Part shown: positions 1-64,000 of the stretch, piece by piece | Position numbering within the stretch: the first letter of the stretch is position 1 | Layout of the letters: each line of letters begins with the position of its first letter | Source of the DNA: Planctomycetota bacterium | GTDB lineage: Bacteria; Planctomycetota; Phycisphaerae; WQYP01 | Reading direction: 5' to 3' | Assembly (NCBI GenBank): GCA_021818445.1 | Contig: JAKAEB010000001.1 | Location: forward strand, 16,664 to 80,663 | Length of the DNA: 64,000 nucleotides | Notes under the pieces: model-generated | The model's input: the letters and a program-made list of their open reading frames with translations, nothing else | Database searches by the model: none | What the model was told of the DNA's origin: nothing | Program-made: the position numbers and the translations under genes

Positions 1-833
1 GCCACCACGATCAATTCCGGCGATCCGACGATCGGTGTTAGAAAAAGAGCTTGGATGGCTTCACGCACCCCCAACCCGCCCGGCAGCAAGCTGAACATTC
101 CAAGACTTACGGACAGGGCAAACGCCCCGACCAAATCGGGATAGGCTCGCCACGAGATAGTGTGGATGCTGTGCACACTGGCCCAAAGTGCGACACCGCC
201 AAAAAACCACACCGGCATGAACATGCCGACGGCCGAGAGCATATGACGGAAGCGAAATCGTCTGCCTGGTGGAATTGGCCCGCGCTTCATCGACTTGAGT
301 GCCGTATTGATCATGAAAAAAAAGATTTTCGGATGGAACGCTGTAAGCAGTGCCGCAATCGCCACACCCACCAACACCAGATACAGCGGATGATCGCGTG
401 CATCCACCAGCAGCGCAATAGCGCCGACCAGCGCACCCGATAGCGTATACATGGCATTTTCAAGTAATGTAGAAAGCACACAAAGTTCGCGGGCCATACC
501 GGCCCGATGCGTCCGGTCAATACGCATCAACACCAGAAAAACCTTGCCCGGCGCGTATTTACCGGCTTGGCTGAAGGTGTATGCCGCCAGCAATGGAATC
601 TTTGGCGATCGGTCGCCCATTCGTCTTGCCAGCCACAGCCAGGTCAGACTGTTGGTGACCATGATGCCGATGAAACTCAGGGGGATCAACGGTATGTAGC
701 GCCAATCGATATCGACGGGCTTGGAACCAGCCTTGTGCCAGGCGTCCAGCAGTTTGTCGCCGACGAAACCGAACACCAGCACCATAACCAGCAATTTAAT
801 GACAAAAATGATTTGAGCTTTGGTAAGCTTCAT
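1..833 (-). CDS. Flippase-like domain membrane protein (lysylphosphatidylglycerol-synthase TM region / UPF0104 family), C-terminus cut by window edge
   Basis: Minus-strand ORF absent from track because it runs off coordinate 1. Start ATG at 833..831. Translation MKLTKAQIIFVIKLLVMVLVFGFVGDKLLDAWHKAGSKPVDIDWRYIPLIPLSFIGIMVTNSLTWLWLARRMGD... ends ...SLLPGGLGVREAIQALFLTPIVGSPELIVV. Multi-pass membrane protein carrying the conserved PGGLGVxE motif of this family. Confidence 0.5.
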   Translation of the reverse strand, partial: MKLTKAQIIFVIKLLVMVLVFGFVGDKLLDAWHKAGSKPVDIDWRYIPLIPLSFIGIMVTNSLTWLWLARRMGDRSPKIPLLAAYTFSQAGKYAPGKVFLVLMRIDRTHRAGMARELCVLSTLLENAMYTLSGALVGAIALLVDARDHPLYLVLVGVAIAALLTAFHPKIFFFMINTALKSMKRGPIPPGRRFRFRHMLSAVGMFMPVWFFGGVALWASVHSIHTISWRAYPDLVGAFALSVSLGMFSLLPGGLGVREAIQALFLTPIVGSPELIVV

Positions 834-1433
834 TCAACTCTTTTCATATTTTCGGGTTTCGCTTTTTGAGCGATACATCCACGGGTCACCGTGACACCGT
901 CCACCGGTCAGGACCCGTCACCCGATTCATACCCCCGATGATTTCACCCTATTGTGCTCGAATCAGGGCTAATTGGAAACACCTCTCGAAGAAGAACGCG
1001 TACTGCTCGGGACCATTGCACGCCAGCCGCACGTACTCGCCAGTGAGTGGAAAAAAATTTGCGCCGCAGGATGGTCTCATAGACCGTCGATGCGGGCGAC
1101 TTTGCAATTCTTCCTGCTGACAACCTGTCCTGCACATGGCTCTCCACTGCAGGCCAGAATTACGCCCACTTCATCGGTGCAGCGATTCCGGGCGGGGCTG
1201 CCATGGACGCCTCGGGGGTAACGGATGTTTAGCACTCAAACGCTTCTCCTCCCGCCTTATCCCCAGCATGCTGCTCCAAACCCAATGGATTGTCCGGCAC
1301 GGCCCGCTGGCAGCGAAACACCAACAGTCATTCACTTTGCACCCAGGGCTAGCGGCAAAAGTTGGCACGCTGGCATACCATGCCGTCCGCCGTATATTAT
1401 CAGCAGTTGAAGACGACCATGCTTAAGGTCGAT

Positions 1434-1919
1434 ATGCGGAGAATATTTATGGCCATCAATCGAAAATGTATTTCTGGTTTAATTGGTTTGCTTGTTGGGG
1501 TCACTTTGGCGGGTTGCAGCAGCAATCCGGCCGTGCTGCTGCCCAATCCGCGGTCGCCAATTGCCGATGTGCCCGTCCCCGATGGATTCCACATCGTGCT
1601 AAGTAAGTCCGAAAGCACCGTCGTCCCCGGCTCGGGTTTGCGAATTGTTAATGAATATTACAAAGGCTCGCCGGCCCGTCTTACCACCGCCCGTTTTTTC
1701 TTGCACAACCTGCCCAACAACGGTTGGAAACTGCGGGAAGAGACCCAAGGATCGGGCGGGATAACCGAGTTTTTCAAAAAGGGTGATGAAAATTGCACCA
1801 TAACCATCCGGCATGGCTGGTTCCATACGCATCTGTACATCGTCATAACGCCCAACCATGCCCACGGTGGTAAATCAATCGCCCCGGCATCCACCACCGC
1901 ACCCGCTGGTTCATCGTGA
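1434..1919 (+). CDS. Hypothetical lipoprotein (signal peptide with LAGC lipobox)
   Basis: Start at MRRIFMAINRKCISGLIGLLVGVTLAGCSSNP within track ORF 1362..1919. The stop overlaps the next gene (GTGA). Confidence 0.5.
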   Translation: MRRIFMAINRKCISGLIGLLVGVTLAGCSSNPAVLLPNPRSPIADVPVPDGFHIVLSKSESTVVPGSGLRIVNEYYKGSPARLTTARFFLHNLPNNGWKLREETQGSGGITEFFKKGDENCTITIRHGWFHTHLYIVITPNHAHGGKSIAPASTTAPAGSS

Positions 1920-2632
1920 ATGCTATGAACCACTCTTCACGCCCCGAACATCTGCAGGAATACATGGATGATCCGCAGGCGGATGTCGGTGAACTGGATA
2001 AGGGTTTGGCGTTTATACGGCTTGTGAATCGGCGTCTTGGTGGCACACGCAGCGTAATTTCTACCCTGCAGCCGTGGCTGGTACCGTGGCCCAAGGACCG
2101 GCCGGTGGGTATTCTTGATGTCGCCACTGGTTCTGCCGATATCCCGCTGGCCATGTTAAATATGGGGCATCAGATGGGGCTGAAGTTAAACATCACGGCA
2201 CTTGATCTCCACCCCGTCACTTTGCAGCTTGCGGCCAAACACATTGGTGGCCATCGTGGGGTGCAATTGCTTCGCGGCGACGCCATGCGTCTGCCTCTGG
2301 CGGATGGGGCGGTGGACTTTGCCACATGCAGTCTGTTTTTGCATCATCTCACCACGCCGCAGGCTCTCGCCGTGGTACGCGAAATGGTGCGTGTGACGCG
2401 GTGTGGCCTCGTGGTAAGCGACTTGGTGCGATCGCGCTGGGCGCTGGCGACCATATCTGCGATGACCATCTTTTCGCCGCGGCTCCATCGGCACGATGCG
2501 CGCGTATCGGTTGCCAAGGGGTGGAAGCGTGCCGAAATTCTTCGCATCGCCGACGAGGCAGGTGCCGATTTTGCCCGGTATCGGTCCGCACGCTATGCCC
2601 GCTTTGTTCTGGCGGGGTGCCGCAAGGCATAG
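1916..2632 (+). CDS. Class I SAM-dependent methyltransferase
   Basis: 238 aa. ILDVATGSADIPL glycine-rich SAM-binding motif and LRGDAMRLPLADGAVDFATCSLFLHHL motif II-like segment. Translationally coupled to the upstream lipoprotein. Confidence 0.6.
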   Translation: MNAMNHSSRPEHLQEYMDDPQADVGELDKGLAFIRLVNRRLGGTRSVISTLQPWLVPWPKDRPVGILDVATGSADIPLAMLNMGHQMGLKLNITALDLHPVTLQLAAKHIGGHRGVQLLRGDAMRLPLADGAVDFATCSLFLHHLTTPQALAVVREMVRVTRCGLVVSDLVRSRWALATISAMTIFSPRLHRHDARVSVAKGWKRAEILRIADEAGADFARYRSARYARFVLAGCRKA

Positions 2633-2705
2633 GGCGGACTCGGCTCGCTATTTGCCGCGTTCATTTACATGCGTGTCCACCCGCGCATGACGTAATAATG
2701 AAGTA

Positions 2706-4829
2706 TTATCTTTGGACTGGACGCGACGGCCCGCCGGAAGGGATGGTGCTCTTCCGTACGGCCTTGCTTTTAGCGGCCAGCCATTTCGCCATTTTCTGCT
2801 GGGCCGCCGCTTGGCGCAGATGACCGAGCTTTTTCAGCACTGCCGAGAGTGCCACATGAATCACCGGTGTGTCTGGTGCGACTTTTTCCGCCAATTCCAA
2901 CTGCTGAAGTGCCGCAGCGTATTGACCAAGTGTATAAAGGCACTGCGCATAGGATACGTGTCCGGGCACAAATTGCGGCGACACCTCCACCACCCGCCGG
3001 AAGTAGACGAGGGCCTTGTGTCCGTGCCCGAGTCCCACCAGTGTCATCGCCATGCGGTAATTCGCTTTGGTGTTGTGCGGCTCGATCCGCGTGGTAAGTG
3101 CAAACTGCCCGGCGGCCGCGGGAAGATTTCGCGCCATCAAGTCAAATTTACCAAGCTGATAGTGAATGGCCGCCGAATCCGGCAGCACCTCAACGCCACG
3201 GATTAAATCCTGGTACGCCATCCGCCAATCCTTATGGTCTTCGTACCATTTCACCAGTGCAAGGATCAATGTCGGTTGCTGCGGATCGACCTCCAGCGAG
3301 CGGCGATAATAAGGCATGGCTTTGGCCGGTTCGTGGTAATAGTGGTTATACATATCGCCAAGATCGGTATTCACCGTGGGGTCCTGTTTATCTGACAGCA
3401 GCCAAGCCTTGTGCAAAAGCGCCATACCCTCGTCCGGATGGTGATGTTTAATATCATAAATGGCAACGTTATCCATGGCGGCGAATGCCTGCGGGTTGTA
3501 CTTTAAATTGTGCGTCCAGAGATGTATGGATGGCAAATAGACATCAGCTTGCTTCAAAGTGACGGGTAGCAATGCCAGCACCACACATCCTGCGAGAACC
3601 GCGCCTCCAATATTCTGCCCACGTGTGGAGACCGTTCCCGCCGAGGCCTGCATCTTACGGAGAAGAAACTCGCCACATCCGACAAATAATGCAAATAGGC
3701 CGATGCAGGGGATGTATTGGTAATGGTCGGCCACAAAGGTGTACGTTTCCGTGTAGAAAGAGGCAAACCCCAGCACCGGTGAAATGGTCAGGCCGTAAAA
3801 AGCGATAGCACAAAACGGCCCGCGACCAATGCGGCGTGAAAGCGCCAGCAGCGTCAATGGAACGGCAATAGCCCCAATAATCGCCAGTAAGTCCATGCCG
3901 GAAAAATGTTGAATGTCCCAGCGGTGATAGATCGCCAACAAGGGGTGGGGCCAAAGCAATTTTGCCGGGTAAAACCATAAATCGCGTGCTGCGATAATCA
4001 GGTGCTGGGCGACGGTAAAGTGAAATCGCGATCCGGCCGCATGCACCTTTACGTGCTCAATGTAGATGGTCACCATCCCCATCGCCAAACCGACCGCAAA
4101 CCAGGGTACCAGCGACCACCCTTGATACCGCCGTACCGATCCACGCTTCCACCATGTTATCACCCACAATACCGCTGGTAGCGTGCAGGCGTCGGTCTTG
4201 GCCAGCAAAGCGAGCACAAAGGCTAAGCTGCCGGCGAAAAAATATTTCCACTCGCCCGCTGCCGTTGATTCCGGATCGTCCAGACGGGCAAAGCGTATCC
4301 ACGCCCCGGCGGCGAAGAACACAAAAAATGCTGAAAGCAGGTTTTTCTGCTCCGTCACCCAAGCCACCGTCTCCACCTGAACCGGATGAATGGCAAAAAG
4401 CGCAGCTACCAGCCATGCGCCCGGTACACGCAGCATGCGCAATATCCGCCAAAGAATCAGCGCGTCCACCATTTGCAGAATAATATTGGCGAGGTGATAC
4501 CCCAGTGGGGCAAACCCCCATAACTGATGCTCAATCCAAAATGCGGTAAATACCAGCGGGTAGTATTGAAGTGATTTGGAAGGCTCAAACCAGATGTCCC
4601 ACAATCCATGCGGCGCGGTCATCAACGGGTTGTGCACCACCCAGCCGCCATCGTCCCAGATATATCCCGCCTTGATCAGCGGTAGATATGCAACGACTGT
4701 TAGCAGGGCCAGCAGAGTGCCGGCGATCAGGTCATTTCGTCGGCTGACGGGAGGCAAATCTCGATGGGTCATAGGATGTACTTTCCACGCAATTGCGTCC
4801 GCAAGCAAGTGCACAGGTCGAATTGACAC
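2706..4829 (-). CDS. Multi-pass membrane protein with C-terminal TPR repeats (TMTC/PMT_2-like GT-C fold candidate, DUF1736-type)
   Basis: 707 aa. N-terminal YIWDDGGWVVHNP motif followed by ~10 predicted TM helices. C-terminal ~250 aa of TPR-like repeats. GGAG RBS sits ~10 nt upstream of the 4829 start. Confidence 0.6.
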   Translation of the reverse strand: MSIRPVHLLADAIAWKVHPMTHRDLPPVSRRNDLIAGTLLALLTVVAYLPLIKAGYIWDDGGWVVHNPLMTAPHGLWDIWFEPSKSLQYYPLVFTAFWIEHQLWGFAPLGYHLANIILQMVDALILWRILRMLRVPGAWLVAALFAIHPVQVETVAWVTEQKNLLSAFFVFFAAGAWIRFARLDDPESTAAGEWKYFFAGSLAFVLALLAKTDACTLPAVLWVITWWKRGSVRRYQGWSLVPWFAVGLAMGMVTIYIEHVKVHAAGSRFHFTVAQHLIIAARDLWFYPAKLLWPHPLLAIYHRWDIQHFSGMDLLAIIGAIAVPLTLLALSRRIGRGPFCAIAFYGLTISPVLGFASFYTETYTFVADHYQYIPCIGLFALFVGCGEFLLRKMQASAGTVSTRGQNIGGAVLAGCVVLALLPVTLKQADVYLPSIHLWTHNLKYNPQAFAAMDNVAIYDIKHHHPDEGMALLHKAWLLSDKQDPTVNTDLGDMYNHYYHEPAKAMPYYRRSLEVDPQQPTLILALVKWYEDHKDWRMAYQDLIRGVEVLPDSAAIHYQLGKFDLMARNLPAAAGQFALTTRIEPHNTKANYRMAMTLVGLGHGHKALVYFRRVVEVSPQFVPGHVSYAQCLYTLGQYAAALQQLELAEKVAPDTPVIHVALSAVLKKLGHLRQAAAQQKMAKWLAAKSKAVRKSTIPSGGPSRPVQR

Positions 4830-5224
4830 CCGCGCTTCTCCGAAAGCACGCGCTACCGGACATTACAACAAGGATAGAGCAAAGTTCGCCCTTCCGCACC
4901 GTTGGCTTCTACACCTCAGGAGCCTGTCCGAGGAATAACATGGGCTGCGATGGCATGGATTTTGGCGGGCATCAAGAAGCGGTGACGGGACCGTATCGGG
5001 CGATACGCCGCGGAGGCTTCGCCGCAGAGGCCAGGTGAAACACCCCCCGTCCGGAGGATGCTAAGACCCACTCGGTCGGCGGAGTATCGGTTCGCTGGCA
5101 GTCGGCAAAATCGCTGCGGCGGAAAATCCGAGGCCGCATGAAAATTGCACTGCCAGGGGATATACATATACAGCACGCGTTTGATAAACTGCGTGTTGTT
5201 CTCATCAATAGATATCCATGTAAT

Positions 5225-5461
5225 GACGTGAACTCGGGATAAGAAATTCCGTAGCTTTGTTTATTCAAGTTGTTATATTCACCGTGGCACAGACATTCCT
5301 GTCTGTGACGCTTTATTCTGCGCTAAATCACAGGCAAGAATGCCTGTGTCACCTTGGTTAACGTGAATTCTGGATAGACCTTTTCGACGGCCGCTCGCCG
5401 GCTGGTTGCTTAAAAAATCGCCAGAAATATTTGTTAACCATGACTTCTTATCCCGAACTCA
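5225..5461 (+). mobile_element. MITE-like 237-bp element, copy A (TIR TGAACTCGGGATAAGAAAT / ACTTCTTATCCCGAACTCA)
   Basis: About 90% identical to 46164..46400, same orientation. Imperfect terminal inverted repeats ~19 bp. Internal hairpins CACAGACA-ttcc-TGTCTGTG (5288..5307) and CACAGGCA-agaa-TGCCTGTG (5329..5348). Intergenic position. Confidence 0.55.
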
Positions 5462-5547
5462 GGTATTTAATGGTATACGCCAAGTACCGTACGGCTTGTG
5501 GAGGGGTGCCCAATAAACCTCGGAAGGATGGACTATCTGCCGCCCCG

Positions 5548-6183
5548 TCAATGACTGGTTGGCGATGCCATCTGAGCCAGCTTTCTATAATATTCATTGA
5601 CCAAAGCCCGATACTGTGGCAACGATTGCTTGTGCAGCGCATTAAGAATCATGCTGCGAGCGCGTGGCGGCAGATTGCCCCATTGACGCTTGTTGGAATG
5701 AAAGGGGGAAATTTGATTCGGATGCTGGCCCTGGCCCGGTGTTAAATGCGATTCATGGGCGGCGTGACTTGGAGAGTTGGTCGGGCTGTAAGGCTGCGGG
5801 CCTGTTTGGCTCATGGCCATGGATGAACTTTGCTGCTGATGCGATTTTTTCTTGCCGCTGGATGAACTCGACTGCGATTGCTCCGCTTGCGCGATGAGGG
5901 CATTGAGCGAATGAATAATTTTACGCTGAATGGTCTGTGTGAGAGCACCGGTATGGACAGTGGTGAGCCGTTCGCCACTGGATGCCATGCGTGAAAGCAT
6001 GTGTTCGATTTCAGTTCTCGCCATCGCTTGCTGCAAAGGGCCGCTGTTGGTGGCAGGGTTGGCACCATCGCCGGGCCAAGCCTCCATCTGGGCAATCCAA
6101 GGCGGCAATGTGACGCTGTGAGTAAGCGCACAGGCTGCAGATGTTGATAACGTCAAAACGGCAAGCATGATACTGGCACCCAT
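5548..6183 (-). CDS. Secreted Gln/Ser-rich low-complexity hypothetical protein
   Basis: Track ORF 5548..6261; the likely start is the signal peptide MGASIMLAVLTLSTSAACA. Central QSQSSSSSGKKKSHQQQSSS low-complexity region. Lies immediately downstream of the Bat-like operon. Confidence 0.4.
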   Translation of the reverse strand: MGASIMLAVLTLSTSAACALTHSVTLPPWIAQMEAWPGDGANPATNSGPLQQAMARTEIEHMLSRMASSGERLTTVHTGALTQTIQRKIIHSLNALIAQAEQSQSSSSSGKKKSHQQQSSSMAMSQTGPQPYSPTNSPSHAAHESHLTPGQGQHPNQISPFHSNKRQWGNLPPRARSMILNALHKQSLPQYRALVNEYYRKLAQMASPTSH

Positions 6184-6253
6184 TGCGCCGGAGCGCCGAA
6201 CGCGTGCCAGTGCCACGTGACCCCGGTCACTAAAATCATAGTTCGTCAGCATA

Positions 6254-9200
6254 TCAACCACCAGCCTTCTGCATTGATTTTACCATTTTAACCGCCTGTC
6301 GGTGAATGCGGCGCTGCTGATTTCCCAACATGCGGATTTGCATGCGAATGGCTTTGCGCCCGGTGGCCGAGGTGGTTTTGGCCAACTGGCCATTGAGTTG
6401 GTGCGTCTGCAGATTAATTTGCAGTTGCAAAATACGCAGTAATTTCAGTTGCGCTGCGGGCGGAATAAGGGGCTGTTGACCACCACCTCCACCACCGCCT
6501 CCGCCACTGGATAAATGTTTAATGTGGTTGGTCAGTGCCTCAATGACTGCATCAAGCTGGGAAATGGCCATCTGCTGATCGGCCAACAGGGCACCATCAA
6601 CTTCCGCCTGGTCAAGCCGGGTACGGGCAGCGTGCATTGATTTACCAATGCCGCGGTTCATCCACGCCAGCACCGGGGCCTTAGCACTGATTTTTTGAGT
6701 GATGGCGTCCAGCCGGTGGATCAATTGCGTTTCGCCTTTGGATTCGCCAGCAATTTGCAAAATCTGCGGTCGCGTCGGCGGATGGCCCGCCGGTATTTCC
6801 GATTGAAGTTTTTTGGAAAGGCCGTACATAACGTTCTGCTGATGGCGGATTTTGAGATACATGGCCTTGAGTCCTGACAGCGTCTGCATCTGCTGCTTGG
6901 CCCGGTCTTTATTCAATAATTTTTGTAAAATTGCCACCGCCCGTTTCAGCCAACCGATGGCCTGTGATTGATGCGGCACGGCCAGCGGTTGATTGGCATT
7001 TTCCATCTGGCCGGTGGCTCGCCCCATCTGGTGCGATGCCGCCATTAAAAAGGCATGGGCATAACCCGACGGATCGGCCCGGCGGCTTTTGCCAGCCAGT
7101 TCCGCTGCTGTGAGTTCAAATTGCGATTGCCGGTTTGCAAGCGGTGCGAGTGTCAATCGTGATGCGTTGGGCGGCTCGGCCCCCGTTGCCGCTGCCAGAA
7201 GTTTTTGATCGCGCAACAGTAATTTTACCTGCGATAATAAACTTTTAAGACGGCTGATCTGCCGCGATAGCGATCGCTTGGCCTCTTTATTGAGTTCATG
7301 AAGCATCTTTTTGAGCCCCTTGGCTGCCTGCTTCTGATTAACCGAGGCCGATTGAAGATGATTCTGCTCCGCGCTGCTGGATGCCTGTCCCATCGCACCG
7401 GGAACGGAAAACTGGGCAGACATCCGGGCCGCCGCCCTAAGAGCCGAAGCCATGTGCGGGTTGGATTTGGCCATCTGTGTCGCCGCACGGTTCAGGCGGT
7501 TGGCCAGTTGGGCCGCTCGGGATGCCAGCGCCTTTTGTGCGGCCGCAAGTGCTTGAAGCTTCTGTTGCAGCGCCTTTGACAGCTTTGAAAACGGCTTGCC
7601 CAGCGTTTGTTTGGCCACCTCACGTAGCTGCCGCTCCAACGCTTCCTGCTGAGCCAGCAGCCGGGCCGTGGCGTGCCGCAAAGCGGCAAATTCACCCGTT
7701 GCCCCCAGTTGTGCCACCAGTGCCTTCATGCGGCGAATAGCTTCGGTTTGCCGACCGGCGGCCGAACCGAGTGGCTTGCTGGCCTTTGGTGTCTGACCGG
7801 CTTTTACGTCGCGATTGGCCTGCGACAGGTGGCTTTGCGCCCGGGGCATTACATGTCGGCCAATTCTCGTCATTACCCGTCGGGCGTTGCCGATGGTTTG
7901 GCCGATGGATCGCTTGGTAAGGTTATTGCGGCGGGCAATCGCGGATAGCTTTTCAAGTTCGCGGGCGATGGCCTGGGCGCTAAGCGCGTCACGATTTTGC
8001 CGGTGTGGAGACTCGTCAAGAAGCAACTTTTGCGACGCTGTCAGGGCATGAGCAGTCTGGATCGCCCGCTGGAGCAACTGCGTCTGGTCACGAACAGCAC
8101 GCTGGTGTTTGATGAGCGACTCAATCGAGTGCCGCACCGCCCGCAGTGACCGTTGTAATTGCTGCTGAATCTGCGCCGGACTCAAAATGCTGATAACCAG
8201 CCGGGGTGAATTGACTGCGGGATGTTGGTGGGGGGGCGTTGGGCTGGAGTAGTTATCCCGCACCTGCGCCATGAGATCGATTTGATCGCCCGCCTTGAGA
8301 TGCATGGATTGCGGCGTCCACCGTACAACCGCCTTACCAACTTGCTGATGGGTAAGCGAACTGTAACGCAGCGATTGCCACGCTGCGGTTTGGCGGTACG
8401 ACGGCTTAGTCTTGCCGCCGCGGCCCCGTTGCACACCCACAACAGATAGCGCGGTCAGACCAAGGTCGTCCGAGGCGCGAATATGCAGATGGATATGCGC
8501 GTCGGGAGTTAAATCCAGTGCATAGCGCGGATGGGTAATAGCGACCTGCGGCAGGGCATCGGGCACCACTATCACTCTAAAGCGCCCGCCGCGCTGGCTA
8601 CTTAAATCGTGCTTATCGGTTACCTGTAACCGTCCGTTGAACGACGCCTGCGGTCGGTACACGATAATCACCTGATGCGATGCAGCGCCGGTGGCCGCCT
8701 TGGATGTGATGATGTGAACCGGGGCTGGGCCACCAACCACCTGGGTACCTGCAACTGCCTGATTGCTCGCCGCTGTGATCGTGACGGTTGATCCGCGGAT
8801 AACCTGCGCCCGGTGCGAGAGCAGATTTATCTGGTAACTCGGTGCCCCGTGGGCGTAGGGGGGAGGAGAAATGGTCGCCAGAACCGAGAGAATCCGCGGC
8901 CGCGGCAGAACGGTTATAGTTGTCCACGGGTTGCGGTCGTCATCGCCTGCTCTGACGCGCAGCATCAATGTGCCGGATTGCGGCAGGACCACTTTTTCAT
9001 ATTCGCGTCCCTTTGCCTTCCCTTGCCATGTCATTAATTGTGATTGGCGACCGGCATGCGCCGATTTGATTTCCAGCCAGACACGGAGGTCTTGGCTGAA
9101 GCCCCGGCTGACGCGTGCCGTGACGGTGAACGGACTGCCGCTCGGCAGAATTTTCGGTGGACCGTTTTTGCCCCAGGCAAGACGGACTAAAACGTGCAGT

Positions 9201-9808
9201 GGCCAAGGATTGGGAGCCAGCGGATCCGTCCAGCGGTGCAAACTGATGCCCGCCAGCCGTGGTGCAGAAAATACCAATCCGGCGACAATCGCCAACGCCA
9301 CGATCAACCACACGGCATAGCGACGAATAAGCCGCCAAGACAGGGCATCCCGAAGCCGGATTTGCGCTGCCGCCATTTGTGCGGCCTCCACCGCCCGCGC
9401 CGCCAAAGCGTTGCGTTCAAACAGGCCAGAATCGAGAAAATCCAGCGCCGCAGATATTTCGTCGTGAGTTAAGTGCCCGGTCTTTTCAAGATGGTGCGCC
9501 AGCATATGTCGCGGCACGCGGCGTATGGCGGGCCGAAGAACGTTCCATACCAACCCCGCAGTCACGCCCAGTAAGAATAAGATGGCCAGCACCAAACGCA
9601 GCGGCCCCGGAAAATGCAGCACATAATCCGCCGCACCCAGCACCATCAACACCGATAATGCCATTGAAAGCGTAAGCAGCAATCCCAACAGCATGAGCCG
9701 ACGGCGGATGGCCTGCGCCAAACCATTAATTTTAGATGGCAATTGCGTGCCAGGCGGTGTTTGCAGTAGTGTCATCGGCAGTTCACCAACTTGTTCTTCC
9801 CGCGGCAA
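6254..9808 (-). CDS. DUF4175-like large membrane-anchored coiled-coil protein (terminal gene of Bat-like operon)
   Basis: 1184 aa. N-terminal TM helices, then a long Ala/Gln/Arg/Leu-rich predicted coiled-coil region. Internal SSGGGGGGGGGQQP tract. Its start lies 43 bp downstream of the end of the preceding operon gene. Confidence 0.6.
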   Translation of the reverse strand: MPREEQVGELPMTLLQTPPGTQLPSKINGLAQAIRRRLMLLGLLLTLSMALSVLMVLGAADYVLHFPGPLRLVLAILFLLGVTAGLVWNVLRPAIRRVPRHMLAHHLEKTGHLTHDEISAALDFLDSGLFERNALAARAVEAAQMAAAQIRLRDALSWRLIRRYAVWLIVALAIVAGLVFSAPRLAGISLHRWTDPLAPNPWPLHVLVRLAWGKNGPPKILPSGSPFTVTARVSRGFSQDLRVWLEIKSAHAGRQSQLMTWQGKAKGREYEKVVLPQSGTLMLRVRAGDDDRNPWTTITVLPRPRILSVLATISPPPYAHGAPSYQINLLSHRAQVIRGSTVTITAASNQAVAGTQVVGGPAPVHIITSKAATGAASHQVIIVYRPQASFNGRLQVTDKHDLSSQRGGRFRVIVVPDALPQVAITHPRYALDLTPDAHIHLHIRASDDLGLTALSVVGVQRGRGGKTKPSYRQTAAWQSLRYSSLTHQQVGKAVVRWTPQSMHLKAGDQIDLMAQVRDNYSSPTPPHQHPAVNSPRLVISILSPAQIQQQLQRSLRAVRHSIESLIKHQRAVRDQTQLLQRAIQTAHALTASQKLLLDESPHRQNRDALSAQAIARELEKLSAIARRNNLTKRSIGQTIGNARRVMTRIGRHVMPRAQSHLSQANRDVKAGQTPKASKPLGSAAGRQTEAIRRMKALVAQLGATGEFAALRHATARLLAQQEALERQLREVAKQTLGKPFSKLSKALQQKLQALAAAQKALASRAAQLANRLNRAATQMAKSNPHMASALRAAARMSAQFSVPGAMGQASSSAEQNHLQSASVNQKQAAKGLKKMLHELNKEAKRSLSRQISRLKSLLSQVKLLLRDQKLLAAATGAEPPNASRLTLAPLANRQSQFELTAAELAGKSRRADPSGYAHAFLMAASHQMGRATGQMENANQPLAVPHQSQAIGWLKRAVAILQKLLNKDRAKQQMQTLSGLKAMYLKIRHQQNVMYGLSKKLQSEIPAGHPPTRPQILQIAGESKGETQLIHRLDAITQKISAKAPVLAWMNRGIGKSMHAARTRLDQAEVDGALLADQQMAISQLDAVIEALTNHIKHLSSGGGGGGGGGQQPLIPPAAQLKLLRILQLQINLQTHQLNGQLAKTTSATGRKAIRMQIRMLGNQQRRIHRQAVKMVKSMQKAGG

Positions 9809-9851
9809 CCTGCCGCAGCATTCGGTCCGGGGTAAGGGGAATGTTTGGCCA

Positions 9852-12212
9852 TCAGATCAGGCCCGCCCGTTTTCGCAGTAACCATTCTACCGTGAGCAAA
9901 ATGACCAACAGAGCTAAAGCCCACGGCTTGTTCCATATCTGATGCGAATGAATAAGCAGATTCTCCACGCTGCGATCGGGAATGTAAGCCCCCGCCTGAT
10001 TAAACGTTGCCGGTCGAAGCATTTTACCTTCAGCGGTGGCTGCCCAGTGGGCCATAGCCGGCAAATCGGCACGGGGATTGACAAACTCCGTTTCCGGCGT
10101 CTGGGCCGATAGCTGCAAGGCCGGAGAATTCACCGGTAACTGACCCGGTTTAAGGGCGAAAGCATATTGCCCGGCTGCCCAAATGTGCACCAAAGTGCGG
10201 AAAACCCCCGGGTTATCGGGTTCCGCCTGCAGGAGGGCCTGCATATGACCGCCGGGGCCTTTAATGGTCATCTGCAATTCATGCGGCAGCGAGGAAAGCA
10301 GGCTTATTCGGTTGATGCGCACCGTCACCGGAACCGATTGCCCCACCAGTACATGGCGACCGGCCGCCTGCATCGCCACTGCCCGTCGCCTTTGAAACAG
10401 CCGGGATCGCGCCAGGGTGCGCATCATCTCAAGCCAATAGCTTTTGTATATCGGCGCACCGTGGTAGGTACGCCAGCGCCAGGTATCGGCGATGGCCGAG
10501 AAAATAGTTCTGCCCGCCCCGTATCGGCCCATGACTATCGCCGGTATGTCCCGGGCTGATATCTGCCGACCGGCCACCATCGCCAGAGCCGTCGCACTTG
10601 GTGAAAGACCCCCGACCGGCTGATACCAGTACAGCGGTGGCAAGTTCGCGACCTCGCGCAGGTTAGCGGCCTCATTATTGAAAAAATGAAACAGCATGCT
10701 CCGGCGTCCTGCCGTTGTGAGATGTAATCCAAATGGTATCCCCTCGACTGGTGCCATCTCCGGGCTTGCAGGATTACCGATGATAATGGGAAGTAATTTA
10801 GCGATCGGCGTCCCGCGGTACGCACCGGGTGAAAACTGCGGCCCCGCGATCATTAAAAATCCGCCGCCGTGATTGCCCACAAAATGCGTGATGAGTTTCA
10901 TCTGCCGCTGCGAAAAATAGTCAGGGTCCACATCGCCGAGAATCAGCACATCATATTGATCCAGTTCAGACTGCGTTTCGGGGAAGCGCCGTATGGGGAT
11001 ATTGCCCGCCTGCGCGAAGTGATTATCCGCCGATAGAAGCAGGCAACTCAGCAAAGTGGTTTTTTCACGTGCAAGGTCATTTTTCAGGTATCGGTATTCC
11101 CACCGCGGATAACCATCCACATAAAGAATTTTTATTTTGGCTTTGACAGCACGGGTCGTCAATGAAAGCTCGTGCCGTTTCCAGCCGGGAACCGGTGGAG
11201 AAAATTCCCCATGGGCCTTGCGAATCACCAGTTGGAGGTGATAGCGGCCTGGTGCCTTGGGCCGCCATGTCAATCTGAGCGGTATTTCCGACTTGCCCGC
11301 CGGAATTAATATCTTTTTACGAGTTAGCAGAACCCGGCCATCAGCACCCACTTCGTAGAGCCTCACATGCCGCACCAGCACGCCGGGGTTCTCCGAAGTG
11401 ATGATTTTGGCCGACACGGGAACAGGGTCGCCTACAAAAGCCTGGTGCGGCGTGCTGCCCTGCGCCAATTCAATACTGAAGGGCAGATGATCACGCCCAA
11501 TTGGTACCGTTATCAGTCTTACGGCCCGGCGCTTAAGCTCACTGGCCATTGCCCTGCTTGATGTGCGGTGTGTGTCGCGGCCATCCGAAAGTATCATCAG
11601 GGCGCTGACCGGCTGACCGGAAAGCTGGCCCATTACCTGTGACACAATTGTGGGAATGTCGGTCGAACTGGCAGCCGGTTTGATTTTACCGAGTTCCGCC
11701 AGCAGGGCGTCCAATTGCTTTTGATTTTCAGCCGCTCCGAGCAGGCGTGCCCGGCTGCCGCCCGTATAGATCACCACTTTCTGCCGTTTTAATAGTGCAC
11801 CCAGCCATCCTTTCTGGGCCTGTTGCAGCATGGTCACCGCCATCTGAAACCGGGTGGGGTGCGACTGATGCGATGCCAATAGGATATCGTGTAACTTGGC
11901 CGCCTCCTTCGGCGGATATTCGTCGCGAAGGGTCATCGAGAGAGATGAATCCACCCAGATCACCACGCGGCCCCGCTGCCGCACTAACTGATGGCTTACC
12001 AGTGCCGGCTCCATAAGCAGAAGTGCCACTGTCAGCAAGACCGCCGCCCGCAAGCCCGCCAAGGTCCATTTGTAGCGGGGTGCCGCACCTTGGGCACGAT
12101 AGCTCCAGGCACCAAAAGCAACGGCGGCAAGAGCGAGCAAGCTCATCCACACTGGATGGTTGGTCATAAAAACCAGATGATCAGACGCCGCAATCAGATA
12201 TGGGCCATTCAT
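9852..12212 (-). CDS. VWA-like / class-I glutamine-amidotransferase-like (DUF1355-type) membrane protein of Bat-like operon
   Basis: 786 aa. N-terminal TM segments. VVIWVDSSLSM is a VWA-like start. The segment ILYVDGYPRWEYRYL...YDVLILGDV resembles a GATase1-like fold. ATGA overlap with the upstream gene. Confidence 0.55.
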   Translation of the reverse strand: MNGPYLIAASDHLVFMTNHPVWMSLLALAAVAFGAWSYRAQGAAPRYKWTLAGLRAAVLLTVALLLMEPALVSHQLVRQRGRVVIWVDSSLSMTLRDEYPPKEAAKLHDILLASHQSHPTRFQMAVTMLQQAQKGWLGALLKRQKVVIYTGGSRARLLGAAENQKQLDALLAELGKIKPAASSTDIPTIVSQVMGQLSGQPVSALMILSDGRDTHRTSSRAMASELKRRAVRLITVPIGRDHLPFSIELAQGSTPHQAFVGDPVPVSAKIITSENPGVLVRHVRLYEVGADGRVLLTRKKILIPAGKSEIPLRLTWRPKAPGRYHLQLVIRKAHGEFSPPVPGWKRHELSLTTRAVKAKIKILYVDGYPRWEYRYLKNDLAREKTTLLSCLLLSADNHFAQAGNIPIRRFPETQSELDQYDVLILGDVDPDYFSQRQMKLITHFVGNHGGGFLMIAGPQFSPGAYRGTPIAKLLPIIIGNPASPEMAPVEGIPFGLHLTTAGRRSMLFHFFNNEAANLREVANLPPLYWYQPVGGLSPSATALAMVAGRQISARDIPAIVMGRYGAGRTIFSAIADTWRWRTYHGAPIYKSYWLEMMRTLARSRLFQRRRAVAMQAAGRHVLVGQSVPVTVRINRISLLSSLPHELQMTIKGPGGHMQALLQAEPDNPGVFRTLVHIWAAGQYAFALKPGQLPVNSPALQLSAQTPETEFVNPRADLPAMAHWAATAEGKMLRPATFNQAGAYIPDRSVENLLIHSHQIWNKPWALALLVILLTVEWLLRKRAGLI

Positions 12213-14485
12213 GCGTGGGCCCCCGTCAATTGCGTCGAGAGCCGATAACGCGAAAATGCCCTCGCCGCCAATGCCTCACTGGCGAGGATCATCAATCCCA
12301 GCAACAGCATCAGCCAGCCCACATTGCCCGCCGGGCCCGTGGACTTGCTTCGATGAGAATGCAATTGTGTCGGCTCACCGACTATACGGTCGGGCAGGAC
12401 CCCGAAACAGCGCGCCGCCAGCGCTGTCGACACATGGGCGATATTGGCATTTCCGGCCGCATCCACATTGACCGCTACCGTCGGCGTGCCATTTCCTGCC
12501 TTGTAAACACCTGCGGAATCAAAAGGCGGGCTGGAGAGTTGCAAATGATGACTATGCTTACTTCCAATCAGGTGCTCTTTGAGCGCCATTATCTGCCCGT
12601 CCGGCCCGCGTAATTTCAGCGACGCATGTCCGTGCGGCCGAAGCACCAATCTCTGGCCCACCTGCACATTGCGCCGCTGCCCGCCCGCCGTCAGCACACG
12701 GTCAAATACGCGGTATATCAGCGGCAGAAAAGAAGGCTGAGCTGGCAGATTGGTCCACTGGGTGTCACAGGTGGTGCCCCACATGGCCACCTTGCCTTTA
12801 CCAAAATTCCCCGCCACCAGCAGCGGCTTGCCGCCGCGCATCTTTAATAAAATCTCCGCATGCGGCCGGACCAGCAGGGGTGTGTATTGATCAATTGTTA
12901 TATGGAAAATTCCGGTATGTATGCCCTGCCGTTGGGCGGCGATAAACGGCCCTGTAATCGTTCGGGTGCTTCGTACCACGTCCAAGGTTTGCGGGCGATT
13001 TTTGGGGGTAGTCACTCGCGGCCCGAACTCCGCAGGAAGCAGGCCGCCAGCCAGGTGCGACCATGCGGATGTATCCGCTTCCCGGCCGGGATAAATCACC
13101 AGCGTGCCGCCTCGGCGCACAAATGCCATTAGACGCTGCAAATCGGCGGCGTCGGGCGGTGCCACATCGCTTAGCACAACCGCCGCATCATGCCGCAGAT
13201 TTGCCTCCGGTAAATCAGTCATTTCAATACGACGCGGGTTGAATCGATTTCCTTTGGCAGCCGGTGCCAGCGCCGCCTCCAGCCACGCCGTTGAAGCCAA
13301 AACTCCCTGCGATGGATCGCCCGGTCTACCATCAACCAGCAGCACGCCAATCGCACGCCGTGCCTTGAAGATGCGCGATCTTACATTATCAATCGGCAGC
13401 CCATCGGTCACGATGCGCGCCGTCAGGTCGTGCCATCCCGCCGTATCCACCGGGTTGGGCAATAGCATATCGCTGGTCAAAGATTCTTCGCCCCGCAACG
13501 TGCCGACAGTCTGCCGCCCGGCACTTACCCCATCGATAAAAAAGTGGACGCCGACATTCGGCTCCGCTTGCTGCCCGCTGTTAAGCAGTGTCAACCGCAC
13601 ATGAATATTGTGGCCAATCAATATTGCTGGCCGCGAAAACCGCAGATGCGTAATCGCCATATTGACGGCACCAGCGTGGCCCACGTCAAAGACGCGAAAA
13701 CTGGCCCCCGCCTTTTTTATGGCCTTGACCGCACGCCGAATATCCTCCACATGGGGTGACGGATGCGCCAAAGGATTGCTCCCGTTGGGACAGCCAAAAT
13801 CCGATGCCGCATCATCCGTAACCACCCACACCCGCACCGCCGCCGCCCGCTTTTGCCACTTGTGTGCCAGCGACGCGGCCCGCGCCAGCGCCGGGGCCAG
13901 CGACAGTCCGCCTTCCGTTACCTTCTGCCGTGCAATCAGCGCCGTTACGCTTGGTGACGCTGGTACCGGTTTTTCCAGCAACGGCCCGCTTCCTTTTGCG
14001 GCACCGATGATCGCCACCCACTGCCCGCCGATGAGTTGCTCGCTCCAGTGCTTAAGCAAGCGCCGACTCCGGGCAAACGGGCTTCCACCGGATGCAGGCA
14101 CATACCCCATCGGATACGCATTGTTCCATACAATTATGGTCAGCCGGCTGCCACTTCCCATCAGGGCGGACAACCCCCGGCTGAACGGGATGAATTGAGC
14201 AATCCCTGCCGCCAGCAGCAACAATGCCAGACACCGCAGCAGCAGAAGCAAAAGTCGCTGCAGCTTCAGCCGTCGCACATTGCGGCGGTAGGCCGCAATT
14301 AAAAATTGCATCGCCGCCCAGGGCTTTTGTCGGAATCGGCGTCGATTCAGCAGGTGAATAATGATGGGGATGCTGATACTCGCTGCGCCGGCGGCAAAAA
14401 GCCACGGCGAAACAAACGGCAACACCGCTACAGGAAACGATACCAACATCAACTCCACCCTGTCGGGCCCGCCCGACGAATTCAT
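12209..14485 (-). CDS. BatA-like protein with N-terminal double-transmembrane domain (TIGR02226-type) and VWA-like region
   Basis: 758 aa. N-terminus LVSFPVAVLPFVSPWLFAAGAASISIPIIIHLLNRRRFRQ matches the conserved IPIIIHLLxRR two-helix anchor. Confidence 0.65.
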   Translation of the reverse strand: MNSSGGPDRVELMLVSFPVAVLPFVSPWLFAAGAASISIPIIIHLLNRRRFRQKPWAAMQFLIAAYRRNVRRLKLQRLLLLLLRCLALLLLAAGIAQFIPFSRGLSALMGSGSRLTIIVWNNAYPMGYVPASGGSPFARSRRLLKHWSEQLIGGQWVAIIGAAKGSGPLLEKPVPASPSVTALIARQKVTEGGLSLAPALARAASLAHKWQKRAAAVRVWVVTDDAASDFGCPNGSNPLAHPSPHVEDIRRAVKAIKKAGASFRVFDVGHAGAVNMAITHLRFSRPAILIGHNIHVRLTLLNSGQQAEPNVGVHFFIDGVSAGRQTVGTLRGEESLTSDMLLPNPVDTAGWHDLTARIVTDGLPIDNVRSRIFKARRAIGVLLVDGRPGDPSQGVLASTAWLEAALAPAAKGNRFNPRRIEMTDLPEANLRHDAAVVLSDVAPPDAADLQRLMAFVRRGGTLVIYPGREADTSAWSHLAGGLLPAEFGPRVTTPKNRPQTLDVVRSTRTITGPFIAAQRQGIHTGIFHITIDQYTPLLVRPHAEILLKMRGGKPLLVAGNFGKGKVAMWGTTCDTQWTNLPAQPSFLPLIYRVFDRVLTAGGQRRNVQVGQRLVLRPHGHASLKLRGPDGQIMALKEHLIGSKHSHHLQLSSPPFDSAGVYKAGNGTPTVAVNVDAAGNANIAHVSTALAARCFGVLPDRIVGEPTQLHSHRSKSTGPAGNVGWLMLLLGLMILASEALAARAFSRYRLSTQLTGAHA

Positions 14486-14494
14486 TCAATGATG

Positions 14495-15427
14495 CTAAGC
14501 CATCCGCGCCGCACGCGAAGCAAGAAAATTTGGCAGCGACACATCCAATGGCACACTGGTGTCAATCTGCACACAATCCACCCGCAATTGATGGCAGGCA
14601 TCGCGAATGCGGTTATTGTGCTCCGTTATCTCTTTCAGGTAAGCCTCACGCAGAGCCTGTGGCTCCACCACCAGCTCGCTTGCCTCTTCCATCCCCTTGA
14701 ACATCGTGGTTTGATTAAATGGAAAATCCAGTTCGTCATGATCCAGCACCTGCAGGCATATCAGATCATGCCGACGGTAACGCAGGTGCCGTACCCCTTT
14801 GATTAAGCGCTCCGGGTCATCAAACATATCGCTTACCAGTATCACGAGACTGCGATGTTTAATTTCTTCGGCAATCTGATCAAGCACCATCCCCGTGTCG
14901 GTTTTTGGTTCACCCACAGTGGCGGATAATTCTTCGATCATGATCCGCCATTGCCGCGGATTATTCGACGGGCGGATGATCCGACGTACCCGCGAATCGT
15001 AAACCGCCAGACCGGCGCTGTCCCGTTGCTGCAGGGCCGCATACGCCAAACTGGCTGCAATACTGATGGCGTGATCATACTTTCGCCACGTCGGGTTATT
15101 GCGACCGCTGTATGCCATCGACGCCGATGCATCCACCACCAGCATGACCTGCAAATTGGTTTCTTCCTCGTATTGTTTAATGTAATGCCGGTCGGTGCGG
15201 CCAAACACCTTCCAATCGATAAATTTAATATCATCGCCGCTGGTGTACGGCCGATGCTGGGCAAATTCAATCGAAAAGCCCTTATATGGCGACCGGTGCA
15301 TCCCGCTGATAAAACCCTCCACAATCAACCGGGCCCGGATGTCCAATGCACCAATCTTGGCCAGTACCTTCGGGTCAAGGTATTGGCGGTAATCAATTTT
15401 TTCTTCAGGTAAGTTCTCGGCTGCCAT
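14495..15427 (-). CDS. DUF58 domain protein (VWA-like, MoxR partner)
   Basis: 310 aa. FxGxHxSxxxGxSxEFAxxRxYxxGDDxxxIDWKVFGRTDRHYIKQYEEE signature of DUF58. Confidence 0.8.
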   Translation of the reverse strand: MAAENLPEEKIDYRQYLDPKVLAKIGALDIRARLIVEGFISGMHRSPYKGFSIEFAQHRPYTSGDDIKFIDWKVFGRTDRHYIKQYEEETNLQVMLVVDASASMAYSGRNNPTWRKYDHAISIAASLAYAALQQRDSAGLAVYDSRVRRIIRPSNNPRQWRIMIEELSATVGEPKTDTGMVLDQIAEEIKHRSLVILVSDMFDDPERLIKGVRHLRYRRHDLICLQVLDHDELDFPFNQTTMFKGMEEASELVVEPQALREAYLKEITEHNNRIRDACHQLRVDCVQIDTSVPLDVSLPNFLASRAARMA

Positions 15428-15461
15428 GCTGCTCCAACGGTATTCAGCTTTCCACCGGCGG

Positions 15462-16520
15462 TTATGCCGTTACCTTCGCCACCATGGTGGAATCGGCGGA
15501 CTCTGTCACTGGCGTATTTTCAATTAACATCCGCACAATGTCGTCGGAGCGAATCCCTTCGGCTTCTGCATTGAAGTTCGTCAGCACGCGATGCCGCAGT
15601 GTGGGTGGTGCCACCGCACGAATGTCCTGCGTGCTCACGTGGTGTCGCCCTTGCAGTAAGGCCCGCGCCTTGCCCGCCAGTACCAAATACTGCGATGCCC
15701 GTGGCCCTGCCCCCCACGACACATAATCTTTCACAAATTTCGGCACGTCACCCTTGATGACGCGCGTCTGCCGCGTCAGCTTGAGGGCATACCTCACCAC
15801 ATGGTCCGGAACCGGCACTTTGCGCACCAGCTCCATAAGTTGTAGAACTTCTTCACCCGTGATCACCGGATCAATTTGCACCTGCCGCGGGGCGGTTGTC
15901 AATCGCACGATGTCAAATTCTTCCTGCTCGGACGGATAGTCCACCAGCACCTGAAACATAAATCGGTCAAGCTGTGCCTCGGGCAGCGGGTAGGTGCCTT
16001 CCTGCTCGATCGGATTCTGTGTGGCCATTACAAAAAACGGTTCGGGCAGCCGTCGCTGCACCCCACCGGCCGTCACTTGGTGTTCCTGCATGGCCTCAAG
16101 CAGCGCGGCTTGTGTTTTTGGCGGTGTACGGTTGATTTCATCCGCCAATACGGCATTGGCAAAGATTGGGCCCTTCACGTAGCGCAGCGCCCGTTGCCCG
16201 GTTGTCTTATCTTCTTCAATCACTTCGGTACCGGTAATATCCGATGGCATCAGGTCGGGTGTAAACTGCACGCGGTTAAAACTCAGCGTCAATGTCTTGG
16301 CCAGCGTCGATACCAGCAGTGTTTTCGCCAGCCCCGGCACGCCCACCAGCAGGCAGTGTCCGCGGCAAATCAATGTGATGAGCAATTCCTCAATCACCTT
16401 TTCCTGACCCACGACGGCCTTGGCCAATTCTTTTTGCAGCCGCGTGGCGGTGTTTTGCAGTTTTTGAATGCTTTCCATTTCGGCGGGGGACAAATCGAGC
16501 GGATCACGCGATGAATCGGT
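15462..16520 (-). CDS. MoxR-family AAA+ ATPase
   Basis: Walker A GVPGLAKT and Walker B LLADEINR. Typical MoxR length. Start chosen at MTDSSRDPL with GGAG 9 nt upstream; the track ORF extends to 16586. Confidence 0.85.
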   Translation of the reverse strand, partial: TDSSRDPLDLSPAEMESIQKLQNTATRLQKELAKAVVGQEKVIEELLITLICRGHCLLVGVPGLAKTLLVSTLAKTLTLSFNRVQFTPDLMPSDITGTEVIEEDKTTGQRALRYVKGPIFANAVLADEINRTPPKTQAALLEAMQEHQVTAGGVQRRLPEPFFVMATQNPIEQEGTYPLPEAQLDRFMFQVLVDYPSEQEEFDIVRLTTAPRQVQIDPVITGEEVLQLMELVRKVPVPDHVVRYALKLTRQTRVIKGDVPKFVKDYVSWGAGPRASQYLVLAGKARALLQGRHHVSTQDIRAVAPPTLRHRVLTNFNAEAEGIRSDDIVRMLIENTPVTESADSTMVAKVTA

Positions 16521-16698
16521 CATGATGTCGGTACTCCGGATAAGACTCTCGGCCGTGAGCATAACAAATATCGGCGGTTTCTGCATGCCCGCGCGTCTGA
16601 AGCTAAAAAAGCCTCAACTGGCAGCCTGCCCGATTGCTTCGGAGAGGATGCCTCGATCGGCAGGAGCGGCTATCATACAGGCGGTTTTTGGAGGTGAC

Positions 16699-17049
16699 AT
16701 GGCCACAGTGCACGCGGCGGTTTCCGATTTAATTTTCTCATCGCGCATCGCCGCTGAAGCCCGCGCTCTGAATCTGCAGGTTAATTGGGTACGCTCGCCG
16801 GCCGAATGTTCCCAATGGCAGCAATCACCGCCGCAACTTCTCATCGTGGACTTGAATATGACAGCGACCGATCCCTTGGCGATCATCACACTTGCCAAAG
16901 CGCTGCCAACACCCCCTCAAGTTGTCGCGTTCCTGTCCCATGTGCAGCGCGAACTGGCGCAGCAGGCGGCGGATCAGGGGGCTGACATCGTTTTGCCACG
17001 ATCGGCATTTGTCACTCAACTTCCACAATTGCTTCGAGGTTTACAATGA
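16699..17049 (+). CDS. Small degenerate receiver (REC)-like domain protein
   Basis: 117 aa from MATVHAAVSDLIFSS... with LLIVDLNM (Asp57-like) and VVAFLSH. The canonical acidic pair and Lys are not all conserved. Translationally coupled (ATGA) to the downstream S41 protease. Confidence 0.3.
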   Translation: MATVHAAVSDLIFSSRIAAEARALNLQVNWVRSPAECSQWQQSPPQLLIVDLNMTATDPLAIITLAKALPTPPQVVAFLSHVQRELAQQAADQGADIVLPRSAFVTQLPQLLRGLQ

Positions 17050-18647
17050 AAAAGAAGGTGCGTGCCGTATATTCCAAGAGCCTGTTTGAAAAGTCCGATG
17101 CGGGTGGATTGGGGTGGAAAATGGATGGATGCAAGGACGCAGATCTGAAGCATATTCCGGAATATGTTGAGGATCGAGGACGCCGCAGGCGGCCGTTTGC
17201 CGCCCCAGGGTGCTCCCGGCGGAGTTTCCGAACAGGCTCTAAGGTCGCAGTAACGGCATCGGTAATTGCCGCGTTGGCACTGGGAATCGCCATCGGCAGG
17301 GGGCATTGGTGGCAATCAAAATCCTCACCGCAGGATGCCGGTGCCTACCAATTCATGCAGGATGTTACATTTACCCATGCCCTTATCAGGCAGAATTTTT
17401 ATCGCCACGTCGCCAATCAAAAGCTCATGACCGGGGCTATTCGTGGCATGCTGAGCCGACTCGATCCCTACAGCGTCTATTTTCCACATCGCCAATGGTC
17501 AGATTTTAACGAACAGGTGCAGGGGCAATTTGCCGGCATCGGCTTTATCGCCGTTGATAACTCCAAGTCAGGCGTTGTGGTATTGCGCCCGCTGGCCCAA
17601 TCACCGGCATATAAAGATGGTATTCGTACCGGAGATAAAATTCTCTCGATCAACGGGCAAAAAATCGCGGGCTGGAAATTTTCGCGAGTACTTCATGCGA
17701 TGAATGGCACGGTGGGCACGTTCTTAACTCTCACCCTCCAGCCGCCATCATCCCATCGACGATTACACGTAACTGCCCGTCGCACGCTTCTAACGCGACA
17801 AAGCGTGCAGGGCTTCAAACGCTACCCCAATGGCCGTTGGGACTACCTCATCAATCCAGTCCGGCGCATCGCCTACGTGCACATCACCGCCTTTGAAAAA
17901 AATACACCCCAGGAACTTGATGCCGCGCTCCTGCCGCTGATTCATTCCCCGGGCGGCCTCCACGGTCTGGTGCTGGATTTGCGTTTCAACCCCGGCGGAC
18001 TCGTCGCCAGTGGCGTGGCGGTGGCCCGGCGCTTTATTAAGTCCGGCCTGATTGTCTCCGCCCATGGTCGCCAGCCGCAGACCGATTGGCGCGAAGTGTC
18101 TCATGGCCGCCACACCTACCCCTATTTTCCCGTGGTCGTCATGATCAACGGGCAAACCGCCAGCGCCGCCGAACTGCTCACCGGTGCCCTGCAATGCCAC
18201 CACCGCGCCCAGGTTGTCGGCACCCAGTCATTCGGCAAAGGGTGCATGCAGAATATGTTTCCACTGCCCGGCGGTCGGTCCGCCATCAAGCTAACCACCG
18301 CTCTCTATTATTTACCCAATGGAAAAAATATATCCCGGCACCGCCATTCAAAAACATGGGGGATTGAACCGTCCCCCGGCGGACTGGTGCCCGTGACCAA
18401 AAAAATGCAGACTGCCATCTTTCTTCATATGAAAGAATCCACACTTATTCTGCCCGCGGGCAATAAGGCCCGTACCGCAGCCATGGCGCGTCTGGGTATT
18501 AAATTGCCGCCGCGACACTTTGTTGATGTGCAGTTGGCCAAAGCTCTGGCACTTTTGCAGATCGGCCATCTCGCCGGTGCCGGGTCGGTTCCGGCCCCAA
18601 CCGTCTCGTCGCGGGTTTCCGCCGGCCGCAAACGGGCCGGTCAGTAA
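17046..18647 (+). CDS. S41 family C-terminal processing peptidase (PDZ + S41 catalytic domain)
   Basis: PDZ segment GIGFIAVDNSKSGVVVLRPLAQSPAYKDGIRTGDKILSINGQ. Catalytic region LVLDLRFNPGG and TASAAELLTGALQ...GTQSFGKG. Confidence 0.8.
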   Translation: MKKKVRAVYSKSLFEKSDAGGLGWKMDGCKDADLKHIPEYVEDRGRRRRPFAAPGCSRRSFRTGSKVAVTASVIAALALGIAIGRGHWWQSKSSPQDAGAYQFMQDVTFTHALIRQNFYRHVANQKLMTGAIRGMLSRLDPYSVYFPHRQWSDFNEQVQGQFAGIGFIAVDNSKSGVVVLRPLAQSPAYKDGIRTGDKILSINGQKIAGWKFSRVLHAMNGTVGTFLTLTLQPPSSHRRLHVTARRTLLTRQSVQGFKRYPNGRWDYLINPVRRIAYVHITAFEKNTPQELDAALLPLIHSPGGLHGLVLDLRFNPGGLVASGVAVARRFIKSGLIVSAHGRQPQTDWREVSHGRHTYPYFPVVVMINGQTASAAELLTGALQCHHRAQVVGTQSFGKGCMQNMFPLPGGRSAIKLTTALYYLPNGKNISRHRHSKTWGIEPSPGGLVPVTKKMQTAIFLHMKESTLILPAGNKARTAAMARLGIKLPPRHFVDVQLAKALALLQIGHLAGAGSVPAPTVSSRVSAGRKRAGQ

Positions 18648-18678
18648 TTACGCCCAGGCCATTACCGGTGGGTAACGC

Positions 18679-19713
18679 ATGACGAATATCCTTGCCATTG
18701 AAACCACCTGCGACGAGACCGCCGCCGCCGTCGTCGCCGATGGCTGGCTGGTTAAATCCAATGTCGTCAGTTCACAAGTTCAATTGCATCAGAAATATGG
18801 AGGCGTGGTGCCGGAAATTGCCTCGCGCGCCCACATGGAGTGGCTTAACCGCCTCATCGATAGCGCCCTGGAGCAGGCCCGCTGCGCTTTTGCCGACCTG
18901 GACGCAATTGCCGTCGCCCATTGTCCCGGGCTTGTCGGATGTCTTATTGTCGGAGTGGCGGCCGCCAAAACGCTGGCTTTCGCCCTCCATCGGCCACTCA
19001 TCGGCATCAATCATGTGCATGCCCATTTATACGGCGGCTTTCTGTCCAGCAAACCGGGTGGTTCGACCTCCATGCCGGAATTTCCGGCCTTGGGATTGGT
19101 GGTGTCCGGCGGCCATACCAGCCTGTTTCATCTGCACAGCTTTGTCGACATCCGCCGCATGGGTGCCACCATCGACGATGCGATCGGTGAGGCGTTTGAT
19201 AAAACAGCCGCCATACTTGGGTTGGGATATCCCGGCGGGGCCGCACTTGAACAATTGGCCCGCCAAGGTGACGCCAACTCCATTGATTTTCCCATAAGTC
19301 TGCTGGATCCCGAATCACTCGATTTTTCCTACAGTGGTCTCAAGACGGCGGTGCGCTATCACCTTCAAGGCCGGAAAGGGGAGGCGCAAAGTATTAACAC
19401 CCGCCCTTCGCAGGACCTTGCCGATGTGGCTGCGGCCTTTCAACGTGCCGCCATTGCCCCCATTGGGGTAAAACTGCGCCGAGCCATGCAACGCTACGGA
19501 TTCAGGTCCATTCTGGTCGGTGGGGGGGTTTCGGCGAACCACTCGCTGCGGCAGGTCGTAAGGCAGGTGGCGGAAGAATTTGCCGTGCCGGTGGCAATGC
19601 CGGCCATGGCTTTCTGCACCGACAACGCTGCGATGCTCGCGGGCTTGGCGTTCCATCGCCTGGAGGCGGGATGCATCGATTCGTTGAATCTTCCGGCAAT
19701 AGCCACGGTTTGA
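18679..19713 (+). CDS. tsaD: tRNA N6-adenosine threonylcarbamoyltransferase TsaD
   Basis: MTNILAIETTCDETAAAVV..., GINHVHAHLYG and SGGVSANHSLR motifs of the Kae1/TsaD family. Confidence 0.85.
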   Translation: MTNILAIETTCDETAAAVVADGWLVKSNVVSSQVQLHQKYGGVVPEIASRAHMEWLNRLIDSALEQARCAFADLDAIAVAHCPGLVGCLIVGVAAAKTLAFALHRPLIGINHVHAHLYGGFLSSKPGGSTSMPEFPALGLVVSGGHTSLFHLHSFVDIRRMGATIDDAIGEAFDKTAAILGLGYPGGAALEQLARQGDANSIDFPISLLDPESLDFSYSGLKTAVRYHLQGRKGEAQSINTRPSQDLADVAAAFQRAAIAPIGVKLRRAMQRYGFRSILVGGGVSANHSLRQVVRQVAEEFAVPVAMPAMAFCTDNAAMLAGLAFHRLEAGCIDSLNLPAIATV

Positions 19714-19842
19714 AGGCGTTTGGCATGATGTTTGCGTCTTCCGGTTCTTTGAAAGCTCGGCGTGGTGATCCTGCCGATGTCTCCATCGGCCGCCACAACG
19801 GGCAGGTACAGGCTCTTGGGCCCTTACGACAGGGAGGCCTTT

Positions 19843-19995
19843 ATGGCACACCGACGTACTTCCGGTTCCAAAGTTCGTTCCCACAAAATTGGCTTCAACA
19901 AGGGAAGCTTTCATCACCGAAAACAGGCCCGGCTTGAGGCACGCCGCCTCCTGGCGCAATTTCAATTGGTGACGTTCGACTCGCTGGGCGCTTAA
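19843..19995 (+). CDS. Small highly basic protein (50 aa), function unknown
   Basis: MAHRRTSGSKVRSHKIGFNKGSFHHRKQARLEARRLLAQFQLVTFDSLGA. Strong SD (AGGGAGG) 6 nt upstream of the ATG. Not present in the track as a separate ORF; it is embedded in 19762..19995. Confidence 0.4.
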   Translation: MAHRRTSGSKVRSHKIGFNKGSFHHRKQARLEARRLLAQFQLVTFDSLGA

Positions 19996-20059
19996 ATCGT
20001 TCCCCACGGGGGCGTGGCGGCCGGCGCGTTGCGCTGCCGCCATCCCGTGGATACGCGCC

Positions 20060-20878
20060 TCACGCTGGCAGGCCGATCACTGAAAGCATGCGGCCTGTCA
20101 CACCATGATCGCGTCGATGCGAATAAAACCACTCCGTTTGATCGAAAGTGCACAGATGGGCTGAATCGATGTTTGTCAGCCCACTATGTACCAGCTCGAT
20201 GTGGGCGGCTAACTGTAAATTGACGTGAGGCTTCGGGCCATCAGTCACGGCCGCTCGCAACCCTGCCGCCTCAAACGCGGCCGCCACCTCGGGACCAACC
20301 TCATAATGACCGACTCCAATGCACGGGCCTATCGCGCCCAAGAAATTTCTGTCTCGCCCAAGGGCGTTTAATTCCGCCACACAGTGACCAATTACCCCGG
20401 CCACCAATCCACGCCACCCTGCGTGCACCACCGCTGCCAGATTCCCCTGCTCATTTGCTATCAAAATAGGCACACAATCTGCCGTGCGCATGCCGGCTAA
20501 AAATTTGGGCGTTTTGACAATGATGGCATCGGCACAGGTTGGTTCAGCCACCTGCGGTTGATCACGCTGCATTTTCAACCGTGGCTCCACGTCGGAATCC
20601 AGCACCGCGACATCGGCACCATGCACCTGGCTTACCGTAAAAAGTTGGTAATCATCCGCGCCCAGCGCGCATTGAAATCGCCGCTTGTTTTCCGTGATGT
20701 GGTCGGCGGCATCCTGCACACCGATTGCCGGGTTGCCCAAGTTCAATGTTTCAAATGGCGCTGGAGATACCCCGCCTAATCGCGTCGAAAAACCATGAAT
20801 GTAGCCTGCCTTGGCAAGCGCTGGAGAGGTAAAAAAGACCACGCCGGATGGGGCTGTTACTTGAATCAATTCCGCCAA
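20060..20878 (-). CDS. pgeF: Peptidoglycan editing factor PgeF (YfiH/DUF152 laccase-domain family)
   Basis: YIHGFSTRLGGVS, HGADV and the conserved Cys/His pattern of the YfiH family. Confidence 0.75.
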   Translation of the reverse strand: MAELIQVTAPSGVVFFTSPALAKAGYIHGFSTRLGGVSPAPFETLNLGNPAIGVQDAADHITENKRRFQCALGADDYQLFTVSQVHGADVAVLDSDVEPRLKMQRDQPQVAEPTCADAIIVKTPKFLAGMRTADCVPILIANEQGNLAAVVHAGWRGLVAGVIGHCVAELNALGRDRNFLGAIGPCIGVGHYEVGPEVAAAFEAAGLRAAVTDGPKPHVNLQLAAHIELVHSGLTNIDSAHLCTFDQTEWFYSHRRDHGVTGRMLSVIGLPA

Positions 20879-20917
20879 CGCACATCCCTGTGTTGGCCGT
20901 ATAGTTCACCTTACGGC

Positions 20918-21910
20918 TTAACCCTGAAAGTATATTGCCCGCTTGATGGCTTCCGCTACGCGTTGCACGCTGGGCACCACATGCTGGAGCAGGGGCTTGC
21001 TGTACGGCATTGGTACATCCAACGCCGCTACACGCACCACGCTGTTATCCAGATCATCCAACGCATGTTGCTGTACCTGCGCCGCAATTTCGGCACCGAC
21101 TCCGCATTGCGGGTATCCCTCTTCCACCGTCACCAAATACCCGGTCTTTTTAACCGAGCTCAAAATAGAATTAATATCCATCGGCCGCAAGGTGCGCAAA
21201 TCAATCACTTCCACCTTAATGCCATGAGCCTTTTCCAATTCCTCGGCGGCCGCCATCGCAGTAAGCACGGTGTGGCCCCATCCCACCACGGTGCAATCGG
21301 TTCCTTCCCGCTTGATATCCGCCTTTCCAAATTCAATAAGGTATTCTTCTTCCGGGACCTCACCTCGATTGCCGTACATCGACTCATTTTCTAGAAATAT
21401 GACCGGGTCGTTATCACGAATCGCCGTTTTTAGTAATCCCTTCGCATCGTATGGATTCGATGGAATAACCACCTTAAGCCCCGGTACATGGGTGTATAGG
21501 GCGTCAACCGTCCATGAATGGGTGGCTCCAAGCTGCTGGCCGGGGCCAGAGATACCCCGGAACACAATTGGTACACTAAGCTGCCCGCCCGACATATGCC
21601 GCACCTTGGGCGCGTTATTTACCACCTGATCAAAAGCCACCAGCGAAAATGAAAAGGTCATAAATTCAATAATCGGCCGCATGCCCACCATCGCCGCCCC
21701 GACGCCCAGCCCGGCAAATCCGCATTCGGAAATCGGCGTATCGACCACCCGCATCGGGCCGAACTTCGCCAGCATCCCCTGCGATACCTTGTAGGCACCG
21801 TCATACTCGGCAACTTCCTCACCCATTAAAAACACATCGGGGTCGCGCTCCATCTCTTCGCACATCGCCTGGTTGAGCGCTTCACGCATTTGAATAACTG
21901 GCATCATCAA
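20918..21910 (-). CDS. pdhB: 2-oxo acid (pyruvate/acetoin-type) dehydrogenase E1 component beta subunit
   Basis: 330 aa transketolase-like beta subunit: GEEVAEYDGAYKVSQGMLAKFG...VVDTPISE. Confidence 0.85.
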   Translation of the reverse strand: MMMPVIQMREALNQAMCEEMERDPDVFLMGEEVAEYDGAYKVSQGMLAKFGPMRVVDTPISECGFAGLGVGAAMVGMRPIIEFMTFSFSLVAFDQVVNNAPKVRHMSGGQLSVPIVFRGISGPGQQLGATHSWTVDALYTHVPGLKVVIPSNPYDAKGLLKTAIRDNDPVIFLENESMYGNRGEVPEEEYLIEFGKADIKREGTDCTVVGWGHTVLTAMAAAEELEKAHGIKVEVIDLRTLRPMDINSILSSVKKTGYLVTVEEGYPQCGVGAEIAAQVQQHALDDLDNSVVRVAALDVPMPYSKPLLQHVVPSVQRVAEAIKRAIYFQG

Positions 21911-22006
21911 TCCTTCCCGCTTGGGGTGATCAGGGGGTCTGCTACAATTCGCTTATAACGCATTAAACCATCACATCGGATGATTTTGGTACCGCGACGT
22001 GCGGTT

Positions 22007-23026
22007 TCAACGGTAAGGCCCAAAGGGCTGGGCGTAAATATCCGTCCAGACGTCTTCGAGTTCAGGCGTCGGATCAGCATCCGCCTTTTCGTGCGCTGCT
22101 TCCACCTCCCGGTGGATTTCATCCGCTATGGCGCTGATCTTTGCCGCATCCAACAGCCGTTTTTCCTGCAATATCTTCTCAAGCCGACCGATTGGATCAT
22201 GCTTTTGGTATTCCGCAACTTCTTCATGAGTGCGATACTTCTGCGGGTCTGACATACTGTGGCCGCGATAACGATACGTTTTAACTTCAAGGAATATCGA
22301 TCCATTTCCCTGACGGCAGTAATCTGCGGCAGACCTCACCATTTTGTACATCGCTAAACAGTCCATACCATCGACGTCTTTGCCGGGGATACCGTAGGCA
22401 TCCGCCGTACGCAATTTCAGTTCTGTGACGGCCGATGCCCGGTGAATGTGCGTTCCCATCCCATAGCCATTATTTTCCACCAGAAAGATGCAAGGTAATT
22501 TGAAAAGCCCGGCCAGATTCAACGCCTCGTGAAATGATCCCTGATTGATCGCTCCGTCGCCAAAGTAACACAACACCACCCGGTCCTGCTTACGGTATTT
22601 AATGGCCCAGCCCAGGCCGGTCGCCAGCGGAATATGCGCACCAACAATGGCGTGCCCACCGAAAAAATTCTTTTCGGTATCAAAAAAGTGCATCGACCCG
22701 CCTTTGCCGTGCGAGCACCCCGAACGCTTGCCGTATAGCTCGGCAAACAGCGGATGAATGTCCATCCCCCTGGCTATGGCATGCCCATGGTCGCGGTAGG
22801 CAGTGATGATGTAATCGTCCTTCCGCACCGCTCCGATTGATCCAACCGCCACCGCCTCCTGCCCGCTGTACAGATGGCAAAAACCGCCAATCTTCTGCTG
22901 TTGATAAGACTGTGCACATCGGAGCTCAAACTGCCGAATCAACACCATCTGCCTGTACCACTGCATGAGTTCCGCGTCGGTGGGTTCCGCCTTGATGGCG
23001 GGCTCTGCTACTGTCGTCACGCCCAA
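22007..23026 (-). CDS. pdhA: 2-oxo acid dehydrogenase E1 component alpha subunit (TPP-binding)
   Basis: YRDHGHAIARG and the GDGAINQGSFHEALNLAGLFKLPCIFLVENNGYGMGT TPP motif. Confidence 0.85.
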   Translation of the reverse strand: MGVTTVAEPAIKAEPTDAELMQWYRQMVLIRQFELRCAQSYQQQKIGGFCHLYSGQEAVAVGSIGAVRKDDYIITAYRDHGHAIARGMDIHPLFAELYGKRSGCSHGKGGSMHFFDTEKNFFGGHAIVGAHIPLATGLGWAIKYRKQDRVVLCYFGDGAINQGSFHEALNLAGLFKLPCIFLVENNGYGMGTHIHRASAVTELKLRTADAYGIPGKDVDGMDCLAMYKMVRSAADYCRQGNGSIFLEVKTYRYRGHSMSDPQKYRTHEEVAEYQKHDPIGRLEKILQEKRLLDAAKISAIADEIHREVEAAHEKADADPTPELEDVWTDIYAQPFGPYR

Positions 23027-23346
23027 TTCCCTTTAATTTCGCCTCAGCACGAAAAACCCCGCCGAAACCTCACCCCGTTGTGGCGGTTCCCGAGTTCCCC
23101 GGCACTGCGCATTTGCAGCGGATGGTAATCCGCTCCATCTTTATTCTAATCGGCGATGCGCCTCCCGCCAACATCACCTCCATACGACGCTTCATAACTT
23201 CTTACCGATACCCACTGGTGCCCAAAGATGCATCTCGCACCTTAATAAAAACAGTTTTATCGGATGGCGCTTGTATCGCACTCTGCAATCGTGTATCCCA
23301 TAGGTAGAAGTGTTTTGGACATCCATGGTCTAACCCGGGGGCCGAC

Positions 23347-26031
23347 ATGCAACCCACACCAGAATTTGATTCCGCCAATCATGAGTCTAATAAAATGGCC
23401 AAACCCGAAGAGGCCGCAAAATGGCGACAGTGGGGGCCCTATGTCTCCGCCCGCGCGTGGGGCACCGTTCGCGAAGACTATTCACCCAATGGCGAGGCCT
23501 GGAGCTACTTCTCCCATGACATGGCCCGCAGTCGGGCTTACCGCTGGAGCGAGGATGGTATCGCCGGCCTTTGCGATGATGAACAATTCCTCTGCCTTGC
23601 CCCCACCTTTTGGAATGGCCGCGACCCCATCCTGAAAGAACGTTTCTTCGGCTTGACCAATCGGGAGGGTAATCATGGCGAGGACGTCAAAGAATATTGG
23701 TTCGCCACCGATAACGTTCCATCTCATTCCTACATGAAATTGATCTACCGCTATCCCCACGCGGAATTTCCCTATCGCGGACTTGTGGAAATCAATCGCC
23801 ACCGTGGCCCAAACCAGCCGGAATATGAACTCGTCGATACCGGCGTCTTCGCTGATGACGCATTTTTTGACATCACCATCGAATATGCCAAACTGGAACC
23901 CGGTAAAATTTATGCCCGCTTTACCATCAAAAATTGCGGCAAGGCACCTGCACCCTTTCATTTGCTCCCGACGCTCTGGTTCCGCAACACCTGGTCGTGG
24001 AATAAGAACGCCCCGTCCGAACCGACCATCACACTTGTCGGCAATAAAGACAATGGCGATGTGGTGCTGAAAGCCGACCATGAAAAACTCGGCACCTATT
24101 ACCTCCATGCGAAAGACGTCCACGAAACGCTTTTTACATTTAATGAAACCAATCGTCAAAAACTTTACAACGCCCCCAATACCCATCCCGCGGTTAAAGA
24201 CGCCTTCCACGATTACATCATCAACGGTAAACACAACGCCGTGCACCAGAAGCCGGCCGGCACCAAGGCCGCCCTTTATTTCACCTGGTTGCTGGCACCG
24301 CAATCCACCAAAGTGGTGGAAATTCTGCTTGCCGACGCCCGGGTGGACCAGCCGTTCAAGGAATGTGCCGCCACCTTTGATGCCCGGAAAAAGGAAGCCG
24401 ATCATTTTTATGCCCGCATGCTGCCGGAAAACTGCGATCCCCAATGGCGGCGGGTATCCCGGCAGGCCCTGTCAGGCATATTGTGGAATAAGCAATTTTA
24501 TAATTATCCCGTCAGGCAGTGGCTCCTCGGCGATGACGACTTCCCCGCGCCACCCCAACGCCTCAAAGGTCGCAATCATGATTGGACCCGCCTCAACGCC
24601 CGCGACATCATTGTCATGCCCGATAGCTGGGAATATCCGTGGTTTGCCGCCTGGGACTGGGCCTTCCATCTCCTCACACTCTGCTATCTCGATCTCGATC
24701 TGGCCAAGTCCCATTTAGAACTGATCGTGTCTGAACGCTATCAGAATCTCTCCGGCCAGTTGCCAGCCTATGAATGGGCATTCGGCGATGTCAACCCGCC
24801 CGTTCAGGCACTGGCGACCTGGCGCATTTACAACAACGAAAAACGCCGCAGGAAAAAAGGTGATCATGAATTTCTCGAACGCATGTTCCACAAACTCCTG
24901 ATTAATTTTGTCTGGTGGGTCAACCGCAAAGACAGCGTGGGAAAAAATATTTTTCAAGGTGGGTTTCTCGGCCTTGATAATATTTCTATATTTAATCGCA
25001 GTCAGCCACTGCCCGCCGGACTGTCGCTGGAACAGGCCGACGGCACCGGCTGGATGGGCCTCTTCTGCCTGAACATGATGACAATTGCCATTGAACTCTC
25101 GCAGGTGGACCCCAGCTACAGCCACATGGCACTGAAATTCTTCGATCATTTCCTCGCCATCTCTGAAGCCATCAATTCTCCCGTTGAAGGTGGCAGTGGC
25201 CTGTGGGATCGGCAGGACGGTTTTTATTACGACAAAATCACCAGTGACGAAGGACGCACCGTCATTCCGCTTCGCCTGCGGTCCAATGTCGGTATTATTC
25301 CCCTGTATGCCGTGCAGATATTGGAAAAAAGCTGGTTCGTCAATTTGCCGGCATTTAAAGACCGTTGGAATTCATCCGATATGCGTGATCGCATTGACTG
25401 TGCCCACGTCGGCGTAAGCACGTCCGCCGACGGCGAACGCCTTCTGCTGAGTATTGCCAATCAGCACCGTCTGCAGAGGGTTTTGGCTCGCGTAGTTGAT
25501 GAAAATGAATTTCTTTCACCCTACGGCGTGCGATCTCTTTCCCGCTTCTACCTTAATAATCCCTATCGCCTGCGCCTCGACGGACACGAATTGGCTGTCA
25601 ACTATGAACCGGCCGAGTCCACCTCCGGTCTATTCGGCGGCAATTCCAATTGGCGCGGCCCAGTATGGTTCCCCACCAATTATCTCCTCATCACGGCACT
25701 GCGTACCTACAACCGCTTTTACGGTGACGGCATCAAAGTGAACAACCCCGCCAAAGCCGGCGAGCAGATCAATTTGCTTCAGCTTTCTGAAGAACTTTGC
25801 CGTCGTATGATCAGCATCTTTACACGCGGTGCCGACGGCCGACGACCGGCTTTCGGTGGTCAGGCCATGTTTCAGGAAAATCCGCTATGGAAAGACCTCA
25901 TTCAGTTTAATGAGTATTACCATGGTGATAACGGCGCGGGCATAGGCGCTTCGCATCAAACCGGATGGACCGCCCTGGTGGTTCAGATGATTGACTATGC
26001 CACACGCAGTTATGATCGCAGCGGCGCTTGA
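23347..26031 (+). CDS. GH63 family glucosidase (MGH1-like / mannosyl-oligosaccharide glucosidase-like)
   Basis: 894 aa. N-terminal WGPYVSARAWGTVREDYS and WxxDGIAGLCDD, and an (alpha/alpha)6 C-terminal region typical of bacterial GH63. Confidence 0.7.
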   Translation: MQPTPEFDSANHESNKMAKPEEAAKWRQWGPYVSARAWGTVREDYSPNGEAWSYFSHDMARSRAYRWSEDGIAGLCDDEQFLCLAPTFWNGRDPILKERFFGLTNREGNHGEDVKEYWFATDNVPSHSYMKLIYRYPHAEFPYRGLVEINRHRGPNQPEYELVDTGVFADDAFFDITIEYAKLEPGKIYARFTIKNCGKAPAPFHLLPTLWFRNTWSWNKNAPSEPTITLVGNKDNGDVVLKADHEKLGTYYLHAKDVHETLFTFNETNRQKLYNAPNTHPAVKDAFHDYIINGKHNAVHQKPAGTKAALYFTWLLAPQSTKVVEILLADARVDQPFKECAATFDARKKEADHFYARMLPENCDPQWRRVSRQALSGILWNKQFYNYPVRQWLLGDDDFPAPPQRLKGRNHDWTRLNARDIIVMPDSWEYPWFAAWDWAFHLLTLCYLDLDLAKSHLELIVSERYQNLSGQLPAYEWAFGDVNPPVQALATWRIYNNEKRRRKKGDHEFLERMFHKLLINFVWWVNRKDSVGKNIFQGGFLGLDNISIFNRSQPLPAGLSLEQADGTGWMGLFCLNMMTIAIELSQVDPSYSHMALKFFDHFLAISEAINSPVEGGSGLWDRQDGFYYDKITSDEGRTVIPLRLRSNVGIIPLYAVQILEKSWFVNLPAFKDRWNSSDMRDRIDCAHVGVSTSADGERLLLSIANQHRLQRVLARVVDENEFLSPYGVRSLSRFYLNNPYRLRLDGHELAVNYEPAESTSGLFGGNSNWRGPVWFPTNYLLITALRTYNRFYGDGIKVNNPAKAGEQINLLQLSEELCRRMISIFTRGADGRRPAFGGQAMFQENPLWKDLIQFNEYYHGDNGAGIGASHQTGWTALVVQMIDYATRSYDRSGA

Positions 26032-26070
26032 TCCTTCGCACAGAATCGTGCGCAAGGAGGAAACAACAAT

Positions 26071-26820
26071 ATGACTATCCCTTTATTTGTTAGCGATAAA
26101 GCCAAGCCACAATTGGCAACGCAGTCGCTTTCCGTTGGCTGTCTGCTCTTCGACCAAATGGACCAGATCGACTTCACAGGGCCGTTTGAAGTGCTTTCTC
26201 GTATGCCGGGCGCAGCGGTTCAAACTATCGGGAAAAGGGTTGCACCCATTCGCGATGTGCAGGGTCTTCAGCTATTTCCGGATAAAAGCATCGCGGAAGC
26301 AGGACTCTTCGACGTTCTGGTTCCGCCCGGCGGTTTTGGACAGCAGTCGCTAATGCACGACGAGGAAGTGCTGGGCCTCATTCGCAATCACGTGCAGGAA
26401 GATAAGCTTCTGTTTTCGGTCTGCACGGGTGCCTTGCTCTGCGGCGCCGCGGGCGTACTGGCGGGCCGATTCGTTACCACCCACTGGAGTGCCCGCCACT
26501 TGATGCGGCATTACGGCGCAACTCTTGCCGATGCAAGGGTCGTGTTCGATGGCAACATAATCAGCGCCGCCGGTGTGACGGCAGGGCTGGATGCGTCCCT
26601 CGTGCTGGTCTCACTCCTGCGCGGCGATGCCGTCGCGCAGGAAATTCAACTGGCCATCGAGTATGCCCCGAACCCCATCTTCAACAGCGGAACTCCCGAT
26701 ATCGCGCCGCCCAATGTCCTTGAGAGTTTTCACCTGAAATACAAGCCGATCGGGATGGCGCGGGAGACGGAGGCCACCCGCTACGCGGCGGCCCACCCAA
26801 GCGTTCGTGCGGATCAATAA
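26071..26820 (+). CDS. DJ-1/PfpI family protein (GlxA-like amidotransferase fold)
   Basis: Conserved nucleophile elbow LLFSVCTGALLCGAAGVL. AGGAGG RBS upstream. Confidence 0.75.
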   Translation: MTIPLFVSDKAKPQLATQSLSVGCLLFDQMDQIDFTGPFEVLSRMPGAAVQTIGKRVAPIRDVQGLQLFPDKSIAEAGLFDVLVPPGGFGQQSLMHDEEVLGLIRNHVQEDKLLFSVCTGALLCGAAGVLAGRFVTTHWSARHLMRHYGATLADARVVFDGNIISAAGVTAGLDASLVLVSLLRGDAVAQEIQLAIEYAPNPIFNSGTPDIAPPNVLESFHLKYKPIGMARETEATRYAAAHPSVRADQ

Positions 26821-27211
26821 ATGTCGGCCGCATGCCCCATGTTTAGCGCCGTCGCCGGGCGATGGGCGCTAATTGCAATGCCAAATTGCGGCCCCTGTGA
26901 CAACAACGTCGCATCCGCCCCCCCATTTAGCCGCGTGCATGGTGCACGCGTGACGACGCATGACCCATCCGGCCGCCCCTATTTTCAACACAAAGCGCGC
27001 CAAGAAAAGAACGCCAGCCGATTAGTTTTTTATTAACCACGACCATGGCACCGACCCCAATAATTCGGCTTTACGCCCGCAATATTGCGACGCGGGCAGC
27101 GGGCGGCGAATGGCTGGCGCATCCACGCCGGTCGGGTTTCCTCAAAAATTGGCCGGCTTCAGCGCGTGCGTTGGTACGGTCATCAGCCGATGCGCTTTTC
27201 GGACGATTGGC

Positions 27212-27988
27212 TCATTCGATGGCTGCGGTTTTGCCTGCAGCATCGGCGGCGGGGGCCATGGGGCGCAGAAGCGTGGCGATCTTGGCGTCAAGCGGTGCCC
27301 GCCTCGCAAGGTAAGGCCTTGCCACAGTCCATGCGACCAACGCCACCGCCGGGCAAAGGAACCAAAGTCCCCCCGAGAAAGCCACCCTCTGCGTAAGTAC
27401 CGAAAATACCACAAGCAAACCGTCCGCATATTCTACCGCTTTCGAGGTGGCACCAATCCAGCAGGCATCCGGTGTCCCCGACGGGCCGCTTGCCTCGATA
27501 ATCACTGCGGACGCACCCTTATCGTACCGAGTGGCGGATAGAACAAAATACTGCTTCCTGTCGCCCCGAACCACGAAGCCCGCGACCGGGAACCGATACC
27601 CGCTCGCCGGCCCGAATCCCTCTTCTGCAGCCAGAAGGGCGACCTTTTCGGCCGGCAGCGCGACCGCGACGCCCCTCGGCGTGTCATGCAACAGTCCCAA
27701 GGCTCGGATGGGGGCTACCGCGTCGCGGCCCCAACGCCTCGCAACGAGTACCGCGAGGAAAACCAGGCAACTCAATATTCCGATTAACGACCAGAATCCC
27801 TCCACCCAGAGACGGCCGTACAGCAGGGCCCCCGAGTTGTATAAGCCGTCGAAGACTTCAAAGAGCGTAACCGCAACGGCACCACCGCACAAAGACTCGA
27901 TACATACGTTAGAAAACCGAGCGAGCGTCCAATCGAATTTACTGCGTCTGACAAAAATTGGCTGCGATGCAACACCAGTGCCGCTCAT
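27212..27988 (-). CDS. Candidate immunity protein (integral membrane) cognate to the upstream RHS-CT toxin
   Basis: Start MSGTGVASQPIF... overlaps the toxin stop (CCATGA, with ATG nested in TGA). ~258 aa with several hydrophobic helices. Assignment is by position only. Confidence 0.45.
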   Translation of the reverse strand: MSGTGVASQPIFVRRSKFDWTLARFSNVCIESLCGGAVAVTLFEVFDGLYNSGALLYGRLWVEGFWSLIGILSCLVFLAVLVARRWGRDAVAPIRALGLLHDTPRGVAVALPAEKVALLAAEEGFGPASGYRFPVAGFVVRGDRKQYFVLSATRYDKGASAVIIEASGPSGTPDACWIGATSKAVEYADGLLVVFSVLTQRVAFSGGLWFLCPAVALVAWTVARPYLARRAPLDAKIATLLRPMAPAADAAGKTAAIE

Positions 27989-28731
27989 GGTACCACCACC
28001 GGCTGTGTGCCAACCCAAGTTGGCCCGTAAACCCTTATCCATTTGGTCTGATAGGGATTGCCGTCGAGGGCCCAGTCGACCGCATCGGTTGCCCCCTCGC
28101 TGGCCGCCGCACCCACGGCCAGGCTCTGTACGGGATTTTTTGTTAAAAGGCCCGTCCCGGCGGCTGCGGCCGTTCCGACAACCATTCCGACGGCGTGCGT
28201 AAACCAAGCAGGTGGATTCTCACCCCGTTCAACCTGCGCCGTGGGTGCGTACACAGGAAGTCCTATTTTTACGCAATGCCCGTCCACCATCACTTTATGG
28301 ATGCCGGTGTAGCCGACCTTTTCCCTGCCCGTCGCGCCCGTGAAATGCCACCCGCCAGCGAGTAATGGACCGAGTACGGCACCGCCAACCCCATCGTAGG
28401 GCGGTGGGAGGTTGGTCGGATAATTCCCCGCGTTTCGGCCAGAGTATTGCTGCAACAGAGCCTGCGTTTGGGGCGAAAGTGGCGGAGGCGGTGGATACAA
28501 GTTCGGATTGCCGCCGCCCAACCCGGAGGCATCTGCCTTCCCCACCGGGCTGCTTTGGACGCATTCGTAAAGATTGATTCCGCCTTGGTAGCCGATCGGG
28601 TCGCGGGTAAGCCACCTGCCCAGATGCGCGGCATAATACCGGTTCCGCACATAATAATTCTGCGTTTCGGCATCGGCGTTGTAGCTGCTACCGCCCGTGG
28701 GAGTTTTATTTTCAGCAATTGCGACCATCAA
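27985..28731 (-). CDS. Orphan RHS repeat-associated core tail + C-terminal polymorphic toxin domain (glycine-zipper-rich)
   Basis: Starts inside the RHS core terminus: YYVRNRYYAAHLGRWLTRDPIGYQGGINLYECVQSSPVGKADASGL, matching RYYDPxxGRFxxxDPIGxxGGxNLYxY...DPxGL. Followed by an unrelated ~170-aa tail containing VGMVVGTAAAAGTGLL. No RHS repeats upstream. Confidence 0.7.
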   Translation of the reverse strand: MMVAIAENKTPTGGSSYNADAETQNYYVRNRYYAAHLGRWLTRDPIGYQGGINLYECVQSSPVGKADASGLGGGNPNLYPPPPPLSPQTQALLQQYSGRNAGNYPTNLPPPYDGVGGAVLGPLLAGGWHFTGATGREKVGYTGIHKVMVDGHCVKIGLPVYAPTAQVERGENPPAWFTHAVGMVVGTAAAAGTGLLTKNPVQSLAVGAAASEGATDAVDWALDGNPYQTKWIRVYGPTWVGTQPVVVP

Positions 28732-29050
28732 TCGGCCTCAAAACTGGAATCAACAACTGGCAACATAACGCGCGGGGGTTCGGGCTGCAAGGAGGGCACA
28801 GCGATATTTCGCACAGGAATGCGTCATTCGTTAGCGCGCCGGGACAAGCCCGGCGGCTCGCTGGGCCATTCCCATACCGAAAGTTTTAACTGTTAACTTT
28901 GCGAATCTCGCGGTGAGGAAAAGGAGTTTGCACCGCCGGGTGCGCCGAGAGCGCGAAGATTTGCGAATCTGATTATTTCGTATTTGTTAATTCTCTCCGC
29001 GGCTCCGAGGCTCTGTGCGAGATATAAAAACCTCTCTGTGTGACATAATG

Positions 29051-29088
29051 CATCATGCCGATGGCATGATGATGTTTGTTGTTTTTTT
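29051..29088 (+). terminator. Perfect 9-bp hairpin (CATCATGCC-gat-GGCATGATG) + T-rich tail, repeat copy 1
   Basis: catcatgccgatggcatgatgatgtttgttgttttttt. Reads as an intrinsic terminator on the plus strand. On the minus strand a second hairpin (GCCACA-acctc-TGTGGC) plus TCTTTTTCTCT lies 15 nt away. Confidence 0.45.
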
Positions 29089-29363
29089 AGCGCGCAGAGA
29101 AAAAGAGCCACAGAGGTTGTGGCACTGGACAAATCTCGCAATATTGGCCGCATCACGACAATTGGGCAGGTCCATATCCCGTATGCTTGGCGTTTCTTGG
29201 CGTCCTCCGCGCCCTTCGCGGTGAATCAGGGTAATTATTTGCACCGCCGGGAGCGCCAAGAACGCGAGGACTTGCGAAACTGATTATTTTGTATTTGTTA
29301 ATTCTCTCCGTGCCTCCGAGTCTCTGCGCGAGATCGTAACACTTCCCTGTGCAAGTAAAGGTA

Positions 29364-29401
29364 TCATGCCGATGGCATGATGATGCTTGTTGTTTGTTTT
29401 T
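29364..29401 (+). terminator. Same hairpin/T-tail motif in repeat copy 2
   Basis: atcatgccgatggcatgatgatgcttgttgtttgttttt. Confidence 0.4.
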
Positions 29402-29696
29402 AGCGCACAGAGAAAAGAGCCACAGAGGCTGCGCCACCGTATCAAACACGATCCCTTGGCCGAAGCATCCCAATTGGGCATCTCCGGGCAAGCCCGCGGC
29501 CATGTATTTCTGGCGAGCGAGACCGGTGATTGGGCGCAGCGCGGGTACTTTTGGTGTGACGTATCCAGCCCTGAAAAAAACGCTTAGCACATTGCGGCAC
29601 CAACTGAACCCCTAAAATGTTATCGATGTTCACTCCGGGTTGATTCAGCCCGATTTCCGTCTTGACCCTGTCTGCCCGCATTGATATAGTCACCGG

Positions 29697-30131
29697 ATGG
29701 GCATTGTTCGGATGGCTTTTATCCCCCTATTGATTTTGATCGTGGCTGTCGCGCCGATATTCTGCCCTTGCCATGATATGGTCATCGGCCTGATAAGGGC
29801 CCCTGGAGCTACCTCAATTTCTGCCTGCCAGTGTGCCCCTGGGCCTGGTGTGGCGTCGCGGTATCTGCCTAAGCAGAGGCCGACAGGCCTGTACGGAATA
29901 TCGTGCGGGCGCAATTCTGAGCCGATGTGCCTTGATCACCTGTTCAAAGGCGTGTTGCGCGACTCTGCCACCACCATCTGCAACCATTTCGGGCATTCAT
30001 TCGCCGCCTGCTTAACGGCCTTGAGGGGCGTGACAGGTGCGGCTGTATTTGCCACCAGTCCACAGCGGTACTTCACTGCCGATGCCGGCGCAAAAACACT
30101 GCTGCGCCAGCGTTGCGCCCTGATTATTTAA
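29697..30131 (+). CDS. Hypothetical Cys-rich small protein with N-terminal hydrophobic segment
   Basis: 144-aa ORF with 9 Cys, MGIVRMAFIPLLILIVAVAPIF... Weak RBS. No recognisable family. Confidence 0.25.
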   Translation: MGIVRMAFIPLLILIVAVAPIFCPCHDMVIGLIRAPGATSISACQCAPGPGVASRYLPKQRPTGLYGISCGRNSEPMCLDHLFKGVLRDSATTICNHFGHSFAACLTALRGVTGAAVFATSPQRYFTADAGAKTLLRQRCALII

Positions 30132-30227
30132 TAACCTGATCAAATCACCTCGCCCCGGTTGCCGGAATGCTGCGCCTTCTATGGTGCAGCGGCTTGAGCG
30201 TCTGTTATTTATCAGGAGTTGCTTCAT

Positions 30228-30560
30228 ATGTTGCGTCAATTATTTCCTTTTGCCCTGCTGGCTCTGTCTCTCGCCGGCTGTGCGCACGTGCCCACGATTG
30301 CGCCCGTGGCTATGGATAACCCGGCCAATCCCTCGGCCGCGGTCGGCCCGGCATTTCCAGGAACGGATTTTCTGAATGTGGCGGCCGCCGTACAGGAATC
30401 CAATCCAATTGCGGTTACAGCCGGTGCCAATTTACCTGGGGCACCACCATCGGTTCATGCGGGTAAAAAAACTTTACCAACTGCGACCGATGACATGCAC
30501 GGTATGAACATGCCGGGAATGAAAATGAATACGTCTAAAAATATGGGGGGCAAACAATGA
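30228..30560 (+). CDS. Met-rich periplasmic lipoprotein (copper-binding candidate)
   Basis: MLRQLFPFALLALSLAGC lipobox. C-terminal MHGMNMPGMKMN Met-rich motif. AGGAG RBS. Start overlaps the downstream OMF gene (ATGA). Confidence 0.55.
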   Translation: MLRQLFPFALLALSLAGCAHVPTIAPVAMDNPANPSAAVGPAFPGTDFLNVAAAVQESNPIAVTAGANLPGAPPSVHAGKKTLPTATDDMHGMNMPGMKMNTSKNMGGKQ

Positions 30561-31957
30561 ACAAACGAATTGCCGGCTACTGGCGTGCTGGATCGGTGGG
30601 CATACTGCTCGTCGCCCTTGCATGTGGCGGTTGTGCATCAGTACCGCAGCGGGGCGGGTTCGAATCGGTATCATTGGCAGCAAAACAGCGTCTTGGACAG
30701 CCGCTGATCTGGGCCCAGAACCAAAAGCAACAGCAAAAACTTGACGGTCTTGTGCACCGGATATTGCAACGCCAATTAACCCCCTCGGCAGCGGTTGAAG
30801 TCGCCTTGCTTAACAACCCTGAATTGCAGGCCCGATATGAACAACTGGGCATTTCACAGGCGGAGGTTGTGCAGGCCGGCCTGATCAGTAATCCGGTTCT
30901 GGCGTTTGATTTCCGCTTTCCCGCGGCACCCAATTACGGTTGGGACGCGAGCATCGCACAGGATTTTGCCAATATCCTTCTCCTGCCGGCCCGCAAAAAT
31001 GAAGCCCACGCCAACTTTAAGGCCACGCAAGCCATGATTGCCCAATCGGTTATCAAGCTGGCATACCGTACCCGGCAGGCATTTGATCGCGTCGTTGGCG
31101 ACCGGCAGATGATCCAGTTGGAAACGGATATTAAAAAAGGCCAGGATGCGGCCCTGGACCTCGCAAAAAAAATGCGGCAGGCCGGCAACACACCCCCCTT
31201 GGCCTACGACCGGCAATTGGTGATTGCCGAACAGGTACGCATGCAGTTATCGCTGGATAAGGCCAGCTATCTGCAAGACCGCGAGCATTTGTATCGGCTC
31301 ATGGGACTATGGGGATGGGACGCATCCGCCAAACTTCCCGTCCGATTGCCCGATCCGCTTCATGAAACGCACTTCGCCGGACTCACGGCCTTGGCATTGC
31401 GACGGAGCCTGACCCTGAAAATGGCACGAAACGGGCTTAAGGCTGCGGCCGTGGCAGTAAAGGTTTCCGGCTGGGCGGGCATATTGCCCGGTGCGACGAT
31501 TGGTGCCAACTATGTGCGCGACCCCGATGTGCGCGGCACACTTGGGCCGGCAATTTCCATACCCGTGCCGATCTTTAATCAGGGCCAGCCGGCGCAGGCC
31601 ATAGCGAGGGCACGGTATCTGGCGGCTTATCGGCATTATGAATCACTGGCCATCGGCATCCGCTCGCAGGTGCGTACCCGCTGGGTCGCTCTTAAGGCGG
31701 CGTTTCTACGCGTGCTCTTTTACCGCAAGGTCATGCTGCCGTTGCGACGGCGGATGCTGCATGAAACGCAGCTCTCCTACAACGGCATGCTGGACAGCGG
31801 GTTTTTGCTTATGCAGGCGAAGATTGATGAAATTAATGCCGCCCGGCGCTATGTGAAAGCATTGGAAATGTATTGGTTGGATCGGGCGCGTCTGTCCGCA
31901 ACGCTCGGCGGTCGATTGCCCACCGCCAGTACCCACGGAATGGCAAATAAAAAATGA
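30557..31957 (+). CDS. TolC-family outer membrane efflux protein (CusC-like OMF)
   Basis: 466 aa. Signal/lipobox LVALACGGCAS. Two OEP-repeat halves with conserved LLNNPELQA...YEQLGISQAE segments. Confidence 0.75.
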   Translation: MNKRIAGYWRAGSVGILLVALACGGCASVPQRGGFESVSLAAKQRLGQPLIWAQNQKQQQKLDGLVHRILQRQLTPSAAVEVALLNNPELQARYEQLGISQAEVVQAGLISNPVLAFDFRFPAAPNYGWDASIAQDFANILLLPARKNEAHANFKATQAMIAQSVIKLAYRTRQAFDRVVGDRQMIQLETDIKKGQDAALDLAKKMRQAGNTPPLAYDRQLVIAEQVRMQLSLDKASYLQDREHLYRLMGLWGWDASAKLPVRLPDPLHETHFAGLTALALRRSLTLKMARNGLKAAAVAVKVSGWAGILPGATIGANYVRDPDVRGTLGPAISIPVPIFNQGQPAQAIARARYLAAYRHYESLAIGIRSQVRTRWVALKAAFLRVLFYRKVMLPLRRRMLHETQLSYNGMLDSGFLLMQAKIDEINAARRYVKALEMYWLDRARLSATLGGRLPTASTHGMANKK

Positions 31958-31992
31958 TTCGATGTCAGAGTATATTTTCAGGAGTATGAAAT

Positions 31993-33405
31993 ATGAATGA
32001 TAAAATTAATCGGCGTACCATTTTAGCATCCAGCGCCGCTCTGGCGGCCGGGGCCGTTTTCAAGGCGACGGCGGCGCAGGGGGCATCCGTTCCGCCGGTG
32101 GCCCGTGAAGGGGCGTCGTACGGTAACCGGGATCGATCGGCGGCACATGCCAAGGCATTATGGGCCAAACCCTTGCCGCCCGGGCTTCCCAACCGCGATT
32201 ATCTTCCGGTGGTGGCACCCAATACCGGTACGCTGCCCTTCAAAATTGTTGATGGAGTAAAAGTATTCCATATGGTCGCCATGGAATTTTGGAATGAATT
32301 TGTCCCCGGACTTAAGGCACTCGTCTGGGGATATAACGGCATGCTCAACCCCGTGCTGGAGGCCGTCGAAGGCGAAAGAGTCCGTATCTATGTGACCAAT
32401 CGCCTGCCGGAAAAAACTACTGTCCATTGGCACGGCGTCTATGTGGATAACGGTATGGATGGTGTAGGCGGCCTGACGCAAAACCCCATCCCGCCGGGAG
32501 AGACATTCAAATATGAATTCAATCTCGTTGAGCCTGGCACCAAGATGTATCACCCGCACTACGACGAGATGACGCAGATTGCATTGGGCATGGCGGGACT
32601 GTTTATTATTCACCCGCGCAAACCGCGCTACCGGGTGGATCGCGATTTTGCCATCATGCTGCACGAATGGAGCATCGTGCCGGGCACCTATCGGCCCAAT
32701 CCACTGGAAATGTCAGACTTCAACGTCTTTACCATGAATGGTAAGTCGTTTCCGTCAACGCATCCTTTGGTCGCCCGCACCGGCCAGCGCGTGCGCATCC
32801 GCCTCGGTAACTTAGGCCCGATGGATCACCATCCCATTCATCTGCATAACTATTCCTTTCAGGTTGTCGGCAGTGACGGTGGCGATTATCCGCCTTCTGC
32901 CTGGCAGCCGGAAACTACGGTGCTGGTGCCGGTGGGGTCTACCCGTGTCGTGGAGTTTGATGCCACCAACCCCGGCGACTGGGCTATGCATTGCCATATG
33001 ACCCACCACACCATGACGCAGATGGGGCATCACTTCGGCAACATGATCGGCGTTAAGCCGGGAGAACTGGGCCACAAGATGCGCCAGTTGCTACCGCAAT
33101 ATATGACCATGGGTCAGGATGGGATGGGTTCTCCCATGGGCATGCCCACTATGGCCAATACCGCACCCATGGAAGGGGGCAAAGGTCCCTATGGATTTAT
33201 TAATATGGGCGGGATGTTCACCATACTTAAGGTACGCGACGGCATAACCAGTTACGACGATGTCGGCTGGTATGCATCGGAGGTCCCCAAGGGGACCGTC
33301 GCCGAGCCGGCCCAAGTACGTGATCTGCATCGCGATGGGATCAATCCGGAAAACATACCGGCACCGATTCCCGGTCCGTCATCACCGGCGGCGCCGCCCA
33401 TGTAA
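31993..33405 (+). CDS. Multicopper oxidase (CopA/CueO-type), Tat-secreted
   Basis: Tat motif INRRTILASSAALAAGA. Cu sites HWHG, HPIHLHN and HCHMTHH. Met-rich insert MTMGQDGMGSPMGMPTMANTAPM. Confidence 0.85.
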   Translation: MNDKINRRTILASSAALAAGAVFKATAAQGASVPPVAREGASYGNRDRSAAHAKALWAKPLPPGLPNRDYLPVVAPNTGTLPFKIVDGVKVFHMVAMEFWNEFVPGLKALVWGYNGMLNPVLEAVEGERVRIYVTNRLPEKTTVHWHGVYVDNGMDGVGGLTQNPIPPGETFKYEFNLVEPGTKMYHPHYDEMTQIALGMAGLFIIHPRKPRYRVDRDFAIMLHEWSIVPGTYRPNPLEMSDFNVFTMNGKSFPSTHPLVARTGQRVRIRLGNLGPMDHHPIHLHNYSFQVVGSDGGDYPPSAWQPETTVLVPVGSTRVVEFDATNPGDWAMHCHMTHHTMTQMGHHFGNMIGVKPGELGHKMRQLLPQYMTMGQDGMGSPMGMPTMANTAPMEGGKGPYGFINMGGMFTILKVRDGITSYDDVGWYASEVPKGTVAEPAQVRDLHRDGINPENIPAPIPGPSSPAAPPM

Positions 33406-33450
33406 TGGTCTTGCACATTACTTATTCAACTTTTTTTACAGGAGACGAAC

Positions 33451-34104
33451 ATGAAAGCGACTAATTTCATAATGATTGGTACAGCGATTGCAGCAATCGG
33501 CGGGGCGATATGGGCTTTTACTTCAAACCTTCCAGTATGTTTGGCCGGCGGTATGGGCGACATGAAGATGGGCCCCATGCCCAGACACATGGCCATGGGG
33601 GGTGTGCTGATCGGGTACAGGCAGGCGCAAAAAATTGTCAACGCGGCCGATCGCGAAGGCAAAGTGAGTGGAAGCAAAAAGCACCCAGTAGTGGTATTTC
33701 ATGGCAAACAAATACATATCCGCATGATCGCTGTGGAACCGGGTGCTCCGGACCAGACCTTTGAAATTCATAAACTGGTGGACCCGGCAATTTCGGTGAA
33801 AGGGGGTGCCAAAATTGATCTTACCCTGCTGAATATGGATTACGGCCCCGGCATGATGCATGGTGTGGTAATCGGCAAGATCAAACCACCATTCCACATG
33901 GTTATCAGCCTGCCCGTCAAACATCAGTTGGTGAGTTTACCGATGATCATGCCCCGATCGCGAAAGTCCTTACGCAAATCGTTGTACTACGCCGAGTCAA
34001 CCCATTTTAAGGCACCTGAAAAGCCCGGTATATATTATTATTTATGCCAGATGCCCATGCACGCCAAGCAGGGCATGTATGGCAAGTTTATCGTGCGAAG
34101 ATAA
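33451..34104 (+). CDS. Cupredoxin-like (type-1 copper) protein
   Basis: Signal peptide. C-terminal YYYLCQMPMHAKQGMYGKFIV fits the Cys-x-x-x-His-x-x-x-x-Met type-1 Cu ligand loop. Upstream Met/His-rich region. Confidence 0.6.
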   Translation: MKATNFIMIGTAIAAIGGAIWAFTSNLPVCLAGGMGDMKMGPMPRHMAMGGVLIGYRQAQKIVNAADREGKVSGSKKHPVVVFHGKQIHIRMIAVEPGAPDQTFEIHKLVDPAISVKGGAKIDLTLLNMDYGPGMMHGVVIGKIKPPFHMVISLPVKHQLVSLPMIMPRSRKSLRKSLYYAESTHFKAPEKPGIYYYLCQMPMHAKQGMYGKFIVRR

Positions 34105-34417
34105 TGCTCTGCTGCGCGGGCATAGCGCGTCTACCACTTTCAACGCTGGGAACTTGGCAAAATACCGAGGCATTCAGTCCCGCGCGGGTGGCGTCCCGGC
34201 ATATCTTGGTGTGCCGACGAACTGTGCATTAGTGTTCAGGTGAACACGGCGAAGCTGCGCACGTACCGGCCTGCACGGAACAGTTAAACGCGGGGTTTCC
34301 CCGCCATCATGGCTGTACCCCACAACGGCGCGGCACCACCGACATTGAAAATGAGTATGGTTGAGAAAATCCCGCCCACATGGTAACGCACGCTTATCGT
34401 GCGAATCACCGCTGTCC

Positions 34418-35224
34418 TTAAATACCCGCAAGTTCATTTACCAGCATCTCAATGGGGGTTTGCACGCAGGTAAAAATGGGTGTGTCACGCAGCGTGAAGC
34501 GGCTGCCTTCGGTTTCGCGCAGTTCCTGCACCAAGTCGAGAAAGTCGCCTGGCTGGTCGGTTTCAAATGCGACTACAAATTCCTGATCATCAATGCCAAA
34601 ACTGTACGTTGTATTGAGTTTTACCGAGGGGTATTTATTTCCCACCATGATGTGCTCATCCATCACACCTTGCCGCGTCTGCTTGCTGAGCAAATACCAA
34701 TCGCGGGTTTTAACAAACGGGTAAACGAAATTATATTTACGTTTGCCGGGGACAATGCTGGTGCGGGTGTCGTCATGGGCAGGATCAATCTTATCCACAT
34801 ACGTGCTGCGCTTGCTTTGTGCAAGGTAGCTGTAGGGGGTTGTCAGGTATCCACCGATGGGTAGCCGATTAATGGCAGCGGAAAAATGCTGCAGTTGGTC
34901 AAGATCATAGCTGATCTTCCAGAACATAATATCCACATCCGGTCTTGTGCCGACGCAACTGTACACCACCAACAGCATTTTGGTTGGATCATTGGCCTTG
35001 ACCAAGTTAACCAGATCATGCAGTTGTTGGGCTTGGATGTCTTTGGCAAGACGGCGAAATTCCGGCATGATTTTGTAAAAACTGAACGAAATATATTGGC
35101 GGGCTTTAGCAGTTGGGTGCGCAGTTGTCGGCTCCGGTGCGGCTGCAGCCGCCGAACCACGCGCTGCCGGTGGGCTGATGGGTCGTTCATGACTCTCTGC
35201 GGCCTTTGGTATGACGTTTGACAT
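34418..35224 (-). CDS. Chlorite dismutase-like / coproheme decarboxylase (HemQ) family protein
   Basis: YSFGIDDQEFVVAFETD and MKANDP... family motifs. Start chosen at MSNVIPK so as not to overlap cca; the track ORF extends to 35392. Confidence 0.65.
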   Translation of the reverse strand: MSNVIPKAAESHERPISPPAARGSAAAAAPEPTTAHPTAKARQYISFSFYKIMPEFRRLAKDIQAQQLHDLVNLVKANDPTKMLLVVYSCVGTRPDVDIMFWKISYDLDQLQHFSAAINRLPIGGYLTTPYSYLAQSKRSTYVDKIDPAHDDTRTSIVPGKRKYNFVYPFVKTRDWYLLSKQTRQGVMDEHIMVGNKYPSVKLNTTYSFGIDDQEFVVAFETDQPGDFLDLVQELRETEGSRFTLRDTPIFTCVQTPIEMLVNELAGI

Positions 35225-35366
35225 CGCGGATAATCTCCTTCGCTCAGTAAACAATAACCTATTCCATCTATCATATGGGCAAGGTCGCATTCTTTCCCGC
35301 ATCGGCGCGGCATATTCGTTTGAAGTCGCATTGGCATTTCGCAGATGCCTCCCGGCACTGATCGCA

Positions 35367-36623
35367 TCAAGGCTGATGCGGGCTCGATTCAACCAGCGCG
35401 CGGGCGTGCGTCAAGGCCTCCTTTTTATCCGCAAATTCGTTGGCAAGTTGCATGTCATAGAGAATATTCAGCCATTGCTTAAAGCCCGGTCCGGGCGTGG
35501 CACCGAGGGAAATCAAATCTTCTCCGGTAACGAAAGGTTCCGGTCGGACGCCCTCGGCCTGCAAATCGGCCAGATGCGCTTGCAGATACGCATCATCATG
35601 GACACAAAAAAAGAGCTCCTTCAAAAGCGGGAATCTTGCATTCGACATCATGCGCTTAAGTTCGCTACGCGAAAGCTCACACCACCGTTGCAGGTCTTCC
35701 ATATGGCGATTGATCCACGCCGCCGCACCAATTTCGTCGTTGCTGAGCATCAGATGGCTCTGCAGCCTCGGCCAGAATTCGCGGGTCAACCCGCCATCTC
35801 TTGATAAATCGTGGACCAGCGCCGCAAGTGCAATTTCAAACGCTGCGATCGGTGGCAGATTTGCCAGCCAGCCTTCACGCAAGGCACTGGGTACATCCGG
35901 GGTATCGGGATGACTGGCGATACTCAATTCATCTGGCCAGATGTCAGACAGCAGCCCACTTTTTGCCAGCAGGGCCATACCGCGCACGCGATGGGCTGTT
36001 GCCAGGATACCTTTAAGTTCCAGACCAATGCGTTCCCGGCTGATGAGTTTTATTTTTTCATGCTGGTTTCGGATGGCGGCAAATGTGGCTGACTCAATGT
36101 CGAAACCGAATCGGGCTGCAAACCGAATCGCCCGCATCATTCGCAGGTGATCTTCGCCAAAGCGGGCATGTGGATCGCCAATGGCTCGAATCAATTTTTG
36201 GCTCACATCTTTCTGTCCGCCGACGTAGTCCACCAACTCGCCGTTTATCGGATTAAAAAACATGCCATTGATGGTAAAATCGCGCCGTTGGGCATCATCC
36301 TTTGCGGTGGCAAACTGAATGCTGTCCGGTCGCCGACCGTCGCTGTACACACCGTCGGTTCGAAACGTGGCAACCTCGATGGTGTGGCCGTGGACATGGG
36401 CGATCACTACGCCAAACGCCGCTCCGACGGATTGACTTCGGGGGAACAGTGCCCTTATTTCATGCGGCTTGGCATTGGTGGCGACATCATAGTCCTTCGG
36501 CTCGACACGCAGGAGTTGGTCGCGTACGCAGCCACCGGCCCAGTAGGCTTCAAAGTTTTTAGATTGCAGACGCGCCGTAACCTCCCATGCCGCTTGACGA
36601 TTAGTTGTGGGAGGGTTTGTCAT
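35367..36623 (-). CDS. cca: CCA tRNA nucleotidyltransferase / poly(A) polymerase family protein with HD domain
   Basis: GGCVRDQLL...DYDVAT nucleotidyltransferase head and RTDGVYSDGRRPD. C-terminal HD domain. Confidence 0.7.
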   Translation of the reverse strand: MTNPPTTNRQAAWEVTARLQSKNFEAYWAGGCVRDQLLRVEPKDYDVATNAKPHEIRALFPRSQSVGAAFGVVIAHVHGHTIEVATFRTDGVYSDGRRPDSIQFATAKDDAQRRDFTINGMFFNPINGELVDYVGGQKDVSQKLIRAIGDPHARFGEDHLRMMRAIRFAARFGFDIESATFAAIRNQHEKIKLISRERIGLELKGILATAHRVRGMALLAKSGLLSDIWPDELSIASHPDTPDVPSALREGWLANLPPIAAFEIALAALVHDLSRDGGLTREFWPRLQSHLMLSNDEIGAAAWINRHMEDLQRWCELSRSELKRMMSNARFPLLKELFFCVHDDAYLQAHLADLQAEGVRPEPFVTGEDLISLGATPGPGFKQWLNILYDMQLANEFADKKEALTHARALVESSPHQP

Positions 36624-36784
36624 CGTCCCCGCATTTTAATCGAAGTTGAAAGGATTCGGTGGTAGATGAAGCATCGGCTCTGCATTAACATGCAGGGAGG
36701 CGCGGCGGGGAAGTTAGTTAACCGCCGTGGCATTAACCGTGCCGTGTACGGTTAAGAAATGTTTTTTTCAATCTGGAGGCATGC

Positions 36785-38164
36785 GTGTTCAGTATGTTGT
36801 TTAAAGCCTATGACGTGCGCAGTACTTATCCCGATCCGCTCAACGAAGAAGCAGCTTGGAAGATCGGCTACGCCACGGCGGTTTTTTTAGCTAAAAACAT
36901 ACCGGCGGAGCACGCTGGCGACCCTGAATATAAGCGCCTGGTGGTGGGACGGGATATGCGACCGAGCAGCCCGGCGCTGGCGTCGGCCCTCATCGATGGC
37001 ATTCGGGCCGCAGGAGTTACGGTCGTCGATATCGGAATGATTGACACCTCGATGATTTACTATGCGATCAACGCTGTAAAATGCTGCGGCGGGATTCAAA
37101 CCACGGCATCGCATAACCCGGCCCAGTACAACGGCTTTAAAATTAGCGGTATGAAGGCTAAACCGGTCGGTGAGGCCACTGGGCTGAAGGAAATTCAGGC
37201 GATTTGCGAACAAATGACCGGCCGCCCAGCCCCCCAGGCTAAAGGTGATTTAATTCAGATGGATCTCATGGATGGATACCGCAGGCACGTGTTGAAATTC
37301 CTGCATCTCAAACGTCCGCTGCACGTGGCTATTGATGGCAGTAACGGTATGGCCGGTAAGTTTGTGCCCGAGATATTTGCAAACTATCCCAATTTGAAGC
37401 TATCGTCGGTCAATATGGAGATAACCGGCTCGTTTGTGCATGAACCCAATCCTCTGGTTGACGCCAATTTGCGACAGTTACAGGAGTTGGTGCTTTCAAC
37501 GGGCGCCGACTTGGGAGTTTGCTTTGATGGAGACGCCGACCGATGCATCTTCGTCGATGAGCAGGCCCGTATCCTGCGTTGTGATATTGTCACGGCGCTC
37601 TTGGCGTCTCACTTTTTGCGCGATAATGCCGGAGCAGCGGTGGTTTACGATTTGCGATCCAGCCGGGTCGTCAAGGAGGAAATCGAAAACGCCGGTGGCA
37701 CGGCCGTGCGCGAGAGAGTTGGCCATGCCTTTATGAAAAAGACGCTGGCCGAACGACATGGTGTTTTCGGTGGTGAATTATCAGGGCACTTCTATTTCCG
37801 TGATAATTTCAATTGCGATAGCGGGGCCATAGCCTTCGCGTGTGTGCTTTCGGTGCTCAGCGGTCGTGATGAACCTGCCAGCCAGATATTCAAGCCGCTG
37901 ATGCGCTGGCATGGCAGCGGGGAGATTAATTTTGAAGTTGCCGATAAAGATGCCGCCATCAAACGCCTTGCCGATCGCTATGCCGATGCGCAGATCGACT
38001 ATCTGGACGGCATTACCGTGCAATATGACACATGGTGGTTCAATGTGAGAAAAAGCAATACCGAGCCTCTGCTTCGGCTTAATTTAGAGGCCGGCACACA
38101 GGACCTGCTGAAGAAAAAGCTGGACGAATTAAGTAAACAAATTGGATCACCCGTTTCGCACTGA
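36785..38164 (+). CDS. Phosphomannomutase/phosphoglucomutase
   Basis: Catalytic TASHNPAQYNGFK phosphoserine loop and GDADRCIFVDE metal loop. Confidence 0.8.
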   Translation: MFSMLFKAYDVRSTYPDPLNEEAAWKIGYATAVFLAKNIPAEHAGDPEYKRLVVGRDMRPSSPALASALIDGIRAAGVTVVDIGMIDTSMIYYAINAVKCCGGIQTTASHNPAQYNGFKISGMKAKPVGEATGLKEIQAICEQMTGRPAPQAKGDLIQMDLMDGYRRHVLKFLHLKRPLHVAIDGSNGMAGKFVPEIFANYPNLKLSSVNMEITGSFVHEPNPLVDANLRQLQELVLSTGADLGVCFDGDADRCIFVDEQARILRCDIVTALLASHFLRDNAGAAVVYDLRSSRVVKEEIENAGGTAVRERVGHAFMKKTLAERHGVFGGELSGHFYFRDNFNCDSGAIAFACVLSVLSGRDEPASQIFKPLMRWHGSGEINFEVADKDAAIKRLADRYADAQIDYLDGITVQYDTWWFNVRKSNTEPLLRLNLEAGTQDLLKKKLDELSKQIGSPVSH

Positions 38165-38239
38165 AGTGTGTCGGGCGACGTATGGATGTTGGGCCCGAAG
38201 GCGTTTCGGTGCCGATGTGGTAGTTTTTAAGGTGCATGG

Positions 38240-39664
38240 ATGTACCAGCGATTTATTGTCTGCGTTTTTGGAATCATGTTTCTGGTCGGTGGTTTTTCCA
38301 CCTCGTTGGCAAGGGCGGAGAGTCTGTCACGCCAGATAGCTGTATTGCTGCACTCATCCCAACTGCGTGGGGCGCAAGTCGGTATATGCCTGGCGGAAAT
38401 GGGGCCGGCGGGGATAGAGCCAATTTATGAGCACAACGCGGACCTGCCTCTTATGCCCGGCAGCAATGGAAAACTGCTGACCACCAGCACCGCGTTTGCA
38501 AAGCTCGGTGCCAAGGCGGTCATTAAAACACGGCTTTACCGGGTGGGAAACAATCTGGTTATTGTCGGTGGTGGGGACCCCGCTTTGGGCGATCCAGTAC
38601 TCTGTCAGCGCGTGGGATGGAAAGTCACGCAGGTGTTTCATGACTGGGCCACCCAACTGAAAAAGCTGGGCATAAGCCGCGTACACAACATTTACATTGA
38701 TGATTCCATCTTTAATCATCATTTTTTTAATCAGCAATGGCCCACGCCTTCTTCCCAGCGTCTCGACTGGTATGAAGCGGAAGTGGGGGGGCTTAATTTC
38801 GCGATGAACTGTGTGCAGTGGGCACCACGGATCAATCCCGATGGCAGCCTCGGCGTGAATTTAGTCCCCGCCACCTCGTACACCCCCGTCACCATTCAGG
38901 CCCGGCGCGGCCCCAACGAAAGTGTCTGGCTCTGGCGGCCTCCGGGCAGTAATCAGCTCTCACTGCGCGGAATGGTCAACGCCGCGACCAACTACTACAT
39001 GCAGGTGACCATTCATGACCCCGGCCTTTACACCGGTACGGTATTCAGGCATGTCCTGCGCGAATCCGGCATCGCCGTTACCGGATCGGTCATTCGCAGG
39101 ACACTTGCCAACGTCGGCGGTGCACCGCATTTGGTGGCCGTCTATCAGACACCCTTGGTTGATATTCTGCATCGCGCCAACACGGACAGCATCAATCTCA
39201 TGGCGGAGTGTCTGTGCAAGTTGCTTGGGCATTTGGCCACCGGAGCGCCCGGTAGCTGGGCCAATGGGGATGCAGCGATCATGGCCTATCTCAAATCAAT
39301 CGGAATCAATGTCAATTTGGTTCACATGGTAGACGGGTCCGGGCTTTCTCATCACGACCATATCGCCCCGGCCGTTCTGGTGGACGTGCTGGCACACGAC
39401 CTTACGTTGCCGCACGCCAAGGTGTTTGTCGATTCGCTTTGTCGTCCGGGCCATGGCACGCTGATTTACCGATTTCGCGGTTCTCCGGCCGCTGCCCACA
39501 TCCGGGCCAAGGATGGACACATTACTGGAGCTTCCACGCTGAGCGGCTATCTGTGGGATCATCATCGCACTTTTATTTTTTCGGTAATGGTGAACCACTA
39601 CATCGGAAATGTAAATGGCTGGGAGGACCAGGTGATAGACGATTTATACAGCGATTATCGTTAG
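38240..39664 (+). CDS. D-alanyl-D-alanine carboxypeptidase/endopeptidase (PBP4/S13 family)
   Basis: Signal peptide. PGSNGKLLTT (SxxK). Overall PBP4-like length and VDGSGLS motif. Confidence 0.6.
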   Translation: MYQRFIVCVFGIMFLVGGFSTSLARAESLSRQIAVLLHSSQLRGAQVGICLAEMGPAGIEPIYEHNADLPLMPGSNGKLLTTSTAFAKLGAKAVIKTRLYRVGNNLVIVGGGDPALGDPVLCQRVGWKVTQVFHDWATQLKKLGISRVHNIYIDDSIFNHHFFNQQWPTPSSQRLDWYEAEVGGLNFAMNCVQWAPRINPDGSLGVNLVPATSYTPVTIQARRGPNESVWLWRPPGSNQLSLRGMVNAATNYYMQVTIHDPGLYTGTVFRHVLRESGIAVTGSVIRRTLANVGGAPHLVAVYQTPLVDILHRANTDSINLMAECLCKLLGHLATGAPGSWANGDAAIMAYLKSIGINVNLVHMVDGSGLSHHDHIAPAVLVDVLAHDLTLPHAKVFVDSLCRPGHGTLIYRFRGSPAAAHIRAKDGHITGASTLSGYLWDHHRTFIFSVMVNHYIGNVNGWEDQVIDDLYSDYR

Positions 39665-39705
39665 TCTGTTTGTAAATGCAGGAACCCGCTGGTTGATTCT
39701 CTCGC

Positions 39706-40656
39706 TCACTCCGTGGGTGGTTCGCTGACGAGTCGGTCTCCGGCCGTTACCGCGTGGCCATTGACGAAATCCGTCATTGACATGGCGGCGCGATTACTCG
39801 GCTGAACGGCGAGAATCCGCACCGTACCCGATCCGCATGCCACATCCGTTCGATTAATAAATACGCCGGGTGACTGCCGATTAATTTCGTCATCTTGTGA
39901 CAAGACTTTAATCAGTCGCAACTCGACGGGATGATCCCCCCGTGCACGGTGCAGTGTGGCCCGGCATCCCGGCCATGGCGAAAGGCCGCGGATACGGCAG
40001 GACACCTGCCGGGACGACTTACTGAAATCGACCCACGACATGGATTTATCAAGTTTGGGTGCCCGGGTCGCCTGTGATTCATCCTGTGGTTTGGGGGTTG
40101 CGGTACCCATGGCGAGTTGTCTGATGGTATCCGTCATTGCTTCAACACCGAGCAGGGCGAGCCGGTCATGTAATTCACCGGCTGTTTCCGACGCGCCGAT
40201 GGGCGTTGCCCGGCTGGCTAATATCGCTCCACCGTCCATCACAGAACTGATGCGGATCACACTGACCCCGGCGTGTGTGTCCCCTGATAATATTGACCAC
40301 TGGATGGGGGCTGCCCCGCGAAAACGTGGCAACAGTGACCCATGAAGGTTAATTGCTCCGAGTCGGGCGGCGGCGGCAAATTCATCGGACAATTTCTGGC
40401 CGAATGCAATCACCACATGTAAGTCCGGCCGGTCAATGGGCAACTGCGGCAGCAAGCCATTGGCTGAATCCGTTTTAATAACCGGCAGGCCCAATTGCGA
40501 TCCCGCTTCGGCCACCGGTGTCGGGGTAAGGTGGCGTCCGCGTCCGCCTGGTTTGTCGGGCTGGGTAATGACCGCTATTTGATGAGGTCCCTCGGCGGCC
40601 AGCGCTCGAAGTGTGGGAATGGCGAAGGCCCCGGAAGCTAAAAACAATATTTTCAT
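39706..40656 (-). CDS. fmt: Methionyl-tRNA formyltransferase
   Basis: MKILFLASGAFAIPTL... and HGSLLPRFRGAAPIQWSILSGD formyltransferase motif. Confidence 0.85.
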   Translation of the reverse strand: MKILFLASGAFAIPTLRALAAEGPHQIAVITQPDKPGGRGRHLTPTPVAEAGSQLGLPVIKTDSANGLLPQLPIDRPDLHVVIAFGQKLSDEFAAAARLGAINLHGSLLPRFRGAAPIQWSILSGDTHAGVSVIRISSVMDGGAILASRATPIGASETAGELHDRLALLGVEAMTDTIRQLAMGTATPKPQDESQATRAPKLDKSMSWVDFSKSSRQVSCRIRGLSPWPGCRATLHRARGDHPVELRLIKVLSQDDEINRQSPGVFINRTDVACGSGTVRILAVQPSNRAAMSMTDFVNGHAVTAGDRLVSEPPTE

Positions 40657-40776
40657 AAAGACCGTGCTGTTGTCCGCAGCGAATCGTGTAATCAGGTTTA
40701 AGGTTTTGCCGCTACCCCGCAGGGCGAATTGATATCGCGTGCGTCAACGGTGGCCGGGCCTTTTTCCCCATGCCGG

Positions 40777-41967
40777 TCAGTTGGTGGCCGGCATGGAGAC
40801 TCCTGTAGCCTTTTCCCGCAGTATCGGCATCCGCTCCTTAACCTGTTTGGCTATGAGCGTGTTGGGAAATTCGTCGATGATCTGCTGGCCAATTCGTGCC
40901 GCATCATTCCAATTTTTGTCTGTCACATGCAGCGAAAACTGCGCGCTAAGTTGGTTGAGCTTTTTCTTGAAAACGTCACGGGCGATTTCAATATAGCTTT
41001 CAGCTTCGCCCGGCGTCAGGTATTGATCCAATTGTTTAAGCAGCTCCACACTGCGATTTACGTCGTCCTTCTGGACAGAATCCATCCATTCCTTAAGCAA
41101 CTCGCGCTTATGTGCATCCTTGGCTTTAGCAATTCGATCCGGCAGATTCTGCACATCGGGATGCCCGCTGAAAAGCTTCATGAGTTGGTCCATCTCGCGC
41201 TGACAACCCGCCCAGTCAAAGCGCCGGAGTAACTGGTCGAAATGATCCAGGGATTCACGCACTTCGCGTTCAATAAAGCCTTTGCGCGAACTGTCTATCA
41301 ATTCGCGCAACTGCGACGCCTCGGCGCGATTTCCAAAACGCTTCTCCATTTCGGTAACCAGCCAATAGGCGGCTTCATAATCATTTTTGTCAATATCTTC
41401 ACGAATCGCGTGCCGCAGCGCCTCCCGGTCCTTATGACGGTAGGCAATCTGCTTAGCCTGATCTGACAGCGTGGTGCTGTCACGGATCGCTTCAAGTATT
41501 TGACGGTGGCTTTCCGCCGCACCACGCAATTGTTCATAATGCCAATTTTCCTCGGCCTTGGAAAGCACCCGCAGATCAATAAGCGGCATGAGCACAAACC
41601 CGCCGACAGCCGTTAACAATCCCGTACACACCAGCAGGCAGCCGGCTATGAATCCGGTCGTCAAGGTGGACACGTTCGCCGATGCGTGGGCACCTCCCTC
41701 ACTGCCGCCAATCAGGGCCATCGCCACGAGCACCAAGCCACCCAGCAATTCCACCAGGCCAAGCAGCAATGCCAGCATGGCCAAGCGTTTTGCTCTTTTT
41801 GCAAGTCTGTCAATGTTCACGTTGAACTCCTCACACGGCCTTCCTTGGCGCCCTACCATCAACCGATGCAGTAGCGGCGGTATCCGCAGGCCTTTGATTT
41901 CGCTCTTCCCCCCGACCACGACCGATATGTAATCGGCCAGCGTATCGTCGGCGAATCCCAGCGTCAA
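40777..41967 (-). CDS. Hypothetical membrane-anchored alpha-helical protein
   Basis: 396 aa. Two or three N-terminal TM helices, then a charged helical region. No recognised family. Confidence 0.45.
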   Translation of the reverse strand: MTLGFADDTLADYISVVVGGKSEIKGLRIPPLLHRLMVGRQGRPCEEFNVNIDRLAKRAKRLAMLALLLGLVELLGGLVLVAMALIGGSEGGAHASANVSTLTTGFIAGCLLVCTGLLTAVGGFVLMPLIDLRVLSKAEENWHYEQLRGAAESHRQILEAIRDSTTLSDQAKQIAYRHKDREALRHAIREDIDKNDYEAAYWLVTEMEKRFGNRAEASQLRELIDSSRKGFIEREVRESLDHFDQLLRRFDWAGCQREMDQLMKLFSGHPDVQNLPDRIAKAKDAHKRELLKEWMDSVQKDDVNRSVELLKQLDQYLTPGEAESYIEIARDVFKKKLNQLSAQFSLHVTDKNWNDAARIGQQIIDEFPNTLIAKQVKERMPILREKATGVSMPATN

Positions 41968-42425
41968 CCATTACAAGAAAACCCCGTCAACGCGTGTTGG
42001 CCACATGACCCGATCCGGCAACCGTTGCAAAAGGGGACTCGGTGGGGGGATCACACCCAAAAGCACCCTGATAAATCGTACCGGAGCGAGGGTCTGACGC
42101 TCCGCTGCGACTGGCTGCCAAAGCGGCATAAAATATACACGCATAAGGTCTCCCTTCGTAACCTGCAAAATAAAATCGGCTATAAAGACAAAAAATATCG
42201 GTTTTTATTGCAATTTAATGATTGAACGTTATACTCCGAAGTCGTTATGGTGTGGTGCTCTCGTAGCGGCCAAGGCGGGGGCAGACGCTTGGAAAAAGCG
42301 TTGCCTTTGAATAATGCCCGCTTGTATATGAAAGTTTGGATAAATGAACGCCAAAAAACTCAGAAAACGCCATTTTTGTTAATGTTTTTTGATGCGTCAT
42401 CCGACAATCATTTAGGTATGCGGTC

Positions 42426-43169
42426 TTGACGATGCATGGGATGCGTATGGGCTCTAAAAACACAAAATCATCGGGAGCAACCAAAAAGCCCATCAGCCAC
42501 AAGCGTGTCTTCGCGGTCATGGTTTCGTTGTTAACCTCACTCACCCTAAGCGCGGTTGCGCTAAGTCTTATGCAAAACCAGCCATTGACCAGTGCCTCCG
42601 TGCGGCCCATTTTGATGCAGGCGGCAACTTCAGCCCAGTCGATCAGTTCGCTGATAAAGCCCCAAGTGCCATTGCGTCGGTCGCAGTGGAACTATATCAT
42701 CCTGTATCAGTCGGGCAAGTCGTCCGGTAATTTGGCCGGTTTGACGTCTGGCCGGCAGATAGGGGGTGTTACTGGATCGGTAATGGCGCATCGAGCTGCC
42801 GTCAACTTTCATTTCGTTGTTGATAATGCGGTTAACTATCGGGGATATCCAAGCGGTAACATAGAAGTTGGGTCATCATGGCGGGACCAACAACCTGCCG
42901 CACCTTATTGTACATGGCCTTATTATTATCATACCGTGCCCAACCCCTACCAAAACGCTGTTGGCGTATGCCTGATAGGTAATCTTGCTCATCAGCAGGT
43001 GTCGAATCGACAGTTGAAGGCGACGGTGGCATTGGTCAAGGGCTTGCAGCGAAAGCTTGGTATTCCCAACTCGCGAGTGCTTTTTGACTGGAACCTCAAC
43101 CCACGCAGCCATGCGAGTGCCGCTGAAGTCCGCCTTGCCAAACGTCTTGGCCAGCTTCTAGCACACTAG
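42426..43169 (+). CDS. Secreted N-acetylmuramoyl-L-alanine amidase family 2 (PGRP/AmpD-like) candidate
   Basis: Signal peptide. YIILYQSG, NFHFVVDN and AVGVCLIGNLAHQQVSNRQLKATVALVKGLQRKLGIP resemble amidase_2 core segments. Confidence 0.45.
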   Translation: MTMHGMRMGSKNTKSSGATKKPISHKRVFAVMVSLLTSLTLSAVALSLMQNQPLTSASVRPILMQAATSAQSISSLIKPQVPLRRSQWNYIILYQSGKSSGNLAGLTSGRQIGGVTGSVMAHRAAVNFHFVVDNAVNYRGYPSGNIEVGSSWRDQQPAAPYCTWPYYYHTVPNPYQNAVGVCLIGNLAHQQVSNRQLKATVALVKGLQRKLGIPNSRVLFDWNLNPRSHASAAEVRLAKRLGQLLAH

Positions 43170-43329
43170 ATCGTTAACCGAATCCAACATGGTTTCTCGT
43201 TTCACCACGTCGAGCTTCTTTTGCGCGCCGGCGACAAAACGCCCCATCGCGTTGGTCTACGTGTCTCGACGGTTGTGGTAATTTGTGTAAAATGCACCTT
43301 GGGCTGTGGACTCATTATTTAAAATGTGA

Positions 43330-44286
43330 GTGGGTCATAGAAGCGGCACAGGTGGTTGGCTTTGGGGTGTTGCGACGTTAATGGCACCATCGACGGAAAT
43401 ATTGCCGGAAATTCCAGAATTTGACGTGCTTTCATGTCTTGGATACGGGGCACGCAGCACCATTTACGCGGTTTGCGAAACCCGAACCCGGCAGCTTTAC
43501 GCCCTGAAGAGGGTCATTCGGCGCACGGCCGAAGACGACAAGTTTATCGAGCAGGCAGAGCAGGAATATGCCATCAGCAGCCAATTCACACATCCCGTCC
43601 TGCGGAAGAGCCACCGGCTTATACGCCGTCGTAAGTTTCTTGCATTAAATGAATTACATCTTTTGATGGATATGTTTGACGGTACATCGCTGGATGTAGA
43701 ACGACCCGCCGATCTTAAATCGTTGCTGGAAATCTCATGCCAGGTGGCGGAGGGGCTCGCGGCGCTGCACAAAATGGGTTATGTGCACGCCGATATCAAG
43801 CCGAATAACATTCTCGTGGATAGTCGTAACGTATCGAAAATTATCGACTTTGGTCAAAGTTGTTCAATAGGCACGGTGAAAAACCGTATACAGGGCACGC
43901 CCGACTACATTGCGCCGGAACAGGTAGCTTTGGGTCCGCTCACCCCGGCGACGGACATTTTCAATTTTGGTGCCACCATTTATTGGTGTGTAACCGATCG
44001 ACATGTTCCGACCGTCATTCCGAGAAAGCGAACGGGTGTAAGCGGAATTGATGCGCGAATCTTGGTCCCGCCGCACGAGGTCAATCCGAGGATACCCGTC
44101 CCCTTGTCACGCCTGATACTCGAGTGTGTCGAAAACCGTCCATCTGACCGGCCAAAATCGATGGATGAGGTACATAATCGGTTGCAGTTTGTGCTCAGCA
44201 TGGGCAGCGCCGTCCAACTGACGCGCACCAATAATAAAGATCCCGATTCGGGCCAATCAACCGAGGAAGCCGATACCGTGACGTGA
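43330..44286 (+). CDS. Hanks-type serine/threonine protein kinase
   Basis: GYGARSTIY (Gly-loop), ALKRV, HADIKPNNILV (catalytic loop), IIDFGQS (DFG) and GTPDYIAPE (APE). The true start may be the internal MAPSTE. Confidence 0.8.
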   Translation: MGHRSGTGGWLWGVATLMAPSTEILPEIPEFDVLSCLGYGARSTIYAVCETRTRQLYALKRVIRRTAEDDKFIEQAEQEYAISSQFTHPVLRKSHRLIRRRKFLALNELHLLMDMFDGTSLDVERPADLKSLLEISCQVAEGLAALHKMGYVHADIKPNNILVDSRNVSKIIDFGQSCSIGTVKNRIQGTPDYIAPEQVALGPLTPATDIFNFGATIYWCVTDRHVPTVIPRKRTGVSGIDARILVPPHEVNPRIPVPLSRLILECVENRPSDRPKSMDEVHNRLQFVLSMGSAVQLTRTNNKDPDSGQSTEEADTVT

Positions 44287-44382
44287 CGGAAGCAGAAATT
44301 TTGGTGCGTGGAATCAGGCATGCGTATGGTACCGAAGCGCTGATATCCAGTCAGATCAGTCACGTTAGATGGGGTAAACATA

Positions 44383-45234
44383 GTGTCGTCACGACAAACA
44401 ATTGATTTACTTTTAGCCGCCGCCGATTACAACCGGAATCATCCTCTGCGCAATGGCAACAAGTTGCATCTTCCCACCAACGGCGAATTGATAGTCACCG
44501 GCGACCTGCACAATCATCAGAGAAATTTTGAGCGGATCAAACGCTTTGCCAGCTTGGACCGCTTTCCCGACCGCCACGTTATTTTGCAGGAGTTGATTCA
44601 TGGCGGGCCACTTGGTGCCGACGGAGAAGATACCAGCCTGCAACTCCTCGCCGATGCGTGCCAATGGGCGTTGGATTATCCCGGTCAGGTACATTTTCTG
44701 CTTGCCAATCATGATCTTGCCCAGATCATGGGTGTTGCCATCATGAAAGACGGATACGATCTAACCGAGCGCTTCAATCGAGCCTATGGCCTATGGTACG
44801 GGTCCCGAGGCGTCAATGTATCGGCTGCGTTTCGTGATTTTGTCGTCAGCATGCCGCTGGCAGCCATATCGGCATCAGGCTTGCTGCTGACCCATTCCTT
44901 GCCTTCCGACAGTGATTTATCCACGTTTGATCCCTCCATTCTGGAACGGCAACTCACCGAGGACGATTATCAGCGCACGGGCTCGGTATACAAGCTGATC
45001 TGGGGACGGAATCAATCGCAGGCGGTACTGGATGCATTGGCAAAAGTATGGTGGGCAGACCTGTATATTTGCGGACATCAGGCCCAGGACTCGGGGCATG
45101 GTGTGATCGGGCGGAATATGTTCCTGCTTGATTCTTCACACAACCACGGCATGCTGTTGCCCATCATATTAGAAAAACAGTATACAATAAATGATCTCTC
45201 CAGCCGGGTGGTGCCTCTGGCCAGCATCGCCTGA
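44383..45234 (+). CDS. Metallophosphoesterase (PPP-family Ser/Thr phosphatase-like)
   Basis: GDLHNH, LQELIHGGP and LLANHDLAQ match the GDxHG / GDxxDRG / GNHE-like architecture. Confidence 0.6.
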   Translation: MSSRQTIDLLLAAADYNRNHPLRNGNKLHLPTNGELIVTGDLHNHQRNFERIKRFASLDRFPDRHVILQELIHGGPLGADGEDTSLQLLADACQWALDYPGQVHFLLANHDLAQIMGVAIMKDGYDLTERFNRAYGLWYGSRGVNVSAAFRDFVVSMPLAAISASGLLLTHSLPSDSDLSTFDPSILERQLTEDDYQRTGSVYKLIWGRNQSQAVLDALAKVWWADLYICGHQAQDSGHGVIGRNMFLLDSSHNHGMLLPIILEKQYTINDLSSRVVPLASIA

Positions 45235-45322
45235 GGCCAGTCATATTCGCCGCGTGCCATGATGGGCTGTTCCCGCCTTTGCCTGTGCTATAATGCTGAC
45301 CGAGGCGTTTATCCCGGACGAT

Positions 45323-46084
45323 ATGGAGCTCATCGTGGATGAAAAACTGAAAAATAAAACAGCCATAATCACTGGTGCCAGCAGTGGAATCGGGCGCGCC
45401 GCCGGTATGCAACTCGCCCGGCATGGCGCGACGGTAGTGCTTGTGGCGCGTCGTGAAAAACAATTGCAGGCGGTCGCCGGGGAAATTAAAGCGTTCGGTG
45501 GAAACTCCATCGTCGTGGTAGCCGATATGTCGCGGTCTGAAGAAATTGATCGGTGCCTATCCATATGCCGGGAAAGAACCGGAAGGCTGGATATTGCCGT
45601 CGTCAATGCGGGCCGAGGTTTAGCCGGTGGACTCCTGTCCAGTGACGAAAGTCAGTGGGAGGAGATGTACAAGCTCAATGTACTATCGGCGGCCCGGCTT
45701 ATGCGTCGTTGTGGGGCGTGGATGCTTGAACGCGGCAGTGGCGATATTGTGGTGCTTGGGTCGGTCTCCGGTCACCATATTTCTCCGTTCAGCGGCTTTT
45801 ATGGCTCAAGCAAATGGGCACTGGCGTCTCTGGCGGAGGCATTTCGTCGCGAGGTGGCCTCGAAGGGGATTCGCGTTTCCACCATCAAACCGGGCGTAGT
45901 GGAATCAGAATTTCAGGCCGTTGCCGGGTATGACCGGGATAATTTTTACAAAACCATCGAAAAGTATGGAACGCTTCTCACGCCTGAAGATGTTGCCGAT
46001 GCAATCGCTTATGTCGTCACGCGCCCGGCCCATGTCCTGATTAACGATCTTATTATTCGGCCCATCGGGCAAGACTATCCGTAG
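45323..46084 (+). CDS. SDR family oxidoreductase
   Basis: TGASSGIGRAAG NAD(P)-binding motif. NAG, SGxxxSK and YGSSK catalytic tetrad elements. Confidence 0.8.
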   Translation: MELIVDEKLKNKTAIITGASSGIGRAAGMQLARHGATVVLVARREKQLQAVAGEIKAFGGNSIVVVADMSRSEEIDRCLSICRERTGRLDIAVVNAGRGLAGGLLSSDESQWEEMYKLNVLSAARLMRRCGAWMLERGSGDIVVLGSVSGHHISPFSGFYGSSKWALASLAEAFRREVASKGIRVSTIKPGVVESEFQAVAGYDRDNFYKTIEKYGTLLTPEDVADAIAYVVTRPAHVLINDLIIRPIGQDYP

Positions 46085-46163
46085 CCGAAAACCTGTTCCG
46101 GCGCAAGGCCACTTGCACATACCGACCGAGATTACTTTTGCGTAGCAGAGTTTGGTTTATCGG

Positions 46164-46400
46164 GACGTGAATTCGGGATTAGGAATTCCGTAGCTCTGTT
46201 TATCCAAGTTGCTATGTTCATCGTGGCACAGACATTCCTGTCTGTGCCGCTGTATTCCGGGCTAAATCACAGGCAAGAATGCCTGTGTCACCTTGGTTAG
46301 CGTGAATTCCGGATAAGCCCTTTCGCCGGCCGCTCGACGGCTGATTGCTTGAAACATCGCCAGAAACATTTGTTAACCATGACTTCTTATCCCGAAATCA
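46164..46400 (+). mobile_element. MITE-like 237-bp element, copy B
   Basis: Aligns end-to-end with 5225..5461 at ~90% identity. Both hairpins are conserved: cacagacattcctgtctgtg and cacaggcaagaatgcctgtg. TIRs are tgaattcgggattaggaat and acttcttatcccgaaatca. Lies between convergent genes. Confidence 0.55.
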
Positions 46401-46404
46401 CTTT

Positions 46405-47343
46405 CTATCGGGGGATGTACCCGCGCTGCCGCAGCCACTGAACACACGCCGCTGGCCATTGCACAGATGCTGTTCCCGGTACACCCAGCCCGAAGCCATG
46501 TTTTCCTGTCGCATACACATGTAATACCGCAGGGATGTGTTCACGTTTAAGCGCACGATAAAAACTGAAGCTGTTTTCCAGCGGGACGATGGGATCATTA
46601 CGTGCCACGCAAATAAATGCGGGTGGTGTCAGTTTGGTCACCATTAAATTGGCCGAAAAGTATTTCTCCACTCCCAGCGGACAATGCTCGCCCAGCAGCG
46701 CATTATGCGATCCCGGATGTGTAATACCCGGTATCATGGAAATAACTGGATAGCCAAGAATAAGAAAATCTGGGCGTGTGCTCAAGCGATCAATGCGGCG
46801 CGGGGCGTTCGGGTTGCCCGGCAAAAAAAGCGTGCCCGCCATTGCCGCCACATGGCCGCCGGCCGAAAATCCCGCCACTCCAACATCATTGGGATTGATG
46901 TGCCATGCGTGGGCATTGGCACGCACAATCTGCACAGCCCGGCGCACATCCTGCAAAGGCCACGGCACACCACTCGGTGGCAGCTTGCCATTGGGCAAGC
47001 GATAATTAAGTACAAAGGCCGACACACCCAGTTTGTTAAGCCATTGGGCAATGGCATATCCTTCGTGATGAACTGCCTCGTAAACGTACCCACCGCCCGG
47101 GCAGATCACCACCGCACAACCATTGGCGTGTTGACGGCCGACCAGGTATTCGGTCAGGGTGGGCCATTTATGCAACTTCCACGCGCGCTGATCCATCGGC
47201 ACTTTAAGGTGCGGCCAAACTGGAATGACCTTGGCATCAGGTTTGCGACGGGGGGCAAACCACGCGGGCATTTTCGCCACGCCGCTGGTGGCTATTCCAC
47301 CAATCACAAATGCCGCGAGGATGAAATGTGACAGCTCTTTCAT
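46405..47343 (-). CDS. Secreted alpha/beta hydrolase (esterase/lipase-type, Ser-His-Asp)
   Basis: Signal peptide MKELSHFILAAFVIGGIATSGVA. HGGG-like ICPGGGY oxyanion motif. Nucleophile elbow GFSAGGH. Confidence 0.7.
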   Translation of the reverse strand: MKELSHFILAAFVIGGIATSGVAKMPAWFAPRRKPDAKVIPVWPHLKVPMDQRAWKLHKWPTLTEYLVGRQHANGCAVVICPGGGYVYEAVHHEGYAIAQWLNKLGVSAFVLNYRLPNGKLPPSGVPWPLQDVRRAVQIVRANAHAWHINPNDVGVAGFSAGGHVAAMAGTLFLPGNPNAPRRIDRLSTRPDFLILGYPVISMIPGITHPGSHNALLGEHCPLGVEKYFSANLMVTKLTPPAFICVARNDPIVPLENSFSFYRALKREHIPAVLHVYATGKHGFGLGVPGTASVQWPAACVQWLRQRGYIPR

Positions 47344-47560
47344 GGATAATCCCTTTCGGTTCGTAAGGTATCGCCTCCTCATCAACTTATGGCCAATTCC
47401 CTTCCATGTAAAGCGGCCTCCCGCCAATAAATTATGTCCATTCAAAACTTACTCAGAGTGGCCGTAGAGCAGCTTTATCGCCCCCTTTAAAAATCCCGGC
47501 ACAATTTCACTTTTACGCCGAAAATGCTATAATCTCGAGTAGTTTTGAAAGGAGTAATAT

Positions 47561-47890
47561 ATGTCGATATTGTTAAGCGAGACAGCGGCCCGTGAAATTC
47601 GTAACATCATGAAAGAGCAGGGCCTCAGTGAGAACGTCGCCCTTCGCGTTGGTGTTAAAGGCGGCGGCTGTTCCGGCTTCAGCTATGTGCTTGATCTGAC
47701 CGACGATCAAAGCGAGAATGATGAAGTGATGGAATCGCATGGGGTAAAAGTGGTGTCGGACCGCAAAAGTTACCTCTACCTTAACGGAACCGAAATCGAT
47801 TTCAAAGATGAAGTAATGGGGCGCGGGTTTGTTTTCAAAAATCCCAACGCTACCCACACCTGCGGTTGCGGTTCGTCTTTCAGCGCGTAA
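47561..47890 (+). CDS. HesB/IscA-type iron-sulfur cluster insertion protein
   Basis: 109 aa. GGGCSGFSY and the C-terminal CGCGSSF Cys ligands. Confidence 0.85.
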   Translation: MSILLSETAAREIRNIMKEQGLSENVALRVGVKGGGCSGFSYVLDLTDDQSENDEVMESHGVKVVSDRKSYLYLNGTEIDFKDEVMGRGFVFKNPNATHTCGCGSSFSA

Positions 47891-47926
47891 GCGCGCAGCC
47901 ACGAGGTTTAGTATATTGATTAACAG

Positions 47927-47950
47927 GGCCGGGGTTACCCGGCCTTTTTT
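47927..47950 (+). terminator. Rho-independent terminator after iscA-type gene
   Basis: GGCCGGG-gtta-CCCGGCC followed by TTTTTTATT. Confidence 0.6.
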
Positions 47951-47976
47951 ATTGCGGAGGATGCACCATCAAAGCA

Positions 47977-48909
47977 ATGATATTGACAGCCAATGGCGGC
48001 CCTGAAAACCTGCAAATGCGCGATATCCCACTTCCACCTCTGGGGGCTAATCAATTGCTTGTGCGCGTGCTGGCGACGAGTGTTAATCCGGTTGATGCCA
48101 AACTGCGAAAGACAGGGGCATTTGGTTACGGCAGCGGAAGCGTGTTGGGATTTGATGTCGCTGGCAAGGTGGAAAAGGTGGGTGTCGCCGTCACAGATTT
48201 TCACCCAGCGGATGATGTGTATTATTCTCCGGCGTTCGGGCTGCCGGGCAGTTATGCCGAATTTAATATTGTTGACGCCGCCATCGTCGCCAAAAAGCCG
48301 CCGGAACTGTCATGGATTGAAGCCGCCGCCGTACCGCTCGCGGCTATGACTGCTTACGGCGCACTGTTTGATCGTGCCAATGTGCGGCTGGGACAAACCG
48401 TATTAATTATCAACAGCACCGGCGGTGTCGGGTCATTTGCCACTCAATTGGCCCATCGCGCCGGTGCCTATGTCATGGCCGTCTGTTCGGGCCCCAATAT
48501 GGCCCTTGCCCGGTCACTTGGTGCCGATCGTGTGATTGACCGGCAAGCGGAAGATGTCATTGCCGTCGTTAAACAGGAACATCCGGACGGTGTAGATGTG
48601 GTGCTGGATTGTGCCGGGTTTGACTGGATCGCCCGATGCATGGAAGTGGTGCGTCCGATGGGGCAGATGGTTACGATTGTGAATCCTTCCGGGGAATTGG
48701 CCCTCGGTTATCGTAAAAATATTACGCTGCACTATTCGTTCCTGTCCAGAAGCCGGGTAACGCTGGACCGCCTTACCGCTCTGATCAACCGCAATTTACT
48801 TAAACCGGTGATCAATAAAGTTTATCGCCTGGAAGAAATCGCCGATGCCCACCGCTGCCTTGAACAGGGTGATGGATTTGGCAAAATCGGCGTATCGGTT
48901 GGCAGTTGA
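47977..48909 (+). CDS. Zinc-type/MDR quinone oxidoreductase family NAD(P)H-dependent dehydrogenase
   Basis: GLNPVD-like ATSVNPVDAKLR and GGVGSFATQLA Rossmann motif. Confidence 0.7.
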   Translation: MILTANGGPENLQMRDIPLPPLGANQLLVRVLATSVNPVDAKLRKTGAFGYGSGSVLGFDVAGKVEKVGVAVTDFHPADDVYYSPAFGLPGSYAEFNIVDAAIVAKKPPELSWIEAAAVPLAAMTAYGALFDRANVRLGQTVLIINSTGGVGSFATQLAHRAGAYVMAVCSGPNMALARSLGADRVIDRQAEDVIAVVKQEHPDGVDVVLDCAGFDWIARCMEVVRPMGQMVTIVNPSGELALGYRKNITLHYSFLSRSRVTLDRLTALINRNLLKPVINKVYRLEEIADAHRCLEQGDGFGKIGVSVGS

Positions 48910-48954
48910 AGATTTCATCGACCGTCTGATGTCGGTAAGCGGATACCGGAAAAA

Positions 48955-49806
48955 TCAGTGCGGCTGCGTCGGGCGGTCCAGAACGTCCACGGGCCGGATG
49001 GCAAAGCCGCCGTGCTGCCCAAAAAACTGTGCCGGGTTGTTGTGAAATATTTTAATCAGAGCCGACCGATCGTGCCCACGGCGCCTGGCCTCAAGCGCGG
49101 TACGGTGGACCCACAGTGGATCGCTGACGCCCCAATCAGCGGCGGCGTTGATGCATACCCGGTCTGAACCATATATTTCCAGCATGTCCACAGCGCGTTC
49201 GGGCGTGGCCTTGGTGGTGGGGTAAACCGTCATTCCCGCCCAGAAGCCGGCATCCTTTACCATACGGATGGTGTGTTCCTCACAATGATCAATTAATACA
49301 CGCGATGGATCAATCGCCGATCCGAAATCCCGCAGCATGTCAATAATCAACCGTGTTCCGCGCCATTTGTCCTCAAGATGCGGTGTATGAATCAGTATCA
49401 GACGGTGGACTCCATCGCCGGCGTCAATAGCAAGCTGAACATGGCGACGGAAAACCTCCATCTCGTGGGGGGTGTTTTTGTGCAGCCCTATCTCGCCGAC
49501 ACCCAGCACATTGGGCCGTTTCAAAAAAGTCGGGATCAGGCTCATCACTTCGCGGGCTTTACCCAAATCCTCGGCTTCCTTTGGATTCAGACATATCCAG
49601 CAATAATGGGCGACACCAAATTGCGACGCCCGCTGGGGTTCAAACTCTGTCAGTTGCCGGTAGTAATCGGCAAACGCCGACGGCGTGCGATCAAACCCAG
49701 CCCAAAACGCGGGTTCACTTACCGCAACCACGCCGGCCATCGCCATATTTTCATAATCGGTGGTAGTCCTTGAAACCATATGCACATGCGGATCGATAAC
49801 GAACAT
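48955..49806 (-). CDS. TatD-related metal-dependent hydrolase (TIM-barrel amidohydrolase superfamily)
   Basis: N-terminal IDPHVHM. Mid GVGEIGLH and later His/Asp/Glu metal ligands typical of TatD-like. Confidence 0.5.
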   Translation of the reverse strand: MFVIDPHVHMVSRTTTDYENMAMAGVVAVSEPAFWAGFDRTPSAFADYYRQLTEFEPQRASQFGVAHYCWICLNPKEAEDLGKAREVMSLIPTFLKRPNVLGVGEIGLHKNTPHEMEVFRRHVQLAIDAGDGVHRLILIHTPHLEDKWRGTRLIIDMLRDFGSAIDPSRVLIDHCEEHTIRMVKDAGFWAGMTVYPTTKATPERAVDMLEIYGSDRVCINAAADWGVSDPLWVHRTALEARRRGHDRSALIKIFHNNPAQFFGQHGGFAIRPVDVLDRPTQPH

Positions 49807-49808
49807 GC

Positions 49809-50084
49809 TTATCCTTTAACGCTGTAGGCTTCCTGAATTCTTCGGGCTTTATCCCCGGCCGAATCGGTCAAAATATGAAGTGCAGCTTGCAAACGGTCCT
49901 TTCGCTCGTCGGCATGGGGACCGCAGAGCGCCTCGGCCCGCGATAGCCGATCGAGCATTGCGGCGATATCCAGTGTCGCCGCCCGCGCCTTGAGAAAATA
50001 CAGGTCCAAAACCTGACCGCCGCTCCGGTGCACAGTTGTACTCTCGGGGGCATTCGTTGAAACATCGAAATTCTTATTCATCAT
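49809..50084 (-). CDS. Hypothetical protein (operonic with TatD-like gene)
   Basis: 91 aa from MMNKNF...; stop lies 2 nt from the downstream gene start. The longer track ORF would overlap DUF2905 on the other strand. Confidence 0.3.
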   Translation of the reverse strand: MMNKNFDVSTNAPESTTVHRSGGQVLDLYFLKARAATLDIAAMLDRLSRAEALCGPHADERKDRLQAALHILTDSAGDKARRIQEAYSVKG

Positions 50085-50141
50085 CAGCTCCGCATCGGTC
50101 AGGCGTTGGTTGAGCACTGCAACCGGACTATACTCTAGTAT

Positions 50142-50363
50142 ATGTTTGATTTGCCGAAATGGCTTTTCATCGCCGGTGTATTTTTGATCGCCTGCGCCGG
50201 TATAACGTGGCTGGCCATGCGACTGGGCTTTCATGGATTGCCCGGCGATATCGTTTATCGGGGTAGGCGGTTTAGTGTTTTCTTTCCCGTTGTGACTTGT
50301 CTGGTGCTCTCGGTGGCGGGATCGCTTATTTTATGGATCATCAATTGGTGGATGCATCGATGA
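50142..50363 (+). CDS. DUF2905 small membrane protein
   Basis: 73 aa, two TM helices. LPGDIVYRGRRFSVFFPVVT matches the DUF2905 core. Confidence 0.6.
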   Translation: MFDLPKWLFIAGVFLIACAGITWLAMRLGFHGLPGDIVYRGRRFSVFFPVVTCLVLSVAGSLILWIINWWMHR

Positions 50364-50848
50364 CCGACGAGCATACCGCATCGCCCGCCCTTACCGGCCC
50401 CGAAGCGCTGGCCGCACTTGAAGAGATTTACCTTCGTCTTGACACGATAGTGACCGGGCATAATCCCCGTTGCGACGCCAGCGGTCGATGCTGCCGATTT
50501 GATGCCTATGGCCATCAGCTTTTTGTCAGCACGCTGGAGATGGAATACTTCGCCCATCGAATGGGCCTGACCGCTACCAGGGTCGATGATACCGACGCAA
50601 GCGAGGCCCGGCGGATTGCCTTGCCGCAGTTACCGGCGGATGGCTGTCCCTGGCAAGTTAACGGCTTGTGCACGGCGCGGGAGGCGCGACCGCTGGGCTG
50701 TCGAATTTACTTTTGTGATCCGGCCCACCAGGACTGGCAGCCCGAAATTTATGAAAAATTTCACCGCGAGATTCTGCAACTTCACGCCCGCTTTGCCCTG
50801 CCGTATCGCTACATGGAGTGGCGTAAAGCCTTGACTTTTTACCAATGA
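50360..50848 (+). CDS. YkgJ-family cysteine-cluster (putative Zn/Fe-chelating) protein
   Basis: CDASGRCCRF ... CPWQVNGLCTAREARPLGCRIYFCD Cys clusters. Start at MTDEHT overlaps the upstream stop. Confidence 0.5.
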   Translation: MTDEHTASPALTGPEALAALEEIYLRLDTIVTGHNPRCDASGRCCRFDAYGHQLFVSTLEMEYFAHRMGLTATRVDDTDASEARRIALPQLPADGCPWQVNGLCTAREARPLGCRIYFCDPAHQDWQPEIYEKFHREILQLHARFALPYRYMEWRKALTFYQ

Positions 50849-51183
50849 TGGGAGATTCCATGCCTGAAAATAAATCTCGTATCAGTCAACTTGAGCAAAT
50901 GCATCAACAGGACCCACATGATGCATTTGTTCACTATGCCTTGGCAATGGAGCTTTCACGCCTCGGCAGGCCATCGGATGCCGTGGCGGTTTTCAACGCC
51001 GTCATGACGGAACATCCCGACTACGCAGCAGCCTATTTTATGTGCGGCCGCACTTTGGAACAAATGGACAGGCTTGACGAGGCCCGCGACATGTATCGGG
51101 CCGGTATCAGCGCCGCTCGCCGAGGTGGGGATGCGCACGCGGCTGGCGAAATGCAGGCCGCGCTCGATGCGATTACCGCATAA
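50845..51183 (+). CDS. Small TPR-repeat protein
   Basis: Two or three TPR-like helical hairpins: AFVHYALAMELSRLGRPSDAVAVFNAVMTEHPDYAAAYFMCGRTL. Confidence 0.5.
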   Translation: MMGDSMPENKSRISQLEQMHQQDPHDAFVHYALAMELSRLGRPSDAVAVFNAVMTEHPDYAAAYFMCGRTLEQMDRLDEARDMYRAGISAARRGGDAHAAGEMQAALDAITA

Positions 51184-51307
51184 AAGTGTTCTTACCGGGG
51201 CTTTTACTTGGTTGCCTTACCATGGGCCTCGACTGCTGATCACGCGGCCAGACATCGCCATATTTCAGCCGCCATGTTTCGTCACCAAACCGGCGGCACC
51301 GTCGCCA

Positions 51308-52624
51308 TCACCATTCGCGGTGAAGAATATTACCAGGGTAATACATTTGCAGGATGTAGCGGGCGCTGTATCCCTCGGTCGCCAGCTTTTCTGCGCCCCA
51401 TTGTGAAAGCCCGATACCGTGCCCAAATCCGCGACCATCAACCAATAATATCTCCGATGGCCGCGCGACAATGTGGAAGAAGCTGCTCGGTGGGGCGTGG
51501 ATGGCCGGATTGGGATCCATTAATAACGCCAGGCGAAATTCCTCAGCCCGCAATTTGCCAATATGACCAGCCGCATCCGTAACGGTAATGATCTCCGGCC
51601 GCCCTGTAATTGGGTTGCTGCGCGTGACGGCGATATCGGTAATCGACCCCAAGTCCGCCAGATAGGGCAGCTTATTCTTCACTCCCCACCAGCGCACCGC
51701 ATCGGTTACCGCCCACATGGGGATGGCCATGGTCGGCCAGTGAAATTCCGGACATGCAGCATCCAATTTACCCGTATATTTATTGACCAGAGTGCTTACG
51801 CGGTGGTCACCCCATGCAGCATGGGCGCTCTCCTCGGCACCGCCATTACAGGCGGAAAAATAAGCGCAAAAGACACCCCATTGATGATGGGCCTCACCTT
51901 CCATCACCAACCCGGCCGTCTGCCGGGTTGCTAAACGCGAGTGGGGTGTTTCCGCATCTCGGCCGCCATATACCTGCGATGACTGGGTGCCGGTGACATC
52001 CCATGCGTGCGTTCGACCGAATGTTTCGATCTGATAAAGAGCGTAGGTGCGGGCGGCGATAGCTTGGGCGCGGTAGGCGGCCATAGACCAGTCGGCATAA
52101 AGTTCTTTGGATAAAACACCCGTGAGATAGCTTTCGATTGGTAAGGTGTTAATAGCTACATATTTTCCATCTGCCAAGCGAACATCATAAACCCGTCCCG
52201 CATATAAAGCGGCATTGATGTGGGGGGGCGTGGCCTGCTGGGATGTGATTTTGACCCTGATCCAAGGTTCCGGCATGTGCGCGGGTAAATTTAATACCCC
52301 GGGATACGCCCTGCCCAAAATACTCGGTTTGGGCAGGACCGAAGGTACCGCAGGGTACCCATAGTTCAACGCTTCGGGTGGCCTTGCTGCTGGCGCATGG
52401 GGCGACGGCGGGTTGGGCAATTGCCACGATGTGGAGCTTGCCGGCGCAGCGCACCCGGACAAAAGAAGCACGGTCGCCAGCGCGTTTGCGGCTAGTAACC
52501 TAAGCAACGCGGCCACAGGCTTATTGCCCGCGCCCAGTAACCACTTGAAATTGCCGGTAAGAACTGAACAAACTGGAAATCGGCCCCAACAGGGACCATG
52601 CAACGTCTTCCCTGACTTCCGCAT
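51308..52624 (-). CDS. SpoIID/LytB domain protein (lytic transglycosylase-like amidase enhancer)
   Basis: Conserved YLxGVLxxE...AAYRAQAIAARTYAL...TxxSQVYGG...GxxxxAxYxSxxGG core of the SpoIID/LytB family. Confidence 0.7.
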   Translation of the reverse strand: MRKSGKTLHGPCWGRFPVCSVLTGNFKWLLGAGNKPVAALLRLLAANALATVLLLSGCAAPASSTSWQLPNPPSPHAPAARPPEALNYGYPAVPSVLPKPSILGRAYPGVLNLPAHMPEPWIRVKITSQQATPPHINAALYAGRVYDVRLADGKYVAINTLPIESYLTGVLSKELYADWSMAAYRAQAIAARTYALYQIETFGRTHAWDVTGTQSSQVYGGRDAETPHSRLATRQTAGLVMEGEAHHQWGVFCAYFSACNGGAEESAHAAWGDHRVSTLVNKYTGKLDAACPEFHWPTMAIPMWAVTDAVRWWGVKNKLPYLADLGSITDIAVTRSNPITGRPEIITVTDAAGHIGKLRAEEFRLALLMDPNPAIHAPPSSFFHIVARPSEILLVDGRGFGHGIGLSQWGAEKLATEGYSARYILQMYYPGNILHREW

Positions 52625-52694
52625 GATTCACTCCACGGCACCATCCGTGCGGCCTGTACTAATTTTCCAATTTCACTCAGCACCGCCAGTGACA

Positions 52695-53585
52695 TCAGTC
52701 GACAGTTCTCAGTGAAAGCCCCAGTTCAGCCAAACGGCTTTTTACCTCGTCCAAACTGGTTTCGCCAAAGTTTTTAACACCAAGCAATTCGGCTTCGGTT
52801 CGCGCCGCCAAATCGCCCACGGTTGCAATGCCGAGCCGTTCAAGTGCTCGCGCGGCCCGCAGAGGCAATTGCAATTCGGTGACGGGTTTGGCAAAGGTTT
52901 CCGGAGGGACGCGATCTGCCACCTGCTTGAGAATTTCCTGCTTCTGCATTTCATGGGCTTCATCGGCGGCCTGCCCGAGCCGCAAACCTTTTTTCGTGAG
53001 CATCTGCTTGATTTCGTCGAGGCTGGTTTCACCAAAATTCTTGTAGCTCAGCAGGTCTGCTTCCGTGGTACGCAGCAGATCGCCCAGTGATCGAATGTTC
53101 ATCTTCTTGAGGCAATTGCGAGCGCGGGCGGAAAGTTCAAAATCTGTCACCGAGGTGCTCAGCAGCAGATCACGCGGGGCCAGGCGTCTTTCGGGCTCTT
53201 CCTGCACTTCCATACCGATGGAACCATCCACGTGCTGATAATACATTCGGCCCATCGGGTGGTTGGGGTCGGCCTGCAAGAGACGATGAAGACACTTTTC
53301 GGCTTCATCATACATACCATCATCCTCGTACAGGACCGATAGGTTGATAAGCACATTGGCATAAGTCGGCTGCTTTTCAGCCAGCAATTCATAAAGCTCA
53401 ATGGCACGATCATCGTCGCCTGATAAATCCTGATAGCACGCAAGTTGAAAGGTAATCGCATCATCATCGGGAGATTTGGCATGCGCTTCCTCCAGCAGGT
53501 CCACGGCCTTTTCAAGTTGGCCGATATGCACAAGTTCATGTGCCCGCTGTATTACTTCCGGCTGATTGGTCGTCATGGTGGTCAT
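52695..53585 (-). CDS. TPR + tandem RNA polymerase alpha-subunit C-terminal-domain-like (HhH) protein
   Basis: Two copies of LxxSVxxLELSxRAxNxLxxxGIxTVGDLxxxTEAELLxxKNFGETSLDEIK, the alpha-CTD signature. N-terminal TPR. Confidence 0.6.
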   Translation of the reverse strand: MTTMTTNQPEVIQRAHELVHIGQLEKAVDLLEEAHAKSPDDDAITFQLACYQDLSGDDDRAIELYELLAEKQPTYANVLINLSVLYEDDGMYDEAEKCLHRLLQADPNHPMGRMYYQHVDGSIGMEVQEEPERRLAPRDLLLSTSVTDFELSARARNCLKKMNIRSLGDLLRTTEADLLSYKNFGETSLDEIKQMLTKKGLRLGQAADEAHEMQKQEILKQVADRVPPETFAKPVTELQLPLRAARALERLGIATVGDLAARTEAELLGVKNFGETSLDEVKSRLAELGLSLRTVD

Positions 53586-53712
53586 TTTTTATTTATATCC
53601 TCTTCTGTCTGAAACAAATCGCATCCGCCCGGCACAGCACCGTTCCTAAGGGACGATCGCCGCCAAACTCTGCATTATACTGCCATTGGCCGATGCTTCA
53701 AATTAAGAACCA

Positions 53713-55296
53713 CTATACAAAGCAAATCTTGCGCGCTGCAAACAGACACATTCTTATCAGCATAAGCCCATGCCGGAAGCGCGAAATATTGGTCGATCCG
53801 TACACACGCTGTTTGTAGTGCACAGGAACATCCGTAATTTTCAGATTCAGCCGCGCCGCACCAAACAACAGATCAAAATCGCCAAACGGATCAAAATCTC
53901 CAAAATATGCCCGATTGGCGGCGATTCGATCGTATTCCATGCGTCTGAGGACCTTGGTACCACATAGCGTGTCCCGAATACTCTGGCCCAACAGAAACGA
54001 AAACGCATAGCCAAAGCCTTTGTTGGCGATCATATTTAAAAACTGCATGGCTTCCGATTCCATCGGATAGACCAATCGCGAACCATTGGCAAATTCCGCC
54101 TTGCCGCTCTGGATCAATTCAAAAAACCGGGGCAGTTCCTCGGGAGGAACGGAAATATCGCCATCCAGAATCGCCAGTACGTCACCGGTTGATTCCGCAA
54201 ACCCCAATCGCACCGCGTCACGCTTTCCCTTGCCGGTCTGGCGGTGGACACTCAAAATCATGTCACCTTGGTAATTGGCTACAGCCTCGTTTACCACATC
54301 CCATGTGTTGTCGGTACTGTGTCCTTCCACGAAAATAACTTCCTGCCGATCGGCAAATTTAGGTATTCGCTTAAGCAGGGGGCCAACATTACCCGCCTCA
54401 TTGCGCAGTGGCACCACAATACTCACGGAAGTTTGTAGTTTGGCTGAATTGTCGCTTGCCATGGTCGAACTGGCCCTTGGTGACAATTCAGAATCGTTTG
54501 CACCACCGGCGGCAGGGGTGTTGGTTTCGCCAGCACAAACAGGGGAATTTAAAGGCCGAGCGATGCATATATTCACCAAACATCCATGCCGCAGCAAAGG
54601 TAATGGTGCCGCCCAGCGATTTATAGCATTGCTCACGACCGGCACACCAAATGGCAGGAGAATAGATGGTTGGTGACGGATTATTTGAAAATCATGCTGA
54701 TACAGGAGGTTTTCCAACTCGTTGGGGGGTATCCAGCTTTCTTCCGGTACAGGACATTTAATACCGAGCAATTCCGCCAGTCTGATGAATGGCTGCCATA
54801 CGCGAGAATAGCTGCAAATAATCAGCCGAGTGCGGGCGTGGCACAGAGGTCTGATTTTTACCAGCAGATTATGGATATCATACACCTGCTGAATCACGCC
54901 GGAGAGAATGATGTAGTCGAAGGTTTCATGGGCTTTGAAGTCGTATTCCTCAATCGGACAGGCGTGAAACCGTAATTGCGGGTAACTTTTCGACGCATGC
55001 TCAATTAAATCGGGATTTAGATCAACGCCCACACCCAACTCGGGTGCCAGTGTGCCAAGTAAGAGGCCGTCGCCACAGCCAATATCCAGAATCTTCGCAC
55101 GTGGCAACACTATCTGGCCGATCAACCGATTGATATATCGGTGCAGATAAATATTCCGCCGCCGACTGGCGGCAAGCCTTCGGGCGTTGGCCTGCTCAAA
55201 TGCGAGCAGGCGTTGACGGTGCTCTTCCTCACCGGGCAGTGCTACGGCCTCATCGGCGGTGTCCAGATTCGCCATGCTTGTGCACTTTCCTTGCAA
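53713..55296 (-). CDS. Fused class I SAM-dependent methyltransferase / family-2 glycosyltransferase
   Basis: N-terminal ILDIGCGDGLL SAM motif. C-terminal VSIVVPLRNEAGNV...ILDGD GT2 (DxD) region. Confidence 0.7.
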   Translation of the reverse strand: MQGKCTSMANLDTADEAVALPGEEEHRQRLLAFEQANARRLAASRRRNIYLHRYINRLIGQIVLPRAKILDIGCGDGLLLGTLAPELGVGVDLNPDLIEHASKSYPQLRFHACPIEEYDFKAHETFDYIILSGVIQQVYDIHNLLVKIRPLCHARTRLIICSYSRVWQPFIRLAELLGIKCPVPEESWIPPNELENLLYQHDFQIIRHQPSILLPFGVPVVSNAINRWAAPLPLLRHGCLVNICIARPLNSPVCAGETNTPAAGGANDSELSPRASSTMASDNSAKLQTSVSIVVPLRNEAGNVGPLLKRIPKFADRQEVIFVEGHSTDNTWDVVNEAVANYQGDMILSVHRQTGKGKRDAVRLGFAESTGDVLAILDGDISVPPEELPRFFELIQSGKAEFANGSRLVYPMESEAMQFLNMIANKGFGYAFSFLLGQSIRDTLCGTKVLRRMEYDRIAANRAYFGDFDPFGDFDLLFGAARLNLKITDVPVHYKQRVYGSTNISRFRHGLMLIRMCLFAARKICFV

Positions 55297-55450
55297 TGCC
55301 CGACCGATACAGCCTTAATGCCTGACGCCTGCAATCCAAGGCCTCCTCGCTTTGCGCACGGAACGGTCCGTGTCAAATCGGAGACCCTTTTTCTGATGCC
55401 GGCCAAACCATGCTGCCGCGAACGGCATGACGCCGTCAACGCCCAATCAA

Positions 55451-56992
55451 TTACGTCGCATCCGAGGCCGCCGATTCGGCCGCACTTGCTTCTGTTTTGG
55501 CTGATTCTGCCTGTGGCTTTTCAGCATCAGCGGCTTGTGCGTCCTGCTGGGCCTTGGCTTGCGCTTCTTCGCGCAGGGCTTTGGCCTTGGCGGCTTTTTC
55601 GTCCTGAATCGTCTTCCATTCCTCTTCACTTATCTCACGCACATTGCAAGATTTAATGAGACCATCGAGGATGCTTGCCTGCACGAGTTCGCGGGTAATC
55701 TGATTGATCAAACCTGTCTGACGGGCCCGCTCGGCAAATTTATCAATGTTTTCTCCAGCTTGCTGGCTTAATTCCAGCAGGCGGTCCATGACTTCCTCGC
55801 GGGATACCTGAATATCTTCCTCGTTGCCGACTATCCCGAGGATAATCTCCCGGATGCAATTCAAACGCGCCTGGGGCGCTATGGCCTGCATCAAGGCACT
55901 GGGGTTCGCCTGTATCTGATCCACCGTAACACCCGCCCCCATCATACGTCGGGCCTGACTCTCAAAGAGAGCCTGGCAATGGCGGGTGTAGTATCGGGTG
56001 GGCAGCGGAAAGGTGATGGCATTTTCCAGAGCCTCCATCATCTGCCCGCGGACGGCATCGTCTGACTGCTGCTGCAATCGTTTGGCCATGGCATCACGCA
56101 TCTGCGCGTGCAGGTCTTCAATGTTTTCAAAACCATTGGAAGTAACAAATTCTTCATCAATTTCAGGCAGCACCAGGTGTGAATTGTGAATAATCTCGCC
56201 CTTAAGCGTCAAATCCACATCGCGCGGTATGGCGCTTTCACTTTCCGGCCCGGCCTTGAAGGTGATTTCAATCGGGTTGCCGGTCGCCTTGCCTAATAAA
56301 TATTCATTAAGACCCGGTATCTGTACATCGGACACAAAGCCCCCGTCAAACACCCGTGAGTATTCCATCTTATGCAGCACCGTACCGTCCGCCCGGGTAA
56401 TCTCACCTTTGATGAATGTTTGATCTCCCTGCTCGATCGGGCCGGCCGCCGGCTGCATGATGCCCATGGTCCGACGCAAATGATCCAAAGCCTTGTTGAT
56501 CCGCTCTTCGGTGACTTCAAACTTTGGTCGCAGCAGACTGATTGCCGTCAGATCGGGCAGCGGAACTTCCGGCAATATCTCAATGTCCAACGTGAAGGTG
56601 AGGGGTCCTTCTTTTGGCATGGTCAAATCGTGCGGTTCGTAGGTAGGCTCTCCAAGCATGCGGAAGTTATTCTCTGCAACGACTGCGTCGAGCACTCGCT
56701 TGATCTGATTTTCGAGAAATTCCCGGCGTAAGCCATCACCGAAACGCTTTTCAATGACACGCTGGGGTGCCCGCCCCTTACGGAAACCAGGCAGCACCAC
56801 TTCGCTCCTCATCACTGCCATTGACGAGTTATAAGCATCCTGCCAGACGGATTCGGGCATGCTCACCTTTACTTTACGTTCCACCGACGAAGCAGCATCG
56901 ATACTCACTTCGCACTTTTTGAGTAGTTCGCTGTCTGTCATTGAATTCGGACCGGAGCCAATATTATCTGTCAATTCGTTTTCTACTGCCAT
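55451..56992 (-). CDS. tig: Trigger factor with Lys/Ala/Glu-rich C-terminal extension
   Basis: Ribosome-binding N-domain, FKBP-like PPIase segment (GEITRADGTVL...FDGG) and C-domain. Acidic/Ala-rich tail AQAKAQQDAQAADAEKPQAESAKTEAS. The start may be the internal MTDSELL. Confidence 0.8.
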   Translation of the reverse strand: MAVENELTDNIGSGPNSMTDSELLKKCEVSIDAASSVERKVKVSMPESVWQDAYNSSMAVMRSEVVLPGFRKGRAPQRVIEKRFGDGLRREFLENQIKRVLDAVVAENNFRMLGEPTYEPHDLTMPKEGPLTFTLDIEILPEVPLPDLTAISLLRPKFEVTEERINKALDHLRRTMGIMQPAAGPIEQGDQTFIKGEITRADGTVLHKMEYSRVFDGGFVSDVQIPGLNEYLLGKATGNPIEITFKAGPESESAIPRDVDLTLKGEIIHNSHLVLPEIDEEFVTSNGFENIEDLHAQMRDAMAKRLQQQSDDAVRGQMMEALENAITFPLPTRYYTRHCQALFESQARRMMGAGVTVDQIQANPSALMQAIAPQARLNCIREIILGIVGNEEDIQVSREEVMDRLLELSQQAGENIDKFAERARQTGLINQITRELVQASILDGLIKSCNVREISEEEWKTIQDEKAAKAKALREEAQAKAQQDAQAADAEKPQAESAKTEASAAESAASDAT

Positions 56993-57313
56993 AAAAAGTT
57001 ACCATCCCTTTTTTAGATGCGAAATAGCTGAAACGGGCAATTGGAATGACGAAACGTGAGTGGCGTCGTGTGCCCACTTGCGCTCATCGCGACCTACGCC
57101 GGTCACCGTGCCGTGCCGATACCTCGCGAAATGCGACCGACAAACTGTCGTACCGCAGCACCGTATGTTAATGCGATACGGTTAAACGCACAAGCGGTTG
57201 TTGACGAGACTGCCGTAAGGCTCTAAACTTCAAACCGTTGGCGGGCGGAAGGGGCGAAGTGGTTCGCGCCGCCCGAGAAAGTCCATTGTGATATGAAAAG
57301 GTCGGAGTAATAG

Positions 57314-57394
57314 ATGCCCAAACCGCGCAGAAGACGAAAAATCGGTAGTAAAAAGCGACATGCCAAGTGGAAGGCGCGTCATCACATTCAGTGA
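57314..57394 (+). CDS. 26-aa ultra-basic peptide (candidate tiny ribosomal-type protein)
   Basis: MPKPRRRRKIGSKKRHAKWKARHHIQ. GGTCGGAG upstream. Immediately followed by a strong terminator. Too short to be in the track. Confidence 0.35.
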   Translation: MPKPRRRRKIGSKKRHAKWKARHHIQ

Positions 57395-57444
57395 TCGCTC
57401 GCCGCCTCTCCGTGGCTACACAAAAAAATCAGCTTACCAAACTT

Positions 57445-57490
57445 GGAGTTGGGGTGTCGTCAAAACACCCCAACTCCAGTTTTCTTTTGG
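57445..57490. terminator. Bidirectional rho-independent terminator (13-bp stem)
   Basis: GGAGTTGGGGTGT-cgtcaaa-ACACCCCAACTCC with AGTTTTCTTTTGG on the plus side and AAGTTTGG...ATTTTTTT on the minus side. Sits between the tiny ORF end and the leuA stop. Confidence 0.65.
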
Positions 57491-57514
57491 CGTGAAGGCA
57501 CTCGGCCCCCAACG

Positions 57515-59086
<1,572 letters not shown>

Positions 59087-59102
59087 GGCGCTACTCCATA
59101 GT

Positions 59103-59136
59103 AAAACAAAAAACCCCGCGATTTTGGCTCGCAGGG
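59103..59136 (-). terminator. leu attenuator terminator hairpin + U-tract
   Basis: Minus strand: CCCTGCGA-gccaaaa-TCGCGGGG followed by TTTTTTGTTTT, ~17 nt before the leuA ATG. Confidence 0.55.
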
Positions 59137-59167
59137 TTTCAGGATCAATCAAAAATAATGGAACACC

Positions 59168-59230
59168 CTAAGAGCTTGCCGAAATTACTCGTGTAAGTAG
59201 AAGCAGCAGGCTGATGGTGTTTTGGGTCAT
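59168..59230 (-). CDS. Leucine operon leader peptide (5 consecutive Leu codons)
   Basis: Minus strand atg acc caa aac acc atc agc ctg ctg ctt cta ctt aca cga gta att tcg gca agc tct tag = MTQNTISLLLLLTRVISASS. GAAAGGGAAACG RBS-like upstream. Confidence 0.5.
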   Translation of the reverse strand: MTQNTISLLLLLTRVISASS

Positions 59231-59762
59231 CGTTTCCCTTTCAACTGGTAATAATGGTAATGCCAAGGGGTAAAATGTCAAATCCCAGTCGGCAGCGGGG
59301 CGGTTTCACACAAAGCACGCCGTTGTCTATTGCGGCCCATCCGCCACCCGCCAAAGCGCCTACCACCCCCAACCCGGTGGTCATATGACATTCGTGGCAA
59401 TGCTGCCCACATATATGATTCTGGGCTGGCCCGTAAGCGCTCATTTACCGAAGCCTCAGCCAATGCCAATATCTTTGCGAGCGTAGCGCTCCCCGCTATG
59501 TAAATGGTTTCTTATTAATCGCGGAGGCCATAGCATTGACACTGCTGAGAATATTCGAACTGGCTATGCCTCGATTTTCCGCGGGGCAACCCCGGCGCTG
59601 CATACTTTGGCGGAATGATGCGGTCTTTGGCGAGGTAATGGACGGATTTTGGCCGCATCGGGGGGCTTCGGTCATCAGAGATTCGTGGGCGGAAAACTGC
59701 ATGACCCACACCTGCGGCAATTTCGTCTTGACTTGCCCCCTTGTCGGTTTATCATCCGCAGT

Positions 59763-60023
59763 ATGAGAAAGTTTTCATCATTACTGGTTTTGACTTTTCT
59801 GGCGGCCTTGTTCCTCAGTACTGCCACCACATTTGGTCAGTTGGAAGAGGCACATAAGCTAAGCCCCGTCATTCCGAAGTTAAGTTCGCAGGCCCGGCCC
59901 AGCTTGGTGCCCATCTACGCGATTGCGGTCATTGCGTTTCTCGGGGTGACCGCCGTGCTGGCCCGCAGTGCCCATCGTGGTGCAAGGCGTGGCGGGCGAG
60001 ATGAGACGGTGCAGGTGGTTTAA
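59763..60023 (+). CDS. Small secreted/membrane-anchored hypothetical protein
   Basis: MRKFSSLLVLTFLAALFLSTATTFG signal peptide. C-terminal hydrophobic helix and Arg cluster (ARSAHRGARRGGRDE). Confidence 0.35.
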   Translation: MRKFSSLLVLTFLAALFLSTATTFGQLEEAHKLSPVIPKLSSQARPSLVPIYAIAVIAFLGVTAVLARSAHRGARRGGRDETVQVV

Positions 60024-60091
60024 TGGGGCATCGGGCGTGGTCCGATCGCCAATAACAAACAGGATTCTTTCCCTTACGCGGAGGCTTCATC

Positions 60092-60394
60092 ATGAAGGCA
60101 AAATCGTGGCTTATCGTGGGCTTGGGTCTGGTCAACGCGGTGCTGATTGGCGGCTTGATTGGTCGAAGTCAATTAGGCCTTTCCAAGGCGCAGGCGGCTG
60201 TCAATTTGCAAGGTGTGCGACCACTGACGGTTTCAGGGCGTTCCGGTAACGCCATGATCCTCTGGTTCTACAACGTAGATAATGGCCTGCTCACGGCGGT
60301 AGAAACACCGGGTAACGATCCGCAAATGGGCCGTTTTGCGTTCACGCGCAGTGTTAAGCTGGACATCCGGCGCGTAAAATCTCATCTGCATTGA
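60092..60394 (+). CDS. Small secreted hypothetical protein, paralog 1
   Basis: Signal peptide. Shares a Gxxx(I/V)LxxxxVDxx(N/D)GLL core with the next ORF. Confidence 0.4.
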   Translation: MKAKSWLIVGLGLVNAVLIGGLIGRSQLGLSKAQAAVNLQGVRPLTVSGRSGNAMILWFYNVDNGLLTAVETPGNDPQMGRFAFTRSVKLDIRRVKSHLH

Positions 60395-60466
60395 TCAACC
60401 AAACCGTAGCGGTCGCATGCCCAACGGCAGCGACCATCAGACCGACATTGGCTTGAAAGGAATAAC

Positions 60467-60754
60467 ATGAAAAACTCCAATCTTCTCATAGCGTTATTAA
60501 CCACCACGGCCGTCATCCTGGCCTGCCTCCTGGCACTCGGCGGCGCACCTAAGGCATCGCGGGCGGACGTGCTGGCGTCATCAACTGATTTTCAGTTGTT
60601 GACTTCATCATCCATGGCCGGCGAACCGGACGTGCTCAATATTGTTGACTGCCGGGACGGATTGCTGTTGATGTACAAGTTGCAGGGGCGGCATATTCAC
60701 CTTATCAACGCGTTTAATCTGAATCCGAATCTGCATATGCCGCACCGGCCATGA
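60467..60754 (+). CDS. Small secreted hypothetical protein, paralog 2
   Basis: Signal peptide. GEPDVLNIVDCRDGLLLMYKLQG parallels GNAMILWFYNVDNGLLTAVETPG in the preceding ORF. Confidence 0.4.
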   Translation: MKNSNLLIALLTTTAVILACLLALGGAPKASRADVLASSTDFQLLTSSSMAGEPDVLNIVDCRDGLLLMYKLQGRHIHLINAFNLNPNLHMPHRP

Positions 60755-60808
60755 TGGCACGCTGCGCGGAATCTATGGCTTACATACTGGAAAAGGGGAT
60801 CGCGGACA

Positions 60809-61930
60809 GTGCTTGAATCGGTTTCATCTATAGCCCAGCGGGTGCTTAATGGCGAACTAATCAGTCGATATGACGCCCGTGCGCTGCAGGCTGTGGGCGG
60901 CGATGACATTTACGATCTGTTCTATTGGGCCAACAAAATTCGCATTCAATTCAAGGGTCGAGATGTGCGATTTTGTGCCATTGTGGCGGCAAAAGTTGGT
61001 GGATGTTCAGAAGATTGCCAGTTTTGCGCCCAGTCATCACATTATCAAACGGCCGTACAGGGCCAGACCTTTTTAACCGACGAACAGATACTTGCATCGG
61101 CGGAGCATGCCCAGCGCGTGGGTGCCGACAGCTTTGGCATTGTGAACAGCGGTCGCGGGCCGACACGTTCAGAAATGGAAAATTGGCTCGGGCCCTTGCT
61201 GGGCAAAATTGCCGCTGAAGGGAAAACGCGTGCCTGTGCCACGCTTGGGGCGCTGACGCCGCAAACGGCGGAATTTTTGCACCGGTCGGGTGTACGGCGT
61301 GTCAATCATAATCTTGAAACCAGCGAGCGGTTTTATCCGCAAATTGTTTCCACCCACCCCTATTCCGAGCGGCTCAATACGCTGCGGCACGCGAAGGCGG
61401 CGGGCTTATCGTTATGCTCGGGGGGTATCTTCGGCATGGGCGAAACGTGGGAAGATCGTTTTGATATGGTCTTTACCCTGCGCGATATCGGCGTGGATGT
61501 GATGCCGGTCAATTTTCTCAATGCCATCGCTGGTACGCCGTTGGAAAACCAGCCAAAACTTCCGCCGATGGAATGCCTGAAGATCATCAGCATCTGTCGA
61601 TTTATTAATCCTACGGTGGAATTGAAGGTGGCAGGTGGACGCGAGGTATGCCTGCGCGACCTGCAAAGCTGGATATTCTTCGCCGGGGCTGACAGCACCA
61701 TGATTGGCAATTATTTAACCACCTATGGCCGCAGTCCGGACGTTGACCATCAGATGGTTCGCGATCTGGGGCTTGCCTGGCAAAGCTACCATGAGGGGCC
61801 GGTGATGCCGGAAAGTGAACGGCCGCGCATGGCACGCGTTTCGCACACTGGGAGATACCAGATTCCCATCTATCATGAGGCGGACGTTGAACTGGACGTG
61901 GAAAAAGCGGCCGGGGCGCTGAAGGCCTAG
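60809..61930 (+). CDS. bioB: Biotin synthase (radical SAM) with C-terminal extension
   Basis: CSEDCQFCAQ CxxxCxxC radical-SAM cluster motif and BioB-type downstream Cys residues. 373 aa. Confidence 0.85.
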   Translation: MLESVSSIAQRVLNGELISRYDARALQAVGGDDIYDLFYWANKIRIQFKGRDVRFCAIVAAKVGGCSEDCQFCAQSSHYQTAVQGQTFLTDEQILASAEHAQRVGADSFGIVNSGRGPTRSEMENWLGPLLGKIAAEGKTRACATLGALTPQTAEFLHRSGVRRVNHNLETSERFYPQIVSTHPYSERLNTLRHAKAAGLSLCSGGIFGMGETWEDRFDMVFTLRDIGVDVMPVNFLNAIAGTPLENQPKLPPMECLKIISICRFINPTVELKVAGGREVCLRDLQSWIFFAGADSTMIGNYLTTYGRSPDVDHQMVRDLGLAWQSYHEGPVMPESERPRMARVSHTGRYQIPIYHEADVELDVEKAAGALKA

Positions 61931-61931
61931 C

Positions 61932-63056
61932 ATGACTGCGCACGGGGTGGCCACACCTGCCTCCCACGCCAATATCCGGCGATATGCCAATTTGTCGGCA
62001 TGTGCGTTGCGCACTCCCTTGGGGGCGTCACCCGATGAAAACTGGCAATCAATCGTAGTCGATCGCCATGAATTGCGCAGCAGCAAGCTTATTCCGGGCG
62101 TTGATGAGGCGTTGGCCAGGCGGTTTCCCAATCAGGCCGGGCTTTTTGGGCTGGACCGTGTTATTAAAATTGCATTACTGGCGGCTTCCGACGCATTGGA
62201 TAAAACTGCCAGGCCTGAGTTAAACGATGCTGACGGCCTGTTTGTTGCCACCAGCAAAGGACCTGTTCAGACGCTGATCCGTGCGCTGGATAATCCCTCC
62301 GGTGTATCCGCGTCTGATGCAACGCAGATCGCGCTGGGGCCGGCGGCCATCGGTTATTATTTGCGGCAGCAGTTGGGGACACCCGAAACAGTGCACACAT
62401 CGGTAGCGGCGTGCGCCGGATCACTGGCGGCGGCTTCGCGTGCATATGAGGCGCTTTTAACGGGTCGGCACCGGCGTGCCATTGTGGTTGCCGCCGACTC
62501 GTCAATCCATCCACTGTTTGATGCAAGTTTTTCGCGGTTGGGAATTTTGGCACCGGCGGACCAAGACGGAAATCGCCAATGCCGTCCATTTGATCCGTCT
62601 GGCAGAGGGTTTTTTATTACCGAGGCGGCGGCTGCCATTGTGCTGGAAATTATGCCGGGGGAAAATCTGCGTGTGGAGGGAACCTGGCTGGGCGGTGATG
62701 CGACGGATTTGTTGGCTACGGACTCGGATGCGACATCGTTAAAGCGAGGCATCCGGACCTTGGCCGGCGGGGGGGATATGGATTTTGTTCATGCCCACGC
62801 CACTGGTACCCGGCATGATGCCCATGAACTGGCTGCCATTGCGACCTTGGGACCCACCTATGTATTTTCGCATAAGCGCTTTTTGGGACATTGCCTTGGT
62901 GCATCCGGCCTGGTGGGGCTGGTGCTTTCGGCCATGTGTCATCGGCGTCACATGACGCTGCTGGGCGATTTACTACCTTGCCGGTCGACAAGCCTCACGC
63001 TGGCGCAGGGGTTTGGCGGGCATATCGGTGCTGTGCGGCTCGGTTATGGCGATTAG
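61932..63056 (+). CDS. Divergent/truncated beta-ketoacyl-ACP synthase I/II family condensing enzyme
   Basis: Active-site Cys in SVAACAGSLAAA. CRPFD (SRPFD-like). HAHATGTRHDAHE (EAHGTGT-like). SHKRFLGHCLGASG (KSxxGHxLGAAG-like). 2-nt gap after bioB. Confidence 0.7.
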   Translation: MTAHGVATPASHANIRRYANLSACALRTPLGASPDENWQSIVVDRHELRSSKLIPGVDEALARRFPNQAGLFGLDRVIKIALLAASDALDKTARPELNDADGLFVATSKGPVQTLIRALDNPSGVSASDATQIALGPAAIGYYLRQQLGTPETVHTSVAACAGSLAAASRAYEALLTGRHRRAIVVAADSSIHPLFDASFSRLGILAPADQDGNRQCRPFDPSGRGFFITEAAAAIVLEIMPGENLRVEGTWLGGDATDLLATDSDATSLKRGIRTLAGGGDMDFVHAHATGTRHDAHELAAIATLGPTYVFSHKRFLGHCLGASGLVGLVLSAMCHRRHMTLLGDLLPCRSTSLTLAQGFGGHIGAVRLGYGD

Positions 63057-63130
63057 CGGCCGCCGCGCTGCACATCGAGATCGGGCACTACCGGCATAAC
63101 TGCCCTAAAATGAGGTTGCAGGAGAAGCTG

Positions 63131-64000
63131 ATGCGAATTGCAATGGCGCAGATAAATCCGACGGTGGGCGATATCAATGGCAATGCCAAAAAGCTTTGCG
63201 ATGCGATTCATCAGGCGCGTGATAAAGGTGCGCAGTTGGTGGTAACGCCGGAATTATCATTGCTGGGTTACCCGCCGCGCGACCTGCTGTTGAAGCCGGC
63301 GGTGCTTAAGCACATGTATGAAGCGCTTAAATATGTGGCCGGAAAAAGCATGGGCATAACTACGTTAGTCGGTTTTGCGGATGCGAATCCGGCACCGTCG
63401 GGGCGAGGTCTTTTTAACGCGGTGGCGGCAGTTCGCGATGGGCAGATTTTGTCCCGTGCGTATAAAAGCCTGCTGCCGACCTACGATGTGTTTGATGAAA
63501 CACGCTACTTTGAACCCGGTCCCCGGGTAGAATCCATCCACGTGGAGGGGCTTGTCGTCGGCCTGACCATTTGTGAAGACCTCTGGAATGATGCAGAGTT
63601 ATTTCCCCGGCCCATCTATCATTTTGATCCGATCAGAGAAATTGTTTCATCCGGGGCGCAGATATTGGTAAACATCAGTGCGTCGCCCTTTGTGCTTGGG
63701 AAAAATGCTTTGCGGCGGCGTCTGATTACACATCAGGCCAAACGCTGGAAGGTGCCGATTGTGTATGTTAATCAGGTAGGGGCGAATGACGAGCTTATTT
63801 TTGACGGTAATTCCATCGCGGTCGATGCCCATGGAAATATATTGGCTTGCGCCGGCGACTTCATACCGGATATGGTGGTGACGGATGTTTCGCTCCCCGC
63901 TGAATCCACGCCAGCAGAGGCTCGCTCGATCCCACCCGAAAAGTCGGATATGGAAACGTTGTATCGGGCTTTGGTGCTGGGCATTCGGGATTATGCGTCA
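63131..64000 (+). CDS. nadE: Glutamine-dependent NAD+ synthetase, N-terminal CN-hydrolase domain (continues past window end)
   Basis: MRIAMAQINPTVGDINGNAKK... and VTPELSLLGYPPRDLL. Catalytic-Cys region LTICEDLW. GGAGAAG RBS. Not in track because no stop lies within the window. Confidence 0.65.
   Translation, partial: MRIAMAQINPTVGDINGNAKKLCDAIHQARDKGAQLVVTPELSLLGYPPRDLLLKPAVLKHMYEALKYVAGKSMGITTLVGFADANPAPSGRGLFNAVAAVRDGQILSRAYKSLLPTYDVFDETRYFEPGPRVESIHVEGLVVGLTICEDLWNDAELFPRPIYHFDPIREIVSSGAQILVNISASPFVLGKNALRRRLITHQAKRWKVPIVYVNQVGANDELIFDGNSIAVDAHGNILACAGDFIPDMVVTDVSLPAESTPAEARSIPPEKSDMETLYRALVLGIRDYAS

Follow-up and report, generated by a model that had tools for sequence, protein, structure and literature searches.

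Two copies of a 239-bp unit are present in the window (the whole stretch of 64,000 nucleotides that was analyzed, from an uncultured bacterium of the Phycisphaerae, Planctomycetota), and this unit is probably a non-autonomous DNA transposon (MITE), which is moved in trans and carries a REP doublet as its cargo. The reading derives from the sharp borders of the unit and the unrelated flanks of its two copies, from their terminal inverted repeats (TIRs) and flanking direct repeats, and from the lack of coding capacity and the low GC content. The initial annotation had already proposed a MITE-like element mobilised in trans; this proposal is supported by the present analysis, and the direct repeats that abut the TIRs strengthen it. 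Both the MITE and the tagged REP are known kinds of element. The novelty lies in the particular family, in its structure with three TIRs and in the combination of the two.

Two copies of a single dispersed repeat

A repeat search of the 64-kb window recovered two direct-repeat copies (5225-5461 and 46164-46400, hereafter copies A and B), which are 237 nt long, lie in the same orientation and are 90% identical. Together with the pairwise alignment, this bears out the earlier description of a 237-bp sequence that recurs 41 kb away in the same orientation at ~90% identity. The pair represents the only long dispersed repeat family in the window. The similarity between A and B starts and stops abruptly in the alignment, and the flanks of both copies are unrelated. 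The inverted repeats reach 3 nt beyond the zone of A/B similarity, and the G at 5225/46164 is part of the flanking direct repeat and lies outside the element. After extension of the edges the unit measures 239 bp, and the copies match at 213 of these positions (Table 1). Stop codons occur in all six frames of the element, leaving no ORF, which agrees with the claim that no transposase is encoded; the gene callers placed no ORF on the element either, contig edges included. The GC content of the copies is 44-48%, compared to 55% for the window.

Table 1. Positions of the element copies and of their component features in the window
Feature	Positions	Strand	Remarks
Copy A, whole element (MITE)	5226..5464	+	Alignment, repeat search, six-frame stops; GC 44% vs 55%
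Copy A, left flanking direct repeat ATGTAATG	5218..5225	.	7/8 match with ATTTAATG; abuts TIR
Copy A, left TIR ACGTGAACTCGGGATAAGAA	5226..5245	+	
Copy A, REP unit 1: tag GTGG + hairpin CACAGACA-TTCC-TGTCTGTG	5284..5307	+	Hairpin 5288-5307
Copy A, spacer of REP doublet	5308..5328	+	21 nt
Copy A, REP unit 2, inverted: hairpin CACAGGCA-AGAA-TGCCTGTG + TCACC	5329..5353	-	Hairpin 5329-5348; GGTGA tag on minus strand
Copy A, internal third TIR copy ACGTGAATTCTGGATAGACC	5361..5380	+	
Copy A, right TIR (reverse complement ACCTGAGTTCGGGATAAGAA)	5445..5464	-	
Copy A, right flanking direct repeat ATTTAATG	5465..5472	.	Abuts TIR
Copy B, whole element	46165..46403	+	Alignment, repeat search; identical across same-species contigs
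Copy B, left flanking direct repeat TTTATCGGG	46156..46164	.	8/9 match with TCTATCGGG
Copy B, left TIR ACGTGAATTCGGGATTAGGA	46165..46184	+	
Copy B, REP doublet	46223..46292	+	REP1 46223-46246 (hairpin CACAGACA-TTCC-TGTCTGTG, 46227-46246); spacer; REP2 46268-46292 (hairpin CACAGGCA-AGAA-TGCCTGTG, 46268-46287)
Copy B, internal third TIR copy GCGTGAATTCCGGATAAGCC	46300..46319	+	
Copy B, right TIR (reverse complement AAGTGATTTCGGGATAAGAA)	46384..46403	-	
Copy B, right flanking direct repeat TCTATCGGG	46404..46412	.	Hydrolase TAG stop and last two codons inside

Terminal inverted repeats and flanking direct repeats

The terminal inverted repeats are 20-22 bp long (ACGTGAAYTCGGGATAAGAA) and match at 18 of 24 positions in copy A and at 17 of 24 in copy B. 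The inverted ends of ~19 bp that had been annotated are real, yet their extent had been given 3 nt too short and a third, internal copy had been missed. This internal copy is direct relative to the left TIR and inverted relative to the right one. When the TIR 20-mer was searched for with up to 3 mismatches, 4 matches were obtained compared to 0 expected, and all six TIR-like sites in the 64 kb fall within the two copies of the element. The internal TIR and the right TIR of copy A delimit a TIR-bounded "mini-MITE" of ~104 bp, which also holds the pairing TGGTTAAC/GTTAACCA. The left-hand 135 bp comprise a TIR, 38 nt, the hairpin pair and the sequence TTGGTTA. The third TIR copy suggests that a mini-MITE of ~104 bp captured the REP doublet that adjoined it.

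A search for target-site duplications revealed that each copy is bracketed by its own imperfect direct repeat of 8-9 bp. These repeats are locus-specific and unequal in length (8 bp around copy A vs 9 bp around copy B), and they abut the extended ends of the TIRs at an offset that is equal in both copies. As estimated from random position pairs in the window, the chance of a match of at least 7/8 at any of nine offsets is 0.0053 per site, and the joint chance for both flanking repeats is ~3e-5. The TAG stop codon of the hydrolase gene next to copy B (46405-46407, minus strand) falls within the right repeat of this copy, and the left repeat has TAA at the corresponding place, as would be expected for a duplicated target that drifted afterwards. 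Duplications of 8-9 bp are characteristic of DDE-type transposases, which make staggered cuts, and the length of the direct repeats thus argues for an enzyme of this type. To our knowledge, Y1/HUH transposition, as carried out by IS200/IS605 elements and RAYTs, leaves no target duplication.

The mechanism that we propose would accordingly involve a transposase encoded elsewhere, which would recognise the ~20-bp TIRs and insert the unit by means of cuts staggered by 8-9 bp, giving rise to the short direct repeats around both copies. The present form of the unit may have arisen when a mini-MITE of ~104 bp came to lie beside a resident REP doublet and a further TIR was used on the far side of the latter, whereby the entire 239 bp would have become mobile.

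The REP doublet inside the element

The twin stem-loops of the initial annotation are exact as described and occupy matching sites in both copies. The tagged units read GTGG-CACAGACATTCCTGTCTGTG and, on the minus strand, GGTGA-CACAGGCATTCTTGCCTGTG, and the doublet is composed of two inverted hairpins with 8-bp stems, of which one has an A-T pair and the other a G-C pair at stem position 6. A degenerate hairpin pattern was matched 4 times in the 64 kb, compared to 0.08 matches expected, and all four matches are located within the two copies. The longer pairing in which the hairpins had been said to be nested (GTGGCACAG...CTGTGTCAC) is also real: its 25-nt arms are 84% complementary, and it represents the minimum-free-energy fold on both strands.

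The differences between the two copies spare the doublet to a large extent. The tags and hairpins (49 nt) exhibit none, compared to 26 in the other 190 nt, four of which are in the doublet spacer. A hypergeometric estimate for differences that spare the tags and hairpins gives p ~0.003, which suggests that the hairpins are either under constraint or homogenised between the copies. As both copies are located just downstream of genes, the hairpins may have a present-day effect on transcripts, such as stabilisation of the 3' end of the mRNA or termination.

The same hairpins occur in other phyla, together with RAYTs

The pattern ACAGGCANNNNTGCCTGTGTCACC was scanned across one genome per species and was found at no fewer than 110 loci. 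All of the matches listed stem from Planctomycetota, Verrucomicrobiota (with many Opitutus/Opitutales and Akkermansiaceae), Acidobacteriota/Terriglobia or, in a few cases, MAGs of Hydrogenedentota and Victivallales. The hairpin unit in the listed loci reads GGTG[GA]-CACAG[GA]CA-TTCC-TG[CT]CTGTG, and its 4-nt tag is GTGA, GTGG or GTAG. Among these same listed matches, inverted pairs with their tags outward number 54, compared to 10 in the other orientation, and the modal spacing of the pairs is 15-29 nt. The A-T and G-C variants of stem position 6 are combined in 29 of the 54 listed pairs with outward tags, and this position covaries in the listed hairpins (G-C 155, A-T 56, C-G 14), with non-Watson-Crick combinations in 7 out of 232. 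The pair in the window (GTGG, A-stem, TTCC; 21-nt spacer; G-stem, AGAA, TCAC) belongs to the commonest type among the matches listed.

In five loci (L034, L004, L014, L024 and L010) a Y1_Tnp domain is located between arrays of these hairpins. The domains score 52-71 bits with the NCBIfam model NF047646, "REP-associated tyrosine transposase", vs 16-23 bits with IS200, and they retain an intact HUH motif (HVH) and an intact catalytic tyrosine. This arrangement is a REPtron. Within the element, only positions 59-132, namely the REP doublet, match other genomes, and the remaining 169 bp are unique to the host species. The hairpins are a REP doublet (REPIN-like) of a cross-phylum, RAYT-associated family, which is not specific to the 239-bp element. 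The literal hairpin sequence gave no match in the literature or in the supplements of PMC3733652.

The 64-kb window contains no Y1 domain or RAYT and no free REPs, and neither the hairpins nor the element were found in seven loci from four related species (four loci of 11-21 kb and three of 1.7-8.7 kb). The doublet thus looks like the cargo of a MITE in this lineage, and not like a component of a working REP/RAYT system.

Genomic setting, relatives and copy number

Copy A is located between a gene for a 234-aa protein (stop at 5548, minus strand) and a TPR gene (start at 4829, minus strand), and copy B where an SDR gene (stop at 46084) and an alpha/beta-hydrolase gene (stop at 46405-46407) converge, between their 3' ends. 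Both are intergenic, as had been annotated, with the reservation that the hydrolase stop codon falls within the right flanking repeat of copy B. Each copy lies 80-84 nt downstream of a stop codon, and transcription from the upstream gene would run antisense through copy A and sense through copy B. The homologues of the neighboring genes are those of Phycisphaerae.

Identical proteins are found in three MAGs at NCBI (GCA_027436235.1, GCA_027426495.1 and GCA_027436255.1), as well as in several ENA and Logan assemblies. Both copies are present and invariant in every same-species contig examined; they are thus fixed and not recent, with no sign of recent movement. In a relative with conserved gene order at locus B, the spacer between the SDR and hydrolase genes measures 68 bp, compared to 320 bp in the window, and is devoid of the element, the two spacers not being alignable base by base. 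Another relative has 355 bp of unrelated sequence in this spacer. At locus A, the gene order is broken in two relatives, and in a third (L135) the place is taken by an unrelated sequence of about the same length. The inserts that relatives L120 and L135 carry at these loci are related neither to the element nor to each other. No base-precise empty site was obtained from these relatives, whose proteins are ~80% identical and whose intergenic DNA is too diverged or rearranged, and a reconstructed site aligned unconvincingly.

The assemblies provide indications of additional sequence variants. Logan contigs (k=31) end with B[88-118] and begin with A[116-146], and each of them stops exactly 30 nt past a difference between A and B. 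Since the two copies also differ at positions 94, 96 and 136, these breaks call for a third sequence that shares B[89-119] and A[115-145]. A further Logan contig (L142), which is joined to the right flank of copy B, carries the A alleles at positions 173 and 180 and the B alleles at positions 187, 191 and 203. Together, the contig ends and L142 are signs of one or more additional copies, or of sequence exchange among copies. The "family" of the initial annotation is hence represented by two copies seen directly, and the indirect signs of at least one further variant make for a weak demonstration of it. The two copies of the element explain the assembly breaks of the host organism at both loci.

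No match to the element was obtained in 5,426 E. coli genomes or in 72,556 plasmids. Searches with exact patterns gave 0 matches for the right-TIR 20-mer in the JGI metagenomes and 0 for the left-TIR pattern in IMG/VR. The junction between REP2 and the internal TIR had a single match in the JGI metagenomes, which is attributable to chance, as it falls within a coding region and lacks a hairpin. No parent IS or transposase with matching TIRs was found in the window, the plasmids or the E. coli genomes, or with these exact patterns in the JGI metagenomes or IMG/VR. An enterobacterial element of the ERIC/YPAL type was also considered and was dismissed, in view of the lack of any match in E. coli or the plasmids and of flanking genes whose homologues, like the genes themselves, belong to Phycisphaerae.

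Alternative explanations

The presence of a bona fide REP doublet at the core of the unit, with hairpins of a kind that flank RAYTs elsewhere, raises the possibility that the whole 239 bp constitute a mosaic built on REPs, akin to BIMEs or REPINs, which owes its spread to a RAYT/Y1 HUH transposase or to recombination. The outer inverted repeats would then be further palindromic modules, and the flanking direct repeats would be coincidental. RAYT genes with long flanking TIRs and moderately abundant TIR repeat families have indeed been described (Di Nocera 2013, PMC3733652). In addition, a Planctomycetota MAG (LL4.bin22) has many mosaic repeats of 300-500 bp around an identical doublet, and the element itself is made up of three nested palindromic modules. 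We nevertheless regard such a mosaic as unlikely, since both copies have direct repeats that abut the TIRs, at the low joint chance given above, and a Y1/HUH enzyme would leave no target duplication. Solo REPs and other doublets are likewise lacking from the 64 kb and from the seven loci of the relatives, as is a RAYT from the window, and the 169 bp outside the doublet have no counterpart in any of the REP-bearing genomes sampled. A related candidate, an IS200/IS605-derived PATE or a whole unit moved by a RAYT, was rejected, as the unit possesses TIRs and direct repeats and has its hairpins in the center rather than in a subterminal position.

The initial annotation had offered a REP/sRNA family as its own alternative to a transposon, of which the REP part holds for the inner 70 bp only and the sRNA part finds no support, there being no Rfam match and no promoter-like site. 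More generally, the unit might be a duplicated functional RNA or regulatory module under selection, such as an sRNA gene, a terminator or an mRNA-stabilising 3' structure. The very stable predicted fold (z = -7.3 and -7.6), the hairpins that are invariant between copies of which the remainder drifted by 14%, the position of both copies 3' of a stop codon and the one terminator-like site in copy A are all compatible with this notion. Both strands fold equally well, however, as expected for nested inverted repeats in DNA, and an RNA gene would hardly be expected to have TIRs together with flanking direct repeats. Rfam 15 gave 0 matches at the gathering thresholds, and only sub-threshold noise from miRNA hairpins at an E-value threshold. 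Moreover, a promoter-like site is found in neither copy, copy B lacks a terminator-like site, and the two copies are oppositely oriented relative to the upstream gene, all of which renders an RNA module very improbable. The least credible of the explanations, with hardly any chance of being correct, is that the copies are remnants of a segmental duplication or the outcome of gene conversion between two intergenic regions. It is true that direct observation is limited to two copies, which share their orientation and lie 41 kb from each other, and that L142, a mosaic of A and B alleles, implies that the copies may exchange sequence. Flanking homologous genes would have been the sign of segmental duplication; instead, the flanking genes are not homologous (TPR and 234-aa protein vs SDR and hydrolase), the similarity ends at the TIRs, the borders fall at inverted repeats and at direct repeats specific to each locus, and the ends of the Logan contigs require a third sequence.

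Comparison with known systems

Tagged REPs in PVC bacteria have already been published. Di Nocera et al. 2013 (PMC3733652) described GTAG-tagged REPs, with their dimers, heterodimers and intragenic copies and their association with RAYTs (REPtrons), and the PVC bacteria that carry them include Opitutus terrae, with GTAG-17 to GTAG-20 (GTAG being changed to GTGG in GTAG-20), and Rhodopirellula baltica. The doublet described here has in common with them a hairpin with a stem of 6-9 bp that follows an unpaired GT[AG]G tag, the inverted dimers with spacers of 20-100 bp, the sub-families that differ by complementary stem changes, the frequent heterodimers, the site downstream of genes and the association with RAYTs, a likeness which is based on their description (PMC3733652) rather than on family consensus sequences. 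Unlike the GTAG REPs, the doublet in the window is found only within the TIR-bounded unit of 239 bp, and neither solo REPs nor a RAYT accompany it there.

RAYTs are reported, in the 2011 work of Bertels and Rainey, to mobilise the REPINs of Pseudomonas fluorescens SBW25, and TnpA-REP is a corresponding enzyme of E. coli. The element resembles REPINs in that two inverted REPs, with a short spacer between them, are able to form a single long hairpin, and in being non-coding. REPINs are not known to have outer TIRs or a target-site duplication, and their copy number is usually in the tens to hundreds, with a cognate RAYT alongside. The element in the window differs from them on each count, as it possesses outer TIRs and direct repeats, and neither a high copy number nor a cognate RAYT was seen. 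The BIMEs of E. coli offer a comparable picture, being mosaics of REP hairpins and other short conserved motifs; yet they are not known to have terminal inverted repeats or target duplications, and their sequence is unrelated to that of the element, which has no E. coli match.

Bacterial MITEs have been defined as small (about 70-400 bp), TIR-flanked, non-coding units, with Correia/NEMIS, RUP, ERIC, Nezha and IMU as examples (Delihas 2011, PMC3184786). The element conforms to this definition in being shorter than 400 bp, with TIRs around a non-coding core and flanking direct repeats, and it shares with these MITEs a long stem-loop fold of the RNA and an intergenic site adjoining genes (PMC3184786). 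The length of its TIRs also lies within the 15-30 bp that a MITE should have. It is set apart from them by its internal third TIR and by a REP doublet from a family which is otherwise tied to a different class of transposase. It is not known to have any sequence similarity to Correia/NEMIS, RUP, ERIC (compared by eye), Nezha or IMU.

Implications

The element adds a MITE family to the Phycisphaerae, whose mobile-element biology has hardly been described. It also offers a concrete case of a TIR transposon with a REP doublet, such that REP hairpins could spread without a tyrosine transposase of their own. The occurrence of one REP hairpin sequence, near-unchanged and tied to RAYTs, in at least three phyla bears on the movement of REPs and RAYTs between lineages. 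We may go further and consider the MITE as a vehicle that brings a REP doublet into a genome lacking free REPs and possibly also a RAYT, and moves it about there, and, more speculatively, attribute the near-identity of the REP family across phyla to a horizontally spreading methyltransferase gene that contains REP-RAYT-REP. Taken jointly, we judge these two propositions to be unlikely. Were the vehicle reading true, two classes of mobile DNA with unrelated enzymes would be linked; were the methyltransferase reading true, its product could act as a REP-directed enzyme whose role goes further than selfish spread.

A RAYT within a methyltransferase

A separate observation concerns four of the five REPtron loci (L014, L024, L010 and L004), in which REP-RAYT-REP is situated in frame within an Eco57I/MmeI-like adenine methyltransferase, between the FYTP and DPAxGSG motifs. 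No description of this architecture was found in the literature. A survey of Y1 proteins set aside unexpectedly long proteins as fusions or annotation errors (PMC6006769). The insertion amounts to 259 residues in place of ~5 in an uninterrupted homologue. The methyltransferase family normally measures 1040-1090 aa, and a subgroup of 1286-1428 aa, called as single proteins, has PF01797. The members of this long subgroup extend down to 47% identity at 99% coverage, and one of them is annotated from Acidobacteria.

REP-RAYT units within a methyltransferase and hairpin arrays

The REP hairpins that are paired as an inverted doublet in the window's probable MITE also occur, in other genomes, within a protein-coding context, whereby an Eco57I/MmeI-like N6-adenine methyltransferase carries an in-frame insertion of a complete unit consisting of a RAYT (REP-associated tyrosine transposase) domain and its flanking REPs. 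The unit lies in the interval between the FYTP and DPAxGSG motifs of the methyltransferase, and both the HUH motif and the catalytic Tyr of the inserted RAYT are intact. Compared with P0138, an uninterrupted homologue, the insert in L014 amounts to 259 aa. A subgroup of proteins of 1286-1428 aa combines the Y1_Tnp and methylase domains, each protein being a single called gene; the subgroup extends to members at 47% identity, and their hosts belong to the Planctomycetota, Verrucomicrobiota and Acidobacteriota. No account of proteins with this architecture was found among the papers searched.

RAYT domains are also adjoined by head-to-tail arrays of 3-8 REP hairpins each, with a strict period of either 30 or 36 bp, and the arrayed hairpins provide a stop-free frame encoding GDTGIPAC-like peptides. 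The same REP doublet as that of the window forms the core of many mosaic non-coding repeats of 300-500 bp in the Planctomycetota MAG LL4.bin22, where it is followed by a conserved 'ttgggggtttgattgggcataatgaccgcagcgtgcagcc' module. These mosaics are a second mode of embedding the same hairpin pair in larger repeats.

Coordinates of REP-associated features and of the element sites in related species
Feature	Location	Strand
REP-RAYT-REP in methyltransferase	L014:2312-6253	+
REP-RAYT-REP in methyltransferase	L024:2-3109	+
REP-RAYT-REP in methyltransferase	L010:1-2199	-
REP-RAYT-REP in methyltransferase	L004:672-4856	+
REP hairpin array	L024:1050-1279	
REP hairpin array	L107:21-285	
REP hairpin arrays	L010:9-100 and 702-853	
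REP hairpin array	L088:210-337	
LL4.bin22 mosaic repeats	L018, L019, L021, L027, L035, L049, L055, L063	
LL4.bin22 mosaic repeats (further)	L065, L066, L073, L075, L084-L086, L094	
Unrelated sequence at element site	L120:10751-11106	
Unrelated sequence at element site	L135:2516-3220	

Element sites and other features of the window

In related Phycisphaerae species, the same two intergenic sites contain different, unrelated sequence of 350-700 bp. Several contigs of one such species (L121, L122) end within this sequence, and these breaks suggest that the sites are occupied there by other repeat families. At copy B itself, the first ~75 nt of a Logan contig (L142, SRR13197296_403814) correspond to window 46331-46403 and are continuous with the right flank of the copy. 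The alleles of copy A occupy element positions 173 and 180 in this contig, and those of copy B positions 187, 191 and 203. This mixture is a strain variant, the result of exchange between the copies, or an assembly path via a third copy.

Near copy A, the leader and start region of a TPR gene (start 4829, minus strand) spans window 4773-4990, extending upstream of and into the gene start. It is 84% identical over 132 nt to L135, from a related species, a conservation far above that of the remaining intergenic sequence. An inverted repeat within the region is also conserved, reading AATCAAGGGTGCGG/CCGTGCCCTTGATT in L135. The region has no match in Rfam and may be a regulatory leader.

Finally, a segment of ~250 bp is present twice (28927-29173 and 29238-29485), at a spacing of ~311 bp and with identities of 83% and 71% in its two parts; this repeat was not among the output of Tandem Repeats Finder. 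Both copies sit in a gene-poor stretch of 1.8 kb (28732-30556), in which no convincing ORF was found, and their neighbour is an ORF on the minus strand (27985-28731), whose product has a motif resembling an RHS core (YYVRNRYY...DPIGYQGG).

Follow-up and report, generated by a model that had tools for sequence, protein, structure and literature searches.

RHS toxins are viewed as cargo that sits inside a large beta-shell and is passed to a secretion machine, and truncated copies as silent spares. In the 64-kb stretch of planctomycete DNA analyzed here (64,000 nucleotides, referred to as the window), a short reading frame, ORF A, joins the tail of an RHS core to a C-terminal domain (CT) and is followed by ORF B, which encodes a membrane protein. 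The question is whether this pair is such a spare or works in its own right. It is considered rather probable that the pair is expressed independently and constitutes a shell-less polymorphic toxin/immunity cassette of RHS origin, one of a large, Phycisphaerae-specific family. The sequence-only reading that preceded this work had taken the locus for a silent or reserve cassette, or for the tip of a rearranged one. Against this stand the conserved start (ribosome-binding site, ATG and an MVAxxE peptide), the 20 CTs carried on the same scaffold, and purifying selection.

The positions first proposed for the two ORFs were confirmed, both on the minus strand. ORF A, recognized from the ORF list, the sequence and a match to TIGR03696, is a candidate short-form RHS-tail toxin gene of 247 aa plus stop (27985..28728). 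It had been described as a 248-aa ORF at the tail of an RHS core. The tail is genuine, but the start at TTG 28731 in the ORF list is moved by the family alignment to ATG 28728, which gives 247 aa. An in-frame TGA (28740..28738) blocks any extension upstream. This frame-closing stop overlaps a ribosome-binding-like GAGG in the sequence TGAGG (28736..28740, minus strand), 7 nt 5' of the ATG, and the layout stop-G[RQP]xMVA, in which the stop is followed by the start, is kept in three different genomes. These signals mark ATG 28728, behind GAGG, as the point from which ORF A would be translated. Copies of ORF A that are identical or 99% identical are present in several assemblies.

A promoter-like block was located in the sequence at 28762..28790 (minus strand), with TTGCAG (28790..28785) and TATGTT (28767..28762) separated by a 17-nt spacer. 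The hexamers score below the threshold of a generic sigma-70 scan. A GCGCG-T-TAKGYT block lies at an equal offset 5' of cassettes in other MAGs, and in other lineages TTTGCTTTGC-N17-TACAAT is found upstream of the cassettes with a variable spacer. From this sequence pattern we infer a promoter role for the block.

The RHS core tail spans aa 15–70 (28519..28686, minus strand), as mapped by TIGR03696, tblastn and alignment to solved core ends. Alignment of the N-terminus to RHS core profiles had been set beforehand as the result on which the RHS assignment could be refuted. Residues 16–71 align to positions 21–76 of the 76 in the NCBIfam profile TIGR03696 (Rhs_assc_core) with 56.6 bits (E = 2.7e-15), above the curated cutoff of 32.5 bits. 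The tail profile in turn aligns with the cleaved C-terminal ends of solved RHS/Tc cores, covering their last ~52 residues: 1014–1065 of 1065 in 8qjd_A, 641–690 of 690 in YenC2 (4igl_B) and 1068–1121 of 1121 in Tse5 (8cp6_B). The tail retains the Asp pair of the aspartyl autoprotease motif, D43 in RDPIG and D66 in DASGL, 23 residues apart, and each is at least 90% conserved among 121 short proteins. Cleavage of ORF A is predicted after L70. The last ~52 residues, the spacing of the Asp pair and the DxxGL end are shared with the TcC/RHS aspartyl autoprotease core (YenC2, 4igl; TccC3, 4o9x). In Tc/Rhs proteins, however, this segment closes a toxin-enclosing beta-shell of ~1000 residues, and the shell is absent in ORF A.

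The tail has a dN/dS of 0.32–0.36 against orthologues. Among paralogous cassettes, homology spans the upstream repeats, the leader and the tail, and ends at 28529/30, at the Asp codon of DASGL. The recombination breakpoint had been placed at the start of the ORF, which did not hold: the canonical RHS junction is the DPxGL end of the tail, where the homology ends.

The absence of an RHS repeat body upstream was borne out. With three full-length RHS proteins and one further RHS protein as queries, tblastn matched only 28683..28519 in the whole 64-kb window, and a Pfam search found no RHS repeats in ORF A or the large neighboring ORFs; since genome sampling consists of MAG fragments, this absence refers to the window. 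No full-length RHS protein with a related tail was found among the best 120 matches, the longest of which has 432 aa. A split RHS with the shell supplied in trans was considered and rejected, as the search of the cassette-bearing loci yielded no tail-less RHS shell ORF. Full-length RHS genes do occur in related MAGs (L033, L059, L065 and L076). Their N-termini differ from the leader of ORF A, and on this ground we rejected the idea that ORF A is a full-length gene shortened by internal deletion with its original start retained.

The leader itself comprises aa 1–14 (MVAIAENKTPTGGS; 28687..28728, minus strand) and was delimited by a family motif, M-V-A-[LIFCV]-[NAD]-E-x-[LKF]-x-x-x-[GA]-[GT], taken from a logo of 122 distinct 14-mers. 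Of 240 related short proteins encoded in Phycisphaerae MAGs, 121 begin with MVA. When the leader DNA, ATGGTCGCNNTNAATGAAAA, was scanned against metagenomes, at least 120 matches were obtained, with no RHS tail among the matches listed. The Val and Ala codons of the leader differ synonymously between cassettes, and selection on the leader as a peptide makes a targeting or export signal its most likely role. No secretion signal of known type was found in ORF A. No secretion system or transporter was found in the window, nor any enrichment of these near cassettes. In the scaffold class of the window's cassette, leader positions 12–13 are GG, a resemblance to the double-glycine leaders of C39-peptidase ABC exporter substrates. 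Export by such a route was rejected, as the GG pair is not universal across the family and ABC exporters show no enrichment around cassettes: the cassette-bearing loci examined contained only two, and no exporter was found among the window ORFs scanned.

The CT of 177 aa follows directly after the RHS tail. The sequence-only reading had assigned it to no recognized toxin family, and profile and sequence searches against Pfam, NCBIfam, PDB sequences, PHROGs and PADLOC likewise gave no match. Its conserved N-subdomain, aa 71–170 (28219..28518, minus strand), was defined by family alignments and dN/dS. It runs from a Pro-rich linker through the motifs YSGRNxxNYPxNxPPPYDGxGG and LGPLLAGGWxFTG into a long beta-hairpin, and its dN/dS of 0.12–0.18 against three orthologues indicates strong purifying selection.

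The following segment, aa 171–225 (28054..28218, minus strand), is hypervariable, Gly/Ala-rich and hydrophobic, as judged by pN, a break in DNA homology and composition. Its pN against orthologues is saturated (0.53–0.66), and DNA homology between ORF A and locus L011 ends at 28223. The CT had been called glycine-zipper-rich. A Gly/Ala-rich hydrophobic segment is present, but the term is overstated: the 55 aa contain one GxxxG and eleven small-xxx-small motifs, and the highest 19-aa hydropathy, 1.27, is under the transmembrane threshold. Homologues of the segment are more hydrophobic (1.1–2.1, up to 2.08), with as many as 8 GxxxG motifs. The segment is a putative membrane-inserting helical hairpin and putative specificity determinant. 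The AF2 model of ORF A, calculated from a 10-sequence alignment, has a mean pLDDT of 39 and exceeds 50 only around aa 127–170; that of ORF B, from the single sequence, predicts helices, a beta domain and helices with a pLDDT of 46. With models of such low confidence, the membrane-hairpin reading stands on sequence composition. A conserved C-terminal segment, aa 226–247 (27988..28053, minus strand), identified by family alignment as PxQxxW[IV]RVYGPxxVG, completes the protein, and the last codons of ORF A hold a ribosome-binding-like site for ORF B.

ORF B (27212..27988, minus strand; 258 aa plus stop) was identified from sequence and hydropathy as a candidate membrane immunity protein. The proposed overlap between the stop of ORF A and the start of ORF B is seen in ccATGAgc, where TGA and ATG share letters. 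The 4-nt ATGA overlap is kept in all four orthologous pairs, as is GGAGG or GGTGG inside the last codons of the toxin gene. Kyte–Doolittle analysis gave three predicted hydrophobic segments (aa 28–46, 60–87 and 201–223), in agreement with the earlier description of a polytopic membrane protein. In a word-indexed set of 5.8e9 protein clusters ORF B matched itself only. The proteins encoded 3' of every toxin orthologue are weakly homologous to it (27.6% over 127 aa, E = 4e-7; 26% over 185 aa, E = 4e-4) and have two N-terminal membrane segments. The hydrophobic segment of the toxin and ORF B diverge jointly. The conserved co-occurrence of the two genes points to an immunity function for ORF B.

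The window's cassette falls into scaffold class 36, defined by 36 aa from MVA to GRW. In this class, the ~70-aa leader and tail are common to 20 proteins with 20 unrelated CT clusters. All classes together comprise 102 proteins in 65 CT clusters, and 23 of the clusters are found on more than one scaffold class. In the whole set only one carries a Pfam toxin domain. The MAG that contains the window has a second class-36 locus amid housekeeping genes (L097), and class-36 cassettes lie in similar surroundings in apparently conspecific MAGs (L091 and L094). Tandem arrays of cassettes are seen at L001, L053 and L097. A search of 1.84e9 representatives with the CT profile returned seven proteins, none with RHS sequence beyond the core tail and several of them fragments or decayed. 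The complete matches outside the query set are P0009, tail-less with an MVA start, and P0242, with an MVV leader and a tail. Visible decay is found in the family members P0007, P0008, P0009 and P0020.

Own start signals and a leader common to more than 100 similar proteins make it probable that ORF A is active and not a silent spare. In the mechanism proposed, the cassette would be transcribed from its own promoter-like block, with hairpin-bearing tandem repeats lying 5', to give a product made of the 14-aa leader, the 56-aa tail and the 177-aa CT. The leader would act as a targeting or export signal. The tail, which keeps both catalytic Asp residues, is presumed active and would cut after DASGL and release the CT. 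The tail may also serve as the 5' homology arm by which CT/immunity modules are swapped among paralogous cassettes; the junction at the Asp codon of DASGL is seen in the alignments. The CT, with its beta-rich N-subdomain and hypervariable Gly/Ala hairpin, would most likely enter the cytoplasmic membrane of target cells and dissipate the membrane potential. ORF B, predicted to be translated by ATGA coupling, would be the integral membrane protein that neutralizes the cognate hairpin within the membrane. A more far-reaching proposal is made only tentatively, namely that the MVA leader (~14 aa) and RHS tail (~56 aa) constitute a minimal self-sufficient targeting and processing module. Such a module would combine an unrecognized export or loading route with cocoon-free self-cleavage, and would provide the constant region for dozens of mostly unclassified toxin domains in a shell-less Phycisphaerae class.

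The closest known arrangement is the orphan rhs-CT/rhsI pair, for which a C-terminal displacement model was developed in Enterobacteriaceae and Snodgrassella (Koskiniemi 2014, PMC3967940; Steele 2017, PMC5727410). A reserve pair of this kind would stay silent until homologous recombination joined it to a full-length rhs gene at another site in the genome, and we regard it as unlikely that the present cassette is one. The resemblance is clear: a 5'-truncated core ending in DPxGL (DxxGL in ORF A) precedes a variable toxin domain and a cognate, or here immunity-like, gene; tandem arrays can occur; and paralogues recombine at the canonical core/CT junction. The model is established in Salmonella (PMC3967940), related MAGs do contain the full-length RHS genes listed above, and in L059 MVA cassettes are found downstream of such a gene. 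Nevertheless, the core DNA shared in L059, the only adjacent full-length gene examined, is just 70.9% identical, and the CT of ORF A was not seen on a full-length RHS among the 1.84e9 representatives. Classical orphans usually lie downstream of the main gene without translation initiation signals (PMC3967940), whereas ORF A comes with its own conserved ribosome-binding site, ATG and leader and with a promoter-like block. The window's cassette is isolated amid housekeeping genes, and others of its kind likewise stand singly, scattered amid such genes and not only 3' of a main gene. The truncation point is also uniform: one identical point is shared by 20 CTs, as opposed to an independent one for each displacement.

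The copies scattered amid housekeeping genes would suit a non-exported addiction module resembling a toxin–antitoxin system, selfish or responsive to stress or phage, whose toxin hits the membrane of the producer when ORF B is missing. The compact bicistronic unit with its coupled translation and the lack of a recognizable export signal or secretion partner fit such a module, which is nonetheless quite improbable. Very diverse CTs on an unchanging scaffold, and tandem arrays, are typical of inter-bacterial polymorphic toxins, a purely internal toxin–antitoxin pair would have no evident use for a conserved peptide at the N-terminus, the PADLOC search was empty, and phage association is absent, with no relatives in the viral contigs searched. 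It is more improbable still, to the point of being hardly credible, that the cassette is retained for ORF B, as protection from the toxins of neighbors, with the toxin ORF reduced to a translated leader. Orphan immunity islands exist in other phyla, translational coupling would favor an intact frame and start upstream, and decayed tails with the MVA start retained do occur (P0007 and P0009). The low dN/dS of the CT N-subdomain would not be expected of a mere spacer, however, and the leader is conserved as a peptide.

The independently expressed cassette was further compared with shelled and CDI-delivered toxins. Tse5 (RhsP1)/Tsi5 of Pseudomonas aeruginosa and other membrane-depolarizing glycine-zipper toxins such as EsxX (PMC12744356) also combine a Gly-rich hydrophobic CT region with membrane-associated immunity, the latter predicted in the case of ORF B, and Tse5 shares the RHS link. 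The CTs of Tse5 and ORF A lack sequence similarity, and Tse5 is a full-length, shelled Rhs protein delivered by the T6SS. ORF A itself has a single GxxxG and sub-threshold hydropathy, with higher values of both among its homologues. The CdiA-CT/CdiI ionophores (Halvorsen 2024, PMC11630599) likewise have a CT of two parts, conserved towards the N-terminus and variable and membrane-active towards the C-terminus, the membrane activity being putative in ORF A. In these CDI toxins the toxin segment and the immunity protein diverge together, and the polymorphic integral-membrane CdiI proteins share only ~30% identity within a group (PMC11630599), compared with 26–28% for the relatives of ORF B. No homology of the ORF A CT to CDI ionophore toxins was detected. 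The CDI ionophore domain is a predicted five-helix bundle, in contrast to the ~55-aa putative hairpin that follows a beta-rich domain in ORF A, and delivery of the CDI toxins depends on CdiA/CdiB, a type V secretion route.

The Phycisphaerae pattern differs from the usual picture of shelled cargo and silent truncated copies, as the copies lack a shell, are numerous and diversifying, and come with start signals of their own and a conserved peptide at the N-terminus. Should they be active, these cassettes would point to a so far unrecognized way in which planctomycete polymorphic toxins are delivered or targeted. To our knowledge, the interbacterial weapons of Planctomycetota are almost unstudied, and a search of the literature yielded no account of short RHS-tail cassettes from this phylum. 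The family is a reservoir of new toxin domains, and the CT of ORF A with ORF B offers a compact candidate membrane toxin/immunity pair with a clear candidate specificity segment.

The cassette is flanked by a DJ-1/PfpI gene and a copper-resistance operon. On its 5' side a repeat search and alignment revealed two tandem noncoding repeats of ~312 nt (28865..29500, minus strand). Each unit holds terminator-like hairpins, for example CATCATGCC-ATC-GGCATGATG, and terminator-like sites in the repeat region number 9, against 4.2 ± 2.0 in shuffled sequences. The same repeat, in one to four copies, precedes the first cassette at four other loci of what appears to be the same species (L091, L094, L096 and L097). 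The repeats may shield the cassette from transcription arriving from upstream, or act as a substrate for recombination. A structured RNA was considered for them and rejected, since the stems are conserved but covariation is absent and Rfam gave no match. In an empty-site comparison, contigs from other samples showed the same arrangement or broke within the repeats. A repeat fragment at 26980–27006 was considered as a 3' flank of the cassette; it was seen in the window only and was taken as chance. About 200 nt 3' of ORF B, a consensus match marks a weak terminator-like hairpin (26997..27014, minus strand).

ORF A, encoding the putative short RHS-tail toxin, lies on the minus strand from an ATG at 28728 to a TGA at 27987..27985 (the ORF listing starts one codon earlier, at TTG 28731). 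ORF B, encoding the candidate membrane immunity protein, extends on the same strand from an ATG at 27988 to 27212, its start overlapping the ORF A stop in ccATGAgc. The frame upstream of ORF A is closed by an in-frame TGA (28740..28738). The RHS repeat-associated core profile TIGR03696 (NCBIfam; cutoff 32.5 bits) matches residues 16-71 of ORF A at profile positions 21-76 of 76 with 56.6 bits. A profile of the ORF A tail aligns to the extreme C-termini of solved RHS/Tc cores, among them S. bongori Rhs (8qjd), YenC2 (4igl), TccC3 (4o9x) and Tse5 (8cp6), in the stretch that terminates in the autoproteolytic DPxGL site. Both aspartates of the autoproteolytic motif are kept (D43 and D66, spaced by 23 residues). 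The remaining 177 residues had no match in Pfam, NCBIfam, PDB sequences, PHROGs or PADLOC.

Hydrophobic segments of ORF B span residues 28-46, 60-87 and 201-223. Four RHS proteins, of which three are full-length, were searched against the 64-kb window by tblastn and matched only 28683..28519. Housekeeping genes make up the remainder of the window: MoxR/DUF58/BatA, pyruvate dehydrogenase E1, a GH63-like hydrolase, DJ-1/PfpI, a copper-resistance operon, trigger factor and LeuA. Coordinates, TIGR03696, hydropathy and tblastn thus bear out the sequence-only reading of the locus as an RHS tail with a coupled membrane ORF and no RHS body. The pair is identical, in the same arrangement, in GCA_027436235.1, GCA_027426515.1 and several ENA and Logan assemblies. 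The 90%-identity cluster of the window's multicopper oxidase includes a protein annotated as from a Phycisphaerae MAG.

ORF A gave 162 matches in a collection of 5.8 billion protein clusters; the 120 listed are all short (136-432 aa) and share the starting peptide M-V-A-[hydrophobic]-[N/A/D]-E. A second search, from a longer family member, brought the proteins retrieved to 240, of which 121 have the MVA start. The leader consensus, from 122 distinct 14-mers in proteins and loci, is M V A [LIFCV] [NAD] E(74%) x [LKF] x x x [GA] [GT]. Its valine and alanine codons vary synonymously (GTC/GTT; GCA/GCG/GCC), indicating that selection acts on the leader as a peptide. The ATG follows a ribosome-binding-like site (GAGG in the window), and an in-frame stop lies a few codons before it; both recur in 38 different upstream regions, drawn from many MAGs. 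Judged by these signals, the start of ORF A is not an arbitrary truncation point. Further upstream is a lineage-specific block with -35/-10-like hexamers, TTGCAG-N17-TATGTT in the window (28790..28762) and TTTGCTTTGC-N17-TACAAT, with variable spacer, in a second lineage, which conservation makes a promoter candidate. A generic sigma-70 scan did not call the window block. In another Phycisphaerae lineage, represented by the complete chromosome OY776568.1, short RHS-tail cassettes (L067 3470, 7448 and 9590; L068 9506) carry a conserved N-terminus of their own, MARRRRLSVWGVLRKLG..., and lineage-specific leaders may therefore be a general feature of shell-less RHS cassettes.

The distance from the MVA start to the GRW..DPxG motif is stepped, at 36, 50, ~78-86, 106-107, ~170-200, ~277-316 and ~496-541 aa, and ORF A belongs to class 36, the shortest common class. 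Two proteins with an ORF A-type C-terminal domain (CT), P0007 and P0009, have lost the first catalytic aspartate and kept the MVA start and an intact CT. Within the set P0007, P0008, P0009 and P0020, all with this type of CT, some have lost more of the tail and others are frameshifted or lack a start. The full-length RHS proteins of related MAGs (2016-2628 aa) have N-termini unrelated to the MVA leader, which rules out the short forms as simple internal deletions keeping the start of the full-length gene.

CTs are diverse: the 102 MVA proteins whose tail is recognisable have CTs of 65 clusters, no two of the 20 class-36 proteins have the same CT, and 23 clusters are found on two or more scaffold classes. 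With CTs so distributed, the short scaffold acts like the constant region in polymorphic toxin systems. A known Pfam toxin domain, Ntox24, was found in one of the 121 MVA-start proteins, and DUF6861 in one. With its CT clusters otherwise unclassified, the family is rich in unknown toxin domains. Class-36 cassettes also sit, alone or in pairs, among housekeeping genes: one in the window's own MAG (L097) adjoins adenylosuccinate synthase, and others are found in apparently conspecific MAGs (L094, adjoining metK, and L091). DNA homology between paralogues runs from the upstream region through leader and tail and ends at 28529/30, the Asp codon of DASGL; by its position, this is the canonical RHS junction. 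Arrays of at least six cassettes, with a different small ORF after each, occur in other MAGs (L001). At L004 7274-9698, the ORF A orthologue P0004 is immediately preceded by a second MVA cassette (250 aa), which is itself followed by a 548-aa Sel1-repeat protein, a different immunity type.

In ORF A orthologues (45-68% identical; L004, L011, L012 and others), the next ORF starts in the same ATGA overlap each time, and a ribosome-binding-like motif lies within the toxin's last codons. These ORFs match ORF B weakly but significantly, with 27.6% identity over 127 aa (E 4e-7) and 26% over 185 aa (E 4e-4). In all of them, two hydrophobic helices at the N-terminus accompany a soluble domain of ~100 aa. 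Constraint is strong on CT residues 71-170 (dN/dS 0.12-0.18) and moderate on the RHS tail, residues 15-70 (0.32-0.36), and residues 171-225 are saturated (pN 0.53-0.66). Nucleotide homology to L011 ends at 28223, at the onset of the variable segment, which the immunity gene follows. Every member has a hydrophobic, Gly/Ala-rich variable segment that has a Pro/Gly turn at its centre and contains 1-8 GxxxG motifs. AF2 models were unreliable (pLDDT 39 and 46). CDI ionophore toxins likewise combine a conserved N-part with a variable C-part, membrane-active there and putatively so in ORF A, and their polymorphic membrane immunity proteins share ~30% identity, as in the ORF B family (PMC11630599). 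Gly-zipper membrane toxins are known on Rhs (Tse5) and on an LXG protein (EsxX) (PMC12744356). These likenesses suggest that the ORF A CT is a membrane-depolarising toxin and ORF B its membrane immunity protein.

Alongside the observed sequence anatomy, family-wide conservation, recombination junction, selection pattern and partner co-occurrence, we propose that the cassette would be transcribed on its own. The conserved leader of the 247-aa product would have a function as a peptide, with signalling for targeting or export the most plausible one. The RHS tail would self-cleave after DASGL and also provide the homology arm by which CTs are exchanged. Once released, the CT would attack the cytoplasmic membrane, and ORF B, translated by coupling, would protect the producer.

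In the classical orphan model, fragments lie downstream of a main gene, usually lack initiation signals and have CTs that also occur on full-length genes (PMC3967940). One MAG (L059) does have MVA cassettes downstream of a full-length RHS gene, and a main gene may exist elsewhere in this genome, the search base being MAG fragments. The core DNA shared by gene and cassette in L059 is only 70.9% identical over 498 nt, a poor substrate for homologous exchange. A profile of the ORF A CT retrieved seven of 1.84 billion representative proteins, and in these the RHS part never extends beyond the core tail; the most distant, P0242, has the leader MVV-LDKQF. Moreover, the best 120 of the 162 ORF A matches included no full-length RHS protein with a closely related tail. 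The CT without a full-length carrier and the low core identity argue against a classical reserve orphan, which we consider unlikely. The silent or reserve role first assigned to the cassette is thus only partly supported, the conserved start signals and leader also speaking against it. One L059 cassette (9290-10753), downstream of the full-length gene, has an in-frame stop within its RHS fragment (…SSGAIVEA*DTDAYGNT…) and is probably a pseudogene.

An addiction module that is not exported would leave the leader without the targeting or export role proposed here, and appears more doubtful still. Retention of the pair for immunity only is contradicted by the selection on the CT and is very improbable. 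The preferred reading remains an independently expressed toxin with its coupled immunity protein.

A ~312-nt noncoding unit occurs twice in tandem upstream of ORF A (28865..29500), and each copy contains several terminator-like hairpins. At several loci of the species, 1-4 copies (~75-88% identity) precede the first class-36 cassette (L094 4741-5864, L091 649-1641, L096 728-1246 and L097 3233-3547). The repeat showed no Rfam match and no covariation. We speculate that it insulates the toxin gene from upstream transcription, or promotes exchange between loci. Comparison with window 28732-29431 and L091 649-1976 shows ORF A/B linked via the repeats, in one ENA assembly (L008 2726-3860), to the flank that precedes a different cassette in L091. 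The window arrangement is also present in L007, L220 and L221, and the L008 junction is either recombination between loci via the repeats or an assembly chimera.

Elsewhere in the window, a 1184-aa ORF without a Pfam family adjoins the MoxR (AAA_3)/DUF58/BatA aerotolerance-type cluster (6254-9808 and 9852-16586, both minus strand). In addition, a 296-aa ORF (52695-53585, minus strand) is an unusual fusion in which TPR repeats are joined to two RNA polymerase alpha C-terminal domains (PF03118, two stretches).

What the first reader, a model, noticed from the sequence alone, without database searches (positions are those of the whole stretch)
28908..29527. Tandem ~310-bp duplication with perfect palindromic hairpin/U-run modules upstream of the orphan toxin
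Two head-to-tail copies at ~85% identity. Each carries CATCATGCC-gat-GGCATGATG followed by TTTGTTGTTTTTTT (plus-strand terminator geometry). Fifteen nt away, on the other strand, each carries GCCACA-n5-TGTGGC + TCTTTTTCTCT. Just 5' of the hairpin is an extended -10-like TGACATAAT. The unit could encode a short structured RNA, or be a bidirectional terminator/insulator protecting the silent toxin cassette. Alternatively it is a duplicated cassette-junction remnant typical of RHS recombination hot spots. Track ORFs across it (28893..29156, 29153..29590) are low-complexity and repeat-derived.
Basis: seen in the sequence. Interest (0 to 1): 0.6.

Follow-up and report, generated by a model that had tools for sequence, protein, structure and literature searches.

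The report
Palindromic repeat cap of toxin islands
The two ~310-bp copies are real, non-coding members of a lineage-specific family of palindromic repeat units that sits at the upstream edge of stand-alone Rhs toxin/immunity gene islands, where genomes of near-identical strains are seen to recombine; it is an interesting local oddity rather than a new kind of system.

Summary
Two head-to-tail units lie at 28927-29237 and 29238-~29520, with period 311 and 80-83% identity over ~245 nt. The same array appears in independent assemblies, so it is not an artefact.

It is not a recent local duplication. About 18 homologous units were recovered from at least 8 arrays of 1-4 units in related metagenome genomes. 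Every array lies directly upstream of the first cassette of an orphan Rhs-C-terminal toxin/immunity island, always in the same orientation. The window's two units belong to different old positional types: 'a' (proximal) and 'c' (distal cap).

Each unit is a ~300-nt imperfect palindrome. Its centre is a near-invariant 9-bp stem with a 3-nt loop, followed by a T-rich tract on the window + strand, which is antisense to the toxin.

- The TGACATAAT motif is not conserved.
- There is no codon periodicity, no Rfam match, no conserved promoter and no covariation.

Two near-identical strains diverge abruptly inside the array (from 28869), and unit number differs (2 versus 3+).

Best reading: a recombination-prone, terminator-bearing non-coding cap or insulator of toxin islands. 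An sRNA is not supported. Interest is moderate to low.

The parts
28927..29237 (+). Repeat unit A, proximal 'a' type. A complete ~311-bp imperfect palindrome.
   Evidence: nhmmer 355.9 bits. Nearest relatives are the proximal units of other loci: L62_a 92%, L59_a 91%.
29238..29520 (+). Repeat unit B, distal-cap 'c' type. The head and centre are conserved. The tail is replaced by a GC hairpin segment (CCGGGCAAGCCCGCGG, 29484-29499).
   Evidence: nhmmer 293.3 bits. It clusters with the distal units L62_c and L65_1. Homology to other loci ends at window ~29506-29517.
28831..28926 (.). Proximal degenerate half-unit: a tail-like segment and junction that joins the array to the cassette leader. It includes the GC hairpin GCCGGGACAAGCCCGGC at 28838-28854. 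The window/L033 breakpoint starts at 28869.
   Evidence: Weak alignment to the unit tail. Family D3. Identity to L033 falls from 100% to 88.5% here. An HMM does not detect it significantly.
29051..29088 (+). Central 9-bp stem with 3-nt loop (29051-29071), then a T-rich tract. This is the terminator-like module of unit A and points away from the toxin gene.
   Evidence: Hairpin dG is -12.2 kcal/mol, and 11 of the first 15 tail bases are T.
29362..29401 (+). The same module in unit B: TATCATGCC-GAT-GGCATGATG followed by ATGCTTGTTGTTTGTTTTT.
   Evidence: dG -10.6 kcal/mol, 9 of 15 T.
29107..29133 (-). Second hairpin GCCACA-ACCTC-TGTGGC followed by TCTTTTTCTCT on the toxin strand. It is intact in unit A only and is not a conserved feature of the family.
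   Evidence: It folds (about -5 kcal/mol) in only 4-5 of 18 units.
28762..28790 (-). Conserved promoter-like pair of the cassette. -35 TTGCAG is at 28790..28785, followed by a 17-nt spacer, then -10 TATGTT at 28767..28762. The GAGG Shine-Dalgarno follows at 28739..28736.
   Evidence: Alignment of 13 cassette leaders: the hexamers and spacer length are conserved in 12 of 13 and the spacer sequence is free; L065b keeps only the Shine-Dalgarno and ATG. The pair is weak against the sigma-70 consensus and the consensus scan did not call it.
27985..28731 (-). Orphan Rhs C-terminal toxin (247-248 aa). It consists of the ~70-aa tail of the Rhs core followed by a variable toxin domain.
   Evidence: TIGR03696 matches residues 16-71, E 2.7e-15. 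More than 100 short homologues share only the N-terminal ~70 aa.
27212..27988 (-). Candidate immunity gene (258 aa, two hydrophobic segments, no family match). It overlaps the toxin stop codon by 4 nt.
   Evidence: Gene calls in L021/L022. No Pfam or NCBIfam hit. The immunity role is inferred from position only.
26828..27117 (.). Boundary element that closes the island. It contains the GC-rich hairpin AGCGCCCATCGCC-CGG-CGATGGCGCT (toxin-strand orientation).
   Evidence: Present 3' of the cassette arrays in L053, L059, L062 and L067/68, and next to a leader in L056. Homology ends at window 26828-26832 in all of them. Short-read contigs break at 26881-26891.

Best explanation
The two copies belong to a lineage-specific family of ~305-bp non-coding units. 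Stacked head-to-tail in arrays of 1-4, these units form the upstream cap of small genomic islands. Each island carries one or more stand-alone Rhs-core-tail toxin/immunity cassettes and ends in a separate boundary element.

Shown:
- Every unit is an imperfect ~300-nt palindrome.
- Its centre is a near-invariant 9-bp stem with a 3-nt loop, followed on one strand only (antisense to the toxins) by a T-rich tract.
- Arrays at different loci are collinear (unit types c-b-a), so the array was copied together with the islands.
- Unit number differs between strains.
- Sequence identity between otherwise identical strains collapses inside the array.

Inferred:
- The array acts as portable homology. Unequal and ectopic homologous recombination there adds or removes units and re-joins islands to new chromosomal neighbours. 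The long palindromes may themselves promote breakage.
- The conserved hairpin/T-tract acts as an intrinsic terminator. It would keep transcription that leaves the island in the antisense direction out of the neighbouring gene. The neighbour ends within 100 nt of the array in 4 of 6 loci.
- In the few units that keep the second hairpin, incoming read-through may also be stopped.
- The cassettes have their own promoter-like element, so the array is not needed to drive them.
For: - Family and association: unit HMM hits occur in the window (2 units), L033 (3 plus a partial), L053-55, L059/L061, L062/L064, L065, L071/72 and L073. All lie immediately upstream of the first cassette leader and all are antisense to the toxin. 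There are none elsewhere in the 64-kb window.
- Collinear positional clades a/b/c.
- Palindrome: 94% of cells pair, against 36-50% when partners are slid by 1-3 columns. The unit also gives a weak reverse-strand self-hit.
- Hairpin: present in 18 of 18 units. dG is -8 to -12 kcal/mol in 16 of them, and 7-12 of the first 15 downstream bases are T.
- Terminator-like sites are enriched in the arrays: 6 found versus 2.5 expected in the window and 11 versus 1.8 in L062.
- Non-uniform constraint: 3 invariant runs of at least 10 columns versus 0.12 expected, P=0.0002.
- Recombination: window and L033 are 100% identical over 20071-28868 apart from 1 mismatch. Identity then falls to 87-88.5% from 28869 onward, unit number differs, and the far flank is unrelated.
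- L065 and L066 switch from unrelated to identical sequence inside the conserved 5' coding region.
- Many short-read contigs end inside the array and at the boundary element.
- Non-coding: no codon periodicity.
Against: - The terminator points away from the toxins, and no promoter that would feed it was found.
- The T-tract starts 3-9 nt after the stem, which is not ideal for an intrinsic terminator.
- Canonical terminator-like sites are not enriched elsewhere in this genome: 17 found versus 23 expected in 20 kb.
- There is no transcript evidence at all.
- Both half-sites of the stem and the outer loop bases are invariant, which fits a protein-binding palindrome equally well.
- The L033 and L066 rearrangements come from short-read metagenome assemblies and could be chimeric joins across repeats.
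- Loci were retrieved through toxin proteins or repeat-derived ORFs, so the exclusive association with islands is biased.
- Islands without any unit exist (L056, L066, L069), so the array is dispensable.
Confidence: 0.5

Rival explanations
1. Tandem small-RNA genes. Each unit encodes a + strand sRNA that ends at the hairpin/T-tract. It might regulate the toxin or immunity mRNAs through the head/tail complementarity with the leader.
For: A conserved terminator-like module is present in 18 of 18 units. Unit A folds better than shuffles, with z -3.2 on + and -4.9 on -. Tandem sRNA paralogues are a known arrangement (own knowledge).
Against: - No conserved promoter. The -35-like TTGCGA and the TGACATAAT motif are each missing from several units, and the scans find no promoter in the arrays.
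- The most conserved block (GCGCGCAGAGAAAA-GAG-CACAGAGG) lies downstream of the T-tract, outside such a transcript.
- There is no Rfam hit at gathering score, and only a 14-bit chance hit at E<=5.
- The covariation score is 0.074 against 0.078 in shuffles.
- Both strands fold about equally well, -59.8 versus -55.1 kcal/mol.
- Unit B folds no better than shuffles, z -0.39.
Confidence: 0.1
2. An array of operator sites. The invariant inverted repeat ATCATGCC-N3-GGCATGAT, together with the symmetric CTCYGYG motifs, binds a dimeric DNA-binding protein. This could be a regulator or a nucleoid-type silencer that controls the first cassette promoter or the island as a whole.
For: - Both half-sites are near-invariant, while the central loop base takes all four values.
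- The invariant blocks are arranged symmetrically around the centre.
- No compensatory changes are seen.
- The arrays always lie upstream of a conserved promoter-like element.
Against: - No regulator gene is linked to the islands in any locus.
- The nearest site is ~290 nt from the -35 element.
- Islands without units keep the same promoter.
- The one-sided T-tract is unexplained by this model.
Confidence: 0.12
3. A functionless satellite or decayed mobile element. The units would be a MITE-like or REP/BIME-like selfish palindrome, or neutral slippage products, that happened to be copied along with the islands.
For: - The head and tail are ~30-nt imperfect inverted repeats.
- Copy number is variable and the array is dispensable.
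- The family was not found in species-representative genomes, JGI metagenomes or IMG/VR with exact-pattern scans.
Against: - All units are head-to-tail in one orientation at one kind of site.
- No solitary copies were seen in the DNA held.
- The island ends share no terminal inverted or direct repeats: scores 17-18 against a shuffle mean of 16.
- No transposase is nearby.
- Units 12-35% diverged still keep invariant blocks, which is more than expected by chance (P=0.0002).
- Positional types are retained across loci.
Confidence: 0.2
4. An RNA antitoxin or type III toxin-antitoxin-like repeat array, or an integron attC/CALIN-like recombination site, serving the cassettes.
For: A repeat array lies directly upstream of a toxin gene, with palindromic units next to gene cassettes.
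Against: - The terminator faces the wrong way for a ToxI-like arrangement, and the unit is 305 nt rather than tens of nt.
- The cassettes appear to have protein immunity genes.
- Units are not found after each cassette. A different boundary element closes the arrays.
- The unit is 2-5 times longer than an attC site.
- No integrase gene is present in any locus.
Confidence: 0.03

Closest known systems
Orphan Rhs/CdiA C-terminal toxin-immunity modules and their recombination (E. coli, Salmonella, Serratia; PMC3150448, PMC3967940, PMC7043789)
   Same: The cassettes start with the tail of the Rhs core (TIGR03696) and continue into diverse toxin domains followed by a small downstream gene. Recombination occurs in the conserved 5' region (L065 versus L066). 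Expression from promoters internal to orphans has precedent (PMC7043789).
   Different: These cassettes are scattered at many loci next to housekeeping genes, with no full-length rhs gene nearby. The one exception is L068. Each cassette has its own conserved Shine-Dalgarno and ATG, and 12 of 13 also the promoter-like pair. Islands are framed by a palindromic repeat cap and a separate boundary element. To my knowledge neither element is described for Rhs loci.
Repetitive extragenic palindromes in clusters (REP/BIME, ERIC-type intergenic repeats)
   Same: They are non-coding, imperfectly palindromic and intergenic, and often lie just 3' of a gene. Copy number varies between strains. They are able to act as terminators, mRNA stabilisers and recombination sites (own knowledge).
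   Different: The unit is ~305 bp, against 20-40 bp for REP and ~127 bp for ERIC. All copies are head-to-tail rather than alternating. There are only 1-4 copies per site. In the DNA available, they are seen only at toxin islands.
Rho-independent (intrinsic) terminators
   Same: A GC-containing 9-bp stem with a 3-nt loop (dG about -10 to -12 kcal/mol) is followed by a T-rich tract on one strand, and this is conserved in all units.
   Different: The T-tract is interrupted and offset by 3-9 nt. The module is not at the 3' end of any identified transcription unit and is repeated every ~305 bp.
Conserved repeats flanking silent cassettes in recombination-based variation systems (for example the RS and Sma/Cla repeats of Neisseria pilS/pilE loci; own knowledge)
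   Same: Conserved non-coding repeats frame variable cassettes and coincide with recombination junctions.
   Different: Directed gene conversion into an expression locus has not been demonstrated here, and there is no sequence similarity.

Membership tests
Intrinsic terminator | Stable GC-containing stem-loop | tested here: met
   A 9-bp stem is present in 18 of 18 units. dG is -8 to -12.2 kcal/mol in 16 of them and -4.8 in 2.
Intrinsic terminator | U-tract directly 3' of the stem | tested here: inconclusive
   7-12 of the first 15 bases are T in all units, but the tract starts 3-9 nt after the stem and is interrupted. The consensus scan accepts most units.
Intrinsic terminator | RNA 3' ends at the site, downstream of a transcription unit | not testable with these tools
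   No transcript data are available, and no promoter was found feeding the + strand.
   GCCACA/TGTGGC folds in only 4-5 of 18 units. The right arm varies freely.
sRNA gene family | Conserved promoter upstream of the transcribed part | tested here: not met
   The -35-like and -10-like motifs of unit A are absent from several units. No promoter-like site is found in the arrays.
sRNA gene family | Structure supported by covariation, or a match to a described RNA family | tested here: not met
   The covariation score is 0.074 against 0.078 in shuffles, and 376 of 500 shuffles reach the observed value. Rfam gives no match.
REP/BIME-type extragenic palindromes | Short (20-40 nt) palindromic unit in alternating orientation within clusters | tested here: not met
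   The unit is ~305 nt and all copies are head-to-tail in one orientation.
REP/BIME-type extragenic palindromes | Tens to hundreds of copies dispersed genome-wide, with a RAYT transposase | not testable with these tools
   Whole genomes could not be scanned. In the window and the fetched loci, units occur only at island caps.
MITE / transposon remnant | Terminal inverted repeats plus target-site duplication, with solitary dispersed copies | tested here: not met
   The unit's head and tail are inverted repeats. The island ends share no inverted or direct repeats above shuffles, and no solitary copies were seen.
Integron attC / CALIN | A 57-141-nt attC after each cassette, with conserved R''/R' cores and (for integrons) an IntI integrase | tested here: not met
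   Units occur only at the 5' end of arrays and not after each cassette. A different boundary element closes the arrays. No integrase is present in any locus. A formal attC model was not run.
Type III toxin-antitoxin (ToxI-like RNA repeats) | Short tandem RNA repeats transcribed with the toxin and separated from it by a terminator on the same strand | tested here: not met
   The unit is 305 nt and its conserved terminator-like module is antisense to the toxin.
Orphan Rhs toxin/immunity module (neighbouring gene) | Rhs-associated core tail (TIGR03696) fused to a variable C-terminal domain | tested here: met
   TIGR03696 matches at E 2.7e-15 with 56.6 bits, against a cut-off of 32.5. Homologues share only the first ~70 aa.
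Orphan Rhs toxin/immunity module (neighbouring gene) | Location downstream of a full-length rhs gene | tested here: not met
   No RHS-repeat protein is present in the 64-kb window. Of the fetched loci, only L068 has one.

The most novel reading that the evidence does not exclude
The palindromic cap, the cassettes with their own promoter-like elements and the sharply ending boundary element may together define a previously undescribed mobile platform for Rhs-type toxin cassettes. In that case islands would be moved between chromosomal sites, and cassettes shuffled, by a dedicated mechanism that acts on the palindromic units. Possible mechanisms are hairpin or cruciform-directed breakage, or an unlinked recombinase. 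The stand-alone Rhs-core-tail toxins would be expressed and used without being fused to an Rhs shell.
Probability: 0.1. Interest if true: 0.7.

Novelty: new variant of a known kind. Interest (0 to 1): 0.35.

Why it matters
This is a concrete, sequence-defined example of how polymorphic toxin cassettes are organised and rearranged outside the proteobacterial model organisms. The islands are dispersed, carry their own promoter-like elements, and are framed by conserved non-coding elements at which near-identical strains differ.

If the cap really insulates or mobilises the islands, it would explain how such toxin genes can be placed next to essential housekeeping genes without disturbing them, and how toxin repertoires turn over.

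If it is only a hitch-hiking repeat, it still matters in practice. It marks sites where short-read metagenome assemblies of this lineage break or may join wrongly.

Tried and rejected
- Tandem Repeats Finder found no array.
- Rfam at gathering score and at E<=5, and tRNA/tmRNA search, found nothing relevant.
- The genome-contig scan with the 19-nt palindrome gave 20 hits. All are chance matches of 19-23 nt with no flanking similarity, so this capped scan yielded nothing.
- The metagenome-contig scan with a two-block pattern gave 11 chance hits with no unit similarity.
- Two IMG/VR scans gave 0 hits.
- Coding hypothesis for ORFs 28893..29156, 29153..29590 and 29015..29224: rejected, because there is no codon periodicity. 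The ORFs were still useful as bait to find other copies.
- Hypothesis that the unit is a remnant of boundary plus leader left by cassette deletion: rejected, because the unit HMM has no significant hit to leader or boundary.
- Transposon-like island ends: rejected.
- Strand assignment from G-U versus C-A asymmetry: abandoned. Each strand finds its own register, and the consensus energies are similar (-59.8 versus -55.1 kcal/mol).
- Organism identification failed. Only a distant homologue is labelled Phycisphaerae, and the putative H-X9-DG protein in L033 hit no family.
- Literature search for Rhs orphans in Planctomycetes found no description of such repeats.
Full report
**1. The observation**

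Window 28927-29237 (unit A) and 29238-~29520 (unit B) are head-to-tail copies with a start-to-start spacing of 311-312 nt.
- The repeat finder gives 83% identity over 178 nt and 71% over the next 73 nt.
- BLAST gives 80.3% over 244 nt, E 3e-58.
- Identity over the full length is 72.6%, because the last ~90 nt of unit B have diverged.
- Probes of 20-31 nt taken from the unit occur only at these two places in the 64-kb window.
- Tandem Repeats Finder reports nothing, which is unsurprising for two diverged copies.

The hairpin CATCATGCC-GAT-GGCATGATG with a T-rich tail is present in both copies. The opposite-strand hairpin GCCACA-n5-TGTGGC and the TGACATAAT motif are intact only in unit A.

The array is not an assembly artefact. 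It is identical in an NCBI MAG (GCA_027436235.1) and an ENA assembly (ERZ27237538). A third assembly (GCA_021826605.1, L025) spans the A/B junction.

The ORFs laid over the repeat are spurious. Variable alignment columns fall 45/39/48 on the three codon positions.

**2. Surroundings**

To the left, on the minus strand, lie two genes.
- A 247/248-aa protein at 27985-28731. Its residues 16-71 match the tail of the Rhs-associated core domain (TIGR03696, E 2.7e-15). The rest has no family match.
- A 258-aa gene at 27212-27988 with no family match. I take it as an immunity candidate from its position only.

To the right come ~700 nt without genes. This stretch holds a sigma-70-like promoter at 29662-29690 (+). 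It is followed by a copper-resistance-like operon: a 110-aa protein, an outer-membrane efflux protein, a multicopper oxidase and a cupredoxin-like protein.

The rest of the window is ordinary chromosomal housekeeping DNA with no full-length rhs gene.

**3. The unit belongs to a dispersed family**

Exact-pattern scans of species-representative genomes, JGI metagenomes and IMG/VR gave only chance matches or nothing.

Two indirect routes worked.
- I used the spurious ORFs translated from the repeat as protein queries. They retrieved ORFs called over homologous repeats in other assemblies, and their contigs could then be fetched.
- I searched with the orphan toxin. This returned more than 100 short proteins (about 140-430 aa) that share only the first ~70 residues at 70-84% identity and then diverge completely. 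This is a polymorphic family of stand-alone Rhs-core-tail toxins. Several of their loci were fetched.

A unit HMM then found 18 units (17 distinct) in at least 8 arrays:
- window: 2 units;
- L033: 3 plus a 20-nt partial fourth;
- L053-55: 1 plus a partial;
- L059 and L061: 3 plus a partial;
- L062/L064: 3;
- L065: 1 (this is the same MAG as the window);
- L071/72: at least 2;
- L073: at least 2.

Wherever the context is visible, the array lies immediately upstream of the leader of the first toxin cassette. It is always in the same orientation, with the unit '+' sense antisense to the toxin.

In four loci, the gene on the far side is co-directional with the toxin and ends 19-95 nt before the array. 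These are an unannotated 346-aa gene, aroA, metK and an S49 peptidase gene.

Other islands have the same leader but no unit (L056, L066, L069/70, and the L067/68 locus, which holds a real RHS-repeat protein). The array is therefore optional.

**4. Island architecture**

Thirteen cassette leaders were aligned.
- All 13 share a GAGG Shine-Dalgarno sequence and the ATG. Twelve of them also share a ~70-nt proximal segment: TTGCAn, a 17-nt spacer of free sequence but fixed length, and TATGTT/TATATT. L065b, an internal cassette, lacks this -35/-10-like pair.
- In window coordinates on the minus strand: -35 at 28790-28785, -10 at 28767-28762, Shine-Dalgarno at 28739-28736, ATG at 28728.
- This is the conservation pattern of a promoter. 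It is weak against the sigma-70 consensus and the scan did not call it. It argues against the cassettes being necessarily silent.
- First cassettes add a further conserved leader with a GC hairpin (window 28838-28854) and a degenerate half-unit (28831-28926).

Arrays end distally in a 'cap' variant of the unit that carries the same kind of GC hairpin (window 29484-29499).

The 3' side of the cassette arrays is closed by a different ~290-bp boundary element (window 26828-27117). Its homology stops at window 26828-26832 in at least six loci.

The two island ends share no inverted or direct repeats above shuffled controls.

**5. Anatomy of the unit**

In a 13-unit alignment (A4) each unit is a long imperfect palindrome.
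- The head (TTTGCACCGCCGGGAGCGCCAAGAGCGCGAAG) pairs with the tail (CTTGGCGTCCTCCGCGCCCTTCGCGGTGAA).
- Two inner arms carrying CTCYGYG motifs pair with GCGCGCAGAG and GAGCCACAGAGG.
- The centre is the 9-bp stem.

For this structure 94% of alignment cells form pairs, against 36-50% when partners are slid by 1-3 columns. The HMM also gives a weak reverse-strand self-hit.

Covariation is no better than in shuffles (score 0.074 versus 0.078; 3 pairs with double changes versus 1.4 expected). RNAalifold gives similar consensus energies for the two strands (-59.8 and -55.1 kcal/mol). The palindrome is therefore real, but nothing shows that an RNA structure is under selection or which strand would matter.

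Conservation is patchy beyond chance: three invariant runs of at least 10 columns against 0.12 expected (P=0.0002).
- The central hairpin is present in 18 of 18 units. dG is -8 to -12 kcal/mol in 16 of them.
- It is always followed, on the window + strand only, by a T-rich tract with 7-12 T in the first 15 nt, starting 3-9 nt after the stem.
- The middle loop base takes all four values.
- No promoter-like site was found inside any array.
- Rfam has no match even at E<=5.

**6. History and dynamics**

A neighbour-joining tree of the units groups them by position rather than by locus.
- Proximal 'a' clade: wA, L59_a, L61_a, L62_a, L71_1 and the three L033 units.
- Middle 'b' clade: L59_b, L73_2, L62_b, L71_2 and L53_1.
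- Distal-cap 'c' clade: wB, L62_c and L65_1.

Arrays at different loci and in different genomes are thus collinear. The array is old and was copied with the islands. The window's pair is a c + a composite, not a fresh local duplication.

Window and L033 come from two different samples.
- They are 100% identical from 20071 to 28868 apart from one mismatch.
- From 28869, inside the proximal half-unit, identity drops to 87-88.5% and L033 has three 'a'-type units.
- L033 then continues into an unrelated flank: the stop codon of a 346-aa gene followed by an ECF sigma factor. None of this is in the window.

L065 and L066 are unrelated upstream. They become identical at about codon 49 of the first toxin gene, which is the classical Rhs recombination region.

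Many short-read contigs from other samples end inside the array (window 29153-29412) or in the boundary element (26881-26891).

These observations show that the conserved parts of the islands, the array included, are places where related genomes differ by homologous exchange. The caveat is that the rearranged versions come from short-read metagenome assemblies, so chimeric joins cannot be excluded.

**7. Interpretation**

I consider the array a non-coding, recombination-prone cap of orphan Rhs toxin islands. Its conserved centre most likely acts as an intrinsic terminator for transcription leaving the island on the antisense strand, which would insulate the closely abutting neighbour gene.

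The structural and comparative parts are shown. The terminator and insulator function and any active role of the palindromes in breakage are inferred.

The terminator reading has weak points.
- It points away from the toxins, and no upstream promoter feeds it.
- The T-tract is offset from the stem.
- Canonical terminators are not generally enriched in this genome (17 found versus 23 expected in 20 kb).
- An invariant 9-3-9 inverted repeat would serve equally well as a protein-binding site.

Rival readings, with my confidence in each:
- functionless hitch-hiking repeat: 0.2;
- operator array: 0.12;
- sRNA genes: 0.1;
- type III toxin-antitoxin-like or attC-like element: about 0.03.

**8. Comparison with known systems and novelty**

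The neighbouring gene passes the sequence test for an orphan Rhs toxin, but it is not next to a full-length rhs gene.

The repeat works most like clustered extragenic palindromes (REP/BIME, ERIC) and like an intrinsic terminator. It fails the membership tests for REP/BIME (size, orientation), MITE (ends), attC (size, placement, no integrase), ToxI-like arrays (size, strand) and sRNA families (promoter, covariation, Rfam).

A literature search found no description of such repeats at Rhs orphan loci.

I rate it a new variant of a known kind, of moderate to low general interest. It is useful for understanding how toxin cassettes are organised in this lineage and as a marker of assembly-prone sites.

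The producing organism could not be named. Only a distant toxin homologue is annotated as Phycisphaerae.

Noticed in passing
window 28728-28790 (minus strand); leaders of L053, L056, L059, L062, L065-L067, L069: The orphan Rhs-core-tail cassettes carry a conserved -35-like TTGCAn, a 17-nt spacer, a -10-like TATGTT, a GAGG Shine-Dalgarno and an ATG (Shine-Dalgarno and ATG in all 13 aligned, the -35/-10-like pair in 12). The 'orphans' may therefore be expressed on their own rather than silent.
   Followed up: partly
window 27985-28731 and proteins P0005-P0124: More than 100 short proteins (about 140-430 aa) share only the ~70-aa Rhs-core tail and then carry unrelated C-terminal domains. They are scattered over many loci next to housekeeping genes. 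None of the 120 listed hits is a full-length Rhs protein. How such shell-less toxins would be delivered is unexplained.
   Followed up: partly
window 26828-27117: A ~290-bp boundary element with a GC-rich hairpin (AGCGCCCATCGCC-CGG-CGATGGCGCT) closes the cassette arrays. Its homology stops at window 26828-26832 in at least six loci. In L056 it lies directly upstream of a leader instead. Short-read contigs break inside it.
   Followed up: partly
L069 6780-6900: In this island the junction segment and the GC hairpin of the leader are inverted relative to all other loci (hairpin loop ACAA instead of TTGT). This suggests a small inversion mediated by the palindromes.
   Followed up: no
L053 2822-4362: The same cap, leader and boundary frame hold a different cargo here: a 110-aa protein with a degenerate Rhs-core tail (no TIGR03696 hit) and a 399-aa WG-repeat protein (PF14903, E 8e-52). 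This may be a decayed toxin with an immunity-like partner.
   Followed up: no
alignment A4 columns 33-52 (window 28959-28977 in unit A): Units carry one of two unrelated versions of this ~20-nt segment: TTGCGAATCTGATTATTTCG-like or CGGGCGCGGCGTGATGTCG-like. Both are followed by the same T-rich stretch. The scan calls a weak hairpin plus T-run in each version.
   Followed up: no
window 29662-34104: A sigma-70-like promoter (TTGACC, 17-nt spacer, TATAGT with an upstream TG) precedes a copper-resistance-like cluster: a 110-aa protein, an outer-membrane efflux protein, a multicopper oxidase and a cupredoxin-like protein. A chlorite-dismutase-family gene follows on the opposite strand.
   Followed up: no
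L033 9790-11597: In the related strain the array abuts the stop codon of a 346-aa protein with no family match, which is preceded by an ECF sigma factor. This flank is absent from the whole 64-kb window.
   Followed up: partly
window 47925-47946: The best canonical terminator in 30000-49999: AGGGCCGGGGTTACCCGGCCTT followed by TTTTATT. The organism therefore does use classical intrinsic terminators at least occasionally, although such sites are not enriched overall.
   Followed up: no

Follow-up and report, generated by a model that had tools for sequence, protein, structure and literature searches.

A probable IS982-derived MITE with a REP doublet, inserted at a hydrolase stop codon in an uncultured member of the Phycisphaerae

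One copy of a repeated element fills most of the 320-bp spacer (46085-46404) that separates convergent SDR and alpha/beta hydrolase genes in an uncultured bacterium of the Phycisphaerae (Planctomycetota). We consider it very probable that this element is an IS982-derived MITE that carries a REP doublet and that was inserted at the hydrolase stop codon. The stretch of DNA that was analysed, referred to here as the window, is 64,000 nucleotides long and contains two copies of the element, copy A and copy B, the latter being the one in the spacer (Table 1). The element has precise ends, shares its terminal inverted repeats (TIRs) with bona fide IS982 insertion sequences, is bounded by target duplications and is absent from the orthologous loci of relatives. 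Matching TIRs, a length below about 300 bp without a transposase ORF, target duplications, and presence in some but not other genomes at orthologous sites are among the features that define an IS982 MITE, and each of these was found. An earlier note, made from the letters of the window, had called the element MITE-like, and this is borne out: it is non-autonomous, and it is assigned to IS982 by its TIR sequence, its AC...GT termini, its target duplications of variable length and its lack of a transposase ORF.

Table 1. Positions of the two copies, their parts and neighbours, and of RAYT-type genes beside related REPs (window coordinates unless a MAG locus is named)
Feature	Position	Strand	Basis or remark
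adh_short SDR gene	45293-46084	+	Convergent partner of the spacer
Alpha/beta hydrolase gene, BD-FAE/Abhydrolase_3 type	46405-47445	-	Other convergent partner of the spacer
Hydrolase stop codon TAG	46405-46407	-	TA from the target plus terminal G of the MITE
Copy B, probable 241-bp IS982-family-derived non-autonomous MITE	46165-46405	+	Homology to copy A; TIR logo of ~70 metagenome elements; 7-bp direct repeat at the bounds
Copy B, left target-site duplication TATCGGG	46158-46164		Abuts the AC terminus exactly; chance 8e-4 at these offsets
Copy B, right target-site duplication TATCGGG	46406-46412		Overlaps the last codons and stop of the hydrolase gene
Copy B, left TIR ACGTGAATTCGGGATTAG	46165-46182	+	16/18 against family consensus ACGTGAGTTCGGGATAAG, counted against the TIR logo
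Copy B, right TIR CTTATCCCGAAATCACTT(TC)	46386-46405	+	Inverted-repeat pair; 16/18 against consensus CTTATCCCGAACTCACGT, counted against the TIR logo
Copy B, internal third copy of the left TIR, GCGTGAATTCCGGATAAG	about 46300-46317	+	Direct-repeat and inverted-repeat detection; 135 bp inside the element
Copy B, REP 1: GTGG tag, then hairpin CACAGACA-TTCC-TGTCTGTG	46223-46246	+	Member of the cross-phylum REP family
Copy B, REP 2, inverted: hairpin CACAGGCA-AGAA-TGCCTGTG, then TCAC (minus strand GTGA)	46268-46291	-	Exact 20-mer in >117 MAG loci
Copy A, MITE	5226-5467	+	Homology to copy B; identical in 6 conspecific contigs
Copy A, candidate target-site duplication TAATG, left	5221-5225		Chance 8e-3
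Copy A, candidate target-site duplication TAATG, right	5468-5472		Chance 8e-3
Copy A, REP hairpins	5284-5307 and 5329-5352
Copy A, internal TIR	5361-5378
Neighbour of copy A, 237-aa gene (3' end)	5548-6261	-
Neighbour of copy A, TPR gene (start)	2706-4829	-
RAYT-type gene, L053	5865-6602		Beside REPs
RAYT-type gene, L058	4228-5477		Beside REPs
RAYT-type gene, L098	2-703		Beside REPs
RAYT-type gene, L095	2510-4909		Beside REPs
RAYT-type gene, L063	3894-8000		Beside REPs

The location given in the earlier note, a MITE-like copy in the gap between the convergent 3' ends of an SDR and an esterase gene, is confirmed. Its extent there, 46164 to 46400, is correct for the block of homology between the two copies but not for the ends of the element, which lie at 46165 and 46405 and were set by comparison with the wider TIR family rather than by homology with copy A. 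The homology block appears to stop at 46400 because the last 5-6 nt have diverged between the copies. When copy B and one TATCGGG are deleted in silico, the hydrolase gene ends in ...CCC CGA TAA, with TAA at the ancestral stop codon position. The hydrolase C-terminus (...RGYIPR*) aligns end to end with that of the ortholog in the relative L130 (...MGFINR*) and stops at the same codon. That the restored stop falls at the codon used by this ortholog gives independent support for the boundaries of copy B, and the restored stop together with the aligned C-termini shows that the hydrolase protein was left unaltered by the insertion.

A BLAST search of the spacer against the window returned a single other match, 5225-5461 aligned with 46164-46400 (E = 6e-90), the 237 aligned bp being 89.9% identical and free of indels, in agreement with the earlier statement that the window holds a second copy. 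On both sides of each copy the similarity breaks off abruptly, and the flanks are unrelated. TAATG at copy A and TATCGGG at copy B both abut the left AC terminus of their own copy, and at the right end of both the direct repeat begins 2-3 nt past the consensus TIR end (3 nt in copy A), so that the right boundary of the window copies is less clean than in most members of the IS982-TIR family. The two copies differ by 10%, which argues against recent activity.

Comparison of the orthologous SDR/hydrolase spacers, the check proposed in the earlier note, found the element only in conspecifics. Two relatives, L130 and L131, have an SDR of 81% amino acid identity and the same convergent hydrolase, separated by a 68-nt spacer without the element; the other relatives have different neighbours and no element, and neither TIR nor REP was found in ~80 kb from relatives. 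It is therefore not the case that all relatives carry the same sequence, which the earlier note had named as the sign of an ancient fixed intergenic region. Copy B occurs only in conspecific contigs, and in all contigs that span the two sites copies A and B are each 100% identical across samples; the element is fixed in the sampled population. For copy A, a sister species whose flanking genes are ~86% identical at the nucleotide level (L219, 2547-2928) has an unrelated, partly AT-rich sequence of 382 nt in place of the MITE interval (window 5151-5514), and therefore no clean empty site can be defined. An apparent split of the SDR ortholog into genes of 97 and 161 aa in GCA_021804985.1 (L224, 2381-2411) is a scaffold gap of Ns and not an insertion. 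To the right of the window, downstream of a SapC-like gene, one conspecific contig has a 161-aa ORF (L228, 15037-15832) where another has, on the opposite strand, a 241-aa HhH-GPD glycosylase (L229, 8611-9406), which is a strain-level indel or replacement.

Neither an IS982 transposase nor a RAYT was found in the window or its ~18 kb of added flank (~82 kb in all), and the conspecific loci contain no IS982 transposase. The added flank holds no third copy of the element, leaving two copies in ~82 kb. As expected for a repeat, several independent contigs of short-read (Logan) assemblies, five at copy B (L123-L127) and two at copy A (L215-L216), break off in REP hairpin 2, at element positions 117-127. 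Most of these breaks (117, 119) are not explained by the sharing of sequence between copies A and B, which, on our assumption that the assemblies were made with k = 31, would point to further copies, either in the genome or in the sample.

The outer ends of copy B are IS982-family TIRs (ACGTGAAYTCGGGATWAG / CTTATCCCGAAMTCA), which were also delimited as the inverted repeats GTGAATTCGGGATTAG and CTTATCCCGAAATCAC. Inside the element the left TIR occurs a third time, and this copy bounds, together with the right TIR, a nested mini-element of ~106 bp (46300-46405). The two internal hairpins of the earlier note are present as perfect hairpins in the left half of copy B, hairpin 1 at 46225-46248 (GGCACAGACA-TTCC-TGTCTGTGCC) and hairpin 2 at 46268-46287. 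Each is the inverted copy of the other, with arms of 25 nt that are 84% complementary in copy A, and with their tags they can be written as the units GTGG-CACAGACATTCCTGTCTGTG and CACAGGCAAGAATGCCTGTG-TCAC (= GTGA). These form a tag-outward, REPIN-like doublet with a 21-nt spacer. The interior of the element would thus be a mosaic of this doublet and of the third left TIR with the nested unit that it defines. A degenerate right TIR at element positions 34-50 was considered and is too weak to claim. The folding energies of both copies lie well below those of shuffled sequences, at -82.3 kcal/mol (z = -4.4) and -86.7 kcal/mol (z = -7.3), with the whole element folding as one long hairpin. ORFs in the element reach at most 35 aa, apart from one of 59 aa that runs into the flank, and gene callers placed no gene inside it at any of 18 loci.

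The assignment to IS982 draws on a scan of JGI metagenomes with the inner TIR cores only (TCGGGATWAG-N186-216-TTCTTATCCCGAA), which gave 73 loci against a rough estimate of about one by chance. Approximately 70 unique elements of 230-260 bp, in ~25 subfamilies with unrelated interiors, share 9-10 further outward bases that were absent from the search pattern, TAAC[C/G]TGAGT on the left and CTCA[G/C]GTTA on the right. The window copies match in these outward bases too (gACGTGAAt... and, at the other end, ...aTCACtT and ...CTCAGGT), and their TIRs agree with the consensus of the ~70 elements at 16-18 of 18 positions. In 10-14 elements for each repeat length, direct repeats of 5-8 nt end right before ACCTGAG and resume right after CTCAGGT, compared with 0-1 elements in a permuted control. 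Direct repeats that abut these motifs imply AC...GT termini and target duplications of variable length. In the ISfinder description, IS982 is the family with 'AC' ends and target duplications of 3-9 bp. The TA duplication of IS630-type elements is ruled out, the repeats being 5-8 nt long, and a CRISPR or attC identity was rejected as there is neither an array nor an R'/R'' structure.

The same TIRs are found around transposase genes. In the metagenome contig L136 they enclose a truncated ORF that scores 139.4 bits on NCBIfam transpos_IS982 (cutoff 130), and in L150 a C-terminal fragment of IS982 follows a TIR. On plasmids of Segatella copri and Leptospira noguchii, genes annotated by RefSeq as IS982 family transposases are flanked on both sides by repeats of the ACCTCAGTTCGGGATAAG / ACGTGAGTTCGGCGTAAG type, while for an annotated IS982 transposase of Nostoc flagelliforme the right-hand repeat only was detected. 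The signature AC[C/G]TGAGTTCGGGATAAG, also written AC[CG]TGARYTCNGGATWAG, picks up IS982-derived MITEs in metagenomes. A metagenome scan with the right-end 21-mer of the element (ACCATGACTTCTTATCCCGAA) gave 0 matches, and the window's own subfamily therefore appears to be absent from the JGI set; the element likewise had no match in E. coli genomes (megablast) or in plasmids (blastn). One metagenome subfamily (L145, L147, L150, L159, L187, L195, L196, L173) shares the nested plan of the window element: an additional left TIR stands in the interior, 60-80 nt before the right TIR. L159 contains a near-empty unit, in which only 5 nt separate a left TIR from the right TIR behind it. Metagenome elements of the nested plan are miniature composites of two MITE units around cargo.

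The hairpins have relatives of their own. The 20-mer of hairpin 2 (CACAGGCAAGAATGCCTGTG) is exact at 46268-46287 and 5329-5348 of the window and, among the matches listed, at more than 117 MAG loci (L001-L117) from at least eight phyla. The taxa listed are Acidobacteriota, Planctomycetota (including Phycisphaerae and Tepidisphaerales), Verrucomicrobiota and Lentisphaeria, Ignavibacteria, Kapaibacterium, Chlorobi, Bacteroidota, Aquificaceae, Caldisericia and Eisenbacteria; the window's own lineage is not among the listed matches of this genome contig scan. REP families are usually described as lineage-specific, and the breadth of this 20-mer across phyla is unusual. At the loci listed the tags are GTGG in 113, GTAG in 93, GTAA in 13 and GTGA in 6 of 240 hairpins (206/240 for GTGG and GTAG), and the dominant arrangement is the tag-outward doublet, with at least 39 pairs spaced 8-52 nt apart, a range within which the 21-nt spacer of the window doublet falls. 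Resemblance between these loci and the element is confined to element positions ~57-131, at 72-80% identity, and the sequence outside this part is private to the element. Di Nocera et al. (2013, PMC3733652) defined GTAG-type REPs and 'HH' dimers, a definition that the 20-mer loci fit, and recorded repeats of this type also in the PVC superphylum, where GTGG is the predominant tag in Opitutus. With a short palindrome, a GTAG-like tag and an inverted doublet, the window hairpins belong, by sequence and arrangement, to a GTRG-tagged REP family. No free REPs were found in ~82 kb of genome, all four REP hairpins lying inside the two MITE copies, and a search of the literature with the hairpin sequences as words gave no match.

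With E. coli RayT (NC_000913) as probe, IS200-like Y1 transposase ORFs were found directly beside REPs in six loci, and four ORFs in three of these loci (L053, L058 and L098) pass the Pfam Y1_Tnp gathering score, with REPs within ~200 nt. The RAYT-type genes form at least two lineages, with 76% and 57% identity within Acidobacteriota, and are 28-37% identical between lineages or phyla although the REP sequence is the same. An approximate IS200 TnpA sequence gave no match in this search, and all-against-all clustering of the ORFs near REP loci singled out no transposase at first. A further candidate RAYT locus, L006, where REPs flank a 2-kb segment, was dropped, the segment holding a glycogen-debranching-like gene. 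Locus L058 carries two different RAYT-type genes in tandem. In a Lentisphaera MAG (L063, 3894-8000) and an Ignavibacteria MAG (L095, 2510-4909) a RAYT-like domain lies inside stop-free frames of 1369 and 800 aa that are 60% identical and in which the REP arrays are read through in frame; the long frame represents either a fused protein or a stretch of REPs left open by chance.

Given these features, we propose that an IS982-family DDE transposase encoded elsewhere would bind the 18-20-bp TIRs, which begin with AC and end with GT, would excise or copy the element, and on inserting it would duplicate a short target stretch whose length varies. Mobilisation would then have taken place in trans. 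Copy B would have landed on the hydrolase stop codon and duplicated TATCGGG after the split from the nearest sampled relatives, and the REP doublet was presumably acquired by an ancestral copy of the element as passenger DNA.

A different account would make the element a structured 3' element selected by the host, as a terminator, mRNA stabiliser or insulator, that stands in two places by function and not by mobility. The earlier note suggested a possible role as terminator or insulator and took the differences between copies, which it described as retaining the complementarity of both hairpins, as consistent with selection on structure. The element is strongly structured, it lies at 3' ends in both loci and its REP hairpins are less diverged than the rest, and REPs elsewhere are reported to stabilise upstream mRNA (Di Nocera et al. 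2013, PMC3733652). However, complementarity is retained in only a trivial sense: the 24 differences between copies A and B all lie outside the 8-bp stems and the loops, so that the cores are invariant, and at element position 84, which is C in B and A in A, the change removes a G-C pair from the extended 12-bp stem of hairpin 1 and weakens that hairpin in copy A. There is no compensatory double change between the copies anywhere in the element. The REP units differ at 1/52 positions and the rest of the element at 23/185, but this lower divergence is not covariation, and selection on structure does not follow from the differences between the copies. Nor does the sequence look like a canonical terminator: between 45900 and 46700 there are 0 sites on either strand where a G+C-rich hairpin is followed by a T-run, no promoter-like site is seen in the element region, and Rfam 15 finds no family in the whole window at gathering score, with sub-threshold matches to miRNA precursors only (E = 0.003 and 0.23), which are noise. 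Furthermore, relatives with the same gene pair do with a 68-nt spacer, and the TIRs and target duplications point to transposition. We therefore regard host selection as a highly improbable origin of the element. An effect on the 3' ends of the SDR and hydrolase transcripts is possible by analogy with the REP literature, as is a secondary, exapted effect of the element; any barrier that the hairpins form at the 3' ends of the two flanking transcripts would be incidental.

Another reading takes the whole 241-bp unit for a large element of REPIN type that a RAYT or another Y1 (IS200-like) transposase moves in single-stranded form, in which case the outer repeats would be the base of a hairpin and not binding sites for a DDE transposase. 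The core does hold a REP doublet with the outward tags typical of a RAYT-associated family, the whole element folds as a long hairpin (with the z scores given above), and RAYT-like genes with long TIRs ('TIRYT') and REP dimers within longer palindromes have been described (Di Nocera et al. 2013, PMC3733652). The outer repeats, however, are specifically those of IS982, common to IS982 copies that bear a transposase, and ~25 sister subfamilies share them, mostly without REPs, whereas the cross-phylum REP loci match only the part of the element that holds the doublet. Direct repeats flank the element, and Y1 transposition is not known to make any. Taking these points together we think movement by a Y1 transposase very unlikely. 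Least probable to us is an origin of the pair without transposition, through segmental duplication or gene conversion of intergenic DNA. In its favour, only two copies are seen directly, and they are 10% diverged, but their boundaries are IS982 TIR termini with different flanking duplications, there is no flanking homology at all, and the contig breaks at 117-119 need more than the sequence common to A and B to account for them. An IS982-derived MITE, mobilised through its TIRs, remains our preferred reading.

The hybrid make-up of this MITE may not be confined to the window. Other IS982-TIR subfamilies in the metagenomes have GTAG/CTAC-tagged hairpins of their own, of unrelated sequence (L139/L153/L157/L181/L190/L193/L197; L144/L152/L156/L186/L203; L148/L160/L204), for example GTAGCCCACAGCGCAAGCTGTGGG...CCCACAGCTTGCGCTGTGGGCTAC and GTAGGGTGGAATAGCGTAGCGTATTCCACC...CTAC, and the L139 and L144 groups have them as tag-outward doublets. 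That at least three further subfamilies carry REP-like hairpins suggests that REP cargo recurs in IS982-type shells. From the window element and these three unrelated subfamilies we raise, tentatively and with more doubt than confidence, the general idea that IS982-type TIR shells recurrently acquire GTAG-tagged REP doublets. REPINs are normally tied to a single-copy RAYT and inherited vertically. If the idea were true, there would be a hybrid class of miniature element in which REPINs hitch-hike on MITEs mobilised by a DDE transposase, REPINs could spread or persist in genomes that have no RAYT, and this might help to explain how the same 20-mer REP comes to be in many phyla despite adjacent RAYTs that are only ~28-37% identical. 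The association of REP and MITE is thus a candidate route for a spread of REPs that is independent of RAYTs, the doublet being copied as cargo of a DDE-type element. At the scale of this genome, the insertion would explain the 'empty' 320-bp spacer and the recurrent contig breaks in assemblies of the Phycisphaerae species, and it provides a case of a MITE inserted into a stop codon without change to the protein. For annotators, the TIR signature AC[C/G]TGAGTTCGGGATAAG offers a tool for a large and mostly unannotated superfamily of IS982-derived MITEs.

Several known systems resemble the element in part. IS982 insertion sequences (Segatella copri, Leptospira noguchii, Nostoc flagelliforme and the truncated copy in L136) have, as the window element does, the TIR AC[C/G]T[G/C]AGTTCGG(G/C)(A/G)TAAG with AC...GT termini. 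They are ~1 kb long and contain a transposase, whereas the window element is ~240 bp long, has no transposase ORF and has an interior unrelated to IS982 coding sequence. Like the window element, the MITE-like intergenic repeats known as ERIC/IRU in enterobacteria and as Correia elements in Neisseria, which lie at 3' ends, are short, bounded by TIRs and highly structured, and they are often co-transcribed at gene ends; they have no sequence relationship to it, however, and differ in their TIRs and in parent IS family. A precedent for an IS982-derived MITE of ~240 bp is MITECca01, derived from the IS982 member ISCca4 in the Cardinium of Oedothorax gibbosus (Halter et al. 2022, PMC9769881), which by its description is likewise ~240 bp long, without transposase, multi-copy and bounded by IS982-like inverted repeats. 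Its host belongs to the Bacteroidota rather than the Planctomycetota, its parent IS is intact in the same genome whereas none was found for the window element, and no REP cargo is reported for it, whereas the window element carries a REP doublet.

With GTAG-tagged REPs and REPINs that are associated with RAYTs (Nunvar 2010; Bertels & Rainey 2011; Di Nocera et al. 2013, PMC3733652), the window REPs share an 8-bp stem, a 4-nt loop and an end tag of GTRG type. The doublet is like REPINs in being inverted with the tags outward ('HH'), 21 nt apart, and the same REP stands beside Y1_Tnp genes elsewhere. Unlike REPs and REPINs, those of the window are confined to the two copies of the MITE; one of the tags reads GTGA, no RAYT accompanies them in the window or its added flank, and the unit that has been duplicated is the whole 241 bp. 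A parallel in overall plan is offered by GTAG-15 of Anabaena variabilis and CGTC-1 of Halothiobacillus neapolitanus (Di Nocera et al. 2013), in which a REP doublet regularly lies inside a longer inverted-repeat shell as it does here, although the published shell consensuses differ from the IS982 TIR and the shells are without assignment to an IS family. The element belongs to known kinds, then; it is an ordinary piece of selfish DNA whose hybrid make-up is unusual, and nothing about it overturns current views.
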